Part shown: one piece after another, positions 1 through 64,000 of the stretch
Layout: each line of letters starts with the position of its first letter
How positions within the stretch are numbered: position 1 is the first letter of the stretch
Source: Candidatus Sumerlaeia bacterium
GTDB lineage: Bacteria; Sumerlaeota; Sumerlaeia; SLMS01; JAHLLQ01
DNA: 64,000 nucleotides
Reading direction: 5' to 3'
Assembly: GCA_019634695.1 (NCBI GenBank)
Contig: JAHCAW010000004.1
Coordinates: 64,831-128,830 of the forward strand
Notes under the pieces: model-generated
The model's input: only the letters and a program-made list of their open reading frames with translations
What the model was told of the DNA's origin: nothing
The model's database searches: none
Translations under genes and position numbers: made by a program

Positions 1-200
1 CCCTGCGGGCGATGGGCGTAGGGGGCGATCTTCTGCTCGGGCCAGCGACAGCCGGCCAATCCAGTGAAGGCCGCCGACGCGGCCAGCAGCGCCAGGAAGC
101 GCCGCCGCGGGAAGGTCGCCGGGTCGTCGTCGCCGACCCCTTCGGGCATCGTGCCTTCCAGATCTTCCAAGCTTCGCCAGGTGTCGGGGTAGGAATCCAT
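1..200 (-). CDS. actB: Alternative complex III subunit ActB (molybdopterin-family/FeS subunit), N-terminal fragment running off the window start
   Basis: My own reverse translation from the ATG at 200 gives MDSYPDTWRSLEDLEGTMPEGVGDDDPATFPRRRFLALLAASAAFTGLAGCRWPEQKIAPYAHRPQG. It has a twin-arginine RRRFL signal and the WRSLE-type opening typical of ActB. It starts 8 nt after the actA stop. It is absent from the ORF track because it is truncated. Confidence 0.7.
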   Translation of the reverse strand, partial: MDSYPDTWRSLEDLEGTMPEGVGDDDPATFPRRRFLALLAASAAFTGLAGCRWPEQKIAPYAHRPQ

Positions 201-208
201 GGGCTCTC

Positions 209-904
209 TCATCGGTGGCACGTGGAACAATCGGTGGAGGCGAAGACGCCGGGGTGGCTGGCTTGGCCGCTGCCCAGCGACATCCAGCCGTCCGTGGGCA
301 CCCAGTCCATCCGCGTGACGGCCTCGGGTGGCCGCAGGTGCGGTGTCGGGTCGCGATGGCAGTCCAGGCACCAGCCCATGCTCAGGGGCTGCACCTGCGT
401 GACGACTCCCATCTGGTCCACCCGGCCATGGCACGAGGCGCAGCCGACGCCGGCGGCGACGTGCGCCGAGTGGTCGAAGTAGGCGTAATCGGGCAGGTCG
501 TGTACCTTGATCCAAGGGATCGGGGTGCCTTCGGCGAAGCTGGTCCGCACGAGGTCGAGCGTCTCGACGGTCGTGCCGATCGAGGCATGGCAGTTCATGC
601 AGGTCGACGTCGGCGGGATGCCGGCATGGGCGGATCGCTCGACCGAACTGTGGCAGTAGCGGCAGTCCAGCCCGAGCTGGCCGGCATGCACCTCATGGCT
701 GAAGGGCACCGGCTGGATCGGGGCGTAGCCCACGTCCAGGGTCATCGGGGAGCCGCCGTACCAGACCAGGGCGACCAGATAGACCGGGGCGCCGAGCAGC
801 ACGACGGCCGCGCCGTACTTGATCCGATTCGTCCACTTCGAAAGACAACCATGATCGACGGAAAGCTCGCAGGGGCCTGTTCCGGTGGGTCCGGGGTGGC
901 GCAC
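209..904 (-). CDS. actA: Alternative complex III pentaheme cytochrome c subunit ActA
   Basis: One N-terminal TM helix (KYGAAVVLLGAPVYLVALVWY) is followed by five CxxCH motifs (CRYCH, CMNCH, CASCH, CLDCH, CSTCH). The gene lies directly upstream of actB. The track ORF runs to GTG 1024. I prefer the in-frame GTG at 904, but the start is uncertain. Confidence 0.75.
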   Translation of the reverse strand: MRHPGPTGTGPCELSVDHGCLSKWTNRIKYGAAVVLLGAPVYLVALVWYGGSPMTLDVGYAPIQPVPFSHEVHAGQLGLDCRYCHSSVERSAHAGIPPTSTCMNCHASIGTTVETLDLVRTSFAEGTPIPWIKVHDLPDYAYFDHSAHVAAGVGCASCHGRVDQMGVVTQVQPLSMGWCLDCHRDPTPHLRPPEAVTRMDWVPTDGWMSLGSGQASHPGVFASTDCSTCHR

Positions 905-1045
905 CTCGCAGCGTCGCAGTGTCGAGAGTCGGGCACAAAAAAAGCCGGGAGTGCAAGACAAAACGACATTGACATCCAGAAATCCTTTGAGCACGCTTCG
1001 GCCACGCTCAACGACTTCGACCACCCCTCACCGGCAGCCCTCCCC

Positions 1046-2158
1046 ATGGCGACCTCCTCCTCCCGCCCCACCTGCCTGCTGTGCTCCGTCCGGCCCCCGG
1101 CGCTGCTCGTGGATGCGGGCCTGGTCGGTCTGGCGGGCATTTGGGCGGGCGTGGCGCTGGTCAGCGTGCTGGCGGTGGTAGTGGCGCGGTTCTACCACCC
1201 GGTGGAGTTCGCGGCCGCGACGGCGCTGGTCGAGTCCGGCTGGCCGATGCTGTCGACGGCGGCGCTGCTGGTCGGGGCGCTGACGGCGGCGTTGGCGGTT
1301 CGGGCGGCGTTGTGTGACGAGCGGGCAAAGGCGGCCGTGTTGCTGGCGGTGACGGTGGTGGCGGGCGCGGACTTCGTGGCCGTGCGTGTGATTGAGGGCG
1401 TCCGCATGGGGCGCGAGCACGCCGAGTGGGTGCGTCTGGCGGCGCAGCCGGTCGAGTTGCCGGCGGGCGCCGCGTTGGTGAAGGCGCCGGATGCGGCGCG
1501 CGGGGCGGAGCTCTATGGCGCGACGTGCGCGGCCTGCCATGGTCGGCAAGGCGAAGGCGTGCCGCGTCTGGGCAGTCCGCTGGCCGGCAGCGCCTTCCTG
1601 AAGGAACTCGACGCCGAAGGCATGGTGGCCTTCCTGCGCACCGGTCGCCAGCCAACCGATCCGCGCAGCCTCATGCGCATGGTGATGCCGGCACGCGGCG
1701 GCAATCCGATGCTGACCGACGGCGACCTCGGCGACATCGCCGCGTTCCTTGAGGAGCGTCTGGCCGCCGAGGCCGGCGCCGGAAATGTCGCTGCGGCGAC
1801 AACGCCCGCAGCACCGGTCTTCGAGCGCCATCGCTCGGCAGTCCCGCCGGCTGCGGTGGGGCCCTCCGGGCTGAGCGAGCGCTACCGCGCCGCGCACGCC
1901 TTCGACGGCACCGGGCCGATTCCGGAGGTGCTGATGGCGGCGCCCAATCGCTTTCCGACGTGGCTGATGATCCTGACCGGCCTGCACGGATTGCTCGTGG
2001 CGGGCGGGCTCGTGGTGCTCGGGGCGCTGGCGGTGCCGCTGCTGCGCGGGCCGCTGGGCCATGTGCCGCGCGTGGCATTGTTCCTGGCATGTGCCGCTTA
2101 CCAGATGATGGCGGCTTTGTGGCTGGTGCTGGTCCCATTCTTGTACGGTCCGTCCTGA
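1046..2158 (+). CDS. COX3/NorE-like polytopic membrane protein with an inserted class I monoheme cytochrome c domain
   Basis: The N-terminal TM helices carry a COX3/NorE-like pattern (PMLSTAALLVGALTAALAVRA...LLAVTVVAGADFVAVRVIEG). The C-terminal helices read LTGLHGLLVAGG and AAYQMMAALWLVLVPFLY. A soluble segment between them carries CAACH (ELYGATCAACHGRQGEG) and a downstream MVMPARGG Met region. The first ~277 codons of track ORF 215..2158 are antisense to actA and were trimmed to ATG 1046. Confidence 0.65.
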   Translation: MATSSSRPTCLLCSVRPPALLVDAGLVGLAGIWAGVALVSVLAVVVARFYHPVEFAAATALVESGWPMLSTAALLVGALTAALAVRAALCDERAKAAVLLAVTVVAGADFVAVRVIEGVRMGREHAEWVRLAAQPVELPAGAALVKAPDAARGAELYGATCAACHGRQGEGVPRLGSPLAGSAFLKELDAEGMVAFLRTGRQPTDPRSLMRMVMPARGGNPMLTDGDLGDIAAFLEERLAAEAGAGNVAAATTPAAPVFERHRSAVPPAAVGPSGLSERYRAAHAFDGTGPIPEVLMAAPNRFPTWLMILTGLHGLLVAGGLVVLGALAVPLLRGPLGHVPRVALFLACAAYQMMAALWLVLVPFLYGPS

Positions 2159-2198
2159 TGGGCGGCGGTCGAACGATCCTGTCTGGGAGGTGCCCGGC

Positions 2199-5100
2199 GT
2201 GAACGTGACGCGCAGAAAGTTCCTGAAGTGGTCGCTCGGCGGCGCGGTGGTCGCCGTCGGCAGCCTGCAACTGGGCTATGCGCTCGACGGCCTGCAACCG
2301 GCCGTGGGCGTCGAGAACCCGTTGCTGTCGTATCCCAACCGCGACTGGGAGAAGGTGTATCGCAACATCTTCCAGCCCGACCAGTCCTACTACTTCATGT
2401 GCACGCCGAACTGCACGCACAACTGCCTGCTGCGGGCGGAGGTGAAGAACGGCGTCGTGGTGCGCGTGGGGCCGTCGATGCGCTATCACGAAGCGACGGA
2501 CCTGTACGGGACGAAGGCGAGCCAGCGCTGGGATCCGCGCATCTGCAACAAGGGGACGATCCTGCCGCGGCGCATTCACGGCGACCGGCGCGTGAAGCAC
2601 CCGATGGTGCGCAAGGGCTACAAGCAGTGGGTCGAGCAGGGGTTCCCGCGCGATGCGAACGGCCTGCCGCCGGCCGAGATGTTCCGCCGGGGCGAGGACG
2701 AGTACATCGAGGTTACCTGGGAGGAGGCGTTCGCGCTGGCGGCCAAGGGGCTGCACGAGACGGCCCGGCGCTACTCGGGCAAGGAGGGCGCGGCGATGCT
2801 GACGCGCCAGGGCTACGACGAGGCGATGGTTGCCAAGGCTGGCGGGGCGGGCACGCGCTGTATGAAGTTCCGCGGCGGCATGCCGGCGCTCGGTCCGATC
2901 AAGCTCTTCGGCCTCTACCGCATGGCGAACATGATGGCCCTCGTCGATGCGAACGTGCGCGGCGTCGGCCCCGACGCGGCTCGCGGCGGCATCGGGTTCG
3001 ACAACTACTCATGGCACACCGACCTGCCGCCCGGGCACCCGATGGTCACCGGCCAGCAGACCGTCGACTTCGACCTGTCGAACACCGAGTACTGCGACGT
3101 CGTGATCTGCTGGGGCATGAACTGGCTGTGCACCAAGATGCCCGACTCGCACTGGCTCACCGAAGCCAAGCTCAAGGGCAAGCGCGTCATCGCGATCATG
3201 ACGGACTACAACGCGACGGCGGCGAAGGCGCACGAGGTGGTGATCGTGCGGCCGGGCACCGACCCGGCGCTGGCGCTCGGCATGGCGCAGGTCATCATCG
3301 CCGAGAAGCTGTACGACGAGGACTTCGTCAAGTCGTTCACGGACCTGCCGCTGCTGGTGCGCACGGACACCGGGACGCTGGTGCGCGCCGGCGACGTGCT
3401 GCCGGGCTACACGAACAAGACGCTCGAACGCACCGAGGTTGCTTCCACACGCGGCGACCTGCCGCCGGCCTACAAGGTCGATCGCGAGTTCGGCGCCGTC
3501 ACGGCCGAGCTGCGCGAGAAGTGGGGCGACCTGCTGATGTGGGACAAGCGCACGAACGCCCCCGTGGCCGTCAACCGCGACGAGGTCGGCAAGTACTTCC
3601 CCGGCGACACGATCGACCCGGCTCTCGAGGGTGAGTTCACTGTCACGATCGACGGCGAGTCCGTTGCCGTCCGCACGGTCTTCTCGCTCGTCCGCCAGCA
3701 CCTCGACGACACCTGGACGCCGGAGGCGACCTCGCGCGTGACGTGGGCGCCCGTCTCGGCGATCCGCAGCCTCGCGCGCCAATGCGCCGCGCACCCCGAG
3801 CGCGTCCTCTTCGCCACTGGCATGGGGCCCAACCAGATGTTCAACGCGGACCTGAAGGACCGCGCGATCTTCCTCGTGGCGGCGCTGACGCGCAACGTCG
3901 GATTCCCCGGCGGCAACGTCGGCAGCTACGCCGGCAACTATCGCTCCGCCTACTTCAACGGCATCCCCCAGTACGTCGGCGAGAATCCCTTCGACATCAA
4001 CCTTGATCCCGACACGCCGGCCCGCGTGCGCACCTTCTTCTCCATGCAGTCGGCGCACTTCTACTCGCACTGCGACCGCCCGCTGCGCGTGCACGGCCGC
4101 AACTTCACCGGCGACACCCACATGCCGACGCCCACCAAGTCGCTCTGGTTCGCCGGCTCGAACTCGCTGCTCGGCAACTCCAAGGGCCACTTCGACGTCG
4201 TGATGAACCTGCTGCGGCATCCCGACTACCGCGCGAAGTCCGAGTACGGCCGCATGATCGAGTGCGTCTTCGTCAACGAGTGGTGGTGGAGCGGCTCGTG
4301 CGAGTACGCCGACATCGTCTTCGCGATCGACAGTTGGGCCGAGTACCGCCAGCACGACGTGACGCAGTCCTGCACGAACCCCTTCATGCAGGTGATGCCG
4401 CTGGGCGAGATTCCGCGCATCCACAACACGCGGTCGAACGCCGAGGTCTACAAGGGCGTCGCGCAGGAGCTGGCGCGCCTGACCGGCGACACGCGCTGCG
4501 CCGACTACTGGGCCTTCATCTCCGACACCCACCGCGCAAAGCCCTACATCCAGCGGATCCTCGACCACTGCAACATGTTCAAGGGCTACCGCGTCGACGA
4601 CCTTGTCGAGCAGTGCAAGCAGGGCATCCCCGCCATGATGATGGGGCCGACGTATCCGAAGTACATTGGCCACCGCCAGAGCATCGAGTCCCGGCCTTGG
4701 TACACCCGCACCGGCCGCCTCGAGTTCTACCGCGACGAGAAGGAGTTCCTCGAGCACGGCGAAAACCTGCCCGTCTACCGCGAGCCGGTCGACTCGACCT
4801 TCTACGAACCCAACGCCATCGTCGCCCAGCCGCATCCGTCGATCCACCCGACGACGCCCGAGCAGTACGGCTTCGATTCCGCCGACATGAGCGGCGACAC
4901 GCTGCAAGTGCGCAATGTCGTCCGCACGGTCGACGAGTTGATGCTCACGAAGCATCCCATGATGGGCCAGGGCTACACGCACATCTGGCTGACGCCCAAG
5001 TACCGCCATGCGGTGCACACCTTCGGCGTGGACATCGACTTCATGTCGCTGCACTTCGGTCCGTTCGGCGACATGTATCGGCACGACAAGCGCAAGCCGT

Positions 5101-5687
5101 GGGTGGGCGAGGGCTACGTCGAGATGAACCCACACGACGCCCGCGAACTCGGTCTCGACGACGGCGACTACGTCTGGATCGACGGCAACCCGGAGACGCT
5201 GCCCTTCCGTGGCTGGCAGGAACGCCCCGAGGAGTACAAGGTCGCCCGCTGCATGCTGCGGCTGCGTTACTTCCCGGGCATCCCGCGCGGCGTCACGCGC
5301 ACGTGGTTCAACATGTACATGGCCTCGTTCGGCACGGTGAAGGCGCAGGCCACACGCGCCGACGGCCTGGCACGCAGCGCCGCCACGGGCTACCAATCCA
5401 TGTATCGCTTCGGCGGCCACCAGAGCGGCACGCGCACTTGGCTGCGCCCGACGCTGCTGACCGACACGCTCGTCCGGAAGGACTACCTCGGCCAGATCAT
5501 CTCAACCGGATTCTCGCCTGACGTGCACTGCGCCAACGGCGCGCCGCGCGAGTCGTTCGTCAAGTTCACCAAGGCCGAGGACGGCGCTCCGGAGGGTGGG
5601 CTTTGGCCGCGTGCCCGTCAGGGCATGCGCCCGGGCTACGAGACGGAAACCGTTCGCAAGTACATCGCAGGCAGCTTCGTGTCCTGA
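2199..5687 (+). CDS. Type II DMSO-reductase-family molybdopterin catalytic subunit, NarG/NxrA-like, Tat-exported
   Basis: Twin-arginine signal ([28 protein letters not shown]). FS0-type N-terminal cluster motif CTPNCTHNC...RICNKG. The segment [11 protein letters not shown] aligns with the NarG Asp-ligand region. The ~1160-aa length is in the range of NarG/NxrA. GTG 2199 sits 8 nt after GGGAGG; the track start GTG 2190 overlaps that RBS. Confidence 0.85.
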
Positions 5688-5707
5688 TCCCGCTGGAGGT
5701 GATTCCC

Positions 5708-6847
5708 GTGCCCAAGGTCTACAACTGGCAAATCGGCCGCGAGATGGAATACCCCTACGAGCCCGGCCGGCCCGACAAGCAGTTCTCCGCCGTCTTCGAC
5801 ACGAACAAGTGCATCGCGTGCCAGACGTGCTCGATCGCCTGCAAGACCACATGGACCTCCGGTCGCGGCCAGGAGTACATGCTCTGGAACAACGTCGAGT
5901 CCAAGCCCTACGGCAGCTTCCCGCTCCAGTGGGACCTCAAGGTCCTGGACATGATCGGCGGCGCGTCCTGGGAGGGCGACCGCTATGTCGGCAAGACGAT
6001 CTTCGAGAAGGCCGTTGAGAACGGCCAGACTGTTGAAGGCTTCCTGCCCACGCTCGAGGACTGGTCCTACCCCAACTGCGGCGAGGACGAAATGGCCGGC
6101 GAACCGCTCGTCGGCGGCTACCACATCGACGAGGTCGCCCATCCCGTCTGGTTCTACTACCTGCCGCGCATCTGCAATCATTGCAGCTTCCCCGGCTGCC
6201 TTGCCAACTGTCCGCGTCAGTCCATCTACAAGCGTCCGGACAACGGCATCGTGCTCATCGATCAGGAGCGCTGCCACGGCTACAAGCAGTGCGTGAAGGG
6301 CTGCCCGTACAAGAAGGCCATGTTCAACTCGGAGACGGGCCGCTCGGAGAAGTGTATCGGCTGCTATCCGAAGGCCGAAGCGGGCCTGGCCACGCAGTGC
6401 ATCGAGCAGTGCATCGGCAAGATTCGCATTCAGGGCTGGATCAGCCCGCCAGAGCAGGCGCGCGAGGACAACCCGATGGACTACCTCGTGCACGTCCGCA
6501 AGGTCGCGCTGCCGATCTATCCGCAGTTCGGCACGCTGCCCAACGTGTACTACATCCCGCCGATGACGGTGCCGGAGCCCTTCCTGCGTCAGATGTTCGG
6601 ACCGGGTGTGACGCGCGCGCTGCGCATCTACCGCGAGGAGCTGCCCAACGATCCCGAGCTGCAAGGGCTTCTCCTGCTGTTCGGCTCGACGAATCAGATC
6701 ATGACGCGCTTCGACGTGCGTGACGGTTGGGCCCACGGCTATCGCCGCGACGGCAAGGAAGTCGCCCGCGTGCCGATCACCGAGCCGCTCGTCGTGCGCC
6801 CCGCCTACGATCCGCAGTACGACGTCGTTCGCCTCGACACCACCTGA
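5708..6847 (+). CDS. Type II DMSO-reductase-family FeS beta subunit, NarH/NxrB-like
   Basis: Four ferredoxin-type Cys groups are present: CIACQTCSIACK, CNHCSFPGCLANCP, CHGYKQCVKGCPYKK and CIGCYPKAEAGLATQCIEQCIGKIR. They closely mirror the NarH motifs. GTG 5708 is preceded by GGAGG. The upstream part of track ORF 5603..6847 overlaps the alpha subunit and was trimmed. Confidence 0.85.
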   Translation: MPKVYNWQIGREMEYPYEPGRPDKQFSAVFDTNKCIACQTCSIACKTTWTSGRGQEYMLWNNVESKPYGSFPLQWDLKVLDMIGGASWEGDRYVGKTIFEKAVENGQTVEGFLPTLEDWSYPNCGEDEMAGEPLVGGYHIDEVAHPVWFYYLPRICNHCSFPGCLANCPRQSIYKRPDNGIVLIDQERCHGYKQCVKGCPYKKAMFNSETGRSEKCIGCYPKAEAGLATQCIEQCIGKIRIQGWISPPEQAREDNPMDYLVHVRKVALPIYPQFGTLPNVYYIPPMTVPEPFLRQMFGPGVTRALRIYREELPNDPELQGLLLLFGSTNQIMTRFDVRDGWAHGYRRDGKEVARVPITEPLVVRPAYDPQYDVVRLDTT

Positions 6848-6865
6848 CCCCGGGACCGGAGCATC

Positions 6866-8515
6866 ATGACGCCCCCCTCTGCCCCCACGCCCAAAGCAAC
6901 GCCGGTCGGCCTGGTGCTCGCCGCCGTCGCGGCCGTCTTCGTGCTCAACTTCCTGATCCTGGGCTATTCGACGCAGATGGCGCTGAAGCCCGCGCCGACG
7001 CGCGTCGCGCCTCCCGCGCCTATCGCCCGCGCGACGCCGGCGCCCGTGCCGCCGCCCGCGCTGCTGGCACGCTTCATCGCCGTTCCGCCGCCGGCGGACC
7101 CGCACGATGCCGCGTGGGCCAACGCGCCGGAGCTCCCCGTGCTCCTCGGGCCGCAGGAAGTCTCGTTGCCCTTCGGCGGCGGATCGGTCGCCGAGGTCTC
7201 GCTGCGTGCGCTGCACGATGGCGATACGATCGCCTTCCGGCTCGAGTGGGCCGACGACTCGGTGAACAGCGCGCGCGCCGTCGATGCGTATCGCGACGGC
7301 GCGGCGCTCCAGTTCCCGCTGGCCGGTTCGCCGACGCCGCCGTCGGCGCTCATGGGCGAGCGCGGCAAGCCGGTCGCCATCTGGCATTGGCGCGCCGACT
7401 GGCAGGATCCTGCGCCCACGGCATCTGCGGCCGAGGCGACATGGTATCCGCCGAACTCGGAACTGGTCGCGCGTGGCTTCGCGCAACCGCCCGCGCCGGC
7501 CGTTGCATGCGTCGAGTATCTCTCCGAGGGCTGGGGCACGCTGACGCGGCAGCCCGCGCACCACGTCGCTGCGCGCGGCAATCACCGCGACGGCGTCTGG
7601 GCTGTGGTCTTCCAGCGTCCGCTCGGTCGCGTCATGCCGCACGAACCGGTCTTCGTCGCCGGCGAATCCACGCATGTCAACATCGCCGTCTGGAATGGAT
7701 CCGAGGGCGACGTCAACGGGCTCAAGTCGGTCTCGACTTCGTGGACGCCGCTCGAGATCGAGAAGCTTCCCGAGTCCGACCGCCTCACCGCGCGTTATGT
7801 TGCGGGCGCGTTGCCGCTCGATCCGACGGACCCCTTCTGGGCCGCGCAGCCCGCACAGGTCGTTGGCCTCGTGCCGCAGCGGCTCGTGCTGCCGTTCGGC
7901 GGGGGAGCGGTCGGCCGGTTGCACTTCCGCGCCGCGCATGACGGGCGCCGGATTGCCTTCCACTTGCAGTGGCGCGACGACACGGCCGACATGGAGAATG
8001 GCGTGGACACCTATCGAGACTCGGTGGCGATGCAGTTCCCGAGCCGCGGCGCCACGACGATGCCATCGCCGCTGATGGGCGAGCGCGACAAGCCGGTCGC
8101 CATCTGGCAGTGGCGCGCCGACTGGCAGGCCGGCGCCGGCGACCGTCTGCGTCGCCAGCCCGCACCCGAAAGCCTGCTCGTCGCCGCCACGTCGTTCGAC
8201 ACGCTGCCGCGCGGGATGTTCGACCGTCCCGTGCCCGAGACCAGCGCCGCCAAGTTCGTCGCCGCCGGCTGGGGTACTCTCACCCGTCAGGTGCGCCAGG
8301 ACATCGCCGCCCATGGCGTTCACGCCGATGGCCACTGGCACGTCGTCTTCGTGCATGACCTGGCCACGGACGATCCCACCGATCCCGCGTTCCGACCCGG
8401 CGAGACCACGGCCGTCAACTTCGCCGTCTGGAACGGCATCGCCCGCGAGGTCAATGGCCTGAAGTCCATCCGCATGGAGTGGATGCCGCTGCACGTCGAG
8501 CCGGCGCCGAAGTGA
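6866..8515 (+). CDS. Putative gamma subunit with two tandem EB_dh (ethylbenzene-dehydrogenase gamma, heme-b-type) domains and an N-terminal membrane anchor
   Basis: N-terminal TM/signal anchor (VGLVLAAVAAVFVLNFLILGY). Two internally repeated modules are visible. Module 1: LRALHDGDTIAFRLEWADDSV...YRDGAALQFP...LMGERGKPVAIWHWRADWQ. Module 2: FRAAHDGRRIAFHLQWRDDTA...YRDSVAMQFP...LMGERDKPVAIWQWRADWQ. Its position after alpha and beta matches type II DMSOR operons. Confidence 0.7.
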   Translation: MTPPSAPTPKATPVGLVLAAVAAVFVLNFLILGYSTQMALKPAPTRVAPPAPIARATPAPVPPPALLARFIAVPPPADPHDAAWANAPELPVLLGPQEVSLPFGGGSVAEVSLRALHDGDTIAFRLEWADDSVNSARAVDAYRDGAALQFPLAGSPTPPSALMGERGKPVAIWHWRADWQDPAPTASAAEATWYPPNSELVARGFAQPPAPAVACVEYLSEGWGTLTRQPAHHVAARGNHRDGVWAVVFQRPLGRVMPHEPVFVAGESTHVNIAVWNGSEGDVNGLKSVSTSWTPLEIEKLPESDRLTARYVAGALPLDPTDPFWAAQPAQVVGLVPQRLVLPFGGGAVGRLHFRAAHDGRRIAFHLQWRDDTADMENGVDTYRDSVAMQFPSRGATTMPSPLMGERDKPVAIWQWRADWQAGAGDRLRRQPAPESLLVAATSFDTLPRGMFDRPVPETSAAKFVAAGWGTLTRQVRQDIAAHGVHADGHWHVVFVHDLATDDPTDPAFRPGETTAVNFAVWNGIAREVNGLKSIRMEWMPLHVEPAPK

Positions 8516-8543
8516 GCCGCATGTCCCCGAGAGGAGTTCTTCC

Positions 8544-9200
8544 ATGACCGACACGCCCACCGCACTCGAACAGGCCGCACTGCGCTCGCGCGTCTACGGC
8601 CTGCTGGCCCGCGCGCTCCGTCCGCCCGACGAAACGGAGCACGCCTGGCTGCGCGAGGAGTTCCTGCCCGCCGCGCATGCGCTTGCCGTCACGCCGGACG
8701 ACCTGCTTGCCGAGGACGAACTCCCCACTCTCGAGCAGCACCGTCGCGACTTCCACCAGCTCTTCGACTCGCACGGGCCCATGACGGTCACGCCCTACGC
8801 CATCGAGTACCTCAAGGAGTGGCCGCAGCAGTCGCTGCTCGACACCGTGCAGCTCGCCGACGTCCAGGGCTTCTACCGCGCGTTTGGGCTCGAGGTTTCC
8901 CAGACGGGATCGGAGCGATGCGACCATGTGCGTCTCGAACTCGAATTCCTGCACTTCCTCGGTCTCAAGGAGGCCATCGCGCTCGACCGCGAGGACGCCG
9001 AGCACCTCGAGGTTGTCCGGCACGCGCAGAAGCGCTTTCTCGAGGACCATGCGGGTCGCTGGCCCGCCCGCTTTGCCGACGCCGTCGAGCGTCACGACGC
9101 CCCGGTCTACTACTGCAAGCTCGCCCGCCTCATCCGCACCTGGGTCGAGACGGACATGAAAATGGTGGGCTGCACGCCCCGCCGACCCGTCACCGTTTGA
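8544..9200 (+). CDS. TorD/NarJ-family maturation chaperone for the type II DMSO-reductase-family enzyme
   Basis: This ~218-aa acidic cytoplasmic protein has the opening LRSRVYGLLARALRPPDE typical of TorD/NarJ-like chaperones. It occupies the fourth position of the operon and has a GAGAGGAG RBS. Confidence 0.7.
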   Translation: MTDTPTALEQAALRSRVYGLLARALRPPDETEHAWLREEFLPAAHALAVTPDDLLAEDELPTLEQHRRDFHQLFDSHGPMTVTPYAIEYLKEWPQQSLLDTVQLADVQGFYRAFGLEVSQTGSERCDHVRLELEFLHFLGLKEAIALDREDAEHLEVVRHAQKRFLEDHAGRWPARFADAVERHDAPVYYCKLARLIRTWVETDMKMVGCTPRRPVTV

Positions 9201-9218
9201 CTTCCGGAGCCCGCCGCC

Positions 9219-9539
9219 ATGACCTCGCCCGAGACACCCGACGACGCCCTGCCGCCCCCTGCCTCCTCCGGCCTGACTTTTCTGGTCGCCATCGGCCTGC
9301 TGGCGGTCGCCTTGGTCCAGATCGTCCTGCTGCGGGGCGGACTCTCCTGGAGCGCGCCGGCCAGCCTCGCCCTGGCGTCCGCCCAGGCGATTCTCGTCGG
9401 AGCGCTGATGATCCCGATCCGCCGCCGGCCGTTTGTCCTCTTCCTCTGGATCGTGACCGTCCTGTTCGTGGCGGCCTTCATCGGCATGGTCGCGGCGGAC
9501 CTGCAAGCCCACTTCGGCCCGCCGGTCTGGGCGCGCTGA
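9219..9539 (+). CDS. Small three-TM membrane protein (weak resemblance to prokaryotic COX4/NorF-type small subunits)
   Basis: The 106-aa product has three hydrophobic helices, is tightly linked to the chaperone gene (18-nt gap) and is followed by a hairpin. The family assignment is weak. Confidence 0.5.
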   Translation: MTSPETPDDALPPPASSGLTFLVAIGLLAVALVQIVLLRGGLSWSAPASLALASAQAILVGALMIPIRRRPFVLFLWIVTVLFVAAFIGMVAADLQAHFGPPVWAR

Positions 9540-9565
9540 CCCCGGCTCGGCATCGGGCATTCGGC

Positions 9566-9595
9566 GGACACCCTCAAGAGATGATGAGGGTGTCC
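9566..9595 (+). terminator. Perfect 11-bp hairpin closing the respiratory operon
   Basis: GGACACCCTCA-agagatga-TGAGGGTGTCC lies 27 nt after the stop at 9539. It has no clear U-tract, so intrinsic-terminator function is uncertain. Confidence 0.4.
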
Positions 9596-9673
9596 CCAAA
9601 ATCCCTTGTGTCCGATCAAAGAATCACTTAGGGGACTTGCCGCCGGCCCAACTTTCGTAAGGGGGTTCCCCGA

Positions 9674-10621
9674 ATGCAACCGAAGCATTTGTCACTGCTC
9701 GCCGCTGGGGCATTGTGCCTCGTCGGTACCGCCGTCCAGGCCCAGCCGCACAAGCTGTTGATCTCCGAGGTGATCATCGACTGCATTAACCCGGAGGCGT
9801 CCAACGACTCCAGCGAGTGGATGGAAATCTACAATCCCAACAACTTTGCGGTCAGCCTCGACAACTACTACATCACCGACGTGAACTCCTACTGGACCTT
9901 CACGACCGCGACGGACAACAAGCTGCCGACGGCCGACTCGGACCACCTGATCGGCTTCCCGATCGGCTCGTCGATTCCGGCCAACGGCATCGTCGTCGTC
10001 ACGGCCCTGGCGAGCCGCTTCCTGACAGACTACCTCGACGGCAATCTGGCGACCTTCACCTCCCTGCCGGGCAACCCGCAGCTCTTCCAGGTGGGGCCGA
10101 CGCCGCCGGTCGGCGTCGAGCGCATGCGCAACTTCCACACCCTCGAGACTGCCAACGCCCAGACGAACTTCAGCCGCACGAATGCCGCCGCCGCCAACGG
10201 CGAATTCTCCGTCCTCTTCTACTGGGACGGCAACGCGTCCAACAACGTCGTGGACATCGACATGGTCTCGTGGGGCAACCCGACCGGCGGAAACCTGATC
10301 GCGCCGAAGACGGGCGTCAACGCGCCGGGCTACCAGGTCGATGGCGGCTCGCACACGAATCTCAGCGTCGGAACATTCGCGGCGATCTATCGCATCAGTG
10401 CGGCCGAACCCGGCCAGCCGAGCTCGGGCGGCAACGGCGTCGGCGGCACCGACGAGACGATGGAGATCAACGGCGCCACCGAGGCGAGTTCCTCCTGGCG
10501 CGGTCTGGCCATTGCCAATGTGCCAACCTACACGAACAACGACTTGGTCAACCCCGACGGAGTGACGCCGGGCGTCTCGCCGTTGCAGACCTCCAACGTC
10601 TCGACCTGGCCGATGTACTGA
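9674..10621 (+). CDS. Secreted lamin-tail-domain (LTD) protein
   Basis: Signal peptide (LLAAGALCLVGTAVQAQ), then an LTD signature: LLISEVIIDC...SSEWMEIYNPNNFAVSLDNYYITD. Confidence 0.7.
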   Translation: MQPKHLSLLAAGALCLVGTAVQAQPHKLLISEVIIDCINPEASNDSSEWMEIYNPNNFAVSLDNYYITDVNSYWTFTTATDNKLPTADSDHLIGFPIGSSIPANGIVVVTALASRFLTDYLDGNLATFTSLPGNPQLFQVGPTPPVGVERMRNFHTLETANAQTNFSRTNAAAANGEFSVLFYWDGNASNNVVDIDMVSWGNPTGGNLIAPKTGVNAPGYQVDGGSHTNLSVGTFAAIYRISAAEPGQPSSGGNGVGGTDETMEINGATEASSSWRGLAIANVPTYTNNDLVNPDGVTPGVSPLQTSNVSTWPMY

Positions 10622-10773
10622 CGACGATCGCAGTCCCTTGTCCTTTCGGCCGCCGCGGAGTTCGCTCCCGGCGGCCGGTTCTGTTGTCTGCCCTGCATCG
10701 CGTTTCGCGGTTGCAGGCGGGCGACTGCGGACGAACCCTGTGGCGCGACGGTTCGATCGAGCGGGAGGTGGCG

Positions 10774-12306
10774 GTGCGACACACGCTGATCCTGACACTC
10801 AGCCTGGCTCTTCCGGCATCGGCGTGGCCTTTCGATCCGTGGGCCGGAGATCTGGCCAAAGACAATCCGGCCTATGTGCGCGTGCTCACCTACAACGTCC
10901 TCAATGCTTTCCCGGCAGGCACGTCGGCCCAGACCGCCGCGCACGAACGCATCCTGACGGCAATACAACCCGATGTCATCTCCTACCAGGAGATGGACCC
11001 GGGCATCGGCGCGACGCTCAAGACAACCCTCGAGCGCGTTCTCGGCGGCACCTGGCACACCTACGAAGGCCTCAGCGATGGCTTCAACGTCAATGTCGTG
11101 GCGTCGCGCTGGCCCCAGAGCCTGCGACGTCGGGACACCTTCCCCGCCTCCTCGTTTCGAGGCACGACGATCGCCCTGATCGACCTGCCGAACGAAACCT
11201 ATCCGGTGGACCTGTACTTCATGGCGGTTCACTTCGCCTGCTGCGCCGGGACGGACCGCGACGCGTTTCGCCAGCGCCACGCCGACGCGATCGCGGCGTG
11301 GATGGGCGACGCCCGACAACCCGGCGGCAACATCACGCTGCCCACGGGCACGCCGATGGCCGTCGTCGGCGATTTCAACTTCAACGACAGTTCCGCGCCC
11401 GGCGCCCGCACCACCCTGTTGACCGGTGCGATCGCCGACACCGCAACCTTCGGCCCGCCGGTCAAGGGCGACTGGGACGGCACCGATCTCGGCGAGGCAC
11501 TGCCGCTCGATCCCTACACGATGCGATTCAATACGTTCAGCAGCGCCGGCTCGAATCCAGGCTCGTGGCTGGACCGTTTCTACTACACCGACTCGGTGGC
11601 GAACGTCGCGCAGGCTTTCGTTCTCAACACGCTGACGATCCCGGCCGCGCAACTCGCGTCGCTCGGTCTCCAGTCGACCGACACCCAGACCGCGTCGGAC
11701 CACTTGCCCGTCGTGGTCGACTTCGCCTTCGCCCCGATTCCCGTGTCGGAAGCCGGGTACGGCGAGCTGTTCGTCACCGAGTTCCAGCCCGACCCGACCC
11801 TCGTTCCCGACGCCGACGGCGAGTGGTTCGAGCTGTTCAACGCCTCCGCCGGTCCGGTCGACATGAACGGATGGATTCTGCGCGACTCGGGCAGCAACCT
11901 TCATGTCCTCCGGCGGACCGGCGGCGTCGTGGTGCCGCCGAAAAGCCACTTCGTCTTCGGGCTCGACGCGAATCCTGCGACGAATGGGGGCGTGCCGGTC
12001 GACTACGCGATCCCGAGTGGATTCCGGCTGGCAAACGGAGCGGACACGATCGAACTCTACCGCGGCTCGATCAAGATCGACGGCATCGAGTACAACAGCG
12101 GTGCGGCGGGAATGGCGCCGGCGAATCGATCTGCTGGCCCGGTCGGCCCCGCCAGCGCGCGCGCCATGCAGGGGCTCTACTTTCGCGGCGCCACGCAGAC
12201 ATGGGGGAACGCGACGACTCCATACAACGCGCAGGATCGCGGCACCCCAGGCACATGGAACGAGACCTCGAAGCCGGTGCTCGAGTCGCTCTGGATCGTC
12301 GAGTAG
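10774..12306 (+). CDS. Secreted endonuclease/exonuclease/phosphatase (EEP) family enzyme with a C-terminal LTD
   Basis: Signal peptide (LILTLSLALPASA). EEP motifs: VLTYNVLN, VISYQEM, SDHLPVVVDF. C-terminal LTD: ELFVTEFQPDP...GEWFELFNASAGPVDMNGWILRD. GTG 10774 follows GGGAGG. The upstream part of track ORF 9817..12306 overlaps the previous gene out of frame and was trimmed. Confidence 0.75.
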   Translation: MRHTLILTLSLALPASAWPFDPWAGDLAKDNPAYVRVLTYNVLNAFPAGTSAQTAAHERILTAIQPDVISYQEMDPGIGATLKTTLERVLGGTWHTYEGLSDGFNVNVVASRWPQSLRRRDTFPASSFRGTTIALIDLPNETYPVDLYFMAVHFACCAGTDRDAFRQRHADAIAAWMGDARQPGGNITLPTGTPMAVVGDFNFNDSSAPGARTTLLTGAIADTATFGPPVKGDWDGTDLGEALPLDPYTMRFNTFSSAGSNPGSWLDRFYYTDSVANVAQAFVLNTLTIPAAQLASLGLQSTDTQTASDHLPVVVDFAFAPIPVSEAGYGELFVTEFQPDPTLVPDADGEWFELFNASAGPVDMNGWILRDSGSNLHVLRRTGGVVVPPKSHFVFGLDANPATNGGVPVDYAIPSGFRLANGADTIELYRGSIKIDGIEYNSGAAGMAPANRSAGPVGPASARAMQGLYFRGATQTWGNATTPYNAQDRGTPGTWNETSKPVLESLWIVE

Positions 12307-12453
12307 TGTCGCACCCGAATCGGGACGCGGCTCCCGGCACAACCTTCCGGCGCAACCTTCGGCCTTGACGCGAGCGGCCAATATCCCCGACTTCCGGTTC
12401 CCGGCGGCAAGGAAGCGCCCGCTTCAACCGCCGATCCCCCTCGAGGGTGTCGA

Positions 12454-12948
12454 ATGAACCGGGCCACCGCCACGTCGTTGCGCATCGAGCACGCCCGCGT
12501 CGCCCACGCGCCGCACATCCATCGGCTCATCTCCTACTGGGCCGCCCGCACCCCCGTGCTGCCCAAGAGCCTCGGCCAGATCTACGAGAACCTGCGCGAG
12601 TTCGTCGTCGCGCTCGACGGCGAGAACGTCGTCGGCGCCGCCGCCATGCACATCGACTGGGCGGACCTTGCCGAGATTCGCTCCGTCGTCGTCGAGGACG
12701 GCCGCCGCGGTCAGGGTGTCGGTCAGCTGCTGATCGAAGCCCAGATTCGCGAGGCCGAGCACCTTGGCATCGAGAAGGTCTTCGTCCTGACGGACCAACC
12801 GGGCTGGTTTGCCCGTCTGGGCTTCGGTCCCATCGACAAGGCCGACCTGCCGCACAAGGTCTGGCGCGACTGCGTGCACTGCCCGATCTTCACGGCCTGC
12901 ACCGAGGTGGCGCTGGCTCGCAGCGTCGTCCTGCCGCCGCAAAGCTGA
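12454..12948 (+). CDS. GNAT-family amino-acid N-acetyltransferase (short ArgA-like)
   Basis: GNAT core: EIRSVVVEDGRRGQGVGQLLI...KVFVLT. ArgA-like C-terminus: LPHKVWRDCVHCPIFTACTEVAL. Confidence 0.8.
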   Translation: MNRATATSLRIEHARVAHAPHIHRLISYWAARTPVLPKSLGQIYENLREFVVALDGENVVGAAAMHIDWADLAEIRSVVVEDGRRGQGVGQLLIEAQIREAEHLGIEKVFVLTDQPGWFARLGFGPIDKADLPHKVWRDCVHCPIFTACTEVALARSVVLPPQS

Positions 12949-12952
12949 TTCG

Positions 12953-13633
12953 TCAATCCGGCATGCCGCACAACACGGCCCGGCCGGCGTCGGGCGTGGC
13001 TTGGGTCGCGGCCAGCGTCTCGAGCAGGCGCGCCGCGAGTTGTTCGCCCACCGCGGCCGGGCGGTCGCGCAGCCGCCGGCGCTCCCGCCGATCCAGCGCA
13101 TCCGCCGACACCACCCCGTCCAGCAGCGCATCCGCCAACTCGCGCAGGCACGCCGCATCGGCCGGGTTCGCCGGGTCGAGCAGTCCACGCGCCTGCAACT
13201 GCACTTCGAGGATCGCGCGTTGCCGCGGAGGCAGCGCACGCCGGTTCTCGATCGGGAACACCATCGCGAACGGAATCGCCCGCCGCGTTGTGACCCACAG
13301 GTGGTCGGCGCCCTCGGGCCAGACGAGCCCGGCGTCCTGCGCCGGCGAGCGGTCGCCCGGCAGCCGGGCGTCCCGCAGGTGCGGTTGGTCCACTTCGGGC
13401 CATCCGGCGACTGCCTCCCACGGACCGGTGCGCAAGACGAACGAGCCGGTGACCCAGGAGGTCTGTTGCCGCTGTTCGAGCGTGCGCAGGCAGACCTGAT
13501 GCACCTCGGCAGGACCGGCCAGCAGGACGGCGATGCCGACAATGGGCAGCAGGACCATCGTAAGCAGGAGCTTGCGGCGCCCCGAGCGGCGCGTCGCGAC
13601 GGCCGGAGGAGCACTGGCGGGGGGGGCGTTCAA
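12953..13633 (-). CDS. Hypothetical membrane-anchored protein
   Basis: One TM helix (LLLTMVLLPIVGIAVLLAG). The TTG start overlaps the clpS stop (TTGA), which suggests translational coupling. I recognise no family. Confidence 0.5.
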   Translation of the reverse strand: MNAPPASAPPAVATRRSGRRKLLLTMVLLPIVGIAVLLAGPAEVHQVCLRTLEQRQQTSWVTGSFVLRTGPWEAVAGWPEVDQPHLRDARLPGDRSPAQDAGLVWPEGADHLWVTTRRAIPFAMVFPIENRRALPPRQRAILEVQLQARGLLDPANPADAACLRELADALLDGVVSADALDRRERRRLRDRPAAVGEQLAARLLETLAATQATPDAGRAVLCGMPD

Positions 13634-13965
13634 TCGGCGGCTCGCTCGATCATGCAGGCCATCGAGCCGGAGCTCGACGGCATCCGCGGGTCGGCCCCGT
13701 AGGTGATGATCCGCTGGCGGGCCTCTAGGGCCTCCTCGTGCGGCACGGTCATGACGATCGCCTGGCCGATGTGGTCCACCTCGTACGCCACGCGAAAGCC
13801 GTCCTCGGCAGACATGGCGAACAGGACGACCATCATCTCGATCACGTAGTCATAGGTGTGGGTGTCGTCGTCGAACAGGATCACGTGGTAGCGCGGAGCG
13901 GGTTCGCGCGCGGTTTCGATCTGTCCCTGGGTTTCGGGTTCGGCAACGGGCAGCGTCGTCGGCAT
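13630..13965 (-). CDS. clpS: ATP-dependent Clp protease adaptor ClpS
   Basis: The core RYHVILFDDDTHTYDYVIEMMVVLFAMSAEDGFRVAYEVDHIGQAIVMT matches ClpS. The start was trimmed to the internal ATG (MPTTLPV) to give about 111 aa. Confidence 0.85.
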   Translation of the reverse strand: MPTTLPVAEPETQGQIETAREPAPRYHVILFDDDTHTYDYVIEMMVVLFAMSAEDGFRVAYEVDHIGQAIVMTVPHEEALEARQRIITYGADPRMPSSSGSMACMIERAAD

Positions 13966-14175
13966 GCGGGCGACTGGTCGGGCGGTGGAGTCGGGCCGAA
14001 CGCGGCGTCGGATTGCCTCCGCGGCCGCCGACCGAGCCTCGGGCCAACAGCCGAAATCTGGCAAGGCAGAAGTGGCACCCTTGCTCGACGGGACTCGTTG
14101 GGCGCCAGAATCGGATTGGCCTCCGACGTTCGGCCGGGCACCCTCCCCCCATCGGAGAAGGCGGGTTCACCTCCC

Positions 14176-15477
14176 ATGACCTCCGGCAGGGACGACATCG
14201 GCAGGATGCCTCCGGCGGGCGACTGGTCCCGCCTGCGGAACCTGCTTGCCGAGGTTCAGGGGCTCGACCGCGTCGAGTCCCCCGACCACCTCCTGCGCCA
14301 GCTCAAGATCATGGCCGCGCTGTTCGACCACTCCCGCACCGGCATCGTCATCGAAAGCCCCGAGGGCATCATCCTCGATGCCAATCCGGCCTACTGCGAG
14401 TTCATGGGCTTCGCGCGCGAGGAACTCGTTGGCCACAGCATCACCGTCGTCGTCCCCGAGGAGCTGCACCCCACCGTGCCGGCCAACATCGCGCGCGTGC
14501 TTGCCGGCGAGACGCTCCACCATGTCGCCCGCTCGATCGATCATGCCGGCCAGCCGCGCGACCTCGAACTGCTCGAGACGCGCATCCCGCCCGACGGCCG
14601 CGAAGGGCTTATCGTGCTCGTCAACGACGTCACCGACCGCCGGCGCGCCGACCAGCTCCACGAGCAGGTCGTTCGCCGCAACGTCGAACTCGCCCGCACC
14701 GTCGAGCAACTCCACGCCCGCGAAGGGCTCCTCGCCCAGCAACTCGACCTCGCCCGCCAGGTGCAGCAGCGCTTTCTGCCGCACGAGTTTCCGTTCCCCG
14801 ATAGGGTCGAAACCGCGGCCGTCTATCGCGCTCATGCCAGCATCGGCGGCGATCTGTTCGACCTGTTCGCCCTCGGCCCCGACATGCTCGGCTTCCTCGT
14901 CGCCGACGTCTCGGGTCATGGCGTCTCGGCCGCACTCGTCACCGCCCTGCTGAAGGTGAACATCGATCGCCTGCGCGAGCATTTGCGCACGGCACCCCGC
15001 ACCGCCCGTGCACTCGCCGAAGCCACCGCGCGCCTCAACGATGCGCTCGTCGCCTCGATCCCAGAGGAGACCTTCGTCAGCCTGTTGCTCGGCACACTCG
15101 ACCTCGAGACTGGCGAGTTGACGCTGGCCAACGCCGGCCACGAGCCCCCGATTGTCTGCCGCTCGTCAACCGGGGCCGAGTTCCTCGAGGTGCCACCCAA
15201 CATCGCCGCCGGCATTCTGGCCGGGCAGGAATTCGTTCCCGTGCGCACGCGCCTCGCGCCCGGCGAACTGCTCTTCCTCTATACCGACGGCCTGCCGGAG
15301 TCGAACGACAGTCAGGGACGGGAGTGGGGTTCGGAGGCGCTGCGAGCGCTCGTCGGCGAACGGGGAGCGGATGGCCCCGCCCGGTTGCTCGAAGCCTTGG
15401 AGGCCGTCATCGAGAACTTCACCAGTCACAGTGGCCCGCAGGACGATTTCACGGCGGTGGTGCTTCGGAGGCGATAG
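14176..15477 (+). CDS. PAS-domain PP2C/SpoIIE-type serine phosphatase (RsbU-like)
   Basis: PAS segment: GIVIESPEGIILDANPAYCEFMGFAREELVGHSI. SpoIIE/PP2C motifs: IGGDLFDLF, VADVSGHGVSAAL, LANAGHEPP, LFLYTDGL, DDFTAVVL. The upstream part of track ORF 13738..15477 is antisense to clpS and was trimmed. Confidence 0.8.
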   Translation: MTSGRDDIGRMPPAGDWSRLRNLLAEVQGLDRVESPDHLLRQLKIMAALFDHSRTGIVIESPEGIILDANPAYCEFMGFAREELVGHSITVVVPEELHPTVPANIARVLAGETLHHVARSIDHAGQPRDLELLETRIPPDGREGLIVLVNDVTDRRRADQLHEQVVRRNVELARTVEQLHAREGLLAQQLDLARQVQQRFLPHEFPFPDRVETAAVYRAHASIGGDLFDLFALGPDMLGFLVADVSGHGVSAALVTALLKVNIDRLREHLRTAPRTARALAEATARLNDALVASIPEETFVSLLLGTLDLETGELTLANAGHEPPIVCRSSTGAEFLEVPPNIAAGILAGQEFVPVRTRLAPGELLFLYTDGLPESNDSQGREWGSEALRALVGERGADGPARLLEALEAVIENFTSHSGPQDDFTAVVLRRR

Positions 15478-15580
15478 CGCGCAATTGGGACTCAAGACCT
15501 CTGATTTGTCGTTTCCTCTTGCGGACTTCGGCGTCCGAATATACACACACCCCGGCAAGCGCAACGAGGGGGACAGTCGC

Positions 15581-16072
15581 GTGAAACGCTGGGCGCTGAT
15601 CGCAGTCTTTCTTGGGATCTCCTTCGGGGTGGCGGGGGGGCTGGGGCTCTACACGTTCTACTACGCCGAGGGCGCCTCGTACCTCTCCAACGACCCGGCA
15701 GCCTGCATGAACTGCCACGTCATGCGCGAGCAGTTCGACGGTTGGACCAAGTCGAGCCACAAGCACGTCGCCTCCTGCAACGACTGCCACACGCCGCATG
15801 ACTTCTTCGGCAAGTACATGACGAAGGCGATCAACGGCTACTATCACTCGCTGGCGTTCACGACCGGCAACTTCCACGAGCCGATCCGCATCAACGCCCG
15901 CAACCTGCGCGTGACCGAGAGCACCTGCCGCAGTTGCCACGCCGACATCGTCAACGCCATCGACGCGCATCCCCTGATCCCCGCCGAACCCACCGCCGCG
16001 GCCGCCGACCCGGCCGCCTGGCAAAGCATCTCCTGCGTGCGCTGCCACGCCTCGGTCGGACACCTGCACTGA
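15581..16072 (+). CDS. nrfH: NrfH tetraheme cytochrome c quinol dehydrogenase (NapC/NirT family)
   Basis: N-terminal TM helix plus four CxxCH motifs (CMNCHVM, CNDCH, CRSCH, CVRCH). The first is in the CxxCHxM context typical of NrfH. The gene is immediately upstream of nrfA. Start is GTG 15581. Confidence 0.85.
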   Translation: MKRWALIAVFLGISFGVAGGLGLYTFYYAEGASYLSNDPAACMNCHVMREQFDGWTKSSHKHVASCNDCHTPHDFFGKYMTKAINGYYHSLAFTTGNFHEPIRINARNLRVTESTCRSCHADIVNAIDAHPLIPAEPTAAAADPAAWQSISCVRCHASVGHLH

Positions 16073-16088
16073 CGAGGAAAGGAACCCC

Positions 16089-17513
16089 GTGATGGAAACC
16101 CCCGCACCCCGCAAGGAACGTCGTCGCCTGGTCATGCTGTTCGTCGGCACCGCCGGCGCCACGGCGCTCGTCACGGCCCTGATCGCCGCCCTGCTCCTGA
16201 CGATCTTCGAGCACAAGCAGGAGGAGAAGACGCTGTTCTTCCGCGTGGTCGAGATCGACGACGAAACCTACGACCCGGCGATCTGGGCGAAGAACTTCCC
16301 CCAGCAGTACGACTCCTACATGCGCACGGTTGACATGGAGCGCACCCGCTACGGCGGCAGCGAGGCGATCCCGCGCGAGCCCGACGACGCCGACCCCCGC
16401 AAGTTCGTCGCCTACTCCAAGCTCGTCGAGGACCCGCGCTTGGTCACGATGTGGGCCGGCTATCCCTTCGCCCACGACTTCCGCGAGGAACGTGGCCACG
16501 CCTACATGCTCGAGGACCAGTCCTTCACCAAGCGCCACGAGGCCGCGCCGCAGCCCGGCGCCTGCATCAACTGCCATTCCTCCGCCTACGAGGCCTACAA
16601 GACATTGGGCAACGGCGACATCGTCGCGGGCTTCCACAAGCTCAATGCCCTGCCCTACCCCGAGGCCCGCGCCCACGTCTCGCATCCGGTCGCCTGCATC
16701 GACTGCCACGACCCCAAGACCATGCAACTGCGCATCACCCGCCCCGCCTTCATGGAAGGCATCAAGCTCGTCAAGGCCGCCGAAGGCATCGAGAACTACG
16801 ACGTCAACCTGATGGCCACCCGCCAGGAGATGCGCTCGTTCGTCTGCGGCCAGTGCCACGTCGAGTACTACTTCAAGGGCGCCGAGAAGACGCTCACCTA
16901 TCCGTGGCACAAGGGCCTGCGCGGCGACGACATTCTGGCGTACTTCGACGAGGTGGGCTTCAAGGACTGGACGCACGCCAAGACCGGCGCGCCGATGCTC
17001 AAGGCCCAGCACCCCGAGTTCGAGATGTGGAACCAGGGCGTGCACTCCAAGGCCGGCGTCTCGTGCGCCGACTGCCACATGCCCTACGAGCGCGTCGGCG
17101 CCATGAAGGTCAGCAGCCACCACGTGCGCAGCCCACTGCTCAACATCGCGTCGTCCTGCCAAACCTGCCACCGCGTGCCCGAGGAGGAGTTGCTCAACCG
17201 AGTCCACGCAATCCAGGACCGGCACTACGAGTTGCGCAACATCGCCATGGATGCGCTGATGGACCTTGTCGGCGCGATCGTCGAGGCACAGGAGGCCGGC
17301 GCCTCGCCCGACGAGATGGCCGCCGCGTGCGACTTCCAGCGCAAGGCGACCTTCCTGCTCGACTTCGCCGAGGCCGAGAACTCGATGGGCTTCCATGCGC
17401 CGCAGGAGGGCGCCCGCATTCTGGGCAAGTCGCTCGACTACGCGCGCCAGGGCTTCAAGTCCGTCAGCGAATTCTGGCGCGAACGCCAGACCGCCGTCGC
17501 GGCCGGCAACTGA
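16089..17513 (+). CDS. nrfA: Pentaheme cytochrome c nitrite reductase NrfA (ammonia-forming)
   Basis: Five heme motifs: CINCH, CIDCH, CGQCH, CADCH, CQTCH. The NrfA signature LKAQHPEFEMWNQGVHSKAGVSCADCHMP closely matches enterobacterial NrfA. There is an N-terminal anchor/signal. The start is GTG 16089 or ATG 16092. Confidence 0.9.
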   Translation: MMETPAPRKERRRLVMLFVGTAGATALVTALIAALLLTIFEHKQEEKTLFFRVVEIDDETYDPAIWAKNFPQQYDSYMRTVDMERTRYGGSEAIPREPDDADPRKFVAYSKLVEDPRLVTMWAGYPFAHDFREERGHAYMLEDQSFTKRHEAAPQPGACINCHSSAYEAYKTLGNGDIVAGFHKLNALPYPEARAHVSHPVACIDCHDPKTMQLRITRPAFMEGIKLVKAAEGIENYDVNLMATRQEMRSFVCGQCHVEYYFKGAEKTLTYPWHKGLRGDDILAYFDEVGFKDWTHAKTGAPMLKAQHPEFEMWNQGVHSKAGVSCADCHMPYERVGAMKVSSHHVRSPLLNIASSCQTCHRVPEEELLNRVHAIQDRHYELRNIAMDALMDLVGAIVEAQEAGASPDEMAAACDFQRKATFLLDFAEAENSMGFHAPQEGARILGKSLDYARQGFKSVSEFWRERQTAVAAGN

Positions 17514-17702
17514 ACCGATCCGCGCGCGGCCAGCAACTACGGCATCTCTCGGAAACTCGTGGCCACCCCACCGCCTGCGCGTTCGAGGCGGCCGCACAGA
17601 ACCTCACGACGCGGTATGGGTCATATAGGACTCATGCGTCCTATCGATGCGCTTCTCGGCATTTCGTCGTCGGCCACAAGAGACTGCAAGACGCTGTAAC
17701 GA

Positions 17703-19148
17703 CTAACCGCCCCGCTTCCACTTCGTCCCCGCGGGCGAGTCCTCGAGCACGATCCCCATGCCCGACAGCCGATTGCGGATGTCGTCGGCGAGCTCGAACA
17801 TCTTCGCCCTGCGGGCCTTGGCGCGCACGTCGATGAGCAACTCGACGAGTTGGCCCGAGATGTCCGAGAGTCCAGCCTCCTCGGCCGGCTCGAGGTTGGC
17901 CGTCGTGCCGAGGATGCCGCGGAAGAGATCGAGCAGCGCGGCGAGCGCCTCGAGTTCCCCCCGATCGCCGGCGCCGCGCTCGACCGCCGTGCGCACCGTG
18001 TTCAAGTCCGTCACCAGATCGAACAGGGAGGCGAGTGCCTGCGCGGTGTTGAAGTCGTCGTTCATCGCCTCGGCGAAGCGGGCCTCGAGTTCGCGGGCGC
18101 GGGCGGAGTGCTTCCAGGCGTCCGCCGCCGGCTCCGCACCGAGCACCCGGGCCGCCTCGCGCCGCGCCTCCGCATAGCGCCGTGTCGCCTTGCGCGCCGC
18201 CTCCAGGTTCTCCTGCGTGAAGTCCAGCTCGCGACGGTACGAGGCCGACACGAGGAAGTGCCTCAGCGTCAGCGCGTCGTAGAGCGCCAGCAGCGCGTCG
18301 ATCGTCTTGAAGTTGCCGAGCGACTTCGACATCTTCTCGCCGTCGATGTTCAGGAAGCCGTTGTGAATCCAATAGCGCGCGAAGGGCCGGCCGGTGGCCG
18401 CCTCGCTTTGCGCGATCTCGTTCTCGTGGTGCGGGAACTGCAAGTCCACGCCGCCGCTGTGGATGTCGATCGTCTCGGCATGGTGGCACTTCATCGCCAT
18501 GCAGGAGCACTCAAGGTGCCATCCCGGGCGGCCCTTGCCCCAGGGCGAATCCCATGCCGGCTCGCCCGGCTTGGCCGCCTTCCACAAGCAGAAGTCCAGC
18601 GCGTTGCGCTTCAGGCGCTGCTGCTCCTCGTCGACGCGTTCGCCCTGGCGCATCTCGTCGATGTTCTTGCGCGACAGCTTGCCGTAGTCGGCGAACGAGC
18701 GCACCTCGAACCAGACCGAGCCATCCTCGGAGGCGTAGGCATGGCCGCCGGCGATCAGGCGTTCGACGAGGGCGATCATCGGCTCCACGTACTGGGTGGC
18801 GCGGGGGTGCTCGTCGGCCGGCCGCACGCCCAGCAGCGCGATGTGCTCGAAGAACAGCTTCGTGTACTTCTCGGCCAACTGACCCGGGGGGATGCCCTCC
18901 TCGGCCGCCCGCGCGATGATCTTGTCGTCCACGTCCGTGATGTTCTGGACGAAGTGGACCGTATAGCCCAGATGCTCGAGCCAGCGCCGCATCACGTCCA
19001 CGACGACGAAGTTGCGGGCGTTGCCGATGTGGAACGGGCCATAGACCGTCGGGCCGCAGTTGTAGAAGCTGACCCGTCGCCCGTCCGGATCCAGGGGCAC
19101 GAAGTCGTCCTTGCGGCGGGTGAGCGAGTTGAAGATGCGGAGAGTCAT
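17703..19148 (-). CDS. cysS: Cysteine--tRNA ligase
   Basis: Class I aaRS motifs HIGNAR and KMSKSLGN. The sequence is CysS-like end to end (FYNCGPTVYGPFHIGN..., WHLECS). Confidence 0.95.
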   Translation of the reverse strand: MTLRIFNSLTRRKDDFVPLDPDGRRVSFYNCGPTVYGPFHIGNARNFVVVDVMRRWLEHLGYTVHFVQNITDVDDKIIARAAEEGIPPGQLAEKYTKLFFEHIALLGVRPADEHPRATQYVEPMIALVERLIAGGHAYASEDGSVWFEVRSFADYGKLSRKNIDEMRQGERVDEEQQRLKRNALDFCLWKAAKPGEPAWDSPWGKGRPGWHLECSCMAMKCHHAETIDIHSGGVDLQFPHHENEIAQSEAATGRPFARYWIHNGFLNIDGEKMSKSLGNFKTIDALLALYDALTLRHFLVSASYRRELDFTQENLEAARKATRRYAEARREAARVLGAEPAADAWKHSARARELEARFAEAMNDDFNTAQALASLFDLVTDLNTVRTAVERGAGDRGELEALAALLDLFRGILGTTANLEPAEEAGLSDISGQLVELLIDVRAKARRAKMFELADDIRNRLSGMGIVLEDSPAGTKWKRGG

Positions 19149-19264
19149 TGCCCTGCGGGCTCCGGGGGAGTCATGAGTGCGCCCAACGGCGGCAGGCTAT
19201 GCCCCGCCCCGCGCGCCGGTGGCAACCGGCGAATCGGGCCTCGATGCCCGGCAGAGGCAACGCG

Positions 19265-21196
19265 ATGGAACCTCCGGTCCACGAATGGCTGGTCACCGAC
19301 GGTCGAGGGGGCTTCGCCTGTGGTTGCTGGGATGACCACATCCGGCGGCGCTGGCACGGACTGTGGGTTGCCCGCCGGCCACCGCGCGACCGCGTGCGCC
19401 TGCTGGCAGGATTCGATCAGCACTTCATCGTCAACGGGCAGCGCATCTCCCCCTGGCCGGTCTGGACCGGCAGCGCCTGGTCTGCCGCGAACGGGATTCC
19501 CGACGGCTCGGGCATCGAGGACTACGGGCAGAGGTTTCAGGCTCTCGCCTCCCCGTTCGCCGGACTGAGGTTTCCCATTCGGGTTGTGTGCAAGCCCGGG
19601 GTTGCGGTGCAGATGGTCTTCAATCCCCTGCTGCCCTTCGCTCCGGAGCCGAAGCAGCTCCATGCGCACCTGATCGAGTTGGGAACCCATCAGGGGTTGA
19701 CGCTCTACATCCATTGCACGCGGGCGATGGCCCTGCGAGGCGAAGCCGTGCGACTGGACAACGTGGACCTGGAGCTCGAGCACGAGTGCGAGGCCGTGTG
19801 GACCGAGACGCTGTGGCGGGCACCCGATATCGCCATCGATCTCGAAGGCGACTGCCAATTCATGCTCGTCGCCTCCACGACGGCGGACCCGGCGTGCCTG
19901 TCGGACGCCCCCTCAAGAAGCGACGATGGATGGAATAGGATCGATGGACCCGTGCCTCCGGGCGATGCGCGCGAAGACCCCGCTGAGATCGACGCCTACT
20001 TGGAAGACCTGAAGGACTTCCTGCGTCATGGAATCATGCTGGCGGGGTTCGCGCGTCAGTTCCTGGTGCGGTCGTCGTCGGGTCGTCCCACGATCATCGC
20101 CGGCTATCCGTGGTTCACCGACTGGGGCCGCGACACGATGATCGCACTGCCGGGTCTGCTGCTCGCCACGGGGAACAAGGCGCTCGCGGCCGAGGTGCTC
20201 GACCACTTCCTCGATCACCTCGACGAGGGACTCATCCCGAACCTCTTCCCCGAGGACGACACCGCACCGCTCTACAACACCATCGACGCCACCTTGTGGA
20301 TGATCGACCGCGCGTTCCTCATCGATGCGGAGTTCGACGGGCAGTTCGTGCACGGCGAGCGCTGGGAGAAGCTCAAGTCCGTCATCGCCCACCACCGCGC
20401 GGGCACGAAGCACGACATTCGACTGGACGACGACGGACTGCTGCGCGGCGGCACCGAGGGCAGCCAGCTCACCTGGATGGACGTGAAGATCGACGGCCAT
20501 GTGCCGACGCCGCGCCACGGCAAGCCGATCGAGATTCAGGGCCTGTGGTTCAACGCGCTCAAGCTGATGGCGGATCGCGCCGCAGCCTTGGGCGAGAAAC
20601 CCCTCGCACTCGAGTACGGCACGTTGGCGAAGCGCTGCGAGGCCGCCGTCGCCGCGCGCTTTTTCGCCGGCCGTCGCGCCTGGGCCGCCGACGTCGTGGA
20701 CCGCGATGGCCCCGGCACGGCCGACTGGGCCATTCGTCCCAACATGATCATTCCGTTCGGACTCGCCCACAATGTGCTGCCCGCCGAACGCCGGGTCGAC
20801 ATCCTCAAGACGGCGACAACGCACCTGCTGACACCCTGCGGCCTGCGGACTCTCTCCAAGAAGGACCCGGCCTACATCAGCATCTACCGCGGCGATGTCC
20901 GTCAGCGCGACCGCGCCTATCATCAGGGCACCGTCTGGCCCTGGCTCCTCGCCCCATTCGTCAAGGGACTGGTCGCGCATCGCGAACAGCTTCCAATCGC
21001 GCCCCGCAAGCTCAGGTCGATTCGGCGGAACCTCGAACGGCTCCTCGGTGCGCCGAGCTGTGAGTGTCAGCTCAATGAAATCTACGACGGCGATCCGCCG
21101 CACACGCCCCGCGGCTGCTTCGCGCAGGCATGGTCGCTCGCCGCCGGCATCGAGGCCCTGGAAATCCTCGACGCACTCGCTCAGAACGAAGAATAG
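19265..21196 (+). CDS. Glycogen debranching enzyme / amylo-alpha-1,6-glucosidase family (GDE_N + GDE_C)
   Basis: N-terminal EWLVTDGRGGFA and the GDE_C signature GYPWFTDWGRDTMIALPGLLLATG. The start was chosen at ATG 19265; the track start is 19148. Confidence 0.8.
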   Translation: MEPPVHEWLVTDGRGGFACGCWDDHIRRRWHGLWVARRPPRDRVRLLAGFDQHFIVNGQRISPWPVWTGSAWSAANGIPDGSGIEDYGQRFQALASPFAGLRFPIRVVCKPGVAVQMVFNPLLPFAPEPKQLHAHLIELGTHQGLTLYIHCTRAMALRGEAVRLDNVDLELEHECEAVWTETLWRAPDIAIDLEGDCQFMLVASTTADPACLSDAPSRSDDGWNRIDGPVPPGDAREDPAEIDAYLEDLKDFLRHGIMLAGFARQFLVRSSSGRPTIIAGYPWFTDWGRDTMIALPGLLLATGNKALAAEVLDHFLDHLDEGLIPNLFPEDDTAPLYNTIDATLWMIDRAFLIDAEFDGQFVHGERWEKLKSVIAHHRAGTKHDIRLDDDGLLRGGTEGSQLTWMDVKIDGHVPTPRHGKPIEIQGLWFNALKLMADRAAALGEKPLALEYGTLAKRCEAAVAARFFAGRRAWAADVVDRDGPGTADWAIRPNMIIPFGLAHNVLPAERRVDILKTATTHLLTPCGLRTLSKKDPAYISIYRGDVRQRDRAYHQGTVWPWLLAPFVKGLVAHREQLPIAPRKLRSIRRNLERLLGAPSCECQLNEIYDGDPPHTPRGCFAQAWSLAAGIEALEILDALAQNEE

Positions 21197-21210
21197 AAGG
21201 GGGACCACGC

Positions 21211-21531
21211 ATGCAGGAAATCACACTCCTATACATCCCCTGTCCCTCCGAAGAGGAGGCATGCCGCATCGCACGCCACCTGCTCGACGCGCGCCTTGTC
21301 GCCTGCGCGAACTGGTTCCCGATCCGCAGCATGTACTGGTGGGAGGCAGCACTCGCCGAGGAGGGCGAGGTCGTGCTGCTTGCCAAGACGCTCCCCGCCA
21401 AGGCCGACGCCGTCGAAGCCGCAATCCGCGCCGTCCATCCCTACCAAGTGCCCTGCATCGCCCGTGTCGCAGCCTGCGTGAATGAAGAGTACGGCCGGTG
21501 GATGGAGAAGGAAGTAGATATTAGCCTTTAG
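21211..21531 (+). CDS. cutA: Divalent-cation tolerance protein CutA
   Basis: The 106-aa product contains CANWFPIRSMYWWEAALAEEGEVVLLAKT...HPYQVPCI, the typical CutA1 fold signature. ATG 21211 follows AGGGGGA. Confidence 0.85.
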   Translation: MQEITLLYIPCPSEEEACRIARHLLDARLVACANWFPIRSMYWWEAALAEEGEVVLLAKTLPAKADAVEAAIRAVHPYQVPCIARVAACVNEEYGRWMEKEVDISL

Positions 21532-21685
21532 TTGTTGGCTGTTGGAACGTGCCCTTCTGGAGCGTAGAGCAGCCGGCGGAACAAGCCTCTCCTCGGTCAA
21601 GGCACGAACCACAACCGCATCAGCTCAACAGCCAACAACTAACAACCAACAACTAGCCTCCAACGACTAACATTTTCTCCCCCCC
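21529..21685 (+). repeat. Heptad-periodic inverted-repeat intergenic element A (GT-rich arm, ~80-nt spacer, CA-rich arm abutting the next start codon)
   Basis: TAGTTGTTGGCTGTTG (21529-21544) is a perfect 16/16 complement of CAACAGCCAACAACTA (21626-21641). The CA arm continues as 7-nt units to about 21670. There is an inner stem CGTGCCCTT / AAGGCACG. The local GC content drops relative to the flanks. Confidence 0.6.
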
Positions 21686-22657
21686 ATGCTCCCCTCCTGC
21701 TCCATCGTCATCGTCACCTGGAACCGCCGCAAGGAGCTCGAGCCCTTGCTGGAGTCCGTCTTTGCACAGACAATCGCGGACCGGCTCGAGGTGATCGTTG
21801 TGGACAACGCCTCGACGGACGGGACGGTTGCGTGGCTGCGCGAGGCCTATGCCGGCCGCGTGCGCGTGTTTGCCTACGCGGAGAATCGCGGCGCGTGCGA
21901 CGGGCGCAACGCCGGCATTCGCGCCGCATCCGCGCCGTACGTCTGCTTCCTCGACTCCGACGCGGAGATACTCTCGCCCGACGCCATCGAGCGCTGCCTC
22001 GAGCACCTCGATGCCAATCCCGGCACCGACGCCGTCGCCGCCCCGATCTGGTTCGATCGCGCGAAGACCAATCCCTTCCTGCTCGGCGGTTATGTTACGC
22101 CCGACGGGCACTATCATGGAATCAGTTGCCGGTCGCGCGACGACGAACCCATGCTGCTCTCGACCTGTTTCGCCGTCTGGCGCAAGGCCACCCTGAAGGA
22201 GGTTCGCGGCTTCGATCCGTGGTACTTCTGGGGCATCGAGGACATGGACCTCGGCCTGCGGACCTATCATCGCCGCAAGCGCCACGATCCCGGCGCGCAA
22301 CCCTTCCGCATCGTGCGCGGCGTCGATGTGCTGCACGAGATGTCCACCGCCGGGCGCCACCACGACCCGCGCAGCTTCGAGCAGACTTTCGTGCGCTACG
22401 AGCGCCAGCGCCTCTACATGGTGCTCTCGTACGGCGGCCTCGGCCAATTCCTGCGCGTCGCCGCGCGTGGCCCATTCCGCATCCGCCGCATGGCCGACGC
22501 ATGGGAGCACGTGCTGACGCGGCGCCAGCGCTGGCAGGCCGCCGTCTGGTTTCCGCTGCTGCGCCTGCTGGCCTTGCCGAAGAACCTGCTCGACGTGCGG
22601 CGCAACCACCTCGCGCGCACGACGATGCCGGTCGAGGTGACGGATCAGAGCGCCTGA
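21686..22657 (+). CDS. Family 2 glycosyltransferase
   Basis: Classic GT2 N-terminus: CSIVIVTWNRRKELEPLLESV...VIVVDNASTDGT...ENRGACDGRNAGI...FLDSDAEI. Confidence 0.85.
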   Translation: MLPSCSIVIVTWNRRKELEPLLESVFAQTIADRLEVIVVDNASTDGTVAWLREAYAGRVRVFAYAENRGACDGRNAGIRAASAPYVCFLDSDAEILSPDAIERCLEHLDANPGTDAVAAPIWFDRAKTNPFLLGGYVTPDGHYHGISCRSRDDEPMLLSTCFAVWRKATLKEVRGFDPWYFWGIEDMDLGLRTYHRRKRHDPGAQPFRIVRGVDVLHEMSTAGRHHDPRSFEQTFVRYERQRLYMVLSYGGLGQFLRVAARGPFRIRRMADAWEHVLTRRQRWQAAVWFPLLRLLALPKNLLDVRRNHLARTTMPVEVTDQSA

Positions 22658-23787
22658 CGCACCATGCCGGCGATGCCGCGCCAAGAGTACTCGACCGCCT
22701 TGCCGTGAAACGAGCCGTGCGTGCAGTGGCAGCAGCGAATCTGCCCGCGGCGCTCCCATGCGGCTTCGCTTTGCCACAGCGCCGAGAAGTCGAAGTCGAA
22801 CTGCGCCAGGTTCGCGAACGGCTTGGTGAACTCGCAGTGCGCCACGTCGCCGTTGGAGTAGATCACGCCGACGGCCGAACCGGCCGTGACGCAGGGAAAC
22901 TGCGGCTTGCCGGTGGCGATCATGCGCAGCGTCGCGATCGTGTGCAGGCGATAGGCGTCGGCACGATACGGCGAGCCCTCATTGATGCGCTCAAGGTCCG
23001 CGACGATCTTCGGGAAGTCCTCGACCGGCGGCAGGTCCATGTTGCTCTTCGGGGCAACGTTCGCCTCGCGGATCTCGGGCAGGATGTTCCAGGCCGTGCG
23101 GTTCACGTCGCGCATGATCTCGAAGCCCTGATAGACGGCGGGGGAGACCTCGCGGCGCAGCAGGTCGTTGAGCTCGACCAGTTCGCGGTAGTTCATGCTG
23201 TTGATGATCGTCAGCACGTTGACGGCGACGGCCGGGTACTTCTCCTGCAGCGGCCAGAGCTTGCGCAGCGACTCGATCACTTTGTCGAAGTTGCCCGGCA
23301 CGCCGCGGATGCGGTCGTGCGTCTCGCGCAGGCCATCGAGCGATATCTGGAAGTCGATGCCGACGTCCGGGAACTCCGCCTTGAAGTCCTCGGCCATGCG
23401 GACCAGTTTGTCGGGGAAGAGCGCGTTGGTGTTGATGCGCAGGACGCTTGCCTTGCGGCGCTTGGCGAAGGCGGCGAGCACCTCGGGCAGGTCGCGGCGC
23501 AGGGTCGGCTCGCCGCCGGTCAGGATCAGGATGTCGAACGGCGGCACCGTCTCCGCCAGCCGGTCCACCTGCTCGAGCGTCAGTTCCGGGATGCCGATGT
23601 TGAGGTCCTGCCAGCAGAAGCAATGGTCGCACTTGGCATTGCAGCGCATCGTGATGAAGAGAAACAGGTTGGCGAGCGGGTAGAGCCCCGTGCGCCGGCG
23701 CGTGCGCTTGTTGGCGACGAGCCGTCGGGCGGTGTTGGCGATGATCTGTCTGTCGATTGCTCGCACGGCGCGCCTCACGCGGGCCAT
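22645..23787 (-). CDS. Radical SAM enzyme with a C-terminal SPASM/twitch-like Cys-rich domain
   Basis: CxxxCxxC motif (CNAKCDHC) in LFLFITMRCNAKCDHCF, followed by ILTGGEPTL. C-terminal Cys cluster: FPCVTAGSAV...AHCEF...IRCCHCTHGSF. Confidence 0.8.
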   Translation of the reverse strand: MARVRRAVRAIDRQIIANTARRLVANKRTRRRTGLYPLANLFLFITMRCNAKCDHCFCWQDLNIGIPELTLEQVDRLAETVPPFDILILTGGEPTLRRDLPEVLAAFAKRRKASVLRINTNALFPDKLVRMAEDFKAEFPDVGIDFQISLDGLRETHDRIRGVPGNFDKVIESLRKLWPLQEKYPAVAVNVLTIINSMNYRELVELNDLLRREVSPAVYQGFEIMRDVNRTAWNILPEIREANVAPKSNMDLPPVEDFPKIVADLERINEGSPYRADAYRLHTIATLRMIATGKPQFPCVTAGSAVGVIYSNGDVAHCEFTKPFANLAQFDFDFSALWQSEAAWERRGQIRCCHCTHGSFHGKAVEYSWRGIAGMVRQAL

Positions 23788-23872
23788 TTCGGCCGGTCAG
23801 TTGGCAGGAAGCACAAGGAGTGCCGCCCCTGCAAGGAGGGAAGCGTGCGGGCGCGCCCTGGAGTTGGCCGGG

Positions 23873-26260
23873 TCAGAATGTCAACTCGCCGTTGAGGAAG
23901 GCCATCGAGCGGGCCATGATCTCGGTGCGATGGGCCTCGTCCTGGATGGTTTCGAACGGGAAGGCAAGGTAGACGAGGCGCCATGGGCCGGCGTAGCGGA
24001 TGGCAGCGGCCTCGCCGGGGGCGCCGTTCGGATAGGTCAGGAACGCTTGGGCGCCGCCCATGGGACGCAGGACATCGGCGGTCGTGACGGGATAGGTGCG
24101 GCCGGTGCCGTCGTCGAAGGCGAGCGTGTCGACGCGCAGCAGCAGGCCGTCGCGAGCGTTTGCCGCCTGATTGATGCGCGCGGCGGGCCGGATGCACTCG
24201 ACCTTGAGCATCTCGCGCAGGAAGTCGCCGGCCAGATCGCGGCTGGCAAAGCCCAAGTCCGAGGCCAGGTTCGAGCCCGACACGAACAGGTTGCCGCCCG
24301 ACTCCAGGTACTCGCGCACCAGACGCCGTTCGAAACCGTCGAACGTCGAGCCCTCGCCCTCGTTGCCCAGCATCCACACGACGATGCGGTAGTCGCGCAG
24401 GCGCACGTCGCCGGCGATCACCGCCTCGTTGCTCGTCGAGTCGAAGTGCCAGCCCGTGGCGTGCAGCGCACTGCCGTGCTGCACCACGTAGTCGAACGTG
24501 TTCATCTTCGCGACGATCGTGCGTTCGAACTCGTTCCCGGGGAACGTCGTCGAGTCGACGAGGTTGAGGCCGCGGTCGAGCCGGTCGAAGCCGTTGACGA
24601 CGAGCACCTCGGGCTGAAGCGTGCGCTCGGGTGCGCGAACGGCCAGCGTCTCGGTCGGCATCGATTCGCCGCCCTCGTTGACGGCCACAACGCGGAAGTA
24701 CTCGACCTGTCCGGGCAGCACACCCTCGAGCACCGTGCTGGTCGTATCCACCACCGTGCCGTTGTCGAACCCGTAGCCATTGCGCGAGCGATACACGCGA
24801 TAGCTCGTCGCGGCGTCGCCCAGCACGCCGTCGCCCTTGTCGAACGCCGGCGGGTTCCACGCCACCTCGATGCGGTTCATGCCCGTCTTGCGCACGCGCA
24901 GGTGCGTGGGCGGCTCGGGCAGGCGCGTCGCGATGTCGAAGCCGTCGACCTCTTCATGGAAGTACTTCAGGATGCCATGGTAGACGGCGCGGGCGGAGAT
25001 GCGCCGGAAGTCCGGATCCAGAATGTGTCCCGCGTCGGCGGGATTGTCGTGATAGCCGTTCTCGACGAGCACCGCCGGCATCTTCGCGTTGGCCGCCGGA
25101 TTCGTCTCGCCCAGCCAGCGCGTGATCAGGCCGACGTCCTCCCAGCGCGCATCGTAGGCCGTGCGCACATGGTGCAGCACCTCGTCGTGGACGATGCGGC
25201 CGAGCACGTCGCCGCCCGGATAGCCCGTGAAGTCCCACGGCGGGCCCCACGCATTCGGTCCGTAGATGTAGGTCGACAGCCCGCTCATCGTGTGCGTCTC
25301 GCTGCCGTTGGTGTGCCACGACACGTAGATCGAGCGATTCTTCTCCCACGGCTCGGCTTCCCACTCGGCATAGCGCGGCATCGCCCGCACCTGGTTCCAG
25401 GTGCGCAGGTCGTCCTCGGCCACCGGCATGCCCATGAACGGGGCGTAGTACAGGCCGGACTCCTCCCAGCGCGGCTTGCCGCTCAGGGTGCCGGCGACGC
25501 GCGTGTCGCCCATGCCGCCGCCAAAGCGCACCGCACCCAGCGCCACATGCTCGCCGGCGCGACTGCTCGAGTTGTCCAGCACCACGGCGCCGCGCAGCGC
25601 GTCGCGTCCCGCCTCGAAGTGATACGTGCCCAGGTACTTCCAGGTGCTGTGGTCGCGGTTCAGGTCCTGCCGCCATTCGGTCGAGCCACCGCTGTGGCGG
25701 ATCGTCAGGCGCGCGTCGGTGCTCGTGCGTCCGCGCCGCACCGGCGAGTACCACGCGTAGACCGCGTAGTAGCCGTCGGCGGGGATGCGCGGCACATAGG
25801 CGACACGCGCGTTCGGCTCGCCCCGCACCGTCGAGGCGACCAGTTGCGTGCCCCCCCAGACGTTTTCGTTGTCCTCGCGCTTCCACGATCCCTGCGTGAC
25901 CGGCGATCCGCTCTCGGCGGTCACCACGGCCATTTGCGTCTGCATGTCGCGCTCGCGCGTCGTCACGACGTTGGCGCCAGCGTTCCACAGGTACGGCAGC
26001 AGAAACTGGTTCACCGCCTCGGCGTTGCTCAGGTCCTCGACGATGCGATTGAGCGGACCCCGCTGGGTGGTCCAGCGGCCGTTGGTGTGGTGCCAGCCGT
26101 GGCCGGCACTGACGAAGATCGTCGCGCCGGTCAGGGCGCCCACCGGCTGGGCCTCGCCCCGCTCGGGGGGCTTGGTCTTCGAGGCCGGGGCCGCGGTCGC
26201 CAGCACGGCGGCCAGCCCGGTTCCCGCAACGGCTCGTCCGATTGTCCGAAGTCTGCTCAT
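23873..26260 (-). CDS. Exported multidomain protein, paralog 1: split Amidase_3-like (MurNAc-L-Ala amidase) domain with a golvesin-like insertion, an FN3 domain and an uncharacterised C-terminal domain
   Basis: Signal peptide present. Amidase_3-like elements: SAGHGW, NAEAVNQ, NVVTTRERD, IYVSWHTN, VLVENGYHDN. Golvesin-like pattern: PADGYYAVYAWY...WKYLGTYHF...GAVRF. FN3-like segment: PTHLRVRKTGMNRIEVAWNPP...YRVYRS. The start was trimmed to ATG 26260 (MSRLRTIG); track ORF 23873..27232 reads through into the paralog. Confidence 0.7.
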   Translation of the reverse strand: MSRLRTIGRAVAGTGLAAVLATAAPASKTKPPERGEAQPVGALTGATIFVSAGHGWHHTNGRWTTQRGPLNRIVEDLSNAEAVNQFLLPYLWNAGANVVTTRERDMQTQMAVVTAESGSPVTQGSWKREDNENVWGGTQLVASTVRGEPNARVAYVPRIPADGYYAVYAWYSPVRRGRTSTDARLTIRHSGGSTEWRQDLNRDHSTWKYLGTYHFEAGRDALRGAVVLDNSSSRAGEHVALGAVRFGGGMGDTRVAGTLSGKPRWEESGLYYAPFMGMPVAEDDLRTWNQVRAMPRYAEWEAEPWEKNRSIYVSWHTNGSETHTMSGLSTYIYGPNAWGPPWDFTGYPGGDVLGRIVHDEVLHHVRTAYDARWEDVGLITRWLGETNPAANAKMPAVLVENGYHDNPADAGHILDPDFRRISARAVYHGILKYFHEEVDGFDIATRLPEPPTHLRVRKTGMNRIEVAWNPPAFDKGDGVLGDAATSYRVYRSRNGYGFDNGTVVDTTSTVLEGVLPGQVEYFRVVAVNEGGESMPTETLAVRAPERTLQPEVLVVNGFDRLDRGLNLVDSTTFPGNEFERTIVAKMNTFDYVVQHGSALHATGWHFDSTSNEAVIAGDVRLRDYRIVVWMLGNEGEGSTFDGFERRLVREYLESGGNLFVSGSNLASDLGFASRDLAGDFLREMLKVECIRPAARINQAANARDGLLLRVDTLAFDDGTGRTYPVTTADVLRPMGGAQAFLTYPNGAPGEAAAIRYAGPWRLVYLAFPFETIQDEAHRTEIMARSMAFLNGELTF

Positions 26261-28644
26261 GGGCGCACGTCCTGCGTCAGGCGTTTGTCGCTCTGCAAGT
26301 CCAGAAAGCGCATGGCGTTGTTGACGACGGCACGCCGCGCCAACGGGTCCTCGATCGTCTCGATCGGAAAGCCCAGCACCACCAGGCGATGCGGATACTG
26401 GGTTTGCAGCGCGGCGACTCCCTTGCCGCCGGCGTAGTTCAACGCCGCGCGCGCCCCGCCCGTCGCCGCCAGAACGTCGGGCGTCTTCACCGGATAGACC
26501 GCCGCGTCGCCGCCGAAAGCGAATGGCGCAATGCCCTCGAAGATCGAGCCGGCCGCGGGCTCCGCCGTGCGCGTGCCCGAGTCGGTGGCGACGAAGCTGG
26601 CTTGCAGCACGCCGCGCAGGAAGCCGCTGTCGGCCCGCTCGAGGTCCGCCGCGATCTCCGAACCCGAGAGCAGCATCGTGCCCCCGCCGCCCAGGTACGA
26701 CCGCACCAGCTCGCGCTCGACGGCGTCCAGCGTCCCCGCCTCGCCACCCTGTTGTCCCAGCATCCACACCACCACGTCGTAGCCGGCCAGTGCCACCGCT
26801 CCATCGCGCACGGCCGCACGGCCCACCGACTCGAACGGATATCCCGCTGCCGCCAACCCGTCGGCGTGCTGGATCACGTAGTCGAACGTGTTCATCTTCG
26901 CGAGAATGCCGCGCTCGACACCGGCCTCGGTGACCAGGTTGAGCCCGCGGTCCAGGCGGTCGAAGCCGTTGACCACCAGCACGCGGGGCTTCTGGCCCGC
27001 GAGGTGGCGCACGGCCAGCGTCTCGGTCGGCAGCGACTCGCCGCCTGCGTTCGTTGCCGCCACGCGCACGAACAGCGTTTCGCCCGAGGGCACCGGTCCC
27101 AGCGTCGTCGTTGTGCCCTCGACGGCCATGCCGTTGTCGAAGCCCTTGCCGTCGCGCGAGCGATACAGACGATAGCCGGTCGCCGCATGGCCGAGCTGCG
27201 CGCCGTCGGTCTCGAACGGCGGTGGATTCCATGCCACTGTCACGCGTCCGCCGGTCGTCGCCAGCACCCGCAGGTGCGTTGGCGGCTCCGGCAGGAACGT
27301 CGCGTTGTCGAAGCCGGGCATCTGCTCGGCATAGTGATGGACGATGCCTTGATATACCGCCCGCGCCACCAGTTGACGGAAGCGCGGATCGAGGATGTAG
27401 CCCGCGTCCTCGACGTTGTCATGGAAGCCCATCTCGTACAGCGCGGCCGGCATCTTCGTGTTGTTGCGCGGATTCGTCTCGCCCAGCCAACGGCAGACCA
27501 CGTTGCCATTGCGCCACTGCGGGTCCCAGTCGGCGCGCACGGCGCCCAGGATTCGATTGTGCACCGCCACGCCCAGCACGTCGCCGCCCGGGATGCCCGA
27601 GAACTCCTCCAGCCCGCCCCAGGAATTCGGTCCATACACGAAGCTGAACAGCCCGCGTGCCGTCCCGTTGTGCGCGTTCGTGTGCCACGACACGTAGACC
27701 GAGCGATCCTTCTCCCACGGCTCGCACTCCCACGAGGCATAGAACGGCATCGCGTTGACGGAGTTGAGCGGGCGCGAGTCGGCCGCGGCATTGTAGCCCA
27801 TGAACGGCGCGTAATACAGACCGGACTCTTCCCAGCGCGGGTAGCCACTCTGGCCCATGCCGCCGCCGAAGCGGATGGCGTCGATCGTGATGCGGTCGCC
27901 GTCGCGGCCGGTGGCGTTCGTCACCAGCACGGAGCCCTCGGCGGCGCGCGCTCCCTTGCGGAAGTGGTACGTTCCGAGATACTTCCAGGTCTCGGAGTCG
28001 CGATTCAGGTCCTGCTGCCAGATGGTCGTGCCGCCGGTGTGCTGGATCGCGAACTCGGCCGAGGTGGTGGTGCGGCCGGTGCGCGAGGCATTGTACCAGG
28101 CGTAGACGGCGTAGTGGCCATCCTCGGGGATGTCGGGGGTGAAGGTGGCCTTGGCGACATCGCCATTCTGACCGGGCTTGAGCCGGGCGGCATCGATCGT
28201 GCGGGCTACGCGGTGGCGCCCGTCGCGGGCGGCCGGGTGGGCCTCGTCGGTCCAGGGGCCGGACTCGGCGTAGCCAGTACTGCCCGGCGCCGCCTCGACG
28301 ATCACCATGTTCGTCTGCATGTCGCGCTCGCGCGTCGTCACGACGTTGGCGCCCGCGTTCCACAGGTAGGGGAGCAGATACTGCAGCACCGATTCGGCGT
28401 TGCTGTGATCCTCGATGACGCCGTGGCTGTTGCCGCGCTGCGTGACCCAGCGGCCCAGCCGCTCGTTCCACAGCCAGCCATGGCCCGGGCTGACGAAGAC
28501 GGTCGCGCCCGAGAGCGCCCCGGTGGGCTGTGCGCGCCGCACGTCCTGCGGCGCCGGCTCCGTGGCCGGCGCGCCCACAGGCACCGCCAGCATCAGGCCA
28601 GCCAACATGCCGACGGCCACCGCCGGCGTCGCCTGTCGTTTCAT
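26257..28644 (-). CDS. Exported multidomain protein, paralog 2, with the same architecture as 23873..26260
   Basis: It aligns with paralog 1 from end to end (GHGW, NAESVLQYLLPYLWNAGANVVTTRERDMQT, VYVSWHTN, PEDGHYAVYAWY, PTHLRVLATTGGRVTVAWNPP). Its stop overlaps the paralog 1 start (ATGA at 26257-26260). Confidence 0.7.
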   Translation of the reverse strand: MKRQATPAVAVGMLAGLMLAVPVGAPATEPAPQDVRRAQPTGALSGATVFVSPGHGWLWNERLGRWVTQRGNSHGVIEDHSNAESVLQYLLPYLWNAGANVVTTRERDMQTNMVIVEAAPGSTGYAESGPWTDEAHPAARDGRHRVARTIDAARLKPGQNGDVAKATFTPDIPEDGHYAVYAWYNASRTGRTTTSAEFAIQHTGGTTIWQQDLNRDSETWKYLGTYHFRKGARAAEGSVLVTNATGRDGDRITIDAIRFGGGMGQSGYPRWEESGLYYAPFMGYNAAADSRPLNSVNAMPFYASWECEPWEKDRSVYVSWHTNAHNGTARGLFSFVYGPNSWGGLEEFSGIPGGDVLGVAVHNRILGAVRADWDPQWRNGNVVCRWLGETNPRNNTKMPAALYEMGFHDNVEDAGYILDPRFRQLVARAVYQGIVHHYAEQMPGFDNATFLPEPPTHLRVLATTGGRVTVAWNPPPFETDGAQLGHAATGYRLYRSRDGKGFDNGMAVEGTTTTLGPVPSGETLFVRVAATNAGGESLPTETLAVRHLAGQKPRVLVVNGFDRLDRGLNLVTEAGVERGILAKMNTFDYVIQHADGLAAAGYPFESVGRAAVRDGAVALAGYDVVVWMLGQQGGEAGTLDAVERELVRSYLGGGGTMLLSGSEIAADLERADSGFLRGVLQASFVATDSGTRTAEPAAGSIFEGIAPFAFGGDAAVYPVKTPDVLAATGGARAALNYAGGKGVAALQTQYPHRLVVLGFPIETIEDPLARRAVVNNAMRFLDLQSDKRLTQDVRP

Positions 28645-28695
28645 CCTGTCACCTCATCGCTCGGGAGTCGTCGTGCCGGATTGCCGCCGGGGCCT

Positions 28696-28992
28696 TCAGG
28701 GATAGGCCACGACGACGCGGTTGTTCGCGTCGTAGACGACGCTGCGCACGACCGTCCCGTACTGGTATTGGGCGTAGGTGTTGCCGCCCTTGGCGGGCGC
28801 GATCGCCGTCGGCATTCCCAGCACCGACTCGACCCGCTTGCGCGACTGCCCGGGGCTGACCGTGTAGGCCGCCTTCACATCCACCGGGATGTCCTCGGCC
28901 TTCAGGCGCGAGCCGGCACAGCCCGCCAGCACTCCGGCGACGAGCATCGCCGCCAGTCCTGCCGCACATCGCTTCGAGACAGACGAAAACAT
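28696..28992 (-). CDS. Small lipoprotein (SmpA/OmlA/BamE-like size and pattern)
   Basis: The 98-aa product has a lipobox LAGC (MLVAGVLAGCAG) and leads the minus-strand amidase operon. The start was trimmed to ATG 28992 from track ORF 28696..29487. Confidence 0.55.
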   Translation of the reverse strand: MFSSVSKRCAAGLAAMLVAGVLAGCAGSRLKAEDIPVDVKAAYTVSPGQSRKRVESVLGMPTAIAPAKGGNTYAQYQYGTVVRSVVYDANNRVVVAYP

Positions 28993-29335
28993 CGCTAACC
29001 CTCGTGTTGCCAGTCTCTCGCAGCGCTTGCCGCGGGAACCCCAAGGGCGGGCGCGGGGGCTGCAAGTCGGCACGATACCGCCAGCATCGGCGCACGCCGG
29101 CAGGTGGTCGAGCGGAATTGGTTGCGACCTCCGGGTGCGCTTGCACCTCGAAAGCCCTTGCGTCGGACAGCCTGATGCCGGCACGGTGTGGGCAATCGTT
29201 GAGTGGAAGTGTCGCTGATCCCCTTGTCCGGCCCTCCGGACCCCATGGGGCTGTAAGGCCCCCCAAGGTTCCTGCTTCGGACAATCAGGAGAAGTTTCGC
29301 ACCACCACCCATTTTCTGACGGAGGATCCCACGTC

Positions 29336-30073
29336 ATGCGTCGTCTCAAAGGTTTCACCCTGATCGAACTGCTCATCGTGGTGGCCATCATCGCCATCCT
29401 GGCCGCCATCGCGGTGCCCAACTTCCTTGAGGCCCAGGTACGCTCGAAGGTCTCGCGCGCCAAGTCCGACATGCGCACAGTGGCCACGGCCCTCGAGGCC
29501 TACACGGTCGACTACAACAAGCCCCCTTCCATTGTCGCCCGCCATGCCAGCATCACCAACTCGCCGCTGACGCCCAACAGCGTCCTCAACGGCCCCAGCC
29601 TCTATTATCCTCAGCAGACCCCGGGCGTTAGCTCGCGCCTGCTCGTCCTGACCACCCCCGTTTCCTACATCACCAGCGTCGGCCGCGACCCGTTCATCAA
29701 CCCGGCCGTCCGCTTCGCCATCTCCTGCAACGGCACCGCCCCCCTTCCCGAGTACGACACCTACGACTACGTCGACTCGTTCACCATCAACCCCAATGGC
29801 CCGTACCCGACCTTCAACACCGGCGTGAACGCCAACCGCGCGGCCGGCCTCTCCTCCGGTTCCGCCTGGCACCTCGTCAGTGCCGGCCCGGACCTTGAGA
29901 ACTGCTTCGGTGGTGGCCACCAGGGCCAGACCGCCTTCCATGAGGGCGGCGCCGACTACGATCCGACCAACGGCAGCGTTTCGCGCGGCGACATCGTCCG
30001 CGTCTCGTCCGCCCGCGGCGAGGTCTATCCGAACTTCGCCCCGGCCCACAACCGCGCCGCTCGCGGCAACTGA
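29336..30073 (+). CDS. GspG-like pseudopilin with a prepilin-type N-terminal cleavage/methylation domain
   Basis: MRRLKG/FTLIELLIVVAIIAILAAIAVPNFLEAQVRSKVSRAKSDMRTVATALEAY. No other secretion-system genes are adjacent. Confidence 0.85.
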   Translation: MRRLKGFTLIELLIVVAIIAILAAIAVPNFLEAQVRSKVSRAKSDMRTVATALEAYTVDYNKPPSIVARHASITNSPLTPNSVLNGPSLYYPQQTPGVSSRLLVLTTPVSYITSVGRDPFINPAVRFAISCNGTAPLPEYDTYDYVDSFTINPNGPYPTFNTGVNANRAAGLSSGSAWHLVSAGPDLENCFGGGHQGQTAFHEGGADYDPTNGSVSRGDIVRVSSARGEVYPNFAPAHNRAARGN

Positions 30074-30272
30074 TCGTCCCGCGGCAACGCCGCGACTTGA
30101 CGCACCCTTACACCCCCGGCCCGCAGCCCCAACGCTGCGGGCCGGTTTGCGTCTGGCGGCCAGTCCCCCAACGTCGCAAATCCACCTCTTTTGAGTTGCA
30201 CCGCTTGGGCTTCCCGGCTCGTTGTATTATGTCTGGAAATACTTGGGAATCCTCCTCATGGAGAGTGCGACG

Positions 30273-31496
30273 ATGGGCGAACGGTGCTGGATCGGAAGAG
30301 TCGGGACTATCGTGGCGCTGGCCCTGTGGGCGATCGGCACGGCGGCGTGCGCCGGAGGCGCAGGGCGACAGGCGAGTGAGGTCGCTCCCGGCGCCGGGCA
30401 CCTGATCATCATCGGCGGGGCGCTCAGCGCGGAGAACGAGGAGATCTACGGCCGCATGGTCCAGTTGGCCGGCGATGGCCCGATCGGCATCGTGCCAACG
30501 GCCAGCGGCGTGCCCGACGAATCGCTGACCGGCGCCCTCGCGCGATTCGACCGCTGGGGAGGCGCGGGGCGCTCGGTGGCGATCGACATCCGGCACGACC
30601 AACCCGAGCAGGCCGCCAATCCCGAGTGGGCCGCCCGAATCGCCACCTGCCGCGGCATCTTCTTCACCGGCGGCGTGCAGACCCGCATCCTGAACGCATT
30701 CCGACCCGAGGCGGGCGACACAGTGTGCCACCACGCCGTGCAGGGCGTGCTGGCGGCGGGGGGCTTCGTGGCCGGTTCCTCGGCGGGCGCGGCGATGATG
30801 TCGGACCCGATGATCGCCGGCGGCACAAGTCGCGCCGCGCTGCGCTTTGGCGTCGTGGACGCGGACGCCGCGGATCGCGGAGTCCGCATCGGGCGCGGCA
30901 TGGGGTACTTCCCGTACGGACTCACCGATCAGCACTTCCTTGCCCGCGGCCGCCTTGGACGCCTGATCGTCGCACTTGAGCAGACCGGCCTCGATTTCGG
31001 CTATGGCGTCGAGGAGAACCGCGCCATCCACGCCGACCTTGCACGCCACCGGATCGAAGCGATCGGCGGCCCGCATGCGGTGCTCATGGTGGACGTCTCG
31101 CGCATGCAGCGCCAGGGCGCCAGCCTGCACAACGTGCGGCTGGCGCTGCTGAGTTCGGGTGACGCGGTGAACGCGCTGGACGGTCGCGTCGTCCCGGCGC
31201 CCGGCCGGATGCCCGCAACGATCCCCGTGGAGGCAGGCGCGTCGGAGCTGCGGCACGACAACGCTTGGGGGCGCAATGTCATCCCCGAGCTGATGGCCGA
31301 CCTTGTCCTCGGGCCCGCACCACGTGCCGTCGCACTCGATCCCGACTTCGAGATCGTCCTCTCAACCGACGCCGAGACCCGGCGGTTCGACGATCCCGAG
31401 CCGGGCTCGCGTACCCCCACGATCGTCAACTTGCGACTCGACATTCGGCCGCGCGCGACAGGCACCGCGAGCGTCGACGGGAGCCGGACGCCATGA
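30273..31496 (+). CDS. Exported cyanophycinase (peptidase S51), CphE-like
   Basis: HLIIIGGA, FFTGGVQ, the catalytic-Ser motif GSSAGAAMMS, and LTDQHFLARGRLGRLIVAL. The N-terminus looks like a signal or lipoprotein sequence (IVALALWAIGTAAC). ATG 30273 follows GGAGAG; the track start is 30222. Confidence 0.8.
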   Translation: MGERCWIGRVGTIVALALWAIGTAACAGGAGRQASEVAPGAGHLIIIGGALSAENEEIYGRMVQLAGDGPIGIVPTASGVPDESLTGALARFDRWGGAGRSVAIDIRHDQPEQAANPEWAARIATCRGIFFTGGVQTRILNAFRPEAGDTVCHHAVQGVLAAGGFVAGSSAGAAMMSDPMIAGGTSRAALRFGVVDADAADRGVRIGRGMGYFPYGLTDQHFLARGRLGRLIVALEQTGLDFGYGVEENRAIHADLARHRIEAIGGPHAVLMVDVSRMQRQGASLHNVRLALLSSGDAVNALDGRVVPAPGRMPATIPVEAGASELRHDNAWGRNVIPELMADLVLGPAPRAVALDPDFEIVLSTDAETRRFDDPEPGSRTPTIVNLRLDIRPRATGTASVDGSRTP

Positions 31497-33583
31497 GCCG
31501 CCGTCCTCTCGCGTTGCTCGCCTGTGCCCTTTGGGGCGCGCATCTGCCCGCACAGAACGCCGACCGCCCGTGGACGCACACGCGCTACGAGTTGCTGCCC
31601 CCGCACACGGCCAGCTTCCGCATTCACTATCGCCTGTCGGCCGCGACGCCCGGCCAGACCCACGCCTTCAACACGGTCCGCCGCGGCAGCGAATGCTCCG
31701 ACATCGCCGTCTTCGACGAGGCCACCGGCGCCCCGCTGGCGCACACCGTGCTCGACGGCGAGGCCGCACGCGCAGCCGGTCACGAACAGGCCAGACCGGA
31801 CACTTCGTACATCCACGTCGATCTCCGCACGCCGGTTCCGGAGCACGCCGAACGACGGCTGCGCATCGAGAAGACCTATCGCGACGCGGCGACGTACTAC
31901 CGCGATCAGGAGCGTATCGTCTTCGACCGCGCGCTGTCCGTGCCGCGAAACACGATCGTCCTGCCGCCGCACTACGAACTGATCGATTGCAGCGTGCCCG
32001 TGCAACTGACCGTGGACGACGCCGGGCGCCTCGCGGTGTCGATGGTCCACAACACGCCGGGCAGCCTGCTGGTGCACCTGGTCGGCCGCCCGCTGCCGGG
32101 CAGCCTGTGGCGGCCGGGAAAACTCTCCGCCGAACTGGAACCCGCCAGCGCCGTCGCCAGCGATCCGGCCTTCCAGCCGCGCGCCGAAGACTCGCGCACC
32201 ATCGTCTACTTTCTCCAGCCCCCCGAGACGCACTCGTTCGATCTCTATCACGACCTGACCGTCACGCGCACGGGCCAGGACGCCTACCTCAATTGGGTAC
32301 GTGGCGGCAGCACGGTGGCGAATCCGCGCGGATGGAATCTCGACACGGGGCGCGAACTGGAAGCGCGCATCCTGCGGGGCGCGGAGATCGAAGCCGCCGG
32401 CCGCGCCGGCGCGAGTCCGATCGCCGCGGACCAGGAACTGGTCGTCGTTGGCTTCGACCCGATCGCCCCTGGCACGTCGATGCGGCTGCGCATCGAGGAG
32501 ACCTACACGGACCCGGGCCGCTACCGCATCGAGGAGGGCGAGCTCGTCTGGCATCGCGCGTTCGGTCGCGCGCGCAACGCCGTCGTGCTGCCCGAGGGCT
32601 GGTATCCCGTGGTGTCGAACATGCCCGCGACGATCACCGAGCAGGAGGACGGACGGGTGCGGCTGGAGTATGCAAATCCGCGCGCGGATCGGCTGGACGT
32701 GTACCTGCGCGCCCGGCCGCGACGGGTCGCCGAGGCCCGGCGCGTGCAGGGTGGGCCGCTGTGGCCGCTCGAAGTGACGTCGCCGCGGCAACTCGTACGC
32801 GAGGACAACTTGGCGCGCGCGCTCGAGGGGTTTGCCGCGAATCCCGACGACGAAGCGCTCGCCATCTCTGCCGGCCGCCATCTTGCCTGGTACGGCAGGT
32901 TTCAGGACGCGCTGGCACTCTACACCGACGCGCTCGCCCGTCACCCCGACAGCTTCCGCCTCCTTCGACACCGCGGTCATCGTCACCTGACCCTGCGGCA
33001 ATTCGACCGCGCGACCGACGATCTTTCCCGCGCGGCAGAAAAGCTCGAGGCCAACTGGCAGGCCGTTGCCACGCAGGACTTCGGCGACGACGACACCCCC
33101 GCCCAATATCGATGGTCCACGTGGTATCATCTCGGCCTCGCGCACTACTCCGCGCGGTCGTTCCCGGCCGCCGAGGCCGCATTCCGGCGCACGCTCGAAC
33201 TCTCGCCCGATGCCGACAAGCAGGCCGCCGCGACGTACTGGCTGGTCAACGCGCTGCGGCAACTCGGTCGCCAGGACGAAGCGCGCACGCTCGTCGAGCC
33301 CTTTCACGGCGGCATGACGATCAATGCCAACCTCTCCTACTTCGAGCTGATGCTGCTCTTCAAGGGGGAGCGCACCCTTCAGGAAACTCTCGACCTGGAC
33401 GATCCCTCGCATCCGCGCTTCGCGACGCTGGGCTTCGGCATCGCGAACGAGTTCCTGTTCAACGGCCGTCGCGACGAGGCCGTGGCGCTCTATCGTCGGA
33501 TCGTCGCGGGCACCGATTGGCTCGGGTTCGGGCACATCGGCTCGGAAGTCGAACTGCACGCCCTCGGGGAGGAGTTGCCGTGA
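31493..33583 (+). CDS. Secreted protein with an internally duplicated ~190-aa domain and C-terminal TPR repeats
   Basis: Signal peptide: LALLACALWGAHLPAQN. Repeated module: RLRIEKTYRDAATYYRDQERIVFDRAL...VLPPHYEL vs MRLRIEETYTDPGRYRIEEGELVWHRAF...VLPEGWYP. TPR-like C-terminus: ALALYTDALARHPDS..., AEAAFRRTLELSPD. The start overlaps the cyanophycinase stop (ATGA). Confidence 0.6.
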   Translation: MSRRPLALLACALWGAHLPAQNADRPWTHTRYELLPPHTASFRIHYRLSAATPGQTHAFNTVRRGSECSDIAVFDEATGAPLAHTVLDGEAARAAGHEQARPDTSYIHVDLRTPVPEHAERRLRIEKTYRDAATYYRDQERIVFDRALSVPRNTIVLPPHYELIDCSVPVQLTVDDAGRLAVSMVHNTPGSLLVHLVGRPLPGSLWRPGKLSAELEPASAVASDPAFQPRAEDSRTIVYFLQPPETHSFDLYHDLTVTRTGQDAYLNWVRGGSTVANPRGWNLDTGRELEARILRGAEIEAAGRAGASPIAADQELVVVGFDPIAPGTSMRLRIEETYTDPGRYRIEEGELVWHRAFGRARNAVVLPEGWYPVVSNMPATITEQEDGRVRLEYANPRADRLDVYLRARPRRVAEARRVQGGPLWPLEVTSPRQLVREDNLARALEGFAANPDDEALAISAGRHLAWYGRFQDALALYTDALARHPDSFRLLRHRGHRHLTLRQFDRATDDLSRAAEKLEANWQAVATQDFGDDDTPAQYRWSTWYHLGLAHYSARSFPAAEAAFRRTLELSPDADKQAAATYWLVNALRQLGRQDEARTLVEPFHGGMTINANLSYFELMLLFKGERTLQETLDLDDPSHPRFATLGFGIANEFLFNGRRDEAVALYRRIVAGTDWLGFGHIGSEVELHALGEELP

Positions 33584-34551
33584 GGATCGGCGCGTCGCTG
33601 GCATTGGCCCTGATGCTGTCCGGCTGCGGCGCGGCCGTGCGCACGGAGCGCACATCGTGCCCGCCGGACGCGGCGTGTGTCATTGCTCACGATCTCGGCG
33701 GCGGCGTGATCCTCGAAGCGGTGGTGCTGCCGGCAGGCACGTTCACGATGGGTTCCCCGGAATCCGAGGTGCCGCGCAAGGAAGACGAAGGCCCGCAGAC
33801 GCGCGTGACTCTCACGCGGTCGTTCGCGATCGGTCGCGCGCCCGTCACCGTCGAGCAGTTTGCGCGCTTCGTCGAGGCGACCGGCTATCGCACGGTTGCG
33901 GAGGTGGAAGGATGGTCGCACGAGTACACCGATGATGGAATCGCAGAGATGCCCGGCCGATCGTGGCGATTCCCGGGATTCGAGCAGGACGGTACGCACC
34001 CGGTGGTCTGCATCCATTGGGACGATATCATGGCCTTCTGCGCGTGGGCCTCGGCCGTGCTGGGAGCGCCGGTGCGCCTGCCCACCGAGGCCGAATGGGA
34101 GTACGCCTGTCGCGCGGGAACGGCGACGGCCTACTGGTGGGGGGACGACGTCGCCGACGGGTTCGGCCGTGCGAATCTGGCCGACGCCAGTGCCCGCCGC
34201 GCGATCCCCGCATGGGATCCGCCCGACGTTCCGTGGGACGACGGCTTTCCCCACACGTCGCCTGTCGGCGCCTTCGCGCCGAATCCATGGGGATTGTATG
34301 ACATGCACGGCAACGTCTGGGAGTGGTGCGCCGACTGGTATGGCGGGCCGCATGCGGGCGGAACGATAATCGATCCGGTCGGCGCGATCGACGGGGAGTA
34401 TCGTGTGCGACGCGGCGGCTCGTGGTATCGCGGGCCGGGCACCGCGCGATCCGCCAATCGGGGTCGCAGTCGCGCCGACTTCCGCGTCAACAATCGTGGC
34501 TTCCGGATCGTGATCGAGCTGGGCAACAACGGGGAGGCAGACCGGCGATGA
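33580..34551 (+). CDS. Lipoprotein with a formylglycine-generating-enzyme (FGE-sulfatase/SUMF1) domain
   Basis: Lipobox: LMLSGCGA. FGE-domain motifs: GTFTMGSP, HPVVCIHWDD, RLPTEAEWEYACRAG, GLYDMHGNVWEWCADWY, RVRRGGSW. The GTG start overlaps the previous stop (GTGA). Confidence 0.8.
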   Translation: MRIGASLALALMLSGCGAAVRTERTSCPPDAACVIAHDLGGGVILEAVVLPAGTFTMGSPESEVPRKEDEGPQTRVTLTRSFAIGRAPVTVEQFARFVEATGYRTVAEVEGWSHEYTDDGIAEMPGRSWRFPGFEQDGTHPVVCIHWDDIMAFCAWASAVLGAPVRLPTEAEWEYACRAGTATAYWWGDDVADGFGRANLADASARRAIPAWDPPDVPWDDGFPHTSPVGAFAPNPWGLYDMHGNVWEWCADWYGGPHAGGTIIDPVGAIDGEYRVRRGGSWYRGPGTARSANRGRSRADFRVNNRGFRIVIELGNNGEADRR

Positions 34552-35567
34552 GGAAGAGCAAACAGGCGGCAACGATTCTCGTGGCATTGGCCATGGGCAT
34601 TCTCGGATGCGGAAAGGCACCAACGATGGACGAGCGGGGCAATGGGGCAGAGCGGCGGGACTGGGCAATTGCGCTGCACGGCGGCGCGGGCACGATCGGT
34701 CGCGGGGGAAGCGAGCAGATCGCCGCCGAGTATCGCGTGGCGCTGGCCGTGGCCCTCGAGGTCGGCGTCCGCATCCTGAACGACGGAGGCACGAGCCTGG
34801 ACGCCGTCGAGGCAGTCGTCCGCCATCTGGAGGACTCGCCGCTGTTCAACGCGGGCAAGGGCGCGGCGATCACGCGCGACGGCGAACACCAGATGGATGC
34901 CGCGATCATGGACGGCGCGACGCTGGACAACGGCGCCGTGGCGGCCGTGCGCTTCGTGCGCAACCCGGTCTCGCTCGCCCGCCACGTCATGACCTCCACG
35001 CCGCATGCGCTGATCTCCGGCCCGGGGGCCGAACAGCTTGCCGAGCAGGCCGGCATGCCGACCGAACCGGCCGAGTACTTTCACACGCCGATGCGCTACG
35101 AGCGGTGGCTTCGGATGAAGCAACGCGAAGCCGTCAGCTCCGAAGCCGGCGAAATCGAGAAGGGCACGGTCGGCGCCGTCGCGCTCGACCGTCACGGAAA
35201 CCTCGCCGCGGCCACGTCGACTGGTGGGCTCACGAACAAGCTGTCGGGTCGCATTGGTGACTCGCCCCTGATCGGCATCGGCACCTACGCCAACAACGCG
35301 ACTCTGGCGATTTCCTGCACGGGGCACGGCGAGGAGTTCATTCGTCGCACGGCGGCGTTCCGCGTCTCCGCGTTGATGGAGTACGGTGGGCTTGGCGTCG
35401 GCGATGCGCTGGCGGAGGTGGTGCACAAGCAACTGGCACCGGACAGCGGCGGTGCCGTCGCCGTCGATTCCCACGGCACCATCGCGATGGACTACAGCAC
35501 GCGCGGAATGTACCGCGGCGCCGCTGACTCCACCGGACGATTCGAAGTCGCCATCTGGGAAGAGTAA
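34548..35567 (+). CDS. Exported isoaspartyl peptidase / L-asparaginase (Ntn hydrolase, Asparaginase_2 family)
   Basis: Lipobox: LAMGILGCGK. WAIALHGGAG, and the autoprocessing site GTVGAVALDRHGNLAAATSTGG followed by GRIGDSPLIGIGTYAN. The start overlaps the previous stop (ATGA). Confidence 0.85.
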   Translation: MRKSKQAATILVALAMGILGCGKAPTMDERGNGAERRDWAIALHGGAGTIGRGGSEQIAAEYRVALAVALEVGVRILNDGGTSLDAVEAVVRHLEDSPLFNAGKGAAITRDGEHQMDAAIMDGATLDNGAVAAVRFVRNPVSLARHVMTSTPHALISGPGAEQLAEQAGMPTEPAEYFHTPMRYERWLRMKQREAVSSEAGEIEKGTVGAVALDRHGNLAAATSTGGLTNKLSGRIGDSPLIGIGTYANNATLAISCTGHGEEFIRRTAAFRVSALMEYGGLGVGDALAEVVHKQLAPDSGGAVAVDSHGTIAMDYSTRGMYRGAADSTGRFEVAIWEE

Positions 35568-35746
35568 GGGAGAAGAAGGCGGAGTGCTGAGGGCAAAGGG
35601 CGGTCAGCGCCCCGAGCTCCCGCGAGGTCGCGTGCCTGCGCCCTCCAAGTGCTCCTCGTCATCTGCCAACCAGTCCCTGTCATCCATGGCGACAGTCTCC
35701 GAGTTCCCAAACTCGTTCGATGTCCAATCTGATCCTGCACGAAGAA

Positions 35747-35786
35747 CGACCGCCGAAGCCCAAGGAGCGGGAGGCTTCGGCGGTCG
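35747..35786. terminator. Perfect 14-bp hairpin between convergent genes
   Basis: CGACCGCCGAAGCC-(12 nt)-GGCTTCGGCGGTCG. On the minus strand it is followed by TTCTTCGT, so it most plausibly terminates the gene ending at 35811. Confidence 0.55.
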
Positions 35787-35810
35787 GTGTTGAGGAGGGC
35801 GGGGCTGGGA

Positions 35811-37763
35811 TTACCGGTAGAGATTCCAGAGGGGGTCGGCGCTGGACTGGAAGCCCGCGGTGCCGATGACGTTGGCGGTGATCGTGCCCTGTCCGGGCGT
35901 GGTGGTCGTGATGGTCAGGGTGTCGGTCTGGGGGCCGGCGAGGTTCGTGGTGTCGAACTCGACCTCGAGGTCCAGGCTGGAGCGCGCCGGCAGGTTGATC
36001 GGGAAGCCGGTCGTCAGGAGCGTGAAGCCGCTGCCGCCGCCCAGCGATGCGGAGTTGATCGTCGTGGCGAGCGTGCCCTCGTTGACGATCGTGTAGGTCT
36101 CGGTCGCGGTGGTGTCGAACTGAACGGCGCCGAAATCAAGCACGCCGGCGTTCGGTGCCAGTCGGTGGAAGGGGCTGGCGAAGTCGTTGTAGACGGCCGT
36201 GAAGAGATCGAAGGCGGACGGGTGGTCGTCGAGGCTGTAGAGACCAAAGTGGTCCATGCTGACGGCGGCCTGCCAGGGGAGCTGGGCGGAGCGGATAACG
36301 GCCCCGAAGCCCGCGCGGCGCACGATGTTCGTGCGGACATTGGCGCGGGGTTCGTTCGTCGTCGCATCCAGAAGCGTCGTGACGTCCACAAGCAATTCCG
36401 TGTCGCCCGTGTCGGGATCGACCACCCACCAGGTGGCGCGCGGTTCGCCGATGGTCAGCGACGGCGTGATGCGGCCGACGAGCACGCGCCACTTGCCATC
36501 GTTCCAGTTGTTCACACTGTTCGCGTTGAACGCGTCCTGGCTGAGGACGACGGTCACCCAGCCGTTGTCGGCGGACATGCGCAGGGTGCCGTCGAAGACT
36601 TGCAGGCCGGCGAGCTGCGCGCCGCCGGAGGTGCCCGACGTGTTGGTGGTCAGCAGGAACAGGTCGATGTTGTTGAGCAGGTTGTCACTGCCGCTCAGGT
36701 TGTCGACGCGCAGGGCGAAGGCCATCTGGATGGTCTCCTCGGTGCCTTCGAGACCGCCGGGTTCGACGACTTCGAGGATCGAATCGACGCTGGAGTTCCA
36801 GGTGATGTAGCGCGGGTCACCGCCCTGCGGGAAAGCCTGCGGGGCGTTGTTCTGGACCGACGGAGGCGGCGAGGCGCTGAAGATGCGGGTCTGGAAGTAG
36901 GAAGTGCCCGTGAGGGTGGAGGTGCCGGTCAGAGGATCGGTGTTGGTCAGGTTCTCGAAGGTCTCGATTCCGGGGACCTCGGGATCGGGGTCGGGCGGCG
37001 GCGGGGGAGCGGTTGTGTTGCTGGCTCCCGGCGTGACGGCCTGCGGATGCGTCGGGTAGTTGCCGGTCGTGGCCGGAAACTCGTAGGGGACCCAGTTGCC
37101 GGTGCCGTCGACATCGCGATAGGCGCCGTTGCCTTCGCCGCCCTCCGAGTTCCAGCCGATGAAGGTGGCGGATTCAGTGGCGACGTCGATCCAGCGTCCG
37201 TTGTTGTCGACCGTCGGCGGATTGTGGTCATTGAAGAACGACTGGCTGATGCGGTAGGCCTTGTCGATGATGTCGGCGCCGTTGTTGAACTCCGCTCCGG
37301 TGAAGCGGTAGGTCGTCCCGGCGGTGCTGGTGCTGACGGTCCAGGAGTTGTCGATCGAGGCGGTCGGCACGAGGTAGAACTCCTCGATGCCGTTGGGGCG
37401 GTGGATCTGGCTCGCCTCGGTCTGGTCGGCGGGTGCGGGTGGCGCCTGGATGGTCGCGTCGTTGGTTGTGTAGGTGCTGCTGCCAACGAGGTAGAAGTTC
37501 CCCGTCGCGGTGCCATTGAGGTCGACTCGATAGGCGAACATGTACGGCGGCGTCACGGATGTGCGCACGACGACGATGGACAGTCCGGTGATCGACTGGT
37601 TGGCGACCGGGTGATGGAGTTCGATGAACTGGCCGCGCAGGGCGGCGGTGCCGGTGGTGCGTCCGAACTCGTTGAAGCGCCAGCCGTCGAGCTGGGCGTG
37701 GACGGTGCCGGTGGCGAGCAGCAGGCCGGCGAGTCCGAGGGCGAAGCGTTTGGTGAGGGCCAT
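35811..37763 (-). CDS. Secreted hypothetical protein (~650 aa; possible N-terminal LTD-like and C-terminal Ig-like/choice-of-anchor-type region)
   Basis: Signal peptide: LGLAGLLLATGTVHAQ. It shows consistent coding composition and a Pro-rich linker (PPPPPDPDPE). The start was trimmed to ATG 37763 from track ORF 35811..38513. Domain calls are weak. Confidence 0.55.
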   Translation of the reverse strand: MALTKRFALGLAGLLLATGTVHAQLDGWRFNEFGRTTGTAALRGQFIELHHPVANQSITGLSIVVVRTSVTPPYMFAYRVDLNGTATGNFYLVGSSTYTTNDATIQAPPAPADQTEASQIHRPNGIEEFYLVPTASIDNSWTVSTSTAGTTYRFTGAEFNNGADIIDKAYRISQSFFNDHNPPTVDNNGRWIDVATESATFIGWNSEGGEGNGAYRDVDGTGNWVPYEFPATTGNYPTHPQAVTPGASNTTAPPPPPDPDPEVPGIETFENLTNTDPLTGTSTLTGTSYFQTRIFSASPPPSVQNNAPQAFPQGGDPRYITWNSSVDSILEVVEPGGLEGTEETIQMAFALRVDNLSGSDNLLNNIDLFLLTTNTSGTSGGAQLAGLQVFDGTLRMSADNGWVTVVLSQDAFNANSVNNWNDGKWRVLVGRITPSLTIGEPRATWWVVDPDTGDTELLVDVTTLLDATTNEPRANVRTNIVRRAGFGAVIRSAQLPWQAAVSMDHFGLYSLDDHPSAFDLFTAVYNDFASPFHRLAPNAGVLDFGAVQFDTTATETYTIVNEGTLATTINSASLGGGSGFTLLTTGFPINLPARSSLDLEVEFDTTNLAGPQTDTLTITTTTPGQGTITANVIGTAGFQSSADPLWNLYR

Positions 37764-37825
37764 CTTGCGTCTCCTGAGGGTGGGAGTGGGTTTGCGGTCG
37801 AGGGTTCCGGGGTGGTGTTGGCGAG

Positions 37826-38974
37826 CTACGCGGGCTGTTTGGCGAAGGGAACGGGCACCAGTCCGGCGCGGCCCTTCATGAGGTACCGGGTGTAGTCGTG
37901 CGGGATGATCGGGCGAGGTTGCGTGCCCGCGCCGCAGGCGCGACCGAGCGCGGCGATCATGGCAACGAGCGCCTCGGCATCGGCTACCGACACCATCTCG
38001 GTGGCGATCAAACCCGAGGAGAAGTCCTGGTTGTGATAGTGGCGCACGGGCATGCAGACCCCGCCGGCTCGCAACCCGGCGCGCGCCAGCGGCGTGGCCT
38101 CGCAGGTGCCCTTGTCCATGAGTGCGCGGCGGGCGTTGATCTCCTGGGCGCCGGTCAGGCCCCACAACAGGTCCACGAGGGCGCCGTCGAAGGTGGTGGA
38201 CCGGTCGCCGCACCGGATGATGGCTCCCTCTCCAGCGACCACGGGGCCGACCTCGCCGCTGGTTTCGACCGACAGAAACAGCGCGTCGGGATTCACCAGC
38301 GAGGCGAAGTCGGGGTCCTCGATCAGGCAGAGCAGGCCGCAGAATCCGGCCTCCTCGGCACGCGTGAAGATCAGCGTGAAGTCGAGCGGGGCGTCGTCGG
38401 ACTCGGCGAGTCGGCGCAGAGCCTCGATCATCGCCGCGCATCCGGCCAGGTCGTCGCACGCGCGCGAGCGCAGGAAACCATCCTCGCCGACACGAAACGC
38501 CGGCAGATCCCACATGCCCAGGACGGCGCCGTCGATGGATTCCCCGGACTCGAAGACCACGAGACGATTGCCGGTCTCGGGCAGGTCTTCGCTCACCTCG
38601 ACGATGCGGGCGGGCACGCCCTCGTCGTCGCGCGAGCGGAAGAAGCGCACGGCCGCGCCGGGAAAGAAGCGCGTCATGACCCTGCCCTCGAAGCGGGCGT
38701 GGAACGTCGAATCGTGTCCGTTGCGATACGGGCCGTCACCGTCGAAGACGAAGCCCGGGTGGTCCAGATGCGCCACGAAGATGACCGGCGCGCCGACGGA
38801 CTCGCCTCGCGCCAGCCGGGCGATTCGGTTGCCGAAGGCGTCGCACCGGACCTTCACGCCCGGGATCGTGGCTAGCAGGCTGTCGAGCTCGCCGCACATC
38901 CAGTGCTCGCGGAAAGGCGCCGTCGGCACCCGCATCAGGCGCTCCGCGATCGTCAGGTACTGACTGTTGTTCAT
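37826..38974 (-). CDS. Metallopeptidase-like protein (M42/M28-type aminopeptidase fold)
   Basis: The motif VIFVAHLDHPGFVF resembles the M42 AHxDExGF metal site, but with His in place of Glu. Length is ~382 aa. The start was trimmed to ATG 38974. The family assignment is tentative. Confidence 0.5.
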   Translation of the reverse strand: MNNSQYLTIAERLMRVPTAPFREHWMCGELDSLLATIPGVKVRCDAFGNRIARLARGESVGAPVIFVAHLDHPGFVFDGDGPYRNGHDSTFHARFEGRVMTRFFPGAAVRFFRSRDDEGVPARIVEVSEDLPETGNRLVVFESGESIDGAVLGMWDLPAFRVGEDGFLRSRACDDLAGCAAMIEALRRLAESDDAPLDFTLIFTRAEEAGFCGLLCLIEDPDFASLVNPDALFLSVETSGEVGPVVAGEGAIIRCGDRSTTFDGALVDLLWGLTGAQEINARRALMDKGTCEATPLARAGLRAGGVCMPVRHYHNQDFSSGLIATEMVSVADAEALVAMIAALGRACGAGTQPRPIIPHDYTRYLMKGRAGLVPVPFAKQPA

Positions 38975-39015
38975 GCGTGTTATCCTGCCTCTTCGAGGCT
39001 CCGTGGTCTCGGTAC

Positions 39016-39708
39016 TCACTGGCCGGTGTAGGTGCCGACCGTCTGCTTTTGGGTGCGGGTGATGCTGCCCAGCGACACGGTGCCGTTCGTCGGGTCGTAG
39101 GGGAGCATGACGGAATGCCCGAGCAGGGTCGGGTGCGAGACGAGCATGCGCTGGCGGCCCGGCCCCAGCGAGGCGAGCACCCACATGCCCTGGATGTTGC
39201 GGGCGGCGATGGCGCCGTCGGTGTCAGGGTGGAAGCTGACGCGCCGATAGTCCATGTTGCACTGGTAGTAGTAGCGCTTGCCTGCGTGCGCGTCGCCGCC
39301 CGGATCCAGCGGATAGCCTGCCAGCGGGCCGTAGGGGACGACCTCGCCCGTGCGCGTCAGTCCCTGGAAGTCGCCCAGATTGGGCATGATGAACGGGTCG
39401 GGGAAGTTGGCCGTCGAGACATAGGCAATGGGGGTGCTCAGGTGATTGGGCACCACGCGCAGGACCCCGACGTCGCCCTGCGAGACGAATGGCGTCGGCG
39501 GATACTGAGGGTTGTCGATGCGGTAGGCTTCCAGAGCCGTGGCAAGGCTGCGCATGTCGGAGTGCGCCCGGCTGACCTTTGAACGGACCTGGGCCTCCAG
39601 GAAGTTCGGGACCGCGATCGCCGCCAGAATGGCGATGATCGCCACGACGATCAGGAGTTCGATGAGGGTGAAGGCGCGCGTAGGGGAATGGAGGGGATGC
39701 GATCGCAT
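39016..39708 (-). CDS. GspG-like pseudopilin, paralog of 29336..30073
   Basis: ...PTRA/FTLIELLIVVAIIAILAAIAVPNFLEAQVRSKVSRAHSDMRSLATALEAY. The N-terminal 55 aa are nearly identical to the other pseudopilin at protein level but diverge at synonymous sites. Confidence 0.85.
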   Translation of the reverse strand: MRSHPLHSPTRAFTLIELLIVVAIIAILAAIAVPNFLEAQVRSKVSRAHSDMRSLATALEAYRIDNPQYPPTPFVSQGDVGVLRVVPNHLSTPIAYVSTANFPDPFIMPNLGDFQGLTRTGEVVPYGPLAGYPLDPGGDAHAGKRYYYQCNMDYRRVSFHPDTDGAIAARNIQGMWVLASLGPGRQRMLVSHPTLLGHSVMLPYDPTNGTVSLGSITRTQKQTVGTYTGQ

Positions 39709-40022
39709 TGAGGGATGACTCCAGAGAAGTCAGGGGTGCCGGTGAGGGGCGGCGCTCCTGCCGAAAAGCCGGACGAACTCGAGGCTGCACCCATTCATAG
39801 CGAGAGAGTTGCAATCCTCCTAGCGCTCGTGCTTCGGTCATAAAAAATCTTCCTTGGTTTGCGACTTCACCTCCCTGCCCCGGGCGGACGATTTTCGCCC
39901 CCCGGCATCGCGTTCCTTCTTGCATCGATGCCACGCCGCCGCCAACACTCGCAAGTTGCCTCCCCACTTCCCTGATCGGATGGTTGCCCGGCGTGTTTTC
40001 GATCAATGCAACGAATTCTTCG

Positions 40023-41513
40023 ATGACCCCCTCACGGCGGACGGGAATCCTCGCGGCGCTGCTGCTCGGCGCCTGCCTGTCGCAACTGCCCGCCCAAACC
40101 CTTCTTCCCAGCGTCGAGGAGACGACCGTGACCTTCTCCCATGACACGGTGACCGCCTACCTCGAGCAGGCCGCCGCGGCGCCCCACATCGAGGTCACCG
40201 TCGAGGGCACCAGTCTTCAGGGCCGTCCGATCCATCTCGTGCGGGCCCGCCATCCCGGCACGGACCCGACGTTCCGCATTCTCTTCTTCGGCCTCCAGCA
40301 CGGCGACGAAATCGCCGGCAAAGACGCCCTCGTCCACCTCATCCGGCGCATCGAAACCAAGCCCGACCTGCTGCCCCGCCATGTGGACCTGTACGTGATG
40401 CCTTCGCTGAACCCCGACGGCGGCGAGGCCGGCACGCGCACCAACGCGGCCGAACGCGACCTGAACCGCGATCACCAGTGGCTGCACGAGCCCGAAACAC
40501 AGGCCCTGCACCGCGTCGCCCGGCGCATTCGACCGCACCTCGCCGTCGACGCCCACGAGTACGGGCGCGACCCCGCGCGCTATCGCCAGCGCGGCTGGAT
40601 GCGCTGGCCCGACATCATGATGGACACCGCCGGACATCCGGCCTTCGACCAGACAATCTATCAGGCCGGGCTGCGTTGGGTGGACAGCGCAACCGCCGAC
40701 CTTGCCGCCCGCGGCCACACCTACAGCCGCTACTACGTCGGCGGACCGCCCCCCGACGCCGAGCTGCGCTTCAGCACACTCGAACTCGACGACGCCCGCA
40801 ACGGCCTCGGCACCTACGGCGGACTCTCCTTCATTATCGAGTCCGGGCGCCGCTCCGGCCCCAACGCCGATGCCGACCTGCCCAAGCGCATCGATGCCTA
40901 CCTCGTCCTGCTCGAGCGATTCCTGACCCAAACCGAGTGGCACGAGTCCGACCGTCAGGCCGTCGAGCAATCCCGCTCGGCACCGCTGCCCGCCTTCCTT
41001 CCCACCAACTCGTTCTGGGGCAACGTCGGCCTCGTCGAGACCGACTATCCGGTGCTCGACATCGCGACCGGCGAAACGGTCCGCGTGCGCACCGCGAACT
41101 TCATGACCGAGCGCATCGTCAAGAGCACCGTCCCCACCCCACAGGCCTATGCCATCGCCCCCGAGGCGGCCGCCGTGCTCGGCGCGCTGCTCGATCGCCA
41201 TGGCATCGCGCATCGGGTGCTGGCCGAACCGCTCGAGCGCGTCGTCGAATCCGTCCGCCTGGTTTCCATCGACGATGCGGCGGATCCGCTGTACAACCGC
41301 TTCAGTGGTCGCCAGATGACCGAGCGCGGCGCTCCTGCGTCGCGCATGCTTGACGCCGGCACCCTGCTCGTCGACCTCGAAGGCCCCGACGCTCTGCGTG
41401 CCGCCCTGCTGCTCGAGCCCACAATGCTCTACGGCATCTACAAGCATGAAACGTATCGCGCGCTTGTGGCCTCCGACGGCACGATGCCCGTGCTGCGTGT
41501 CCTTGCCAAGTGA
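40023..41513 (+). CDS. Secreted M14-family zinc carboxypeptidase
   Basis: Signal peptide: ILAALLLGACLSQLPAQ. M14 motifs: FFGLQHGDEIAG, SLNPDGGE, RTNAAERDLNRDH. The start was chosen at ATG 40023; the track start is 39984. Confidence 0.75.
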   Translation: MTPSRRTGILAALLLGACLSQLPAQTLLPSVEETTVTFSHDTVTAYLEQAAAAPHIEVTVEGTSLQGRPIHLVRARHPGTDPTFRILFFGLQHGDEIAGKDALVHLIRRIETKPDLLPRHVDLYVMPSLNPDGGEAGTRTNAAERDLNRDHQWLHEPETQALHRVARRIRPHLAVDAHEYGRDPARYRQRGWMRWPDIMMDTAGHPAFDQTIYQAGLRWVDSATADLAARGHTYSRYYVGGPPPDAELRFSTLELDDARNGLGTYGGLSFIIESGRRSGPNADADLPKRIDAYLVLLERFLTQTEWHESDRQAVEQSRSAPLPAFLPTNSFWGNVGLVETDYPVLDIATGETVRVRTANFMTERIVKSTVPTPQAYAIAPEAAAVLGALLDRHGIAHRVLAEPLERVVESVRLVSIDDAADPLYNRFSGRQMTERGAPASRMLDAGTLLVDLEGPDALRAALLLEPTMLYGIYKHETYRALVASDGTMPVLRVLAK

Positions 41514-41534
41514 CCTCCAACGAAAGGCCCGACC

Positions 41535-43007
41535 GTGAGCCATTCGCCTTCCAGCCAGCCCCTCGGCCATCGTGAACCCACGCTGCTCGAGGCCCTGATC
41601 CCGGTCGCCGCCATGATTACCTTCCTGGGCGTCGGCTACGGCCTCCTTGGTATCCGCATCGAGCTGCTGCTCATCGCCTCCGCGATGGTGACGGGCATGA
41701 TCGCCTGGCGGCTCGGCATGACGTGGGGCCAGATGCAGGAGGGCATCGTCGAGAGCGTCTCGAAGGCCATGCCTGCGATCCTGATCGTCATCGTGGTCGG
41801 GGCGCTGATTGCCTCGTGGTTGGTCGCCGGCACGATTCCCTACATTGTCCATCACGGCCTGCGACTGATCTCGCCCACGTGGTTTCTCGTGACGGCCTGC
41901 TTGTTGTGCAGCCTCGTGTCGCTGGTCATCGGCACGTCGTGGGGCACCATCGGCACGGTGGGCGTCGCCTTGATCGGCATCGCGGAGGGTCTCGGTGTTC
42001 CGCTGGCTCCCGCGGCCGGCGCCATTGTTGCCGGTGCCTATTTTGGCGACAAGCTCTCGCCCTTCTCCGACACGACGAATCTCGCGCCCATCGCGGCGCG
42101 CTCCAACCTGTACGATCACATCGGGCACATGTTGTGGACCACGACGCCCGCCTGGCTGCTCGGCATGGTGGTCTACATGATCGTCGGGCGCGGCTCGGGC
42201 AACGTCGCCGAGTCCGCCTCCGTCGTCGAGCTGTCCACGGCGATCGAGACGCACTTCAATCTGCACGTCGTGTTGCTGCTGCCCGCGCTGATCACGCTGG
42301 TCGCCGCGGTGCTCAAGAAGCCGGTGATTCCCGGCATGCTGCTCTCGATCGTCGTGGCACTGGGCCTCTCCTTCCTGATGCAGGATCTCGACGAGCGCGT
42401 GCTCGGCGCAGCGGGCCGTTGGGAACAGGGCCATCCGTCCTGGGTGCGCACGACGCGCACGCTGGTCTTCGGCGTCAAGCCCGCCACGGACAGCACGGCG
42501 CTCAACAGCATCCTGGGCCGCGGCGGCATGGAGTCCATGATGGGCACCACGCTGATCGCGCTCTGTGCGTTCGCCTTTGCCGGCATCGCCAGCCGCGCCG
42601 GCATGCTCGCCGTCATCCTGCGCGCCCTCAGCCGCATCGCCCGCACCACCGGCCAGCTCGTCGCCGCCACCGTCGCCTCCTGCCTGACCGTCGCCGGCAT
42701 CACCGGCAACTCCTACCTGTCGATCCTCGTTCCCGGCGAACTCTTCGCCGACGCCTACAAGGAGCGTGGTCTGGCGGCCAAGAACCTCTCCCGCACCACC
42801 GAGGACTCCGGAACCGTCGTCGTGCCCCTCATCCCGTGGAGCATCGCCTCCGTTTTCATCTTCAGCGTCCTCGATGTCCCGGCGACGCAGTACGCCCCAT
42901 GGGCCATCATGTGCTATGCGGGCTTCGTGATCGCCCTGATCTACGGCTTCACGGGCTTCAAGATCGCCCCCCGCACGCGCGACGACGAGACCATCCCGGG
43001 CAGTTGA
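41535..43007 (+). CDS. nhaC: Na+/H+ antiporter, NhaC family
   Basis: Polytopic membrane protein with NhaC signatures: GTSWGTIGTVGVALIGIA, AGAYFGDKLSPFSDTTNLAP, SGTVVVPLIPW. Confidence 0.85.
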   Translation: MSHSPSSQPLGHREPTLLEALIPVAAMITFLGVGYGLLGIRIELLLIASAMVTGMIAWRLGMTWGQMQEGIVESVSKAMPAILIVIVVGALIASWLVAGTIPYIVHHGLRLISPTWFLVTACLLCSLVSLVIGTSWGTIGTVGVALIGIAEGLGVPLAPAAGAIVAGAYFGDKLSPFSDTTNLAPIAARSNLYDHIGHMLWTTTPAWLLGMVVYMIVGRGSGNVAESASVVELSTAIETHFNLHVVLLLPALITLVAAVLKKPVIPGMLLSIVVALGLSFLMQDLDERVLGAAGRWEQGHPSWVRTTRTLVFGVKPATDSTALNSILGRGGMESMMGTTLIALCAFAFAGIASRAGMLAVILRALSRIARTTGQLVAATVASCLTVAGITGNSYLSILVPGELFADAYKERGLAAKNLSRTTEDSGTVVVPLIPWSIASVFIFSVLDVPATQYAPWAIMCYAGFVIALIYGFTGFKIAPRTRDDETIPGS

Positions 43008-43092
43008 TCCGCATTCCCCGCTTTACTCGGGCCCTCTGCCGGTGTAATCGGAAACTGGATAGCGAAGCACCGATCTGCCCGGGGATCCCCAC

Positions 43093-44082
43093 ATGAATCG
43101 CAAACAGATCGAAGCCCTCATCTACGTCAACCGGCACGGTACCTTCAAGAAGGCGGCCGAGGCCATCTACTTCGAGTCCGCCGGCGACGAGTACATCACT
43201 CCCGAGTCGATCCAGTATCGCGTCAAGCAACTCGAGCAGGAACTCGGCGTCACGCTCTATCGCAAGAAGCAGGGCAGCACCCAGGTGCGCATCACGCGCG
43301 AGGGCCAGCTCTTCCTCAAGGAGGCCGTCGACGTCTACTCCCGCATGATGGAGTGGCGCGACCTCTTCCTCGAGCGGCCCGGTGGCCTGCTCACCCTCGC
43401 GGCCACGCAGACCGTCCTGATCAACCGCATCCACGGTGTCATCGAGCGCTACCACCGGCTCTATCCCGACGTCACCATCCGAGCGCACAACTCGCACGGC
43501 CTCGAGATGGAGCAGATGGTGGCCGAGGGACGAATCGACTTCGCGATCTCCACGCGTCCGCCGTCGGACTCCGACCTCGAGTACGTGCTGTGGATGCGCA
43601 CCGATCTGGTCGTGGTCACTCCGAAGGGGCACCCCCTGACCAAGAAGAAGAAGGTGACGGTCGAGGAGGTGGCCGAGTATCCGCTCGTCCTGCTCGAGCC
43701 CGAGCCGCACAGCGACCGCGAGAAGCTCGACCAGGCCTTTCGCGACAAGGGCATCCGGAAGCTGAACATCGTCTTCGAGACCTCCAACTCCGAGATCCTC
43801 CTCGCCTACGTGGAGTCCGGCATGGGCGTCACGATCACCTCGGAAACGTCGCTCGTGCGCAACCAGCGCAAGGTCGACCATGTGCCGCTCGCCGACAACA
43901 TCGGCCGCAGCGAGGTCGGCGTGCTGGTGCGCCGAGGCCAGTATCTGCCGGGCAAGGTGCGCGAGTTCCTGCGCCTGCTGGACCCCCGGATCGACGAGTG
44001 GCTGCGCCAGCGCGACACCGAGACTGTGGAGGCGCCGTCCGAACCGCGCATGCGCAAGCGCCGGCCCCGGCTGCCTGGCTGA
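43093..44082 (+). CDS. LysR-family transcriptional regulator
   Basis: N-terminal wHTH (LIYVNRHGTFKKAAEAIY...VKQLEQELGVTLYRK) plus a LysR substrate-binding-type C-terminus. Confidence 0.8.
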   Translation: MNRKQIEALIYVNRHGTFKKAAEAIYFESAGDEYITPESIQYRVKQLEQELGVTLYRKKQGSTQVRITREGQLFLKEAVDVYSRMMEWRDLFLERPGGLLTLAATQTVLINRIHGVIERYHRLYPDVTIRAHNSHGLEMEQMVAEGRIDFAISTRPPSDSDLEYVLWMRTDLVVVTPKGHPLTKKKKVTVEEVAEYPLVLLEPEPHSDREKLDQAFRDKGIRKLNIVFETSNSEILLAYVESGMGVTITSETSLVRNQRKVDHVPLADNIGRSEVGVLVRRGQYLPGKVREFLRLLDPRIDEWLRQRDTETVEAPSEPRMRKRRPRLPG

Positions 44083-44164
44083 ACGGTACGCGCGCCCGCT
44101 TTCAGGTTGATCCCCGCCTGTCCCCGCCGCGCGAATTGATTGGCCCGCACGTCGCGGCGTCGTC

Positions 44165-45289
44165 GTGTCGTCGATTCCCTGCACCCGCCGGGCTCTCCAT
44201 GGACCGCTCATGCGCGCCCTGATTCGCACCAAGCGCACCATCGTCCGCCGCCTCTTTCCGCCGCTGGCGGAAAAGGAGCTCCGCCCCCGCCTCGAGGAGT
44301 GGCTGCGCACCGAGGCTCCCGCGCGCCTGGGCATCCCGGCCGATGACTTCGGCACGCTCGAGCGCGCCACCGGCGGCCGCAACGTGGTCATCTTCCGCTG
44401 GACGAATCCGCATCTGGGCGTCGTCTACGCGCGCGGCTGGCGCTACGACGTCACCATGCTTCCCGCTGCCGCGCATGCGACCGTCTCGCGCCTGTACGCC
44501 GGGAACGGCGTGCGCGTGCCCGAACTCCTGCTGGCGGACTCGAGCCCCGCAACGCGTCGCCGCCATCGCATCGAGATCGCCATCGAGCGCGCCGCCCCGG
44601 GCACGGCCCTGGCGCAGCGGGGAACGCCCGACGAGTCCCTTGTCGGCGAGATCGCGCGCCAGCTCGCGCTTATGCACCACGTCGGGAACGATGTCTGGGG
44701 CTGGCCCTGGCAGCCCGAGAATCCCATGGCGCGTCCCGGCCCCTACTGGCGCGACCGTCTGGTGCACCTTCGCCGTCGCATGGCAGGCGCCTATCGCACC
44801 ATCGACGGGGACGAACTCTTCGCAGCGCTCGAACGACTCGTGCCCTCGATCGAGACGGTCTGCGCCGCCACACGCCCGCGCCTCGTTCACGGGGACATCG
44901 CCCCCGTGAACCTGTTCGTCGACGATGCCGACCATGTGACCTGGATCGATTTCGGCACCGTGCACTTCGGCCTGACCGCCACCGACATCGTCTGCATCCG
45001 CCCTTGGATGGAGCGCATCGGCCAGTGGCCGGCGTGCTCGCAGGCCTATCGGGCCGCCGGAGGCCCCGCGCCACTCGACAGCGCAATCGAGGAGTACCGC
45101 GTCGCCGCCGCCCTTTTCGGGCTCGAGAAGCTCCGCGGGGTCTTCAGCGCCGAGTCGCGCACCCGCGCCAAGCCGACTTCCGAGACGGGCCAGCGCGCGA
45201 TCCAGTACGAGCGCCGCCTGGCCGAAGTTCTAGGTCTCGCCGTCCGTCCGGCGCCCGGCCCGGCCCCCGACCCGGATCCCGCCCCATGA
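44165..45289 (+). CDS. Aminoglycoside-phosphotransferase-like kinase family protein
   Basis: APH/choline-kinase catalytic motif: RLVHGDIAPVNLFVDDADHVTWIDFG. The start is uncertain (ATG 44165 or 44210). Confidence 0.65.
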   Translation: MSSIPCTRRALHGPLMRALIRTKRTIVRRLFPPLAEKELRPRLEEWLRTEAPARLGIPADDFGTLERATGGRNVVIFRWTNPHLGVVYARGWRYDVTMLPAAAHATVSRLYAGNGVRVPELLLADSSPATRRRHRIEIAIERAAPGTALAQRGTPDESLVGEIARQLALMHHVGNDVWGWPWQPENPMARPGPYWRDRLVHLRRRMAGAYRTIDGDELFAALERLVPSIETVCAATRPRLVHGDIAPVNLFVDDADHVTWIDFGTVHFGLTATDIVCIRPWMERIGQWPACSQAYRAAGGPAPLDSAIEEYRVAAALFGLEKLRGVFSAESRTRAKPTSETGQRAIQYERRLAEVLGLAVRPAPGPAPDPDPAP

Positions 45290-45517
45290 AAATCTTCGAA
45301 TATTCCCCTTGTGTTCCGGACCGGACGCCCCCACCGTCCCGCCCAACATTGCCGTTCTGACCGTAGGAATGCGGAACTTCTCATAACCTCCTCCACTCCC
45401 TTCTCACGTTTCTCTTCGCTTTTCGTCCGGGTGCTTTGCGTGCCGGTGACGGGTGGCGAGCAGCCAGAACCCGTTGCTTTGCACGGCATGCAATGACCCT
45501 CATGCAGGAAGAACCTC

Positions 45518-46798
45518 ATGACGTTTGAAACGCTGCGGATCGATGTCCGCTGCCAGAAAGTCCTCCGCGAACGCGGAATTGCCACACCCACCCCCATTCA
45601 GGCCCAGGCCATTCCCGTCGCGTTGACGGGGTCGGACTTGGTCGCCATCGCCCAGACGGGCACGGGCAAGACGCTCGCCTTCGGGCTGCCGGCGCTGACG
45701 CGCCTGGCCGGCCTGCCGCGCGGCACCACCGGCATGGTCGTCCTCGCGCCCACGCGCGAACTCGTCCAGCAGGTCCACGACGTGCTCGCCCCCATCGCCC
45801 GGGCCCTTGGGCTCACCACCGCGTGCATCTACGGCGGCGTCGGCATGCAGCCGCAAACCGACGCCCTGCGCCGCGGCGCCTCGATCGTCATCGCGTGCCC
45901 CGGCCGCCTGCTCGATCACATGGCACGCCGCAACACGCGCTTCGAGAACGTCTCCATCCTCGTCCTCGACGAGGCGGACCGCATGCTCGACATGGGCTTC
46001 CTTCCCGACATCCGGCGCGTGCTCGCCGGCCTGCCGACCGAGCGCCAGACCATGATGTTCTCGGCGACCTTCCCGCCCGAGATCGCCGGCCTCGCCGATG
46101 CCATGATGCGTCATCCCGAGCGCGTCGAGGTCGGGCCCGTCGCCCGCCCCGTCGACACCGTTCGCCAGGGCGTCTTCAACGTCGCCCGCGAGGAAAAGGT
46201 CGATCTCCTCAAGCACCTGCTCGCCCAGGACCACGTCGGCCCGACGATCGTCTTCGCGCGCACCAAGCGCGGCACCGATCGCCTTGCCCGCATCCTCACC
46301 ACTGCCGGCTTCGCCGCCGAGTCGCTGCATGGCGGCCACTCGCAGAACCAGCGCACCCGCGCCATCAACGGCTTCCGCAACGGCCGCCATCGCATCCTCG
46401 TCGCCACCGACGTCGCCGCCCGCGGGCTCGACGTCAAAGGCATCAGCCACGTCGTCAACTACGACATCCCCGTCGTGCCCGAAGACTACATCCATCGCAT
46501 CGGCCGAACGGCCCGCGCCCAAGCCACCGGCGAGGCCATCACCTTCGTGACGCCCGACGACACGGTCGCCCTGCGTGACATCGAGCGCACGCTCGGCAAG
46601 CGCCTCGACCGCCAGGATTGGGGTAACGCCCCGCGCACCCACACGCCTGCGCACCTGTCGCAGCCCGCACCGCGTCGCTCGCAATCGACCTCGCGTCCGG
46701 CCGACCGGTCCGCAGGCCCCGCGGCGGCCAGTCGTCGCCCGCGCCCGGCCCGCGTGCACGCCGTCGCTCCCTCGCGCGACGAACGCACCAGCCGCTGA
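45518..46798 (+). CDS. DEAD-box ATP-dependent RNA helicase (RhlE-like) with a basic C-terminal tail
   Basis: Q motif PTPIQ, then AQTGTGKT, VLDEADRMLD, SAT, ILVATDVAARGLD, HRIGRTAR. Confidence 0.9.
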   Translation: MTFETLRIDVRCQKVLRERGIATPTPIQAQAIPVALTGSDLVAIAQTGTGKTLAFGLPALTRLAGLPRGTTGMVVLAPTRELVQQVHDVLAPIARALGLTTACIYGGVGMQPQTDALRRGASIVIACPGRLLDHMARRNTRFENVSILVLDEADRMLDMGFLPDIRRVLAGLPTERQTMMFSATFPPEIAGLADAMMRHPERVEVGPVARPVDTVRQGVFNVAREEKVDLLKHLLAQDHVGPTIVFARTKRGTDRLARILTTAGFAAESLHGGHSQNQRTRAINGFRNGRHRILVATDVAARGLDVKGISHVVNYDIPVVPEDYIHRIGRTARAQATGEAITFVTPDDTVALRDIERTLGKRLDRQDWGNAPRTHTPAHLSQPAPRRSQSTSRPADRSAGPAAASRRPRPARVHAVAPSRDERTSR

Positions 46799-46822
46799 CG
46801 CGCCAACACCGTAGCACACAAC

Positions 46823-46863
46823 GCCTCGGCCGCCGAACTCCGTTCGGCGGCCGAGGCGCTTTT
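46823..46863 (+). terminator. Rho-independent terminator of the helicase gene
   Basis: Perfect 16-bp stem GCCTCGGCCGCCGAAC-tcc-GTTCGGCGGCCGAGGC followed by GCTTTTC, 25 nt after the stop. Confidence 0.8.
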
Positions 46864-47012
46864 CAGTCCTGATCGCGGTGCCCTGCACGACATCGCCGCG
46901 AATCGCTGAGAATACGCTCCAAGAGGACAGACGGGTCCTATACGACCCGTGCGTCCCCTACAACGCGTTGCAGCCCTGCGTCAGAATCAACGTCGCCCAG
47001 AAGGGGCGCTGC

Positions 47013-48158
47013 TCACTCCTCGCCGAGCAGCTTGCGCACCTTCTCGACCTTCGGCACCGCCACGGCGCGGATGTACGAATTGCCCGGATTGCGCTCCGCG
47101 TAGTTCTGGTGGTAATCCTCGGCGGGGTAGAACGCCTCCAGCGGTTCGAGCGTCGTCACGATCGGCTTGCGGTGCGCGCCCGAAGCGCCCAGGCGCGCGA
47201 TGAAGTCCTCGGCGATCTTGCGCTGCCTGTCGTCGGCATAGAAGACCGTCGAGCGATACTGTGGTCCCACGTCGTTGCCCTGGCGGTTCAGCGTCGTCGG
47301 ATCGTGCGTCGAGAAGTGAATCTCCAACAGGCGCTCGTAGCTCACCCGCGCCGGGTCGTACACCAGTCGCACCGCCTCGGCGTGCTTCGTTTGTCCGGTG
47401 CAAACCGTTTCGTAGTTCGCCGTCTCCGCCGTCCCGCCCGAGTAGCCGCTCGTCGCCGAAATCACGCCGTCCACTTGCAGGAACACCGCCTCGACGCACC
47501 AGAAGCATCCGCCCGCCACGACGGCCTCCTCGAGCACCGGCGCCTGCTGCGCCAGCGGCATTGCCTTGATCTGCTCCAGCGGCACGAAGTCCAACGCCGC
47601 CGAGTTGATGCAGTAGCGCAGCCCCGTCGGCCGCGGACCGTCCGGGAACACGTGCCCCAGATGCCCGTCGCACCGCGCGCACAAGGTCTCCGTGCGCACC
47701 ATCCCGAAGCTGCGATCGGTCCGCTCCGCCACGTTCTCGCGCGCGATCGGCTGGAACCAACTCGGCCAGCCCGTGCCCGAATCGAACTTCGCCGCCGTGT
47801 GGAACAGCGGCAACGCGCACCCGCCGCACACGTAGACCCCCTCGTCGGCGTTCTTCAGCAACCCGCCGCAGAAGGCTGGCTCCGTCCCGTGCTGGCGCAG
47901 AATGCGGAACCGCTCGTCGTCCTTCAGCCGTACGCGCCACTCCGCATCCGACAGCCGAAGCTTCGTCGTCAGCACCGGCCCCGTTGCCTCGCCATCCGGC
48001 CCCACCAGTCGCACCACCACCGTCTCCACCTGACCCGGCCGATTCGTGTTTGCAGCCACGGATTCCTCGTCCTTTCCGGCACCCCGGGCTCCCAGATTCC
48101 AGCCGGCCACCACGATGGCTGCCAGCAGGAGGACCCAGACGGCGACGCGCGCGTTCAT
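47013..48158 (-). CDS. Exported bifunctional peptide methionine sulfoxide reductase (MsrB-MsrA fusion)
   Basis: N-terminal signal anchor: [14 protein letters not shown]. MsrB motifs: [27 protein letters not shown]. MsrA motifs: [17 protein letters not shown], and a DYHQNY-type end. The start was trimmed to ATG 48158. Confidence 0.9.
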
Positions 48159-48238
48159 GTCGAATGCTTCCTCTTGTCGAACTCGAGGCGACCTTGCGCC
48201 TCCCCCCGCCGTCGAGCCAAACCCATGCCAGCGTCGAG

Positions 48239-49486
48239 ATGAAGCCGACCCGTGTTGACCCGCCCCGCCCCGCCCCGGCATCCTCCGCCAGCCATTCGTC
48301 CGCACGGAGCCACCGCGTGCCCTCTGCCCATCATCGGACCCTCCCCCTGCTGACCGCCCTCCTACTGGCAGGCGCCGCGGCACACGCCCAAGTCCTGGCC
48401 ATCATGTACCACGCCCACCCCAACCTGGGCTACGACCAGAACAACTTCCGCGACCACATGGACTTCCTGGTCGAGAACGGGTTCCATTCCATCACGATGG
48501 ACCAGTTCTACGATTGGCACCAGTTCGACGCCCCCCTGCCCCTGCGCCCCGTCCTCCTCACCGTCGACGACAACTATCTCCAGGGCTACACGGAGATGTA
48601 TCCCATCTTCGCCGAGCGTGGCCTCGTCGCCATCAACTACACGCACACGCTGGGCATTGGTATCGGCGCCCCGAAGGCCAGTTGGGAGCAGGTGCGCGAG
48701 ATGGACGCCGCCGGCGTCTTCCTGCTCGAGTCCCACTCGCGCACGCATCCCGACCTGACAACCCGCACCACCGAGCAGCTCGTCTCCGAAATCGCCGGTT
48801 CGAAGCAGGATATCCTCACCATCGGCGGCAAGGTCAGCCATCACTTCTGCTATCCCTACGGGCGCTACAACCAGGCCGTCATCGACCAGTGCATCGCCGC
48901 CGGCTATCGCACCGCGATCACCACCAATGCAGGGCTCAACTATCGCACCACGCCTCTGTTTGAGCTGGTCCGCTACGGCGGCGACGGCAAGACGCTCGAG
49001 CAACTCAAGACCACCATCGGCTTCGCGAACTATCCGCCCGCGCCTCCCGGCCCGGGATGGATACTCGACGACGCGGATCCGCACGCCTATTACGATCCCG
49101 CGCGCTGGAGCGTCTCGACCAGCCCCACCGGCTTCTACGGCGCGGGCAATCGCGTGCGGGCCGCAGGCGCCTCCGGCGTCATGCGCTGGGCCGCCATCCT
49201 GCCGCAGACCGGCCGCATGGCCGTCCATGCGCGCTGGACATCGAATACGACGCGCGCCAGCGATGCCCTCTACGTCGTGCGCAACCTTGCCGGCGACACC
49301 GAGATCGTCGTCGACCAACGCACCAGTGGCGGCCAATGGGTCGAACTCGGCGTCTTCGACTTCGCCGCCGACGAGCCCGTCGAGGTTCTGCTCGGCGCCG
49401 GCACCAGCGGTTCGCTCTCCGCCGACGCCCTCTGGTTCGAGCCCCGCACGCCCCAACCCACCTCAAGCCTGTGGGTGATTCACTGA
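48239..49486 (+). CDS. Secreted polysaccharide deacetylase (NodB homology) with a C-terminal golvesin-like domain
   Basis: Signal peptide: [15 protein letters not shown]. NodB motifs: [27 protein letters not shown]. The C-terminal pattern [19 protein letters not shown]...[11 protein letters not shown]...ADALWF resembles the insertion in the two amidase paralogs. The start is uncertain. Confidence 0.75.
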
Positions 49487-49547
49487 CGTGACGGCATGAT
49501 GACGGGCCGCAACGACGACGTCGCGGCCCGCAGGCGCAACAACGCGC

Positions 49548-50711
49548 TCAGTCGATGTGGAACAGATCCAACTCGACGGCCACCGTCGCTGCTTCCAACG
49601 GCATCGCCGTCAGCCACAGCGCGTTCAGGTTGTCCGTCGCCGCCAGCCCAAGGGTGACATGCGACGCGATCACAGTCGGTGCCGCCGTTCCGCCCAGGTC
49701 CAGCAACAACAAGTCGCCCGGCGTGGCCGGGATCGTTGAAAGCGAGGGCGAGCCGGGAGCCAGCGACGCCACGGCGTAGCCCATCACATTGTACGGGGAC
49801 GTCGCGCTGGCAAGGTCCACGTAGAGCGCGTCGATCACGTCGTTCACCACCAGGCCCAGAGTGCTGTACGAGAAGGCGACCACCGGATCCGGAGCCGGCA
49901 CCGCCAACGCTCCTGCGCCCGGCACACAGATGTCCGCGCCGCTCGACACGCTGCTGGGCAGACCGCCCGGTGCGCCCGGCCGCAGGCAGAAGAACACCAT
50001 CGGCATATCCGGCGAGCCGTCGCCGTCCGTATCGATGATCACGCCCGTGAACGGAAAGGGCTCGTTGAGGATCAGGCCATCGAGATCGTCCGACGTCGCC
50101 AACCCCAGCGCGCCCTCATCCACCAACAGGGTGTTCGTCCCGGTGCGCGCCGACTCGAACACGTCGCCCGAGGCTTCGCCCAGCGCCGCCTCCGTCGCCA
50201 CATTCGGCGGGAACGGTCCCGGCACGCCCAAGGCCGCCGTGTCCACGGAGAACTGCACGAACCACGGAATCGCCATCGCGATCATCTCGGGAATGTCCAG
50301 CGACAGCGGATCGTTGAGCGCGAGCGCCCCCACGTCGGCCGACTCCGACGCCGTGCGGATCGTCAGGTCCAGCGGGGACAACGGCATGATCCCCGGCACC
50401 GAACCTCCATCATCGATCGCCTTCCCGTTCGTCGGCGTCGGCGGCCCGTTCGGCAACGCCACTTGGAACACGTCGTCCTCGGCGGTATCGAACGTCCCCG
50501 TCTCGCCGGCGATCACTTCCTGCGCCACCTCGTTGGCCACGCCGCTTCCCGCAAGGCCCGCGGCCGAGGCCGTGTCCCCCACGCTGAAGCAGGCGAAGTC
50601 CACCTGGGGCGACCAGACGCTGTCCGCCGCCCATGCGCCCGCGGCGAGGCACAACACTCCCGCCACCGCCCATGGACCGGCACGCGCGTCCTTCTTCCAT
50701 CTGCAAGGCAT
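49548..50711 (-). CDS. Secreted hypothetical acidic protein
   Basis: Signal peptide: WAVAGVLCLAAGAWA. It is rich in Asp, Gly and Pro (IIDTDGDGSPD). I recognise no family. The start was trimmed to ATG 50711. Confidence 0.5.
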   Translation of the reverse strand: MPCRWKKDARAGPWAVAGVLCLAAGAWAADSVWSPQVDFACFSVGDTASAAGLAGSGVANEVAQEVIAGETGTFDTAEDDVFQVALPNGPPTPTNGKAIDDGGSVPGIMPLSPLDLTIRTASESADVGALALNDPLSLDIPEMIAMAIPWFVQFSVDTAALGVPGPFPPNVATEAALGEASGDVFESARTGTNTLLVDEGALGLATSDDLDGLILNEPFPFTGVIIDTDGDGSPDMPMVFFCLRPGAPGGLPSSVSSGADICVPGAGALAVPAPDPVVAFSYSTLGLVVNDVIDALYVDLASATSPYNVMGYAVASLAPGSPSLSTIPATPGDLLLLDLGGTAAPTVIASHVTLGLAATDNLNALWLTAMPLEAATVAVELDLFHID

Positions 50712-50944
50712 GACAGCCCTCCTTTCACGGTTTGGGAACCCGCTACCGCACTTCGTCGCGCCAGGCAATCTTTATTCCGTGTGCGGATAAGTGAAGTCCG
50801 ATTAGCGCTCGCCTCAGGGACGCCGACACGCCACCGCCCGCCGGGCCCCGCCGCAGCGATTCCGGGCCCCGTCGTTATCCTTGCCTCAGCCGACATGGGC
50901 TTCTAATCACACGTACGATCCGGCGCGCCCTCCCGAGCCTCCGC

Positions 50945-51385
50945 ATGCCCTCCCGCAAACCCGCGAAGCAGCCTCCCACCGAACCGCCGAAGCTCCTCTC
51001 CGGCGGCAACCCGCAAATCCCCAAGGGCGACGGCGACGCCCCCGTCCAGGCCTACATCGCCGCCATGCCAGGCTGGAAACAAGCTGTCGGCCGCCGCCTC
51101 GACGACCTCATCGCCCGCACCGTCCCCGACGTCCACAAGGCCGTGAAGTGGAACACCCCGCTGTACGGCCTGAAAGGCCAGGGCTGGTTCCTCAGCTTCC
51201 ACTGTTTCGACCGCTACATCAAGGTCGCCTTCTTCCGCGGAACGTCCCTGCGCCCCATCCCCCCGGTCGAGTCGAAGCAGAACGAGGTCCGCTACTTCCA
51301 CATCCACGAGACCGACACGCTCGACGACGCGCAGTTCGCCTCCTGGGTGAAGCAGGCCAGCGAACTGCCGGGGGAGAAATTGTAA
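50945..51385 (+). CDS. DUF1801 (YdhG-like) domain protein
   Basis: VQAYIAAMPGWKQAVGRRLDDLI...KWNTPLYGLKGQGWFLSFHCFDRYIKVAFF matches the DUF1801 pattern. Confidence 0.75.
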   Translation: MPSRKPAKQPPTEPPKLLSGGNPQIPKGDGDAPVQAYIAAMPGWKQAVGRRLDDLIARTVPDVHKAVKWNTPLYGLKGQGWFLSFHCFDRYIKVAFFRGTSLRPIPPVESKQNEVRYFHIHETDTLDDAQFASWVKQASELPGEKL

Positions 51386-51441
51386 CGCCTGTTCGGACAG
51401 GAAGCGGCATCAGGAAGAACCCCGAAGGAGTCTTCGACACC

Positions 51442-51648
51442 ATGCCCTATGTCAACGTCCGCATCACCAAGGACGGCGTCACCGCCGACCAGAAACGTGC
51501 GATCGTGGAGGAAATCACCGCCACGCTCTGCCGCGTGCTCGGCAAGCGCCCTGAGCACACCCACATCGTCATCGACGAAATCGATCCCGAGAACTGGGGC
51601 TACGCCGGTATGCTGACCAACGAGTGGCGCAGCCGCCCGCGCGAGTGA
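51442..51648 (+). CDS. 4-oxalocrotonate tautomerase family protein
   Basis: The 68-aa product starts MPYVNVRITKDGVTADQKRAIVEEIT, with the catalytic Pro1 context. Trimmed from track ORF 50881..51648. Confidence 0.8.
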   Translation: MPYVNVRITKDGVTADQKRAIVEEITATLCRVLGKRPEHTHIVIDEIDPENWGYAGMLTNEWRSRPRE

Positions 51649-51751
51649 CGCCGCCCGATTCCGCTTGGGCCGTCCGGCCGCTGGCGGTCAGACTGGGGGC
51701 TCGGCCCCGCCGTGGCGGCGGGGGAGTCCCGACTACGGAGGAGAGGTCCCC

Positions 51752-53191
51752 ATGTACACATCTCTTGGCGCCTGGTGCGCCCTTGGTGCCTTGGCCGCCA
51801 TGGCCCTGATGACCGGTTGCGCGGCCGCGCCGCGAAGCGTTCCGCCCATCGACCGGCCTGCGCCCGAGCTGCGACGCGACACGCGCAACCACGCCAAACC
51901 CATCACCGTCTGGTTCGACGCCACGGCCAATTGGGAACGCCTGATGACGCGCGAAGGTGTCGCCGCCATGATGGACAAGTGCGTCGCCGCCGGCGTCGAT
52001 GCTGTCGTGATCGACGTCAAGCCGATCTCCGGCCATGTGCTGCACAACTCGCGCCTGGCGCCGAAGCTGCTCGAGTGGAAGGGCGTCCCGCATGTCGATC
52101 CGGACTACGATCTGCTTGCCGTCGCGATCGACGAGGGCCGGCGCCGCGGGCTCAAGGTGCTCGCCTCGCTCAACATCTTCGCCGAGGGCCACATCGGGTC
52201 CGACGAAGCGGGCGTCGCGCGTCACGGCAACCTGCTCGACGATCCGCGCATGGCCGATTGGGTCAGCATCGACTACGTCGTGCCGCAGGGCGCGACGGCG
52301 CCGGCCTTTGTGCCCGCCACGCAGGGCGTGCGCGGCCACGCCATGTTCGTCAGCGCCGCGAACCGCGAGGCCGTCGCGTACCAGATGGCGCTGCTGCGCG
52401 AGGTCGCCGCCTATCCCGGGCTCGACGGCATCTGTCTGGACCGCTGCCGCTGGTCGGGCGCCACGGCGGACTTTTCGCCCGCCGCGCGCGCCGGCTTCGA
52501 GGCATGGCTCGGCCATCCCGTCGCCAACTGGCCCGAGGACATTCTGCGCTGGGTGCGCGAGGACGCCACCGACGATCAGCCCATCGGCGACGAGGCCGAG
52601 CGCACCGCCCGCGGCGTCGAGGCACGCTTCGCCATGGAACGCGGCCCGCTCTGGCAGCGTTGGATCGTCTGGCGCGCGCAAGTCATCCACGACCTCATCA
52701 TCGAGGCCCGCAACGTCATCCTCGGCACCAACCCGGACCTCGTCTTCGCCAACTACACCGGCGCGTGGTACGCGAGCTACTACGGCGAGGGACTCAACTG
52801 GGCCTCGCCGCGCTACAACCCGGCCGACGACTACGACTGGGCCCTGCCCGAATACCAGCAGACCGCCTTCGCCCATCTGCTCGATCACCTCTACCATGGC
52901 TGGTACTACACCGACGTGACCGAGGAGCAGGCCCGCGCCAACAATCGCCCCGCCTGGGCCAGCATGGAAGGCACCGCACGCCTGGTCGACGACATCATCC
53001 TCGGCGACGTCCCCGTCCACGGCGGGCTCTATCTCTTCCAGTACCAGGGCAACCCGGAGCTCTTCCGCCAATGCATGCGCGCCGCCTACGACGGCAGCCA
53101 GGGCCTCATGCTCTTCGACCTCATCTACCTCGAGGACTACGACTGGTGGGACGAAATCCCGCGCACGTTTCCGGAGCGGAAGCAGCCCTGA
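51752..53191 (+). CDS. Lipoprotein, glycoside-hydrolase-like family 10 (GHL10/DUF187-like TIM barrel)
   Basis: Lipobox: ALMTGCAA. ITVWFDATANW...CVAAGVDAVVIDVKPISGHVLHNS...RRRGLKVLASLNIF resembles GHL10. ATG 51752 follows GGAGGAGAGG. Confidence 0.55.
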   Translation: MYTSLGAWCALGALAAMALMTGCAAAPRSVPPIDRPAPELRRDTRNHAKPITVWFDATANWERLMTREGVAAMMDKCVAAGVDAVVIDVKPISGHVLHNSRLAPKLLEWKGVPHVDPDYDLLAVAIDEGRRRGLKVLASLNIFAEGHIGSDEAGVARHGNLLDDPRMADWVSIDYVVPQGATAPAFVPATQGVRGHAMFVSAANREAVAYQMALLREVAAYPGLDGICLDRCRWSGATADFSPAARAGFEAWLGHPVANWPEDILRWVREDATDDQPIGDEAERTARGVEARFAMERGPLWQRWIVWRAQVIHDLIIEARNVILGTNPDLVFANYTGAWYASYYGEGLNWASPRYNPADDYDWALPEYQQTAFAHLLDHLYHGWYYTDVTEEQARANNRPAWASMEGTARLVDDIILGDVPVHGGLYLFQYQGNPELFRQCMRAAYDGSQGLMLFDLIYLEDYDWWDEIPRTFPERKQP

Positions 53192-53213
53192 CGCGCCGTC
53201 CCGGCGCACGCCG

Positions 53214-53908
53214 CACTTCTGTACCCCGAGCGCCAGCGAGGTGGCATGCCTCCGTCCACCCGCCGGCGTCGCCCGCGTCGGAGCGGCTCAGGAGGATGCC
53301 CACACGTGGATCTTCGCTTCCAGCCCGACGGGCCGTGCGCCTACTTCATCTCATTCAGGACCTACGGGACATGGTTGCACGGCGACGAACGAGGTTCGAC
53401 CGACCGCCGCAGCAGTCGATACGGCGCACCCCTGCTTCCGCCCAATCCGCGCTTCGAGCGGCTACGACGTGGCCGACTCACGCAGCCCCCCACGCTGCTG
53501 GGACACGGCGCCCGCATGTGTGTGGAGCGCGCCATCCGCGAGACTTGCACGCACAGGACATGGAGGCTCCACGCCCTTTCCGTTCGCAGCAACCATGTCC
53601 ATGTAGTGCTGACCGCGCCCGAGCAGAAGCCTGAGCCCGTCATGGGTAGCCTGAAGGCTTGGGCGACACGCCGCTTGCGGCAAGCGGGGCACTTCGACAC
53701 GGCTGTCCGCATCTGGTCGCACCATGGGAGCACCAGATACCTCTGGAACGAGGCGGACATCCTGAGCTGCTGTGAGTATGTCTTGGAATGCCAAGGGGAT
53801 GGTCCCGCCGAAGAACTGTGATTGCCCCGGCCAAGGGTACTGGTGGAGACAGGATGCGGTGGGTGGGCTGAGGCATGCCGCCTCGCTTGCGCTCGGGGTA
53901 CAGAAGTG
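53214..53908 (+). mobile_element. RAYT/IS200-like unit: a Y1 (HUH) transposase gene flanked by 51-bp imperfect inverted repeats
   Basis: Left repeat (53214-53264): CACTTCTGTACCCCGAGCGCCAGCGAGGTGGCATGCCTCCGTCCACCCGCC. Reverse complement of the right repeat (53858-53908): CACTTCTGTACCCCGAGCGCAAGCGAGGCGGCATGCCTCAGCCCACCCACC. They match at 46 of 51 positions by my alignment. Confidence 0.7.
53306..53821 (+). CDS. REP-associated tyrosine transposase-like protein (IS200/IS605 Y1 HUH family)
   Basis: YFISFRTYGTWLHGDERGS, the HUH motif in RSNHVHVVL, and a C-terminal Tyr context GSTRYLWNE. GTG 53306 follows GGAGGA. The track ATG 53246 lies inside the left inverted repeat. Confidence 0.7.
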   Translation: MDLRFQPDGPCAYFISFRTYGTWLHGDERGSTDRRSSRYGAPLLPPNPRFERLRRGRLTQPPTLLGHGARMCVERAIRETCTHRTWRLHALSVRSNHVHVVLTAPEQKPEPVMGSLKAWATRRLRQAGHFDTAVRIWSHHGSTRYLWNEADILSCCEYVLECQGDGPAEEL

Positions 53909-54048
53909 ATGGCGTGCAAGAGTGGGGGACCAGATGCGGGCGTGGCAATGAGGGGCGCGGGTCCACGGGGATCGGCTGATGGCATCGCCCGTATGGTGGC
54001 ATGCCGCTCGCTGAGAGCGTCCAACCAGCAGGGAAGGGTCGGTTCACC

Positions 54049-55242
54049 ATGAAGATCGGCATCGTGTGCTATCCCACGTACGGCGGTTCGGGCGTCGTGG
54101 CCACCGAGTTGGGGCGCTTTCTTGCGCTGCGCGGGCACGAGGTGCATTTCATCTCGTCGTCGATTCCGTTCCGGTTGGTGCACGAGCCCATCGACGGCAT
54201 TGTGTTTCACGAGGTGCAGACGCTCGAGTATCCCGTCCTGCAGGGCGACCTGTACGGCATCGCGCTGGCCTCGAAGATCGTGCAGGTCGTGCAGGACTTC
54301 GGGCTCGACGTCGTGCACGTGCACTACGCCGTGCCGCACGCGATTTCGGCGTTCATGGCGCGCGCGGTGCTCGGCCGTCAGGAGCACCCGTTCAAGGTGG
54401 TGACGACGCTGCACGGCACGGACATCACGCTGGTCGGCCGCGCGCCGTCGTTCTTTCCGATCGTGCGCTATGCGATCGACCGGTCGGATGCCGTCACCGC
54501 GGTGTCGGACTGGTTGCGCATGGAGACGATCCGCGCCTTCGACGTCAAGCGCCCCATCGACGTGATTCCGAACTTCGTGGACGAGAAGAAGTTCCGCCGC
54601 GGGCTGAAGCCCTGCAAGCGCGGCGTCTATGCCCCGCGCGGCGAGAAGATTCTGCTGCACATTTCGAACTTCCGCCCGGTGAAGCGCGTCGTCGACGTCG
54701 TCGAGATCTTCGCGCGCGTTCGCCGCGAGACGCCCGCCGTGCTGCTGATGGTCGGCGACGGGCCGGACCGCGACGCGGCGCGCAACCGCGCGTGCCAACT
54801 CGGCGTCCTCGACGGCGTCCACTTCCTCGGCAAGCAGGAGGCCATCGAGTTCTTCATGTCGTGCGCCGACCTGTTCCTGTTCCCCAGCGAGTACGAGTCG
54901 TTCGGCCTCGCGGCGCTCGAGGCCATGGCGTGCGAAGTGCCCGTCGTCGCGTCCCGTGCCGGCGGCCTGCCCGAAGTGATCGACCACGGCCGCACCGGGT
55001 TCCTCGCCCCGATGGGCCACGTCGAGGAGATGGCCGCGCTTGCGCTCCATGTGCTGAAGGACGACCGGTTGCGCGCCGAGATCGGGCGCGCCGCCCGCGC
55101 CAGCGTCGAGCAGCACTTCCTGCCCGAGCGCATCATTCCGCAGTACGAGGACCTCTACGCGCGCGTCCTGCGCGAGTCGGCACCCGTGCGCGCCGACGAC
55201 GGGAACCGCGAGATGAGTTACCTCTACGCCGACGGCATCTGA
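54049..55242 (+). CDS. bshA: GT4 glycosyltransferase of the BshA type (N-acetyl-alpha-D-glucosaminyl L-malate synthase-like)
   Basis: The sequence resembles BshA end to end: MKIGIVCYPTYGGSGVVATELG...HFISSSIPFRL, VHVHYAVPHA, TTLHGTDITLVG, ISNFRPVKRV, LLMVGDGPD, SEYESFGLAALEAMACEVPVVASRAGGLPEVIDHGRTGFL, IIPQYEDLY. Confidence 0.7.
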   Translation: MKIGIVCYPTYGGSGVVATELGRFLALRGHEVHFISSSIPFRLVHEPIDGIVFHEVQTLEYPVLQGDLYGIALASKIVQVVQDFGLDVVHVHYAVPHAISAFMARAVLGRQEHPFKVVTTLHGTDITLVGRAPSFFPIVRYAIDRSDAVTAVSDWLRMETIRAFDVKRPIDVIPNFVDEKKFRRGLKPCKRGVYAPRGEKILLHISNFRPVKRVVDVVEIFARVRRETPAVLLMVGDGPDRDAARNRACQLGVLDGVHFLGKQEAIEFFMSCADLFLFPSEYESFGLAALEAMACEVPVVASRAGGLPEVIDHGRTGFLAPMGHVEEMAALALHVLKDDRLRAEIGRAARASVEQHFLPERIIPQYEDLYARVLRESAPVRADDGNREMSYLYADGI

Positions 55243-55254
55243 CCGGCCCGCCGC

Positions 55255-57129
55255 CTACTCCCACGTTTCCTTGTCGCTGCGCACGGCGCGCGAGTAGAAG
55301 TTGTCCCCGCGCATCAGCTCGTCGTGCGTGCCGACGGCCACGATGCGGCCCGCGTCCAGGATGGCGATCGCGTTGGCATGGCGCACCGTCGCCAGCCGGT
55401 GCGAGACGATGAACGTCGTGCGGTCCTTCATCACGCGGTCGAGCGCACCCTGCACGAGCGCCTGCGATTCCATGTCGAGCGCGCTGGTGGCCTCGTCCAG
55501 GATCAGGATGCGCGGATTGCGGATCAGTGCGCGTGCGATGGCCAGGCGCTGGCGCTGGCCGCCGGAGAGCTTCACCCCGCCGTCGCCGATGCGCGTGTGG
55601 ATGCCCTGCGGCAGATCCGACACGAACTCCCACGCGTTGGCCAGCTTCAGCGCCTCGATGACACGCTGCTCGTCCACTTCGCGCCGGCCGAAGTTCACGT
55701 TGTCCGCGATCGAACCCGCGAAGAACACCGTCTCCTGCGTGACGACGCCGACGAAGCGCCGCAGCGCGCGCAGATCGAAGTCGCGATAGTCATGGCCGTC
55801 CAGGTGGATGCTGCCCGCGTTCGGCCGCACGAAGCCCATCAGCAGCGACAGCACGGTGGACTTGCCGGAGCCGCTGCCGCCGACCAGCGCCACCGCCGTG
55901 CCCGGCGCCACGCTCAGCGAGAAGTCCCGAATCGCCGGAATCTCCGTCTTCGGGTACGTGAACGTGACGTCGCGGAACTCGATCTCGCCGCGGATGTCGT
56001 CCAGCCAGCGCTTGCCCAGGTTCTCCTCGAGGTCCGGCGCGTTCAGGATTTCGATGATCGAATCCACCGATTCGCGCGACTGCGCGATCTGCGGCAGCGT
56101 CGCCACCACCGCGTTCAGGTTGCCCGTCAACGCGACGAAGAAGCCGTTGAACATCAGCACATCGCCCACCGTGATCGCGCCCCGGAAGGCCGCGTACACC
56201 GAACCCGCCATGAAGATCACCTGCATCAGGTTCATCACCACCCATGCCGACGCGCCGAAGAACGCGTTCACAATGTCCAGCCGCCGCGCCTCCTCGAACA
56301 CCCGCGAGATCGACTCGGACACCGTCTCGAGTTCCTCCTCCTCCAGCGCGTGCGCCCGCGTCACCGGGATCATCGTCATCATGTCCGTCAGCCGCGAGCC
56401 CATGCCCTCCACCGACCGCCGGTACGCGTGCGCCGTCGCCGCCAGCCGACGGCTGAAGTGCCGCATCAGCAGCACCGACACCGGCACCAGCAGCACGAAG
56501 AACAGCAGCGCACGCGGCTCGCGCACCAGGATCGCCGCCACCGCCACCACCACCTGAATCGCGAACACCACGAACGTGATCATGATCGCCGGCGGCGCGT
56601 TCTCGATCAGCTCCACGTCGCGGATCGCCTTCGCCTGCAAGCGCCCCACGCTGCCCACGTCGCTCGCCACCAGCGACAGCCGCTGCAACTGCCGGCACAG
56701 GCTGATGCGCAGGTCCCGCCCGATCGCCCGCATCATCTTGCTCTGGTACTTCGCCCGCAGCACGGTCGACGGCACGTTTTGCCCGACCAGCGTCAACGCG
56801 ATGCCCGCGTATACGAGCAACCACGTCAGCCGCCCGTCGCCCTCCACGCCGATCAGGTCCACCATCCGCGCCACCAGGATCGGCATGAACCAGACCGGCG
56901 AATGCTGAAAGCAGAAGAACAGCACGGTCAGCAGCAGGTTGCGTTGATGCCCCTGCAGGCGGTCGCGCACGAACTCGTTCAACTGCCGCCGGCGCAATGC
57001 GTCGGTCGCCGGCTTCGTGGCATGCGAATCGGAGGAAGGCGAGTTCAGGGCGGCGACTCGGGAAGGGACGTTGTTCGCGGTTCGCGGTTCGTCGTTCGAA
57101 TGGTCCGGTTCATGTGCATGCCGATCCAA
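55255..57129 (-). CDS. ABC exporter, fused permease/ATPase (MsbA-like)
   Basis: Six-TM domain, then Walker A GGSGSGKST, signature LSGGQRQRLAIARA and Walker B ILILDEATSALD. The track start is a TTG at 57129 that lies inside repeat element B, so the true start may be further downstream. Confidence 0.85.
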   Translation of the reverse strand: MDRHAHEPDHSNDEPRTANNVPSRVAALNSPSSDSHATKPATDALRRRQLNEFVRDRLQGHQRNLLLTVLFFCFQHSPVWFMPILVARMVDLIGVEGDGRLTWLLVYAGIALTLVGQNVPSTVLRAKYQSKMMRAIGRDLRISLCRQLQRLSLVASDVGSVGRLQAKAIRDVELIENAPPAIMITFVVFAIQVVVAVAAILVREPRALLFFVLLVPVSVLLMRHFSRRLAATAHAYRRSVEGMGSRLTDMMTMIPVTRAHALEEEELETVSESISRVFEEARRLDIVNAFFGASAWVVMNLMQVIFMAGSVYAAFRGAITVGDVLMFNGFFVALTGNLNAVVATLPQIAQSRESVDSIIEILNAPDLEENLGKRWLDDIRGEIEFRDVTFTYPKTEIPAIRDFSLSVAPGTAVALVGGSGSGKSTVLSLLMGFVRPNAGSIHLDGHDYRDFDLRALRRFVGVVTQETVFFAGSIADNVNFGRREVDEQRVIEALKLANAWEFVSDLPQGIHTRIGDGGVKLSGGQRQRLAIARALIRNPRILILDEATSALDMESQALVQGALDRVMKDRTTFIVSHRLATVRHANAIAILDAGRIVAVGTHDELMRGDNFYSRAVRSDKETWE

Positions 57130-57200
57130 TCCGTCCGATCTTTCGCATCGGCCTCATCAGTGCTTCGGCGTGTGCCTCTCGAACCACGAACCACGAACCA
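57073..57200 (-). repeat. Heptad-periodic inverted-repeat intergenic element B
   Basis: GTTCGCGGTTCGCGGTTCG (57073-57091) pairs with CGAACCACGAACCACGAAC (57180-57198). As RNA, that register gives 17 Watson-Crick plus 2 G-U pairs over 19 nt. The arms are 7-nt tandem units (GCGGTTC / GTGGTTC). Confidence 0.5.
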
Positions 57201-57207
57201 TGAAGAA

Positions 57208-58677
57208 CTAAATCTTCAGGAAGATCTTCTTCCGGTACAGCGGATAGGTCAGCACCAGCCACAGGCAGATGTAGAACAACGCAAAGGCCAGCGAGGCGAA
57301 CTTCATCTGCGACGAGCGGCTCACCTCGGCCAGCAGGTCCACCTTCGAGAACACGGTCAGGATCGGATCCTGAATGCCGCGCTCCCAGATCCAGTTGCGC
57401 AGGTTCCACAGCCCCGTGCCGTCCGCCTTCATCCACGTGATGCCCGACATCGCCCGCGCCAGAATGCCCGAGCCGAAGAAGATGAAGATCGCGTTCGTGC
57501 CGAAGACCATGAACGGCCCGGCCCATTTGCGCTGGCCCTTGATGTCCAGCAGATAGTAGCACACCGCTAGGAAGTGCAGCGCGAAGCCCGTCATCGCCAG
57601 CACGTAGCTGCTCGTCCAGATCTTCTTGTTGATCGGGAACTCATAGCCCCAGAACAACCCGGCCACCACGAGCACGTTGCCCGCGAAGAACAGCCCCAGG
57701 CAGATGCGCTCCTTCGACAGTCCCGAGCGCATCCACGTCCCGGTCAGGATACCGGTAAGCACCGTTGCGATTGCCGGGATCGTGCTCAGCAGCCCCTCGG
57801 GGTCCGGGCGGAACCGGTACAGGTGCGCGCCCAGCAGCTTCGCATCGATCCAGTCGTGCAGCAGCCCCGGATACGGCGCGCCCGCCGTCGCGTCCATCAC
57901 CGTGTTCGGCACGCCGCCGCCGAACTGGTGGCCGAAGAAGTGCGCCACAAAGTCGTGCTTGCAGATCACCCAGTAGCCCGCCAGCAGCACCGCCGTCCAC
58001 GCCACGCGCCCGGCCGTCTGCGTGAACAGCATGATGATCGACGCGAAGAAGTACGCCAGCCCGATGCGCTGCAGCACCCCCGGCACCCGCAGCACCCAGC
58101 CCGACACCTCTCCCCCCGCCGCGTTGATAAACTTCACGTCATTCGACATCGGCCAGAAGAAGTGCCGCGGATCGAAACCGACCACGCGCCCGTTGAAGTG
58201 ATCCCAGTTCAGCACGAACCAGGTCACCGCCACCACGAGCACCCCGGCCCCGACCAAGCGCCGGCTGCCCGCCGGCTCGCCCTCGTGCCGCTCGGGCCAG
58301 AACAGCGTCACCCCGATGATCGTCAGGATAAACGGCCCGGTCAGCCGCAGGTTCGGAAAGCCCTGCAGGATCAGCCCCAGCATCACCAGAATGATCGACC
58401 GCCGCGCCACCTGCTCCATCAGCAGAAATCTGTTTGCGCCCTCCCGCAGCCTGCGGTCGAAGGAGAACGTCATCGCGACACCGACGATGAAGAGGAAGAA
58501 CGGAAAGATGAAGTCGGTGGGCGTAAAGCCGTCCCACTTGGCGTGCCCAAGCGGGTGGTACATCGCCCCCCAAGTGCCCGGGTTGTTCACCAGCACCATC
58601 ATGGCGATGGTGATCCCGCGGAAAACGTCGAGCGACACCAGCCGCTCCTTGCCTTGGGCAACCAGCAAACCGGACAT
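57208..58677 (-). CDS. Membrane acyltransferase, heparan-alpha-glucosaminide N-acetyltransferase-like (DUF1624/DUF5009)
   Basis: RLVSLDVFRGITIAMMVLVNNPGTW...HAKWDGFTPTDFIFPFFLFIVGVAM matches the family signature. The protein is polytopic. The start was trimmed to ATG 58677. Confidence 0.75.
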   Translation of the reverse strand: MSGLLVAQGKERLVSLDVFRGITIAMMVLVNNPGTWGAMYHPLGHAKWDGFTPTDFIFPFFLFIVGVAMTFSFDRRLREGANRFLLMEQVARRSIILVMLGLILQGFPNLRLTGPFILTIIGVTLFWPERHEGEPAGSRRLVGAGVLVVAVTWFVLNWDHFNGRVVGFDPRHFFWPMSNDVKFINAAGGEVSGWVLRVPGVLQRIGLAYFFASIIMLFTQTAGRVAWTAVLLAGYWVICKHDFVAHFFGHQFGGGVPNTVMDATAGAPYPGLLHDWIDAKLLGAHLYRFRPDPEGLLSTIPAIATVLTGILTGTWMRSGLSKERICLGLFFAGNVLVVAGLFWGYEFPINKKIWTSSYVLAMTGFALHFLAVCYYLLDIKGQRKWAGPFMVFGTNAIFIFFGSGILARAMSGITWMKADGTGLWNLRNWIWERGIQDPILTVFSKVDLLAEVSRSSQMKFASLAFALFYICLWLVLTYPLYRKKIFLKI

Positions 58678-58831
58678 GGTTCTCGAATGACCCCCCGTTT
58701 CGGCAGCGCTGCCCCCCACCCCACCACCCCCCGCCCCCGCGGGAAAGCGGAATTGCGGCCCCCTAATTATGACCCGGCCTCGGGGCGTCCCAGCCCCGAC
58801 CACCTTCTCCGAGGGCAAGGACTGCGACCCG

Positions 58832-59569
58832 ATGACGGACCGAATCGAGCGGGAGAAGGCTTTCCACGATAGTCGGTTCGGCGAGGGCGACAAGCTGCGC
58901 GCCCCCGTCCAGAAGTACTATGCGATCATGGATCGCAACCGGGCGCACTACCAGCGCCTCGTGCTCGAACATGCCAAGGGCGCCGACCTGCTCGAGTACG
59001 GCTGCGGCTCCGGCAGCTACTCCAAGTTCTGGGCCGAAGCCGGCGCCCACGTCACCGGCATCGACATCTCCACCGAAGGCATCAAGACCGCCCGCGAGGA
59101 AGCCGCCCAGCGAGGGCTCGATATCCGATTCGAGGAGATGAACGCCGAGGCGCTGGCCTTCTCCGACCAGTCCTTCGACATCGTCGTCGGCACCGGAATC
59201 CTGCACCACCTCGACCTCGACAAGGCGTACCCCGAACTCGCCCGAGTGTTGCGACCCGACGGCTTCGCCGTCTTCATCGAGCCACTCGGCCATAACCCCG
59301 CCATCAATCTGTACCGCCGGCTCACCCCCGCGATGCGCACGGACGACGAGCACCCGCTGATGATGGCAGATCTGCGTCTGGCCCGGCGCTACTTCGGAGA
59401 AGTGGACATTTCCTACTTCAATCTCTTCACTCTGGCAGCCGTCCCGTTCCGGCGATTCGGCATCTTCGGGCCGCTTGTGGGGGCGCTGCACGCCGTCGAC
59501 AAGGGCCTCCTAGCCGTCCTGCCGTTCATGCGCCGCTATGCTTGGACGGTTGTCATGCGCATGTCCTAG
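58832..59569 (+). CDS. Class I SAM-dependent methyltransferase
   Basis: Motif I LLEYGCGSG, followed by VTGIDIS, FDIVVGTGILHHL and RPDGFAVFIEP. The start was trimmed to ATG 58832. Confidence 0.8.
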   Translation: MTDRIEREKAFHDSRFGEGDKLRAPVQKYYAIMDRNRAHYQRLVLEHAKGADLLEYGCGSGSYSKFWAEAGAHVTGIDISTEGIKTAREEAAQRGLDIRFEEMNAEALAFSDQSFDIVVGTGILHHLDLDKAYPELARVLRPDGFAVFIEPLGHNPAINLYRRLTPAMRTDDEHPLMMADLRLARRYFGEVDISYFNLFTLAAVPFRRFGIFGPLVGALHAVDKGLLAVLPFMRRYAWTVVMRMS

Positions 59570-59600
59570 CTCGCCGGCAAGTGAACGTTGCCGCGTGTGA

Positions 59601-60290
59601 TCACGCCTGTTCGCAGCCTCGCGGCCGCGCCCGAAACAGCACATTCGGCGAGCCGGGCAGTCGTTCCGACGTGTAGCCCGCCGCTTCGAGGTTGGCGACG
59701 GTTTGCGCGGATTCGGTCTCGACGATCAGCGTCGGGTGGTGCGCGGCGATGAGGGCGCGCATGCCGGCCAGGACGGGGGCCTCGTGGCCCTCGGCGTCGA
59801 TCTTGACCAGCGACACGCGGCGGTCGATGCCCAGCGCATCGACCGACAGGGTCAGCACCGCGAGTCCGGCGTCGGCCGAACGCGTGAGTTCGGCCTGGTA
59901 GTAGTTCTTCAGCCCGCTGTCGAAGCTCGGGATCGTCATGCCGAGGGCGTCGAAGCGCTCCGAGACGGCCGCGTTGAGCAGCGTGACGTTGGCGTGCGGA
60001 AAGCAGGCCGCGTTGGCGGCCAGCAGCGCGAAGGTCTCCGGCACCGGCTCAAAGGCGATGACGCGTCCCGTCGGGCCGACGAGTTCGGAGAGCCGCTTGG
60101 TGTAGTGGCCCACGTTGGCGCCGATGTCGATGACCCAATCGCCTGGGGCGACGATCTGGGGCAGCAGGGCGTACTCGGGTTCGTTGGTCGCGAAGCTGCC
60201 GCGGCGAATCTGGCGCGCGTACTGGAGGCGCTTGAGTTCGGATTGCCAGCGCGCGGGCAGGCGGGCGGCGAGGCGTTTGGCAAGCGACAT
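59601..60290 (-). CDS. FkbM-family methyltransferase
   Basis: VIDIGANVGHYT...RVIAFEPVPETF...LVKIDAEGHE is typical of FkbM. Trimmed from track ORF 59601..61394, which fuses it with an out-of-frame shadow over the next gene. Confidence 0.8.
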   Translation of the reverse strand: MSLAKRLAARLPARWQSELKRLQYARQIRRGSFATNEPEYALLPQIVAPGDWVIDIGANVGHYTKRLSELVGPTGRVIAFEPVPETFALLAANAACFPHANVTLLNAAVSERFDALGMTIPSFDSGLKNYYQAELTRSADAGLAVLTLSVDALGIDRRVSLVKIDAEGHEAPVLAGMRALIAAHHPTLIVETESAQTVANLEAAGYTSERLPGSPNVLFRARPRGCEQA

Positions 60291-60367
60291 GGCGTGGGCT
60301 CTCGACGCGGCCGTTGGGCCCGGGGGTGGTTGGTTCCCGCAGGGGGTGCCACTGCGCCGCGCGGGGG

Positions 60368-61489
60368 TCAATCGCCGGTTGGGCGGGCGGCGGCCTGGAG
60401 GAGGGCGAGCAGGGCGGCGGCCGCGCGGGGCCAGGTATAGCGCGCGGCGTTGGCGAACCCGCGGGCGCGCAGGTCGGCGCGCAGGGCGTCGTCGAGGCAC
60501 AGGCGCTCGAGGCCGGCGGCCAGGGCGGGGACGCTCGTCGGATCGACGAGCAGCGTGCTGTCGCCGGCAACCTCGGGCATCGGCGGCGCCGTCGAGTTGA
60601 GCACCGGCACGCCGCACGCCTGAGCCTCCAGCACCGTCAGCCCGAAGCCCTCGTAAAGCGACGGGTGCGCGTAGACGTCGGCCATCGTGTACAGCGCCGG
60701 CATGTCCTCGGGCGCGACGTGGCCGAGCAGATGGACGCGGTCGGCGGTGCCCGCGGTCAGGCGGTCGAGGCGATCCATCCCCCAGACGCGGGCGCCGGTC
60801 AGGACAAGATCGTGCGGGATGCGGTCGCGCACAGAGCGGAAGGCGTCGAGCAGGCGGGTGATGTTCTTGCGGGGGCTGAGGCTGCCGGCGTAGAGGATAT
60901 AGCGCGGCGGCAAGCCGAGTCGCCGGCGAACGTCGTCGAGGCAGGCGGGATCGGCAACCGGTTGGAACTCGGGCCCCGGCGCCAGGTGGACGACGTGCAG
61001 GCGTTCGGGCGGCGGGCCGAGCAGGCGCAGCGCGTCGCGGCGGGTCTGGTCGCTGATGCAGACAATGGCGGCGGCGCGGCGGGCGCTGCGGCGAAAGAGC
61101 GGCGGCCAGAGGAGGCGCTCGTGCAGCGGATAGGCGCGGTACTCGGGCATCAGGTAGAGCAGGTCGAGGAAGGTGACGACGGCCGGGGCCTTGAGGCCCA
61201 GGGGCAGCGCGTTCTGCGGCAGCCAGGCGACGTCGAGCCGTGCACGGTTCATCAGGCGCGGCGCCAGCCAGTGGTCCATGACGGCGAAGGGCGCGTCGGG
61301 AACGGGGACGACTTCGGCGAAGGGATAAAGGCGCGCGACGCGGTCGGCCGCCGAGGCGGGCGGGAAGAGGACAAGGCGCGCCGAATCGGCGCACAGCGGC
61401 CCGAGCGCCGTCAGCGTGTGGTGCAGATACTCGGCGACGCCGGACCCGCGCGTGCCCAGCCGTCGGTTGGTGACGCCGATGCGGATCAT
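60368..61489 (-). CDS. GT4-family glycosyltransferase
   Basis: C-terminal GT-B motif ADVYAHPSLYEGFGLTVLEAQACGVPVLNS, with ILYAGSLSPRKN upstream. The start was trimmed to ATG 61489. Confidence 0.8.
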   Translation of the reverse strand: MIRIGVTNRRLGTRGSGVAEYLHHTLTALGPLCADSARLVLFPPASAADRVARLYPFAEVVPVPDAPFAVMDHWLAPRLMNRARLDVAWLPQNALPLGLKAPAVVTFLDLLYLMPEYRAYPLHERLLWPPLFRRSARRAAAIVCISDQTRRDALRLLGPPPERLHVVHLAPGPEFQPVADPACLDDVRRRLGLPPRYILYAGSLSPRKNITRLLDAFRSVRDRIPHDLVLTGARVWGMDRLDRLTAGTADRVHLLGHVAPEDMPALYTMADVYAHPSLYEGFGLTVLEAQACGVPVLNSTAPPMPEVAGDSTLLVDPTSVPALAAGLERLCLDDALRADLRARGFANAARYTWPRAAAALLALLQAAARPTGD

Positions 61490-61499
61490 GGCGCGGCCT

Positions 61500-62855
61500 T
61501 CAGCCTTCGATGCCGAGTTCCTTGATGCGACGCTGGAGCGTGCGGCGGCTGATGCCCAGGGCCTCGGCCGCGCGCGTCCGGTTTCCATCGACTGCCGCCA
61601 GCGTGCGCTTCAGGTACAACGTCTCGACCTCCTCGAGCGGCAACCCCATCGGGATCGCCAGCGTGTCGCTCGGGGCGGTCTTCTCGCTCTTGACGGCGCC
61701 CGGCAGGTCGCGCGCCCCCACCGTGTCGCCCTGCAGGAAGACGAACGTGTTCTCCATGATGTTGCGCAGTTCGCGCACGTTGCCGGGCCAGTGGTAGGCT
61801 TGCAGGGCCTCGACGGCGTCGCGCGAGAGCGTCGGCACGGAGCGCCCGTTCTCGCGTGCGAACTCGGCCAGAAAGTGCTGGGCCAGCACCGGAATGTCGG
61901 AGCGGCGATGGCGCAGCGGGGGCGCGACGATCTGCACCACCTTCAGGCGGTAATACAGGTCCTCGCGGAATCGCCCCTCGGCCACCTCCTCCTCGAGGTC
62001 GCGGTTCGTTGCCACGATCAGGCGCACGTCCACCTTGATCGTTTCGTTGCCGCCGACGCGCTGGATTTCGCGCTGCTCCAGCACGCGCAGCAACTTCACC
62101 TGCATCGACAGCGGAATCTCGCCGATTTCGTCCAGAAACAGCGTGCCGTTGTTGGCCACCTCGAAGCGCCCCGGCCGGCGCGACACCGCGCCCGTGAACG
62201 CCCCGCGCTCGTGTCCGAACAACTCGCTTTCCAGCAACGTCTCCGGCAACGCCGCGCAGTGCACCGGGATGAAGTCCTTGCGCGCCCGCGGGCTCATCTG
62301 GTGCAGCGCCCGCGCCACCAGTTCCTTGCCCGTGCCCGACTCGCCCTGCACCAGCACCGTCGCCTTCGTCGGCCCCACCTGACGGATCATCTGATAGAGC
62401 TGCTGCATCTCGGCCGAATCGCCCACCATGCCCTCGATGCCGAAGCGCCGGTCGATCTGCTGGCGCAGCTCGAAGTTCTCGCGCAGCAGCCGCCGGTGCT
62501 CGGCCGCCTTCTCCACCAGCACCCGCAACTCCTTCACGTTCACCGGCTTCGTCAGGTAATCGAACGCGCCCTCCTTCAGCGCATCGACGGCCGACTCGAT
62601 CGTGCCGTGCGCCGTCAGGATGATGACCGCCGGCGCCGGGTTCAGCGTCAGCGCATGGCGCAGCACGCCCAGCCCGTCGATGCCGTCCATGCGCAGATCC
62701 GTCACCACCACGTCCACATCGTCGCTGTTGAGGATATGGATCGCCTCCTCGCCATTGGCCGCCGTCAGCACGTTGTTGTCCGTGCGCCCAAAGGCAAGGC
62801 GCAGGCCCTCGAGCACATCGGGCTGGTCGTCGATGAGAAGCAGATTGGCGGGCAT
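61500..62855 (-). CDS. Sigma-54-dependent response regulator (NtrC/AtoC type: REC + AAA+ + Fis HTH)
   Basis: REC domain: LLIDDQPDV...VVTDLRMDGIDG. AAA+ motifs: GESGTGKELVARALH, GAFTGA. C-terminal HTH: RTRAAEALGISRRTLQRRIKEL. Confidence 0.9.
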   Translation of the reverse strand: MPANLLLIDDQPDVLEGLRLAFGRTDNNVLTAANGEEAIHILNSDDVDVVVTDLRMDGIDGLGVLRHALTLNPAPAVIILTAHGTIESAVDALKEGAFDYLTKPVNVKELRVLVEKAAEHRRLLRENFELRQQIDRRFGIEGMVGDSAEMQQLYQMIRQVGPTKATVLVQGESGTGKELVARALHQMSPRARKDFIPVHCAALPETLLESELFGHERGAFTGAVSRRPGRFEVANNGTLFLDEIGEIPLSMQVKLLRVLEQREIQRVGGNETIKVDVRLIVATNRDLEEEVAEGRFREDLYYRLKVVQIVAPPLRHRRSDIPVLAQHFLAEFARENGRSVPTLSRDAVEALQAYHWPGNVRELRNIMENTFVFLQGDTVGARDLPGAVKSEKTAPSDTLAIPMGLPLEEVETLYLKRTLAAVDGNRTRAAEALGISRRTLQRRIKELGIEG

Positions 62856-62878
62856 GGAGGGCTCCGGGAGCGGGGGAA

Positions 62879-63155
62879 GTTGTTGGTTGTTGGTGACTAG
62901 TTGTTGGTGATTAGTTGTTGGTGATTAGTTGTTGGTTATTAGTGGTTGGTCATTAGAAGCGAACGTTGTGCCGAAGATCGGAACCCGAGTTGCCCGTCGA
63001 AGCCTTGGCGAAGACGGGAGCCTTTGACGGAGACGAAGGCGTCAGCGACCGGCATTCCCCAGCCTTCCATCAAGCCTCTGTCCCTTCTCCTGCCACCATC
63101 CGCCACAACTCTCCACCCACCAAGAACCAACAACTAATAACTAATAACTAATAAA
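62879..63155 (-). repeat. Heptad-periodic inverted-repeat intergenic element C (largest copy)
   Basis: On the plus strand, 62879-62956 is 11 consecutive heptads: GTTGTTG GTTGTTG GTGACTA GTTGTTG GTGATTA GTTGTTG GTGATTA GTTGTTG GTTATTA GTGGTTG GTCATTA. 63117-63155 carries the same heptads inverted (CCACCAAGAACCAACAACTAATAACTAATAACTAATAAA). There is a perfect 14-nt complement between 62924-62937 and 63125-63138. Confidence 0.65.
62959..62973 (-). promoter_or_regulatory. Weak sigma-54-type -24/-12 candidate inside the spacer of element C
   Basis: The minus strand reads CGGCACAACGTTCGC. It has GG-N10-GC spacing and resembles TGGCAC-N5-TTGC with two core mismatches. It lies about 105 nt upstream of the NtrC-type gene start. 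Confidence 0.25.
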
Positions 63156-63166
63156 CCCGAATTCCG

Positions 63167-63211
63167 CTCTCTGCCCTCTGCCCTCCGCCCTCCGCCCTCT
63201 GCCCTCCCCTC
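63167..63211 (-). repeat. C-rich (minus strand G-rich) heptad array abutting the DUF502 stop codon; G-quadruplex-type sequence
   Basis: Plus strand: CTCTCTGCCCTCTGCCCTCCGCCCTCCGCCCTCTGCCCTCCCCTC. The minus strand therefore has seven GGG(G) runs separated by 1-4 nt. Confidence 0.6.
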
Positions 63212-64000
63212 TTACTCCTCCTCCTCGCTCTTCGCATTCGGCAGATGCACGGTCAGCGGTTCGGGGGGCGGCAGCTTGGGCGGGGTGTCCAGGCCATTGA
63301 ACGGCGCGGTGTGCATCGAGTTCGGCGACAGGATGCCGCCGGAGATGATGAAGCGCACGGCGTCCTCGGTGGTCATGTTGATGTCGTGCACATCCTCGGC
63401 CGGCACCATGAGCAGGAAGCCGCTGGTGGGGTTGGGCGTCGTGGGCAGGAAGACGGTGACGATCTTGCGGTTGCCGGGCTGGAGGAATATCTCGCCGGTG
63501 GCGTAGGCGATGCACCAGATGCCGCGGCGGGGATACTCCAGGGCAACCACGCGTTTGACGCTGTCGCGCTTGGCGGTCAGCGTGCGCAGCACCTCGCGCG
63601 GCGTGACGTAGAAAAAGCGCACGAGCGGGATGCGCTCGACGATGCGCTCGCCGAGACGGATCAGGCGCCGCACCAGGAAGAAGCGCGAGAGCACGCCCGC
63701 GGCCAGGATGAACAGCAGCGTCAGGAAGAGCGAGACGCCGATCGTCAGCGGCGCGGCCAGCCGTTCCGGCCACGCCACAAGGTCCAGAAACGCCCGGACG
63801 ATCGGATCGATCATCTTGCCGACGTTGCGGTTCAGCAGGTCCGCCATGATCATGATCGCCCAGATCGTGATCATGGCCGGGATGACGGTGATCAGGCCGG
63901 CGATGAAGCGGCTGCGCAGCAGCTCGATGATGCCCGGCCGCGGATGCGGGACGGCGCGGATCCCGGCGTCGGGGGGTGTGGGGGATTCTTGCGAGTGACT
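63212..64000 (-). CDS. DUF502-family membrane protein, with its 5' end beyond the window
   Basis: VRRLIRLGERIVERIPLVRFFY...LEYPRRGIWCIAYATG...VFLPTTPNPTSGFLLMVPAEDV matches DUF502. My reverse translation stays open upstream of the track ATG (63874) to the window edge (...IIELLRSRFIAGLITVIPAMITIW). The gene probably starts outside the window, or at a non-ATG codon. Confidence 0.75.
   Translation of the reverse strand, partial: SHSQESPTPPDAGIRAVPHPRPGIIELLRSRFIAGLITVIPAMITIWAIMIMADLLNRNVGKMIDPIVRAFLDLVAWPERLAAPLTIGVSLFLTLLFILAAGVLSRFFLVRRLIRLGERIVERIPLVRFFYVTPREVLRTLTAKRDSVKRVVALEYPRRGIWCIAYATGEIFLQPGNRKIVTVFLPTTPNPTSGFLLMVPAEDVHDINMTTEDAVRFIISGGILSPNSMHTAPFNGLDTPPKLPPPEPLTVHLPNAKSEEEE

What the first reader, a model, noticed from the sequence alone, without database searches (positions are those of the whole stretch)
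30273..35567. Translationally coupled, fully exported four-gene operon bracketed by cyanophycinase and isoaspartyl peptidase
Gene 1 is a cyanophycinase (GSSAGAAMMS, DQHFLARGRLGRL) with a signal or lipoprotein N-terminus. Gene 4 is an Asparaginase_2/isoaspartyl peptidase (GTVGAV autoprocessing site) with a lipobox. Established biochemistry: cyanophycinase releases beta-Asp-Arg dipeptides, which isoaspartyl dipeptidases then split. Between them lie a 696-aa secreted protein (duplicated domain plus TPR) and an FGE-sulfatase-domain lipoprotein. All three junctions are start/stop overlaps: ATGA at 31493-31496, GTGA at 33580-33583 and ATGA at 34548-34551.

Inference: this is an extracytoplasmic cyanophycin (or related beta-aspartyl polymer) scavenging system with two uncharacterised components. 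No cyanophycin synthetase is in the window.
Basis: partly seen in the sequence, partly recalled or inferred. Interest (0 to 1): 0.65.

Follow-up and report, generated by a model that had tools for sequence, protein, structure and literature searches.

The report
Exported cyanophycin-scavenging operon with two extra genes
This is a four-gene operon, probably from a Sumerlaeota-like bacterium, that appears to digest the nitrogen-storage polymer cyanophycin outside the cytoplasm. That is a known kind of scavenging locus, here carrying two conserved accessory proteins of unknown role.

Summary
Four + strand genes (30273-35567) join by ATGA/GTGA/ATGA overlaps, and all four products carry signal or lipoprotein N-termini.

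- **Gene 1** is a cyanophycinase-family S51 peptidase. It scores above the TIGR02069 cut-off. The Ser-His-Glu triad is present, and six of the seven pocket and catalytic positions checked are invariant in 38 relatives.
- **Gene 4** is an IaaA-type isoaspartyl peptidase, not a glycosylasparaginase.
- **Gene 3** has the FGE fold but lacks both catalytic cysteines. PvdO is its closest solved relative.
- **Gene 2** has two ribophorin-I-like beta-sandwiches plus a TPR region.

The full four-gene order recurs in two other lineages at 42-71% identity, and subsets occur in four more. Gene 3 belongs to a nine-member orthogroup that mostly sits beside this cyanophycinase clade. The sandwich part of gene 2 belongs to a widespread stand-alone family that is otherwise not linked to cyanophycinase.

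Conserved neighbours are an NhaC/ArcD-like transporter, a LysR regulator and M14 and M42 peptidases. Relatives also carry YfcC-like transporters and ArgZ.

Clusters of cyanophycinase with isoaspartyl peptidase in genomes lacking cphA are already described as cyanophycin-scavenging loci. This is therefore a new variant of a known kind. What is new is hydrolysis entirely in the envelope and the two accessory genes, whose function is only inferred.

The parts
30273..31496 (+). g1: exported (probably lipoprotein) cyanophycinase-family S51 serine peptidase, 407 aa. Ser170 is at 30780-30782, His221 at 30933-30935 and Glu248 at 31014-31016. It has a ~110-aa C-terminal extension beyond the CphB core.
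   Evidence: TIGR02069 scores 135.7 bits against a cut-off of 126.6. phmmer hits PDB cyanophycinases 7uqv, 3en0 and 7uqw. The equivalents of Q101, S132, Q173, H174, R178, R180 and R183 are invariant in 38 homologues. The AF2 model has pLDDT 91.7, and Foldseek gives TMt 0.79-0.89 to cyanophycinase structures.
31493..33583 (+). g2: secreted 696-aa protein. It has a signal peptide, two tandem ribophorin-I-like beta-sandwich domains (about 31577-32092 and 32201-32719), a TPR region (about 32798-33322) and a conserved C-terminal tail.
   Evidence: TPR hits in Pfam. Internal duplication of 31% identity, E=1e-23. AF2 pLDDT is 85.5 for residues 1-430. Foldseek matches OST1/ribophorin I 6s7o_E at 5e-10 and M1 aminopeptidase N-domains. 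Full-length orthologues lie in L001 (60%) and L084 (42-51%).
33580..34551 (+). g3: lipoprotein (LSGC lipobox) with an FGE-sulfatase fold that lacks both FGE catalytic cysteines. It is PvdO-like and belongs to a 9-sequence orthogroup.
   Evidence: PF03781 at 3e-64. Best PDB hit is PvdO 5hha, 2e-35. Gly285 and Ala289 occupy the FGE Cys positions in 8 of 9 orthogroup members. Orthologues at 58-71% identity sit next to g1-type cyanophycinase and/or g2 in L001, L084, L171/172, L173, L174 and L177.
34548..35567 (+). g4: lipoprotein (ILGC lipobox) IaaA-type Ntn-hydrolase, an isoaspartyl aminopeptidase / plant-type asparaginase, 339 aa. The autoprocessing nucleophile Thr207 is at 35166-35168.
   Evidence: PF01112 at 5.5e-101 across the full length. 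Best PDB hit is the E. coli IaaA/EcAIII precursor 2zak at 272.7 bits, against 138 bits for glycosylasparaginase. GTVGAV, GRIGDSP and SCTGHGE all align. The lipobox is conserved in L001, in L084 (with a revised start) and in L173.
37826..38974 (-). Conserved neighbour: M42-family aminopeptidase with no signal peptide.
   Evidence: PF05343. Orthologues lie beside the cluster in L001 (63%), L176 (50%) and L166 (52%).
39016..39729 (-). Conserved neighbour: prepilin-type (N_methyl/T2SSG) pseudopilin-like protein. The exact start was not determined.
   Evidence: PF07963 and PF08334. Orthologues lie next to M42 in L001 (63%) and L176 (60%).
40023..41513 (+). Conserved neighbour: exported M14 metallocarboxypeptidase-like protein. 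It is not a CphZ.
   Evidence: PF00246. Best PDB hit is 4a37, and no CphZ entry appears. Orthologues lie in L084 (43%), L176 (42%) and L089 (42%).
41535..43007 (+). Conserved neighbour: NhaC-family membrane transporter, a candidate Arg importer. Its second-best model is the arginine/ornithine antiporter ArcD.
   Evidence: TIGR00931 scores 441.6 bits (cut-off 370). NF052307 ArcD scores 331.6 bits, below its cut-off. It is 67-77% identical in L001, L084 and L169, always near the cyanophycinase.
43093..44082 (+). Conserved neighbour: LysR-family regulator.
   Evidence: PF00126 and PF03466. It is 52-58% identical next to cyanophycinase in L084, L086, L169 and L176.

Best explanation
The four genes form one translationally coupled operon. 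It encodes a cyanophycin-scavenging pathway that works in the cell envelope, either the periplasm or the cell surface.

**Steps whose family assignment is shown, with the activities inferred.**
- g1 is a lipoprotein CphE-like cyanophycinase. It would cut the poly-(beta-Asp-Arg) polymer into beta-Asp-Arg dipeptides.
- g4 is a lipoprotein IaaA-type isoaspartyl aminopeptidase. It would split the dipeptide into Asp and Arg while still outside the cytoplasm.

**Steps that are inferred.**
- The free amino acids enter through the conserved neighbouring NhaC/ArcD-like transporter. In relatives a YfcC/DcuC-type transporter is also present.
- Expression is controlled by the adjacent LysR regulator.

**The two middle genes.** They are accessory and probably non-catalytic.
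- g3 is a PvdO-like FGE-fold lipoprotein without the FGE cysteines.
- g2 is a twin beta-sandwich plus TPR protein.
- Most likely they bind or present the insoluble polymer, or hold the enzymes together at the membrane.
- This last step is inference from fold, localisation and gene linkage only.
For: **Operon and export.** Coupling and export signals are verified.

**g1.**
- It passes the NCBIfam cyanophycinase equivalog cut-off.
- It keeps the catalytic triad and the Gln/Asp/Gln/Arg pocket residues. The pocket residues checked, other than the Asp172 equivalent, are invariant across 38 family members.
- It has the cyanophycinase fold.

**g4.** It is nearest to E. coli IaaA and has the nucleophile and substrate-binding motifs.

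**Synteny.**
- g1-g2-g3-g4 recurs in a Ca. Sumerlaeia MAG (L001) and in L084.
- g1-g3-g4 occurs in L173, and g1-g3 in L171/172.

**Neighbours point to arginine and aspartate handling.**
- NhaC/ArcD-like transporter, 67-77% identical across loci.
- YfcC-like 'basic amino acid antiporter'.
- ArgZ arginine dihydrolase in L171.

**The wider cyanophycinase clade (87 loci).**
- IaaA is adjacent in 10 of 87 loci. In the 5 with a visible N-terminus that are well matched (45-55% identity to g4), it is also a lipoprotein.
- A DcuC/YfcC transporter is nearby in 14 of 87.

**Literature.** Clustering of cyanophycinase with IaaA or IadA in genomes lacking cphA, often with amino-acid transporters, is interpreted as cyanophycin scavenging (PMC10206079). 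Sec-exported cyanophycinases without cphA are reported in marine Acidobacteriota (PMC8528874).
Against: - No activity data exist for any of the four proteins.
- The TIGR02069 score is only 9 bits above the cut-off.
- The closest PDB entry to g1, by both sequence and fold, is titled 'pseudo-CphB' (7uqv). I could not read the paper. Motif conservation may therefore not guarantee cyanophycinase activity.
- IaaA enzymes are promiscuous (PMC10206079), and g4 is below the NCBIfam beta-aspartyl-peptidase equivalog cut-off (299 against 567).
- A lipoprotein enzyme in a diderm cell can reach a 25-100 kDa insoluble polymer only if it is surface-exposed. That is untested.
- g2 and g3 are dispensable in close relatives (L166, L168, L169, L176). 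The g2-g3 pair also occurs behind a two-component system without a cyanophycinase (L177).
- The sandwich family of g2 is not linked to cyanophycinase in any of 79 other genomes.
- Absence of cphA is known only for this 64 kb window.
Confidence: 0.6

Rival explanations
1. g1 is a cyanophycinase look-alike, a 'pseudo-cyanophycinase'. The operon would then salvage some other beta-aspartyl or Asp/Asn-containing envelope or environmental substrate, such as isoaspartyl peptides from damaged proteins, other Asp-backbone polymers, or asparagine through the asparaginase activity of IaaA.
For: - The best PDB match to g1 is 7uqv, 'pseudo-CphB' (72 bits against 53 bits for true CphB).
- The TIGR02069 score is marginal, and Pfam S51 is below its cut-off.
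- IaaA is promiscuous (PMC10206079).
- M14 and M42 peptidases nearby suggest general peptide salvage.
Against: - All residues described for the CphB cyanophycin pocket are retained, and most are invariant in the family.
- Recurrent linkage to arginine-related genes (ArcD-like, YfcC-like, ArgZ) fits an Arg-rich substrate.
- 7uqv itself keeps the same motifs, so the name alone says little.
Confidence: 0.2
2. g2 and g3 form an independent two-gene envelope module. It could be a structural or protein-protein scaffold like PorK/GldK-type FGE-fold lipoproteins, or a PvdO-like maturation factor. On this view it merely landed between the two cyanophycin genes and does not take part in cyanophycin degradation.
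For: - The g2-g3 pair occurs without an upstream cyanophycinase in L177 and without a downstream IaaA in L174.
- The g2 sandwich family is stand-alone, with no conserved neighbours, in 79 other genomes.
- Close cyanophycinase relatives lack both genes.
- L176 shows g2 decayed and g3 lost while cyanophycinase and IaaA remain.
Against: - Of the seven distinct loci known to carry a g3-orthogroup member, five have a g1-type cyanophycinase within two genes upstream, usually with overlapping stop and start codons.
- That includes two loci where g2 is absent.
- This is hard to explain without a functional link between g3 and the cyanophycinase.
Confidence: 0.25
3. g3 is a catalytic enzyme rather than a binding protein. 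It would be a PvdO/EgtB-family type oxidative or other activity that modifies the polymer, the dipeptide or arginine.
For: - NCBI names this family 'SUMF1/EgtB/PvdO family nonheme iron enzyme'.
- PvdO, the best PDB hit, is annotated as dihydropyoverdine dehydrogenase.
- The orthogroup has specific conserved His, Glu, Trp and Arg positions: T74, E110, H114, Y116, E123, W186, W237, H258 and R306.
Against: - The FGE Cu-binding cysteines are absent.
- There is no DinB-type iron domain as in EgtB.
- g3 scores far below the PvdO equivalog cut-off (162 against 500).
- No extra chemical step is known to be needed for cyanophycin breakdown.
Confidence: 0.12

Closest known systems
Cyanophycin-scavenging ('cyanophycin utilization') loci: cyanophycinase + IaaA/IadA + amino-acid transporter in genomes lacking cphA1 (Ben Hania et al. 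2017, as cited in Sharon & Schmeing 2023, PMC10206079)
   Same: - Cyanophycinase and an isoaspartyl peptidase lie within 5 kb; here 3.05 kb separates them.
- No cphA is nearby.
- Amino-acid-type transporters and a regulator are adjacent.
- The cyanophycinase is exported.
   Different: - Two extra conserved genes (g2, g3) sit between the enzymes.
- The isoaspartyl peptidase is itself a lipoprotein, so the dipeptide would be split outside the cytoplasm rather than after import.
- The transporters are of the NhaC/ArcD and YfcC/DcuC types.
- The host is a Sumerlaeota-like lineage.
Extracellular cyanophycinase CphE (Pseudomonas anguilliseptica; Obst et al. 2002, cited in PMC10206079) and intracellular CphB (PDB 3en0, 7uqw)
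   Same: - S51 fold, Ser-His-Glu triad and conserved Arg/Gln pocket.
- Like CphE, g1 is about 400 aa with an export signal.
   Different: - g1 is probably lipid-anchored rather than freely secreted.
- It is only 27-30% identical to solved CphB structures.
- It was not compared directly with the CphE sequence, which was not available here.
- It carries a ~110-aa C-terminal extension with no PDB match in the whole-chain search.
IaaA / EcAIII isoaspartyl aminopeptidase (PDB 2zak, 1k2x)
   Same: - Full-length Asparaginase_2 Ntn hydrolase.
- Gly-Thr autoprocessing site.
- GRxGDSP and CTGxGE motifs.
   Different: - It has a lipoprotein signal, whereas the E. coli enzyme has none (my recollection, not tested here).
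- It is below the NCBIfam equivalog cut-off.
PvdO (PDB 5hha) and other non-FGE members of the FGE-sulfatase fold (pFGE/SUMF2, PorK/GldK)
   Same: - FGE-sulfatase (C-type-lectin-like) fold.
- Periplasmic or lipoprotein location.
- Absence of the FGE catalytic Cys pair.
   Different: - It is far below the PvdO equivalog score.
- There is no pyoverdine context.
- It forms its own small orthogroup linked to cyanophycinase genes.
Ribophorin I / OST1 luminal domain and the N-terminal domain of M1 aminopeptidases
   Same: The two tandem beta-sandwich domains of g2 match these folds (Foldseek 5e-10 and 1e-5).
   Different: - The similarity is in fold only: 8-15% identity and TM about 0.29 for the two-domain arrangement.
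- It is a bacterial secreted protein, here fused to a TPR region.
- No catalytic domain is attached.

Membership tests
Cyanophycinase (MEROPS S51; TIGR02069; CphB/CphE) | Ser-His-Glu catalytic triad (Ser132/His174/Glu201 in Synechocystis CphB numbering; recalled from Law et al. 2009) | tested here: met
   Ser170, His221 and Glu248 align to the triad of 3en0. Ser and His are invariant in 38 homologues, and the acid is Glu or Asp in 37 of 38.
Cyanophycinase (MEROPS S51; TIGR02069; CphB/CphE) | Conserved substrate-pocket residues Gln101, Asp172, Gln173, Arg178, Arg180 and Arg183 (recalled from Law et al. 2009) | tested here: met
   Q136, D219, Q220, R225, R227 and R230 are present. All are invariant in 38 sequences except D219, which is conserved in 36 of 38.
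Cyanophycinase (MEROPS S51; TIGR02069; CphB/CphE) | Score above the curated equivalog cut-off | tested here: met
   135.7 bits against 126.6, a narrow margin. Pfam Peptidase_S51 gives only 18.6 bits against 23.9.
Cyanophycinase (MEROPS S51; TIGR02069; CphB/CphE) | Cyanophycinase fold, closer to it than to dipeptidase E | tested here: met
   Foldseek TMt is 0.79-0.89 (E 5e-19 to 1e-15) to 7uqv, 7uqw and 3en0, against 0.59-0.69 to PepE structures.
Cyanophycinase (MEROPS S51; TIGR02069; CphB/CphE) | Hydrolysis of cyanophycin to beta-Asp-Arg | not testable with these tools
   This needs an enzyme assay. Caveat: the nearest PDB entry is titled 'pseudo-CphB'.
Cyanophycinase (MEROPS S51; TIGR02069; CphB/CphE) | Similarity to the characterised extracellular CphE (Q8KQN8) | not tested
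   The sequence is not held in any tool. Only the length (~400 aa) and the export signal agree.
IaaA isoaspartyl aminopeptidase (Asparaginase_2 Ntn hydrolase) | Full-length PF01112 domain with the Gly-Thr autoprocessing nucleophile | tested here: met
   5.5e-101 over profile positions 1-309 of 309. Thr207 in GTVGAV aligns to the first residue of the EcAIII beta-subunit.
IaaA isoaspartyl aminopeptidase (Asparaginase_2 Ntn hydrolase) | Closer to IaaA / plant-type asparaginases than to glycosylasparaginase or taspase | tested here: met
   272.7 bits to EcAIII 2zak, against 138 bits to glycosylasparaginase and 104 bits to taspase.
IaaA isoaspartyl aminopeptidase (Asparaginase_2 Ntn hydrolase) | NCBIfam beta-aspartyl-peptidase equivalog cut-off | tested here: not met
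   299.2 bits against a cut-off of 567. It is a family member, but not an E. coli-type equivalog by this rule.
Formylglycine-generating enzyme (FGE) | FGE-sulfatase fold | tested here: met
   PF03781 at 3.2e-64.
Formylglycine-generating enzyme (FGE) | Pair of catalytic, Cu-binding cysteines after the RGGS motif | tested here: not met
   Gly285 and Ala289 occupy these positions in g3 and in 8 of 9 orthogroup members. g3 is therefore not an FGE.
PvdO | Equivalog-level similarity | tested here: not met
   162 bits against a cut-off of 500. PvdO is only the best solved relative.
Cyanophycin-scavenging locus (PMC10206079) | Cyanophycinase and an isoaspartyl dipeptidase no more than 5 kb apart | tested here: met
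   3,052 nt lie between the g1 stop and the g4 start, in the same operon.
Cyanophycin-scavenging locus (PMC10206079) | No cphA1 in the genome | tested here: inconclusive
   None is found among the larger ORFs of the 64-kb window. The rest of the genome was not available.
Cyanophycin-scavenging locus (PMC10206079) | Accompanying amino-acid transporter | tested here: met
   An NhaC/ArcD-like transporter lies at 41535-43007 and is conserved next to the cluster in L001, L084 and L169. YfcC-like transporters occur in L001, L084 and L171. Their substrate is not shown.
Ribophorin I / OST1-like twin beta-sandwich | Homology rather than fold resemblance | tested here: inconclusive
   Foldseek E is 5e-10 but TM is about 0.29 and identity 8-10%. 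There is no sequence-profile hit in Pfam or NCBIfam.

The most novel reading that the evidence does not exclude
g3 and g2 are dedicated, previously unrecognised components of extracellular cyanophycin capture. g3 is a PvdO-like FGE-fold lipoprotein orthogroup found almost only beside this cyanophycinase clade. g2 is its TPR/twin-sandwich partner.

Together with the lipoprotein cyanophycinase and lipoprotein IaaA they would form a Sus-like surface machine. That machine would bind an insoluble polypeptide polymer and degrade it completely to free amino acids outside the cell. Alternatively, g3 would carry out a new chemical step on the polymer.
Probability: 0.25. Interest if true: 0.6.

Novelty: new variant of a known kind. 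Interest (0 to 1): 0.42.

Why it matters
Cyanophycin is a widespread nitrogen and carbon store, and who consumes it in nature is only partly understood. This locus indicates three things:

- A poorly studied phylum (Sumerlaeota-like) scavenges it.
- A whole clade of ~400-aa cyanophycinases is lipid-anchored, and is often paired with a lipid-anchored IaaA. Both hydrolysis steps may therefore happen outside the cytoplasm, whereas the usual model imports the dipeptide first.
- A small FGE-fold orthogroup is genetically tied to these enzymes. That gives a concrete, testable candidate for a polymer-binding or helper factor.

The work also flags a large, tightly conserved, unannotated family of secreted twin beta-sandwich proteins. 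The finding extends known biology and does not overturn it.

Tried and rejected
- **M14 gene as CphZ.** CphZ is an M14/AstE-family enzyme (PMC9974463), so I tested the M14 gene at 40023-41513. Rejected: its best PDB hit is the CCP-type carboxypeptidase 4a37, and no CphZ entry appears.
- **g4 as a periplasmic glycosylasparaginase.** Rejected: 272.7 bits to IaaA against 138 bits.
- **g3 as a true FGE or as PvdO.** Rejected: it has no catalytic Cys and scores far below the PvdO cut-off.
- **Conserved context for the g2 sandwich family.** I examined 80 species-representative loci. No neighbour family was shared beyond a lineage-typical ABC permease (16 of 73 loci). Only the Sumerlaeia MAG has cyanophycinase, FGE and IaaA nearby.
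- **g1 relatives in metagenomes.** None of 80 contigs carries g2 or g3.
- **Promoters and terminators around the operon.** The scan found nothing above shuffle expectation.
- **Literature on 'pseudo-CphB', on cyanophycinase with formylglycine, and on Sumerlaeota with cyanophycin.** Nothing relevant is held.
- **A faulty query.** The first M42 tblastn query was out of frame and gave false negatives. It was repeated correctly.


Full report
**1. The observation**

The window is about 68% G+C throughout.
- g1: 30273-31496, 407 aa.
- g2: 31493-33583, 696 aa.
- g3: 33580-34551, 323 aa, GTG start.
- g4: 34548-35567, 339 aa.

They are joined by ATGA, GTGA and ATGA overlaps, and each start has a GGAG-type ribosome-binding motif 7-13 nt upstream. 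The next gene downstream is on the opposite strand. A consensus promoter/terminator scan found nothing above shuffle expectation.

All four N-termini look like export signals:
- g1: ...WAIGTAAC, an atypical lipobox or a signal-peptidase-I site.
- g2: a classical signal peptide.
- g3: LSGC lipobox.
- g4: ILGC lipobox.

No signal-peptide predictor was available, so this rests on inspection and on conservation in orthologues.

**2. What the four proteins are**

*g1.* It passes the NCBIfam cyanophycinase equivalog narrowly, at 135.7 bits against a cut-off of 126.6. It aligns to the solved cyanophycinases 7uqv, 3en0 and 7uqw.
- Counting through the 3en0 alignment, Ser170, His221 and Glu248 correspond to the CphB triad Ser132/His174/Glu201.
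- Q136, D219, Q220, R225, R227 and R230 correspond to the pocket residues Gln101, Asp172, Gln173, Arg178, Arg180 and Arg183. The residue list is recalled from Law et al. 2009.
- In an alignment of 38 family members, the Ser, His, both Gln and all three Arg are invariant.
- The AlphaFold model is confident (pLDDT 91.7). It superposes on cyanophycinases with TMt 0.79-0.89, against 0.59-0.69 for dipeptidase E.
- About 110 C-terminal residues extend beyond the CphB core.

One caveat applies. The best PDB match, by both sequence and fold, is titled 'Pseudobacteroides cellulosolvens pseudo-CphB'. The paper is not in the library, so I do not know whether that protein is inactive.

*g4.* It is a full-length Asparaginase_2 Ntn hydrolase (5.5e-101). 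It is closest to E. coli IaaA/EcAIII (272.7 bits), well ahead of glycosylasparaginase (138 bits), and it conserves the Thr nucleophile and the GRxGDSP and CTGxGE motifs. It is below the strict NCBIfam equivalog cut-off.

*g3.* It has the FGE-sulfatase fold (3e-64), and its best solved relative is PvdO. The two cysteines that define FGE catalysis are replaced by Gly285 and Ala289. The same holds in 8 of the 9 members of its orthogroup. It is therefore not a formylglycine-generating enzyme.

*g2.* Its structure in order:
- A signal peptide.
- Two homologous beta-sandwich domains, 31% identical to each other, E=1e-23.
- A TPR region.

The model of residues 1-430 is confident (pLDDT 85.5). It resembles ribophorin I/OST1 (Foldseek 5e-10) and the non-catalytic N-domain of M1 aminopeptidases. 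No Pfam or NCBIfam model covers this part.

**3. Conservation of the arrangement**

| Locus | Source | Arrangement | Identity to window |
|---|---|---|---|
| L001 (also L004, L085) | Candidatus Sumerlaeia MAG JBBQYG010000018 | g1-g2-g3-g4 | 55 / 60 / 71 / 61% |
| L084 | Metagenomic contig | g1-g2-g3-g4 | 45 / 42-51 / 58 / 62% |
| L173 | Metagenomic contig | g1-g3-g4, no g2 | 59 / 58 / 56% |
| L171/172 | GCA_007133495.1, GCA_007124295.1 | g1-g3 with overlapping stop and start; divergent ArgZ; a second cyanophycinase | 46 / 70% |
| L174 | Metagenomic contig | g2(TPR)-g3, no IaaA downstream | 48 / 64% |
| L177 | Metagenomic contig | Two-component system, then g2-like (one sandwich + TPR), then g3 | 41-46 / 63% |
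| L176 | GCA_965610335.1 | Cyanophycinase, 123-aa g2 remnant, IaaA without a signal peptide; g3 lost | 43 / 55% |

- In L084 the annotated IaaA start hides an upstream ATG. That start restores a canonical lipoprotein signal (LTGC) and an ATGA overlap with g3.
- The 123-aa ORF in L176 keeps the last 22 residues of full-length g2 (hhalign probability 92%). Its N-terminus also looks g2-like by eye, which was not tested.
- All database sequences at or above 58% identity to g3, nine including the window's own, form one orthogroup. Below that, identity drops and protein lengths change.
- Of the seven distinct g3 loci, five have a g1-type cyanophycinase immediately upstream or one gene away.

A crude neighbour-joining tree places the g3-linked cyanophycinases on three branches. 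These are interleaved with relatives that lack g2 and g3 (L166, L168, L169). The pair is therefore accessory and has been gained or lost repeatedly.

**4. What g2 is outside this locus**

The twin-sandwich part belongs to a compact, strongly conserved family.
- It is about 48% identical across Acidobacteriota, Gemmatimonadota, Bacteroidota and Sphingomonas.
- There are more than 2,000 hits in the 90% clusters, but only 742 representatives at 50% clustering.
- Members are normally ~410-aa stand-alone secreted proteins.

In 80 species-representative loci, only the Sumerlaeia MAG has cyanophycinase, FGE or IaaA nearby, and no other neighbour is conserved. The TPR fusion is rare and coincides with the presence of g3.

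**5. The wider locus**

Conserved neighbours of the cyanophycinase:
- An NhaC-family transporter, 67-77% identical in L001, L084 and L169. Its second-best NCBIfam model is the arginine/ornithine antiporter ArcD.
- A LysR regulator, 52-58% identical in L084, L086, L169 and L176.
- An exported M14 carboxypeptidase-like protein, 42-43% identical in L084, L176 and L089.
- A cytoplasmic M42 aminopeptidase and a pseudopilin-like gene, in L001, L166 (M42 only) and L176.

In the window these lie at 37826-44082.

Relatives add further genes:
- A DcuC-family protein that scores as 'putative basic amino acid antiporter YfcC'.
- ArgZ in L171, scoring 985.7 bits, just under its own cut-off of 1025.

Among 87 loci anchored on g1 relatives:
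- An IaaA gene is adjacent in 10.
- A YfcC/DcuC-type transporter is nearby in 14.
- In the five well-matched IaaA neighbours with a visible N-terminus (45-55% identity to g4), IaaA is a lipoprotein.
- Two weaker matches (35-38% identity, L100 and L160) showed no obvious signal.

Most g1-family members carry a lipobox. A lipoprotein cyanophycinase paired with a lipoprotein IaaA is therefore a broader pattern. The g2-g3 insertion is confined to a small group of lineages.

**6. Mechanism**

*Shown:*
- Operon structure.
- Family membership.
- Catalytic residues.
- Export signals.
- Conserved linkage.

*Inferred:*
- g1 releases beta-Asp-Arg from external cyanophycin.
- g4 splits it in the envelope.
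- Free Arg and Asp are taken up by the NhaC/ArcD-like and YfcC-like carriers.
- No dipeptide transporter was found among the neighbouring genes that were annotated.
- LysR regulates expression.

For g2 and g3 the best-supported reading is a non-catalytic one: substrate binding, or scaffolding of the enzymes. The reasons are:
- The FGE fold is a peptide-binding, C-type-lectin-like fold, and it is used structurally in PorK/GldK and pFGE.
- The catalytic cysteines are missing from g3.
- The sandwich fold of g2 is the non-catalytic substrate-contacting domain of M1 peptidases.
- TPRs mediate protein-protein contacts.

This is inference. A catalytic role for g3, or an unrelated role for the g2-g3 pair, is not excluded. 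L177 and L174 argue for some independence of the pair.

**7. Comparison with what is known**

- Sharon and Schmeing report that cyanophycinase and IaaA or IadA cluster in 87% of genomes that have both but lack cphA1. These clusters often include amino-acid transporters. They interpret them as scavenging clusters, citing the 'cyanophycin utilization locus' of Ben Hania et al. 2017.
- Flieder et al. describe Sec-exported cyanophycinases without cphA in marine Acidobacteriota.
- CphZ, the dedicated dipeptidase, is an M14/AstE enzyme, but the window's M14 protein is not of that type.
- No paper in the library links cyanophycinase with FGE-fold proteins or with Sumerlaeota.

**8. Verdict**

The core idea is already known.

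What is new:
- The fully envelope-located, lipoprotein version of both hydrolytic steps.
- A small FGE-fold orthogroup genetically tied to this cyanophycinase clade.
- A TPR-fused member of a large uncharacterised secreted family.

I rate it a new variant of a known kind, of moderate interest (0.42). My confidence in the cyanophycin-scavenging explanation is about 0.6. The role of the two middle genes remains open.

Noticed in passing
window 31577-32719 (g2 residues ~29-409); loci L005-L083: The twin beta-sandwich part of g2 belongs to a widespread, tightly conserved family of secreted ~410-aa proteins. Members are about 48% identical across Acidobacteriota, Gemmatimonadota, Bacteroidota and Sphingomonas. 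The family has no Pfam or NCBIfam model, no conserved gene neighbours, and a conserved HSFxLYHD motif in the second domain. Its function is unknown.
   Followed up: partly
L176 9908-11264 (GCA_965610335.1): Between the cyanophycinase and IaaA lies a 123-aa ORF. It has a g2-like N-terminus by eye and keeps the last 22 residues of full-length g2 (hhalign E 6e-7), so it is a decayed g2. g3 is absent, and the IaaA there has no signal peptide.
   Followed up: partly
L171 239-2347 and L172 658-2766 (GCA_007133495.1 / GCA_007124295.1): A bifunctional arginine dihydrolase/ornithine cyclodeaminase (ArgZ) gene is divergently adjacent to the cyanophycinase-g3 pair. A second, more distant cyanophycinase paralogue lies convergent downstream. 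A YfcC-like transporter is also next door.
   Followed up: partly
L177 2212-5036 (JGI 3300051387): A g2-like protein with only one sandwich domain plus a TPR region overlaps a g3 orthologue (63% identity). The pair lies directly downstream of a histidine-kinase/response-regulator pair, and no cyanophycinase is present in the 4 kb upstream.
   Followed up: no
window 30273-31496 vs PDB 7uqv: The nearest solved structure to g1, by both sequence and fold, is deposited as 'pseudo-CphB'. Yet it shares the same catalytic and pocket motifs. The reason for the name could not be found in the held literature.
   Followed up: partly
window 23873-28644 (- strand): Two large tandem paralogues encode exported proteins that combine Golvesin_C, Amidase_3 (N-acetylmuramoyl-L-alanine amidase) and fibronectin type III domains. 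The mechanical ORFs overlap, so the true start of the downstream copy is internal.
   Followed up: no
window 2109-8515 and 15978-17513: A molybdopterin oxidoreductase, a 4Fe-4S subunit and an ethylbenzene-dehydrogenase-like (EB_dh) subunit form a type II DMSO-reductase-family cluster. An NrfA-type cytochrome c552 nitrite reductase gene lies further on.
   Followed up: no
window 35811-37770 (- strand): This is an exported protein of about 650 aa, convergent with g4, that carries a choice-of-anchor D / DUF1573-like C-terminal domain. It is not conserved next to the cluster in related loci.
   Followed up: partly
window 29336-30073 (+) and 39016-39729 (-): Two prepilin-type (N_methyl) pseudopilin-like genes flank the locus. 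The second is conserved next to the M42 peptidase gene in L001 and L176.
   Followed up: partly

Follow-up and report, generated by a model that had tools for sequence, protein, structure and literature searches.

A probable Class 3 TnpA_Y1 gene between inverted REP-like hairpin units upstream of bshA in a Sumerlaeota bacterium

Results

The locus upstream of bshA

The stretch of DNA analysed here (64 kb, referred to below as the window) contains a gene for a Y1 HUH enzyme of 171 aa (53306..53821, + strand) that is situated between the two arms of an inverted repeat and is followed by bshA. Aligned without gaps the arms are 52 nt long (53214-53265 on the + strand and 53857-53908 on the - strand), complementary at 47/52 positions (90%) and spaced by 591 nt; with one indel allowed the repeat reaches 53206..53265 (60 nt) and 53857..53917 by way of the sequence GCACGCC, which is common to both arms. 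An earlier note on this DNA had claimed inverted repeats of 51 bp around the reading frame, matching at 46/51 positions, and these are indeed found where it placed them, slightly extended. Each arm carries one REP-like unit, and a 37-nt arm probe allowing up to 3 mismatches finds the two arm sites only in the 64-kb window, where shuffled sequences give an expectation of 0.00.

The downstream neighbour (54049..55242, + strand), which lies outside the element, had been named as bshA, and this is borne out by TIGR03999, whose cut-off of 274 bits it exceeds with a score of 528, in a match that begins at the ATG at 54049. It thus encodes N-acetyl-alpha-D-glucosaminyl L-malate synthase, and its best named relatives are from Candidatus Sumerlaeota. 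The further claim, that the element is inserted upstream of bshA, cannot be shown, as an empty site for the cassette was not found. In a relative (L097) the corresponding position ahead of bshA is occupied by a homologous cassette that has decayed. The homology to this relative includes the 3' extension of the left arm (GCCTCCGTCCACCCGCC), which matches the left unit of the L097 cassette at 39/47 positions with a score of 47 against a shuffle maximum of 27.

The Y1 protein and its catalytic residues

The frame is open from an ATG at 53246 to the stop at 53819-53821, and both the homologues and the gene call in the database (P0001, 171 aa) agree with a GTG start at 53306, situated 10 nt past the sequence AGGAGG (53290-53295). 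This is the only copy of the gene in the 64-kb window. The HUH motif that had been ascribed to the reading frame is real: NHVHVV occupies residues 96-101, and its HUH histidines are H97 and H99 (53594-53602, + strand). The protein scores 28.3 bits with Pfam Y1_Tnp (cut-off 23), which identifies it as a Y1 HUH enzyme, while a sequence-profile search of the PDB gives weak matches only (E 0.05 to ISDra2), and comparison of folds was therefore required. When the AF2 model (pLDDT 87.9) is compared with the PDB by Foldseek, the best 30 matches are all Y1 transposases (probability 1.00, E 1e-5 to 9e-4), including those of ISDra2, IS608 and a Sulfolobus IS200, with TnpA_REP (4er8) at rank 8.

In a set of 36 homologues H97, H99 and Y158 never vary and Q163 is conserved to at least 90%; the protein keeps all 15 residues that are invariant in the family. 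The earlier note had named the tyrosine of STRYLW as the C-terminal Tyr of IS200/RAYT-type enzymes. This motif is present (residues 142-147), but its Y145 is about 90% conserved, is replaced by Trp in P0009 and is positioned at the end of a beta-strand, whereas the invariant Y158 (53777-53779, + strand) lies on the C-terminal helix of the AF2 model in the motif YVLECQ. On the alignment and the predicted fold the catalytic residue is likely to be Y158 rather than Y145, and Q163 (53792-53794, + strand), five residues further on, is the likely third metal ligand. A tryptophan followed by alanine (LKAWATRRL) lies after the HUH motif and before the Y motif.

In IS608 TnpA the catalytic-helix pair is Y127/Q131, with the tyrosine on the C-terminal helix and the glutamine as the third metal ligand. 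The TnpA proteins of IS608 and ISDra2 (PDB 2vjv, 2xma) are the best structural matches to the protein described here (E 1.3e-5 to 8e-5, target-normalised TM at most 0.69), and they share with it the HUH motif, the tyrosine of a C-terminal helix, a probable glutamine ligand and a related Y...Q motif, although the Tyr-Gln spacing is 5 here and 4 in those enzymes, and the N-terminal segment YGTWLHGDxRGS is extra here. These likenesses raise the alternative that the locus is an ordinary autonomous IS of the IS200/IS605 type, in which the gene and its ends would move together and any short dispersed copies would be solo ends or chance matches. It would suit this alternative that ISDra2 and IS608 TnpA lead the matches by Foldseek and by PDB profile alike, that the Y----Q motif is related to class 1, the home of IS200 TnpA, that three close Class 3 gene copies occur in Solibacter (PMC6006769), and that GC3 of the gene is 0.76 as against 0.89-0.93 in the neighbouring genes, suggesting foreign origin or weak codon selection. 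However, the protein reaches only 30.6 bits with the NCBIfam model transpos_IS200 (NF033573; cut-off 55), and no tnpB adjoining the gene is found among the ORFs of the window.

A G.A hairpin forms the core of the REP-like unit

The left unit, (A)CTTCTGTACCCCGAGCGCCAGCGAGGTGGCATGCC, is about 36 nt long (53215..53250, + strand), as contigs from metagenomes match it from 53215/16 to 53250/51 and then continue into unlike sequence. It consists of a foot, CTGTA (53219-53223), followed by a hairpin, CCCC GA GC GCCA GC GA GG(T)GG (53224..53244, + strand), and a tail, CATGCC. The right unit, also of about 36 nt and delimited by a peak in contig depth (53872..53907, - strand), holds the corresponding hairpin CCCC GA GC GCAA GC GA GG(C)GG (53878..53898, - strand), so that the two differ at two positions, one in the loop and one in the bulge. 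Both follow one plan, in which an outer stem of 4 bp, bulged by 1 nt, leads through a tandem GA/GA internal loop to an inner stem of 2 bp that is closed by a GNNA tetraloop. As the GNNA loop and the tandem G.A pairs can arise only on the strand that bears the foot, the units stand on opposite strands with their feet outward.

The functional core of the unit is this imperfect hairpin, CCCC-GA-GC-GNNA-GC-GA-GG(N)GG after the foot CTGTA, and not the palindrome GGCATGCC on which the unit had been thought to be centred. The palindrome forms the 3' end of the unit, is lineage-specific and is not present in the units of homologues, while it is the hairpin (53224-53244 / 53898-53878) whose structure is conserved. 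A strict scan for the hairpin in the 64-kb window finds the left and right arm sites only, against 0.11 expected. When any 2x2 internal loop is allowed there are 24 matches in the window against 23.4 expected, which is chance level, and the GA/GA form is accordingly the only informative one. In a covariation set of 22 units, 94.7% of cells are paired compared with 72% in shuffles and 5/6 pairs change on both sides, a figure that is somewhat inflated because several of these units were chosen by a filter demanding pairing. The suggestion that the arms would fold as REP-type hairpins is not supported by nearest-neighbour energies, as a single arm folded as ssDNA does no better than shuffles (z -0.3 to +1.4). 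Support for the structure comes from the covariation and from the stability that is known for G.A and GNNA motifs, which the nearest-neighbour model may undervalue.

There is no further intact unit in the 64-kb window besides the two arms, either by structure scan or by local alignment. The partial third core that had been reported 37 nt before the bshA start does exist (53998..54012, - strand), but what can be aligned is the 3' half of the unit alone (AGCGAG-CGGCATGCC), the 5' half being unrecognisable. A 16-mer search able to catch partial copies gives 6 matches against 1.6 expected, so that this copy is weak evidence alone; it is probably a decayed unit. We also considered an orthologous relationship to the right L097 unit, and rejected this as the score of 21 is reached by 49/500 shuffles. 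A second candidate, CCCCGAGCTCCCGCGAGGTCGCGTGCC (35610..35636, + strand), matches the unit at 23/27 positions with a local alignment score of 34, compared with 24-28 in five shuffles. It is located past the end of the nearest + strand ORF of at least 150 aa and its hairpin is broken, and we regard it, with low confidence, as a possible relic copy.

A different view of these hairpins is that they act mainly elsewhere and are not mobilised by the Y1 enzyme, either as RNA elements (terminator, insulator or mRNA stabiliser) or, through the GGCATGCC palindrome, as double-strand binding sites. Among stable RNA motifs, tandem G.A pairs together with a GNNA loop are a classic case, and the units are intergenic and beside gene ends. 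Against this, Rfam has no family on the repeat (searched at E<=10 for the locus and at gathering score for the whole window), and no terminator-like or promoter-like sites are found in 53100-54150. The opposite strands of the units also argue against an RNA role, since a single transcript could hold only one of them in the G.A/GNNA form, and the confinement of the palindrome to this lineage counts against such a binding site.

The unit is dispersed whereas the gene is single-copy

The earlier note predicted a genome-wide family of repeats, and four metagenomes that hold the organism contain one: the unit of about 36 nt is multi-copy in them, the depth at its core being approximately 4-20x that of the flanks. 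Runs X1-X5 and X7 yield several distinct contigs that match the arms over about 33-40 nt only before diverging; their depths are near that of the locus, and identical junction sequences are seen again in independent runs. Contig depth at the right unit is 36-86 as against 4-8 in its flanks. In X1 a 35-nt unitig has a depth of 20 compared with 4.6 for the locus, and one 1155-nt unitig, whose single depth is that of the flanks, extends from the upstream gene across the entire Y1 gene. In these metagenomes the Y1 gene is therefore single-copy while the unit alone is dispersed, the reverse of the multi-copy gene without additional repeats that the earlier note would have taken as a sign of an ordinary insertion sequence. 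Copy number is read here from short metagenome contigs, for which co-occurring relatives are in principle a possible source, and the family is small, with roughly 5-15 extra copies per run at a likeness of at least 80%.

This has a direct bearing on the IS200/IS605 alternative. The ends of IS200/IS605 elements are hairpins on the same strand and lack terminal inverted repeats; IS608 and ISDra2, which are built in this way, move as whole elements and are usually multi-copy. In contrast, the units described here form an inverted pair, one on each strand, around a single-copy gene, and it is the units alone that are dispersed.

Related hairpins accompany the gene family in many lineages

Related units flank all of the distinct homologue loci examined (7/7) as well as the L097 pseudogene, with those of L003, L008 and L009 departing from the hairpin plan in the internal loop. 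Arrays of units and pairs resembling REPINs occur at homologue loci, as in L009 with 2 units on the upstream side and 7 downstream, and this counts against an IS200/IS605 element. In a larger set of 80 metagenomic homologues the strict hairpin lies within 300 nt of the gene in 46, and its density is 2.07 per kb near the gene compared with 0.076 per kb farther out, a 27-fold difference. Orientation is biased as in the window, with 43 plus and 12 minus upstream of the gene, and 33 minus and 19 plus downstream. The feet in homologues read CAGTA, CAGAA, CTGAA and CCGAG, where that of the window reads CTGT(A).

The core (G/T)TAC-CCCC-GA-GC-GNNA-GC-GA-GGGG is also near-identical in MAGs of Omnitrophota, CPR groups, Acidobacteriota, Actinomycetota, Chloroflexota, Planctomycetota and others; as TAC was fixed in the pattern used for this genome search, its conservation among the matches is meaningless, and only bases outside the pattern are informative. 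A tblastn search for the Y1 gene in 87 hairpin-core loci of other genomes (8 kb each) found none. The recurrence of the core in so many phyla suggests a constraint on the sequence itself, which would fit hairpins acting as RNA elements or binding sites, whereas their 27-fold enrichment beside Class 3 genes points to the enzyme. We consider it improbable that the hairpins act mainly outside the Y1 system, although such functions are partly compatible with a REP-like element, because classical REPs have secondary roles of this kind.

At the locus itself, two very different cassette alleles are found in near-identical strain backgrounds, and the cassette coincides with a break in synteny. Both observations would be in keeping with an autonomous IS. 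Taking these together with the strand arrangement, the single-copy gene, the curated model score and the unit arrays, we attach little likelihood to an ordinary IS200/IS605-type element.

Discussion

Proposed assignment to Class 3 of the TnpA_Y1 enzymes

We propose that the locus is most probably a REPtron-like Class 3 TnpA_Y1 cassette, in which a single-copy gene for a 171-aa HUH/Tyr enzyme, a putative endonuclease-ligase of single-stranded DNA, lies between two inverted cognate REP-like units. Class 3 was defined by Quentin, Siguier, Chandler and Fichant (2018, BMC Genomics 19:475; PMC6006769), who noted its resemblance to both IS elements and REPtrons, suggested that it links IS200-type IS with domesticated REP-associated transposases, and gave as examples Solibacter usitatus ABJ83664.1, Legionella pneumophila ABQ56422.1 and Planctomyces limnophilus ADG69454.1. 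The motifs of the protein, its length and the flanking hairpins fit this class. Compared with the motifs in Table 1 of that study, the protein has NHVH (N96-H97-V98-H99) and W[TA] as W-A, and YVLECQ fits the Class 3 Y motif YV[VI][AENY]EQ in its spacing and in Y, V, E and Q, with L in place of V/I and C in place of E. At 171 aa it is close to the Class 3 length of about 178 aa. In both cases short hairpins built as stem-GA-2bp-GTNA-2bp-GA-stem and preceded by a 5' foot border the gene and are also dispersed in the genome; the Legionella example reads CCGAG CCGC GA CC GTAA GG GA GCGG, and the architecture seen here equals that of the Class 3 REPs of Legionella, Planctomyces and Solibacter (Table S1, PMC6006769). 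The exact Legionella hairpin, CCGCGACCGTAAGGGAGCGG, adjoins metagenomic homologues that were retrieved with the Y1 protein family.

There are also differences from the described members of the class. Sumerlaeota is not among the listed phyla (Planctomycetes, Acidobacteria and Proteobacteria). Where the described feet read CnGA(G), this one reads CTGTA (C-n-G-T-A), which retains C-n-G but has T as its fourth base; one base is bulged out of the outer stem, and the loop is GCCA or GCAA rather than GTNA. There are about 5-15 copies here compared with about 600 in Solibacter, and one unit on each side of the gene rather than several.

Relation to the E. coli REPtron and to canonical RAYTs

The arrangement also resembles the REPtron of E. 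coli (TnpA_REP, also known as RAYT or YafM; PDB 4ER8), in which a single-copy Y1 HUH gene lies between inverted hairpin units, the unit is dispersed in intergenic DNA, and an imperfect hairpin offers its irregularity and a 5' foot as recognition features. The folds are alike (Foldseek E 3.8e-5, TM 0.48). One might therefore ask whether the locus represents a canonical RAYT/TnpA_REP together with REPs or REPINs of the classical type, that is, class 2 of Quentin et al. and groups 2 and 3 of Bertels, which are the only groups covered by a 2021 NAR study. Many of the homologues are labelled 'REP element-mobilizing transposase RayT' by JGI, and the single-copy gene, the inverted flanking units, their dispersal and the presence of 4er8 among the fold matches would all be expected of one. 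Nevertheless, the protein scores 29.5 bits with REP_Tyr_transpos (NF047646) against a cut-off of 80, the PDB profile search gives no match to TnpA_REP at E<=1, and the Y motif is of the form YVxxxQ (YVLECQ) where TnpA_REP has YIxxNP. The REPs of E. coli, 20-40 nt in length, combine a long stem with a foot reading GT[AG]G, whereas the units here have a stem of 4+2 bp with a G.A/G.A loop and lack that foot, as CTGTA joined to the stem CCCC reads GTAC across the junction and not GTAG or GTGG. Hairpins of this short 'atypical' type with an internal loop are set apart from canonical REPs by Quentin et al. (PMC6006769), and we judge a canonical RAYT to be highly improbable.

The original reading of the gene as RAYT- or IS200-type thus stands in part, in that it encodes a Y1 HUH enzyme with REP-like inverted flanks, but not in its finer assignment, as the protein falls below the curated cut-offs for IS200 TnpA and for canonical RAYT alike. 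It also follows from the fit to Class 3 and the departure from canonical RAYTs that the premise of a single-copy domesticated transposase is not simply transferable to this locus.

A model for recognition and mobilisation of the unit

If the locus is a Class 3 cassette as we propose, a plausible scheme can be drawn by analogy with E. coli TnpA_REP and with the TnpA proteins of IS608 and ISDra2, whose substrates are single-stranded hairpins with a 5' guide tetranucleotide. In this model a dimer of the enzyme would bind the folded unit on single-stranded DNA, such as the lagging-strand template, and recognition would read the loop, the G.A irregularity and the foot. A divalent metal would be held by H97, H99 and Q163, and Y158 would cut nearby to form a 5'-phosphotyrosine link, following which strand transfer may excise units or copy them into new intergenic sites. 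Cleavage has been proven for E. coli TnpA_REP, and it is from these relatives that we infer cleavage and mobilisation by the Y1 enzyme.

A more speculative possibility, which we think unlikely, is that Class 3 cassettes are a still-mobile intermediate between IS and REPtron that has spread across phyla with one almost fixed ssDNA hairpin. This is suggested by the near-identical core across phyla, the two cassette alleles in near-identical backgrounds and the foreign-looking codon usage. If it were true, the enzyme would recognise a universal and unusually stable G.A/GNNA DNA mini-hairpin, and whole cassettes would be exchanged or replaced at REP-marked sites.

The locus is most probably a Class 3 TnpA_Y1 cassette of a known kind and not a new kind of system, and with it Sumerlaeota joins the phyla of this class through an example that is intact and clean. 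For its annotation, the likely catalytic tyrosine is corrected to Y158, and the palindrome GGCATGCC is not the basis of the repeat. Class 3 was defined from only 14-24 proteins and called rare (PMC6006769), but it is large in present data, with 782 clusters at 50% identity (E<=1e-30). The locus also yields a precise model of the hairpin (foot, 4-bp stem, tandem G.A, 2 bp and GNNA loop), for which the covariation and the 27-fold enrichment beside 80 independent homologues speak. Quentin et al. call for experiments on Class 3 (PMC6006769), and the 171-aa protein with a 37-nt oligonucleotide is a compact enzyme-substrate pair for a first assay of Class 3 activity.

The Y1 gene and its inverted repeat

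The Y1 gene is flanked, as the earlier note had described, by an inverted repeat; its arms, here measured as 52 nt (53214-53265 and 53857-53908), are 90% complementary and have 591 nt between them; if one indel is allowed the repeat reaches 53206 and 53917 via a common GCACGCC. A 37-nt arm probe (up to 3 mismatches) finds 2 sites in the 64-kb window, both arms, and none in 100 shuffles. There is a single open frame between the arms, open from an ATG at 53246 that itself lies within the left arm, and we place the gene start at the GTG at 53306, ten bases past AGGAGG, which fits both the homologues and the database call P0001 (171 aa), with the stop at 53819-53821. The window carries only one copy of the gene, and bshA begins downstream at 54049 (TIGR03999, 528 bits). 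The third, partial core reported ahead of bshA, at 53998-54012, is present, although it is just the 3' half of a repeat unit, lies on the minus strand and alone is not significant. The GC3 of the Y1 gene (53306-53821) is 0.756, well under that of bshA (0.927) and of the upstream gene (0.886), as would be expected if the gene is foreign or its codon use is weakly selected.

A Y1 HUH enzyme of a large family

The protein passes the Pfam Y1_Tnp model (28.3 bits vs a cut-off of 23) and fails the NCBI curated models for IS200 (30.6 vs 55) and REP_Tyr_transpos (29.5 vs 80). In a fold search against the PDB the best 30 matches are Y1 transposases throughout, including ISDra2, IS608 and Sulfolobus IS200, with E. 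coli TnpA_REP (4er8) at rank 8; a sequence profile reaches ISDra2 TnpA with an E of 0.05 at best. H97, H99 and Y158 are invariant in the homologue alignment and Q163 almost so. From these model, fold and alignment results together we conclude that this is a genuine enzyme of the Y1 HUH type, roughly as far from IS200-type TnpA as from the canonical RAYT. The earlier note had pointed to the tyrosine of the STRYLW motif (Y145), but this residue is at a strand end in the AlphaFold model (pLDDT 87.9) and is replaced by Trp in one aligned member, whereas Y158 lies in the C-terminal helix and is most likely the catalytic residue. By analogy with the Y127/Q131 arrangement of IS608 TnpA, the third metal ligand is most likely Q163.

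The family is large. A word-indexed search returns 2,941 homologues at E<=1e-3, the closest non-self sequence having only about 60% identity, and a 36-member profile returns 4,370 representative clusters at E<=1e-3, 2,649 at 1e-10 and 782 at 1e-30. Several predicted products of 690-1579 aa (P0241, P0242, P0246, P0249, P0257, P0286, P0311, P0356 and P0366) contain a full-length domain of the Class 3 TnpA_Y1 type discussed below; these could be real fusions or read-through gene calls.

The flanking unit is dispersed

Mapping onto the window contigs from four metagenomes in which the locus is present, we see contig depth climb to 36-86 at 53872-53907, compared with 4-8 in the flanks, and likewise over 53215-53250. 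In each run several distinct contigs share just 33-40 nt with the arms, at 1-5 differences, before passing into unrelated sequence; their depths are near that of the locus itself, and identical junction sequences return in independent runs. The Y1 gene, together with the upstream gene, lies on one 1155-nt unitig at flank depth (metagenome run X1). Because unit depth is raised and the short-match contigs diverge, while the gene stays at flank depth and is single in the window, it is the unit of about 36 nt, (A)CTTCTGTACCCCGAGCGC[C/A]AGCGAGG[T/C]GGCATGCC, that is dispersed and not the gene. The suggestion of a REP-like family extending beyond the locus is thereby borne out, with its proposed centre displaced, as GGCATGCC is the 3' end of the dispersed unit.

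Other repeats are also seen in the window. Runs of an AT-richer unit of about 14 nt, TTAGTTGTTGG(TGA), lie opposite the complement CCAACAACTAA across an 80-150-nt spacer at 21515-21697 and 62856-63165; the two elements align together across their arms, have no Rfam match and look like another family of intergenic repeats. Elsewhere this type may occur next to the 36-nt unit, since loose ends beside dispersed copies of the latter in the metagenome contigs include runs rich in GCAAC/AACAAG. A simple C/T-rich repeat (CTCTGCCCTCTGCCCTCCGCCCTCCGCCCTCTGCCCTCC) at 63160-63215 immediately follows the second AT-rich element. The adjacent stretches 24557-26046 and 26932-28421, about 2,372 nt apart with many segments 75-86% identical, look like tandem paralogous genes, and a 162-nt inverted repeat (29354-29515 and 39511-39672; 80% complementary, arms about 10 kb apart) probably represents two related genes in opposite orientation.

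Structure of the unit

In all seven distinct homologue loci compared, locus-specific units surround the gene on one common plan: a 5' foot, a C-rich/G-rich stem of 3-4 bp, a 2x2 internal loop in which GA usually faces GA, a second stem of 2 bp and a GNNA loop, the internal loop varying in L003, L008 and L009. The window unit is CTGTA CCCC GA GC GCCA GC GA GG(T)GG, its two arms differing at two positions within the unit, in the loop and the bulge. Locus L004 has two units, CAGTA CCGC GA GT GCAA AC GA GCGG and CAGAA CCGC GA CA GAAA TG GA GCGG, and L006 has GCCC GA CC GTCA GG GA GGGC. Units form inverted pairs in L006, L008, L003 and L004, and tandem arrays in L009 (two upstream, seven downstream). 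At L004/L005 (10001-10147) the P0036 gene call (210 aa) begins about 147 nt too early and passes through two hairpin units (10035 and 10066), homology starting at 10148.

Among 22 units, part of them found with a filter that demands pairing, 94.7% of cells are paired vs 72% when shuffled and about 40% with partners slid, and both-sided changes occur in 5 of the 6 stem pairs. The strict hairpin structure occurs in the window at the two arms only (0.11 expected). The folding expected in the earlier note was not borne out by nearest-neighbour energies, which give the arms no advantage. Tandem G.A pairs and mini-hairpins of the GNNA or d(GCGNNAGC) type are known in general as stable motifs. Because the G.A/GNNA form is possible on the foot-bearing strand alone, and the two units flanking the Y1 gene are on opposite strands, these features point to a role in single-stranded DNA rather than in one transcript.

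The association with the gene extends to further loci. In 46 of 80 metagenomic homologue loci the gene has a strict hairpin no more than 300 nt away; hairpin density is 2.07 per kb close to the gene vs 0.076 per kb farther off, with the orientation bias of the window (upstream 43 plus and 12 minus, downstream 33 minus and 19 plus). Scanning species-representative genomes with a pattern from the window's core gave 92 matches, distributed over 87 stretches; the MAGs concerned belong to Omnitrophota, Acidobacteriota (Pyrinomonadaceae, Blastocatellia), Actinomycetota, Chloroflexota, Planctomycetota, CPR groups and other lineages. The outer stem closes past the pattern in 64 of the 92 (53 GGGG and 11 GGnGG, the latter being the bulged form of the window), and no Y1 gene was found in the 87 hairpin-bearing 8-kb stretches. 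The core TAC-CCCC-GA-GC-GNNA-GC-GA-GG(GG) recurs near letter-for-letter in MAGs of many phyla, its tails differing by lineage, and is present in Acidimicrobiia, Dehalococcoidia, Phycisphaerales and CPR too. About 13 core loci, including inverted doublets, occur in one Omnitrophota MAG, and about 10 matches in one Acidobacteria MAG.

History of the locus

The closest named BshA relatives are from Candidatus Sumerlaeota/Sumerlaeia, a named MAG at 83% identity and a JGI contig at 96% (L097; 3300045912, Ga0484959_001415). The DNA of L097 is 92% identical from the bshA start on and lacks synteny with the window upstream of it, yet a homologous Class 3 cassette (the gene with its flanking units) occupies the same place directly ahead of bshA (L097 5300-6000). 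Its units, CTGAA CCC(C/G) GA G(C/T) GTCA GC GA ..., are a variant unlike the window's in foot (CTGAA) and loop (GTCA). The left unit, taken together with its 3' extension, shows clear homology to the window left arm (39/47). As the cassette's frame is interrupted by two in-frame TGA stops and lacks invariant residues (W23C, H140Q), it is a pseudogene; no gene is called there. L098/L099, from a more distant Sumerlaeota relative (83% identity), have no cassette before bshA. Metagenome runs X4 and X5 have flanks identical to the window and no contig over 53287-53860, even at 80% likeness; past 53183 one contig runs into ...AATCAGAACCCGGAG, an L097-type unit, and we conclude that these runs hold a second, very different cassette allele (53184-54052) in a near-identical background. 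The decayed cassette of L097, the lack of one in L098/L099 and the X4/X5 allele together indicate that the cassette is old at this site, that it varies among closely related strains and that in at least one lineage it is decaying. The insertion upstream of bshA described earlier is putative, no empty site having been found.

Relation to Class 3 TnpA_Y1

Quentin, Siguier, Chandler and Fichant (2018; PMC6006769) recognise three classes among the relatives of Y1 transposases. Class 3, which is rare, is hosted by Planctomycetes, Acidobacteria and Proteobacteria and has the motifs NHVH (HuH), W[TA] and YV[VI][AENY]EQ (Y----Q) in about 178 aa. Solibacter usitatus has about 600 copies of the structure and three close gene copies, and for the latter reason the class "resembles both IS and REPtrons" (PMC6006769). 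The Legionella Class 3 unit of their Table S1, CCGAG CCGC GA CC GTAA GG GA GCGG with structure ((((..((....))..)))), has the architecture of the window's, and this exact hairpin also adjoins metagenomic homologues of the window protein. The window unit differs from those published in its CTGTA foot, bulged stem and GCNA loop, and the protein in the C ahead of Q in the Y motif. Because it carries NHVH, W-A and YVLECQ, the protein reads, from its sequence, as a Class 3 member in every feature tested, with small differences. The reading of the gene as a RAYT-like Y1 transposase with REP-like repeats was thus right in outline, and the observation is real, but the REP_Tyr_transpos model fails and the motifs are those of Class 3.

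By comparison with related enzymes, the Y1 enzyme would bind the folded unit on single-stranded DNA, Y158 would cut with the metal held by H97/H99/Q163, and strand transfer would come after cutting. The 2021 biochemistry (PMC8266576) is limited to Bertels groups 2 and 3. The window cassette is not a new kind of element; it adds a new phylum, with an intact and low-copy example, to a known and poorly studied kind.

Follow-up and report, generated by a model that had tools for sequence, protein, structure and literature searches.

Element C, the feature under study, fills the 356 nt (62856-63211) that separate two minus-strand genes in a 64-kb stretch of DNA with 67% G+C, which was analysed as a whole and is called the window below. 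The gene upstream of the gap encodes a DUF502 membrane protein and the one downstream an NtrC-type sigma-54 activator. Within the gap we found three heptad arrays, namely a G-rich array, a GU arm and a CA arm, all named in the mRNA sense, which is that of the minus strand. Along the mRNA the order of the parts is UAA, G-rich array, GU arm, 160-nt spacer, CA arm, C-rich leader and AUG, with the following coordinates:

63212..64000, past the window end, minus strand: gene of the DUF502 membrane protein, upstream gene (Pfam PF04367, E = 3e-25)
63163..63211, minus strand: G-rich heptad array directly 3′ of the stop (TRF CTCTGCC x5.4, 93% match)
63117..63155, minus strand: GU arm (TRF AACTAAT x3.3 at 63132-63154, score 46; inverted repeats I1-I10 with 62879-62956)
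62957..63116, minus strand: spacer of 160 nt, non-heptadic and non-coding (MFE)
62879..62956, minus strand: CA arm, eleven heptads of the CCAACAA / CUAAUCA type (TRF score 114)
62856..62878, minus strand: C-rich leader of 23 nt, CUUCCCCCGCUCCCGGAGCCCUCC (from the sequence; kept in the ortholog)
61500..62855, minus strand: gene of the NtrC-type sigma-54 activator, downstream gene (Pfam PF00072, PF00158, PF02954)

The DUF502 gene ends with a TAA at 63214-63212, and its product belongs to a protein cluster that includes MBX3727999.1 from a Ca. Sumerlaeia MAG; a search of genome contigs with this protein returned distant relatives only, and an exact look-up of the regulator protein gave no record. 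The window itself derives from a Ca. Sumerlaeia MAG: one of its glycosyltransferases has a 100% identical counterpart on the contig that carries MBX3727999.1. As an earlier note on this DNA had described, a G-rich array (63163-63211) follows the stop, and in the mRNA sense it consists of approximately six GGGCAGA/GGGCGGA units with about seven G3 tracts (TRF span 63169-63206, score 62). The GU arm reads UUAUUAG three times and then UUGUUGG, UUCUUGG and UGGGUGG. For the CA arm, TRF gave a 14-nt unit, GTTGTTGGTGATTA, in 5.1 copies with 92% match (62886-62956). The 78 nt of this arm comprise 38 A, 28 C, 10 U and 2 G, with seven stop codons spread over all three frames and one start codon; its complement would carry 15 start codons ahead of the true start. 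The C-rich leader has a GGAG 6 nt before the AUG of the regulator (ATG at 62855-62853), the product of which has receiver, AAA+ and HTH_8 domains.

The arrays of locus C can hardly be due to chance. Across the window, lags of 7, 14 and 21 were the only ones with strong local tandem arrays, all other lags from 3 to 20 having none, and a 24-nt pattern taken from the CA arm, CCAACNACTANNNNCCAACNACTA, gave eight window matches with up to two mismatches vs. none in 100 shuffles. The 14-nt perfect complement claimed in the earlier note is present, as 62924-62937 (ATTAGTTGTTGGTT) is the reverse complement of 63125-63138 (AACCAACAACTAAT); the repeat search reported several of the alternative registers that the note had expected and extended the complement to 27 nt at 89% (62924-62950 with 63126-63152). 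Both arrays have stop codons in all three frames of both strands, and the CA arm ends 23 nt (62856-62878) before the regulator ATG, again as described. The reading of eleven heptads was also confirmed, but the length of 78 nt and the end at 62956 were not: eleven heptads span 62879-62955 (77 nt), one extra G having been counted.

RNA folding of the whole gap gave z = -4.2 vs. dinucleotide shuffles. The arms are predicted to form approximately 35 bp with single mismatches, and the spacer to lengthen them into a long imperfect rod (MFE). In the outermost predicted helix of the MFE structures, GGAGGGC at the start of the G-rich array, 4 nt past the UAA, is paired with GCCCUCC, the last 7 nt before the regulator AUG. 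When sense and antisense strands were compared, folding energy had no consistent asymmetry and the sense strands folded no better.

Two further junctions of co-oriented genes in the window share a layout of stop, GU arm, spacer, CA arm and C-rich tract:

21529..21685, plus strand: element A, between cutA and a GT2 glycosyltransferase gene
57070..57207, minus strand: element B, downstream of an HGSNAT-like gene with its UAG stop at 57210-57208

In element A (fold z = -3.2) the UAG stop of cutA forms the first base pairs of the GU arm (21529-21545), which gives a 17-bp stem with 21625-21641, one pair being G-U. The CA arm runs to 21672 and is followed by the C-rich tract and by the ATG of the GT2 glycosyltransferase gene at 21686. 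The paired part of this element lies far from the AUG; the CA/C-rich leader between stem and ATG, 47 nt long, is single-stranded in the predicted fold. Element B (fold z = -2.25) has a GU arm with three GGUUCGU units (57180-57207), a spacer and a CA arm of CGAACCG/CGAACGA heptads (57070-57099), and in the sense strand both mismatches of its main helix become U-G wobbles. For the gene below B, an ATG at 57022 was rejected as the start because it is out of frame, with an in-frame TTG at 56997, and hammerhead-like words in the spacer of B (CUGAUGAG...CGAAA) were dismissed by the Rfam null result given below. The heptads differ by locus: A and C have GUUGUUG/CAACAAC types, while GGUUCGU/CGAACCG of B is a separate family. 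Within each locus, on the other hand, the arms match, locus-specific variants included, such as GGCUG opposite CAGCC in A and UUAUUAG opposite CUAAUAA in C.

We found neither a sigma-70-like promoter, searched with the sigma-70 consensus only, nor an intrinsic terminator in A, B or C. With no such signal in C, co-transcription and a hairpin at the RNA level are plausible, and DUF502 and the regulator are probably co-transcribed, given their orientation and the lack of a promoter or terminator match between them.

To place the elements among relatives, we compared the junctions with those of contigs of differing similarity. The closest ones, L003 and L134 (two samples, identical to each other), share 87% DNA identity with the window over 5.7 kb and contain element C; the synteny of the window with L134 ends at window position 58277. 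The ortholog of C is 300 nt long with fewer heptads in all three arrays: the G-rich array has two heptads vs. approximately six in the window, the GU arm is without UUAUUAG, as the whole ortholog is without CUAAUAA, and the CA arm is shorter by four heptads. Position and type are kept and the unit number is changed, as in the repeats of Rehm et al. discussed below. The spacer differs by a 17-nt indel, which breaks the frame of the 61-64 aa open reading frames of the C spacer, and these were rejected as genes. More distant relatives (64-69% protein identity) have DUF502-regulator gaps of 13, 28 or 21 nt. One relative has a 168-nt gap without heptads, and in another, at 61%, a different heptad array (GGATGAA/GGCTGAA) stands right at the DUF502 stop, where the contig breaks. 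At the site of element A, cutA and the GT2 gene overlap by 4 nt (ATGA) in relatives of 80% and 76% identity. Sequence comparison indicates that A and C are young elements, since relatives have an overlap or short gaps there, and that they sit at junctions which are tight in relatives and are altered by whole heptads. These tight junctions are presumably translationally coupled, as judged from PMC6728339 and PMC10666635.

The pairing itself fared less well in this comparison. When the predicted pairs of C were projected onto the ortholog, 57 were identical, 8 had a one-sided change, 3 had double changes, 27 were broken and 26 gapped, and the ortholog's own fold (z = -1.0) was no better than shuffles. 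The idea that complementarity of the arms is maintained by compensatory changes met with a mixed result: locus-specific variants are matched in both arms, but 27 of the 38 variable ungapped predicted pairs are broken in the ortholog. Since the exact base pairs are not conserved, any function can only be inferred. The arrays were identical in both samples that contain the relative, as they were in all five of a Terriglobales species described below, and therefore give no sign of rapid switching.

Searches for known or shared elements were negative within their scope. In the comparison with Rfam covariance models, nothing in the window reached the gathering score, and 62700-63400 gave no match even with E values of up to 10. 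In blastn, the spacers of A, B and C, compared with each other, with the window and with approximately 130 fetched loci, matched only themselves and the ortholog of C. Nor was a target-site duplication seen; the one direct repeat (D3) lies away from the borders, and the combination of shared core, terminal inverted repeats and target-site duplications typical of a MITE was not found in the 64 kb of genome searched. The spacer, Rfam and indel results leave a mobile element with a conserved core, a known RNA family and a small gene all unsupported. The small non-autonomous mobile element of the earlier note is not supported, in view of the unmatched spacers, the lack of target-site duplication and the approximately two thirds of CA arrays that are unpaired among the matches listed.

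The arrays are not unique to this locus, a case in which the earlier note was prepared to give up its reading: besides the three window loci, a metagenome contig scan with the 24-nt pattern found CA heptads in at least 120 contigs. Among the matches listed, these contigs range from 26 to 69% G+C and contain CCAACGA/CTAACGA, CCAACAA/CTAACAA and CCAACCA/CTAACCA arrays of up to 20 heptads. Hfq and CsrA were rejected as candidates, as CCAACGA-type heptads do not fit their motifs, (ARN)n and GGA. One contig of an abundant soil group belongs to the Acidobacteriota, its AtpD being 94% identical to a Terriglobales MAG protein.

Each match was then set to its CA strand, which gave 96 loci with at least 200 nt on each side among the matches listed. 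A complementary GT-rich arm was present 5′ of the CA array in 32 of these 96 loci and 3′ in one (p = 8e-9); with a stricter score, inverted arms were found 5′ vs. 3′ in a ratio of 22 to 0 among the matches listed, and approximately two thirds of the CA arrays listed had no partner arm. A pattern-independent count of adjacent period-7 arrays within 400 nt, again among the matches listed, gave 32 in the order G-rich to C-rich and 4 in the reverse order (p = 2e-6). Seven of these 32 G-first pairs of neighbouring arrays are not complementary (among the matches listed), which means that the polarity needs no hairpin. The lengths of the two arms are correlated across the loci listed (Spearman 0.44, p = 0.005). 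The greater length of the CA arm than of the GU arm was set aside, as the search pattern itself selects the CA arm.

An inverted pair with GT first is identical on either strand, so that its direction must come from the genes. Among the matches listed, 21 of the 23 pairs with genes called on both sides lie between co-oriented genes, with a median distance of 12 nt from the upstream gene and 5 nt from the downstream one. In 20 of 94 cases a CA array ends no more than 15 nt from the ATG of an open reading frame that is 100 aa or longer, while the opposite direction gives 4 of 95 (p = 4e-4, among the matches listed), in agreement with the CA-rich translational leader proposed in the earlier note. 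Results showed a strict polarity on the mRNA, with G- or GU-rich heptads after stops and G-poor CA heptads before starts. Conserved operons that hold such pairs include S6-S18 (rpsF-rpsR), pstB-phoU, rpoN-hpf and two branched-chain permease genes (livH-livM type), and arrays were also found 5′ of leuD-type and atpD genes. In a Terriglobales species, both the atpA-atpG and the atpG-atpD gap contain heptad arrays of other sequences, identical in five samples; the locus with the 94%-identical AtpD has a CCAACGA array at the same junction as the Terriglobales atpD array. At the atp junction the arrays thus hold their position while their heptad sequence changes.

The earlier note did not recognise the element from any described repeat family, yet convergent heptameric pairs between aligned ORFs are known from Xanthomonas and Nostoc (PMC4692102), and heptamers abutting start codons from Beggiatoaceae, Cyanobacteria and Bacteroidetes (PMC4679880). 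According to the summary given in PMC4679880, heptanucleotides were the most frequent long simple repeats in most of the genomes studied by Mrazek et al. (2007). Rehm et al. (2015) described heptamers of GGGAATC in Xanthomonas and GGGGA(C/T)T in Nostoc, with 70-75 ‘convergent’ inverted pairs per Xanthomonas genome that prefer sites between aligned ORFs (PMC4692102). In the first 50 bp past a stop the G-rich heptads occupy the coding strand, and in the last 50 bp ahead of a start the non-coding one; the length of the repeats varies between related species with the single or paired type preserved, and they are mostly transcribed, unlinked to mobile elements and had no function found (PMC4692102).

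Element C has every structural feature of such pairs except the quadruplex unit. Like them, it consists of 7-nt units repeated head to tail (TRF periods of 7 and 14, 5-11 units against a minimum of 2-4) in convergent arrays on opposite strands (62879-62956/63117-63155) between aligned ORFs, with G-rich and GU heptads after the DUF502 stop, a CA arm 23 nt before the ATG and an array of G3-tract heptads right after the stop. The quadruplex unit of Rehm et al. is GGGNATC with four G-tracts, whereas in C the G3 tracts are confined to the outer GGGCRGA array (approximately seven in the window and three in the ortholog); the GU and CA arms are without G-tracts and no quadruplex is possible in them. 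Also unlike those repeats, the heptad sequence differs between loci of the window's genome. The work on Xanthomonas and Nostoc included neither Sumerlaeota nor CYAACNA heptads nor a comparison with relatives that lack the element. What this locus adds to the described kind is a new phylum (Sumerlaeota), a new heptad family and a composite of three arrays.

The closest tested analogue, and the one experimentally resolved case, is the hmw leader of H. influenzae, in which (ATCTTTC)n and a G-rich arm of the 5′-UTR form a long hairpin that is a substrate of RNase III (Rapun-Araiz et al. 2025, PMC12721329). The number of heptads sets hmw expression, and both expression and the change in repeat number depend on the hairpin (PMC12721329). 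For the arms of C a hairpin of approximately 35 bp is predicted, and its transcription is presumed from gene orientation and the promoter and terminator searches. Differences are that the hmw element is promoter-proximal, in the 5′-UTR of a phase-variable adhesin, rather than intercistronic, and that it has a repeat array in a single arm as opposed to both in C. RNase III cleavage, known for hmw, is a possibility for C, and the samples compared, of the relative and of the Terriglobales species, had identical arrays.

MacGregor (2015) described TAACTGA arrays that abut start codons with few Shine-Dalgarno sites, and proposed S1, cold-shock or Csr-type proteins as their readers (PMC4679880). These share with the CA arrays the tandem heptamers 5′ of starts on the coding strand, stops in all frames and a scattered occurrence across phyla, and their position rule is common to the census arrays. 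Element C does not have the TAACTGA unit: its units are CCAACAA, CUAAUCA and the like, 23 nt separate its array from the ATG, and a GGAG has been retained. Inverted sets also differ in frequency, 1 of 170 in the Beggiatoaceae genome (PMC4679880) vs. about one third here among the matches listed.

A full-text literature search for the heptads of this locus returned no bacterial paper. The cyanobacterial STRR heptanucleotides, reportedly described by Mazel et al. in 1990, are tandem heptamers 5′ of starts, often with no room for a Shine-Dalgarno site and with stops in all frames; we take STRR2 (TTGGTCA) to be the reverse complement of the CCAATGA-type heptad in census locus L017. Repeats of the REP/BIME, ERIC and Correia type are proteobacterial imperfect palindromes inside operons, which are co-transcribed and affect mRNA stability, RNase III processing or translation near the stop codon. 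They are multi-copy elements of conserved sequence, some of them mobile, whereas the copies described here share only a 7-nt periodicity and the polarity.

In the reading that we propose with moderate confidence, element C combines several heptanucleotide simple-sequence-repeat arrays, of which the convergent inverted pair would act at the RNA level between the two genes. Whole heptads have been gained and lost between relatives, and the layout recurs at other operon junctions, both in this genome and in unrelated bacteria. In the proposed model the arrays would grow through replication slippage, and the arms would stay alike either because pairing is selected for or because they are copied from one another, by template switching in a quasi-palindrome. 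The mRNA may be the level at which the polarity is imposed: a CA leader is nearly free of start codons and of words resembling a Shine-Dalgarno site, and UAA occurs in each of its three frames; the reversed arrangement would set about a dozen GUG/UUG codons before the true start.

In the DUF502-ntrC transcript, the arms would fold into the hairpin of approximately 35 bp atop the longer rod, and the closing helix GGAGGGC/GCCCUCC would draw the DUF502 stop and the regulator start together. A terminating ribosome covers approximately 12-15 nt beyond the stop. A ribosome terminating on DUF502 could open the closing helix and free the start region. Translation of the regulator would thereby be tied to that of the upstream gene over the 356 nt of the gap, a link that the relatives presumably achieve with their near-abutting genes. 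In addition or instead, the 35-bp helix may be a processing site of the RNase III type, comparable to the one in the hmw leader of H. influenzae. How strong the effect is would depend on the number of heptads. Given the distance between stem and AUG in element A, the coupling arrangement argued for C is not general. The insulator, processing or attenuation structure suggested in the earlier note is helped by the intercistronic position between co-oriented genes, the failure to find a promoter or terminator and the plausible hairpin, and weakened by the predicted pairs, most of the variable ones being broken in the ortholog.

A broader version of this model would extend it across phyla, to Sumerlaeota, Acidobacteriota (Terriglobales) and low-GC lineages. 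Hairpins with GU after the stop and CA before the start would then be operon-internal RNA elements that arise de novo at tight junctions and re-create or tune coupling or RNase III processing, with slippage as a rheostat of expression ratios. We put this forward as a tentative and rather unlikely generalisation.

The main rival to the RNA-level reading is that the pairs are a neutral by-product of slippage and template switching, the arrays persisting only at sites and in orientations that are harmless, and the hairpin having no role. This we consider possible but clearly less probable than an action at the RNA level. It agrees with the absence of the element in relatives of 64-69% protein identity, with the presence of another heptad family at the same junction in other lineages (L128; L027 vs. 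L135), and with exact pairs that are not conserved (ortholog fold z = -1.0). The G-first polarity seen also in non-complementary pairs, and the Xanthomonas pairs for which no function was found (PMC4692102), point the same way. It is at odds with the sites in essential operons (S6-S18, ATP synthase), where elements replace coupled junctions and so cannot leave expression unaffected. Locus-specific variants are, moreover, matched in both arms, the G-rich array and both arms have expanded together in one lineage, and the correlation of arm lengths across the loci listed (Spearman 0.44, p = 0.005) would likewise have to be explained.

We regard as improbable a protein that reads single-stranded heptads, either on mRNA, such as a cold-shock-domain protein, S1 or Rho at a rut-like tract, or on DNA, with the GU arm as a masking competitor. 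In its favour, contigs that range from 26 to 69% G+C among the matches listed have the CYAACNA heptads in common, the CA arm of 78 nt has only 2 G and regularly spaced C, and census arrays abut start codons with no room for a Shine-Dalgarno site. A reader of this kind is also the favoured hypothesis for the TAACTGA repeats (PMC4679880). Yet the heptads differ within one genome (A and C vs. B) and are replaced by unrelated ones at the same junction in relatives, which fits poorly with a single sequence-specific reader, and no candidate protein has been identified.

Least credible by far is a MITE with heptads as terminal inverted repeats: it would explain why the pairs look GT-first on either strand, a polarity independent of orientation, insertion-like sites at junctions tight in relatives, and the differences between relatives in having or lacking an element at A and at C, but no similarity connects the three spacers with one another or with 130 other loci, arm sequence and length vary between loci, no target-site duplication was seen, approximately two thirds of the arrays are unpaired (among the matches listed), the ortholog differs by whole-heptad indels inside the arrays, and the Xanthomonas repeats are not tied to mobile elements (PMC4692102).

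A probable action of element C at the RNA level remains our preferred reading. The polarity and the hairpin pairing of heptamers had already been documented, without an explanation. This locus adds direct comparisons, with elements standing where relatives have overlapping or nearly abutting genes, as well as examples inside essential operons and a simple, testable rule by which stops are followed by GU and starts preceded by G-free CA, and which holds 32 to 1 among the matches listed. The comparison of relatives, together with the polarity across unrelated bacteria, makes the heptamer question directly testable. As the gene below C is a sigma-54 activator, even a modest effect could shift a regulon. 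If the hairpin couples or processes cistrons, such arrays would be a general and easily evolvable setting of expression ratios within operons; if not, they would be a clean case of mutational bias filtered by the constraints of translation.

Public gene calls place two 'genes', of 43 and 44 aa, within the ortholog of element C (the heptad junction between the DUF502 gene and the NtrC-type regulator) in a relative with 87% DNA identity (L134 10773-11042). Because the window copy differs from this ortholog by a 17-nt indel as well as by heptad indels, both calls are probably spurious. The 17-nt indel lies in the spacer (L003 2470-2530, window 63000-63040), within a run of three CGCCAAG-containing segments spaced at about 17-19 nt; L003 is the same relative's locus from another sample. 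Its position in that run suggests a second slippage site in the element C spacer, with a longer period.

Synteny between the window and L134 stops inside the HGSNAT-like gene, at window 58277 and L134 15668. With 98% identity, a 224-nt stretch of the window (58538-58761) is found again at the far end of L134, and the disruption is either a rearrangement or an assembly break. In the spacer of element B, which follows the HGSNAT-like gene, CUGAUGAGGCCGAUGCGAAAG (57120-57150, minus strand) resembles conserved words of the hammerhead core. A hammerhead was dropped as a candidate and the resemblance taken as chance, since no Rfam family was matched at gathering score across the whole window.

A relative whose DUF502 protein is 61% identical (L128 3754-3789) carries a different heptad array at the end of the gene, GGATGAA GGATGAA GGCTGAA GGCTGAA, at which the contig breaks; the DUF502 junction is the same as in the window, but the heptad family is unrelated. 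In the relative lacking element C (L004 9589-10000), DUF502 is preceded by a gap of 410 nt in which GTGGCTTGGG is repeated and several hairpin-like stretches are found.

Heptad arrays were also seen in the ATP synthase operon of one Terriglobales species, sampled five times (L135-L139), and at a locus with a 94%-identical AtpD (L027):
L135-L139, 8767-8803: heptad array
L135-L139, 9891-10000: inverted heptad pair
L027, 8806-8844: heptad array

In the Terriglobales species one array adjoins the atpG start, and the 110-nt atpG-atpD gap is occupied by an inverted pair of GCTAGC-type heptads; the array and the pair are each identical across the five samples. At the same junction L027 has instead an unpaired CCAACGA/CTAACGA array.

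Several different heptad families lie adjacent to one another on three low-GC, possibly cyanobacterial contigs (L047 4282-4449, L099 3006-3409 and L116 898-994), namely TTGGGCA with CATGCCC, TTGGGAA, and GGAGTTA with CTGCTCA. In every case the G-rich array comes before the C-rich one, non-complementary pairs included.

Many window genes (for example those starting at 14176, 17758, 43093, 51752 and 21686) show a C-rich run (...CCCC ATG) immediately 5′ of the ATG, often preceded by a GGAG/GAGG word 8-12 nt upstream. Such a run before the ATG is common to the leaders of element C and element A, the latter located between cutA and the GT2 glycosyltransferase gene.
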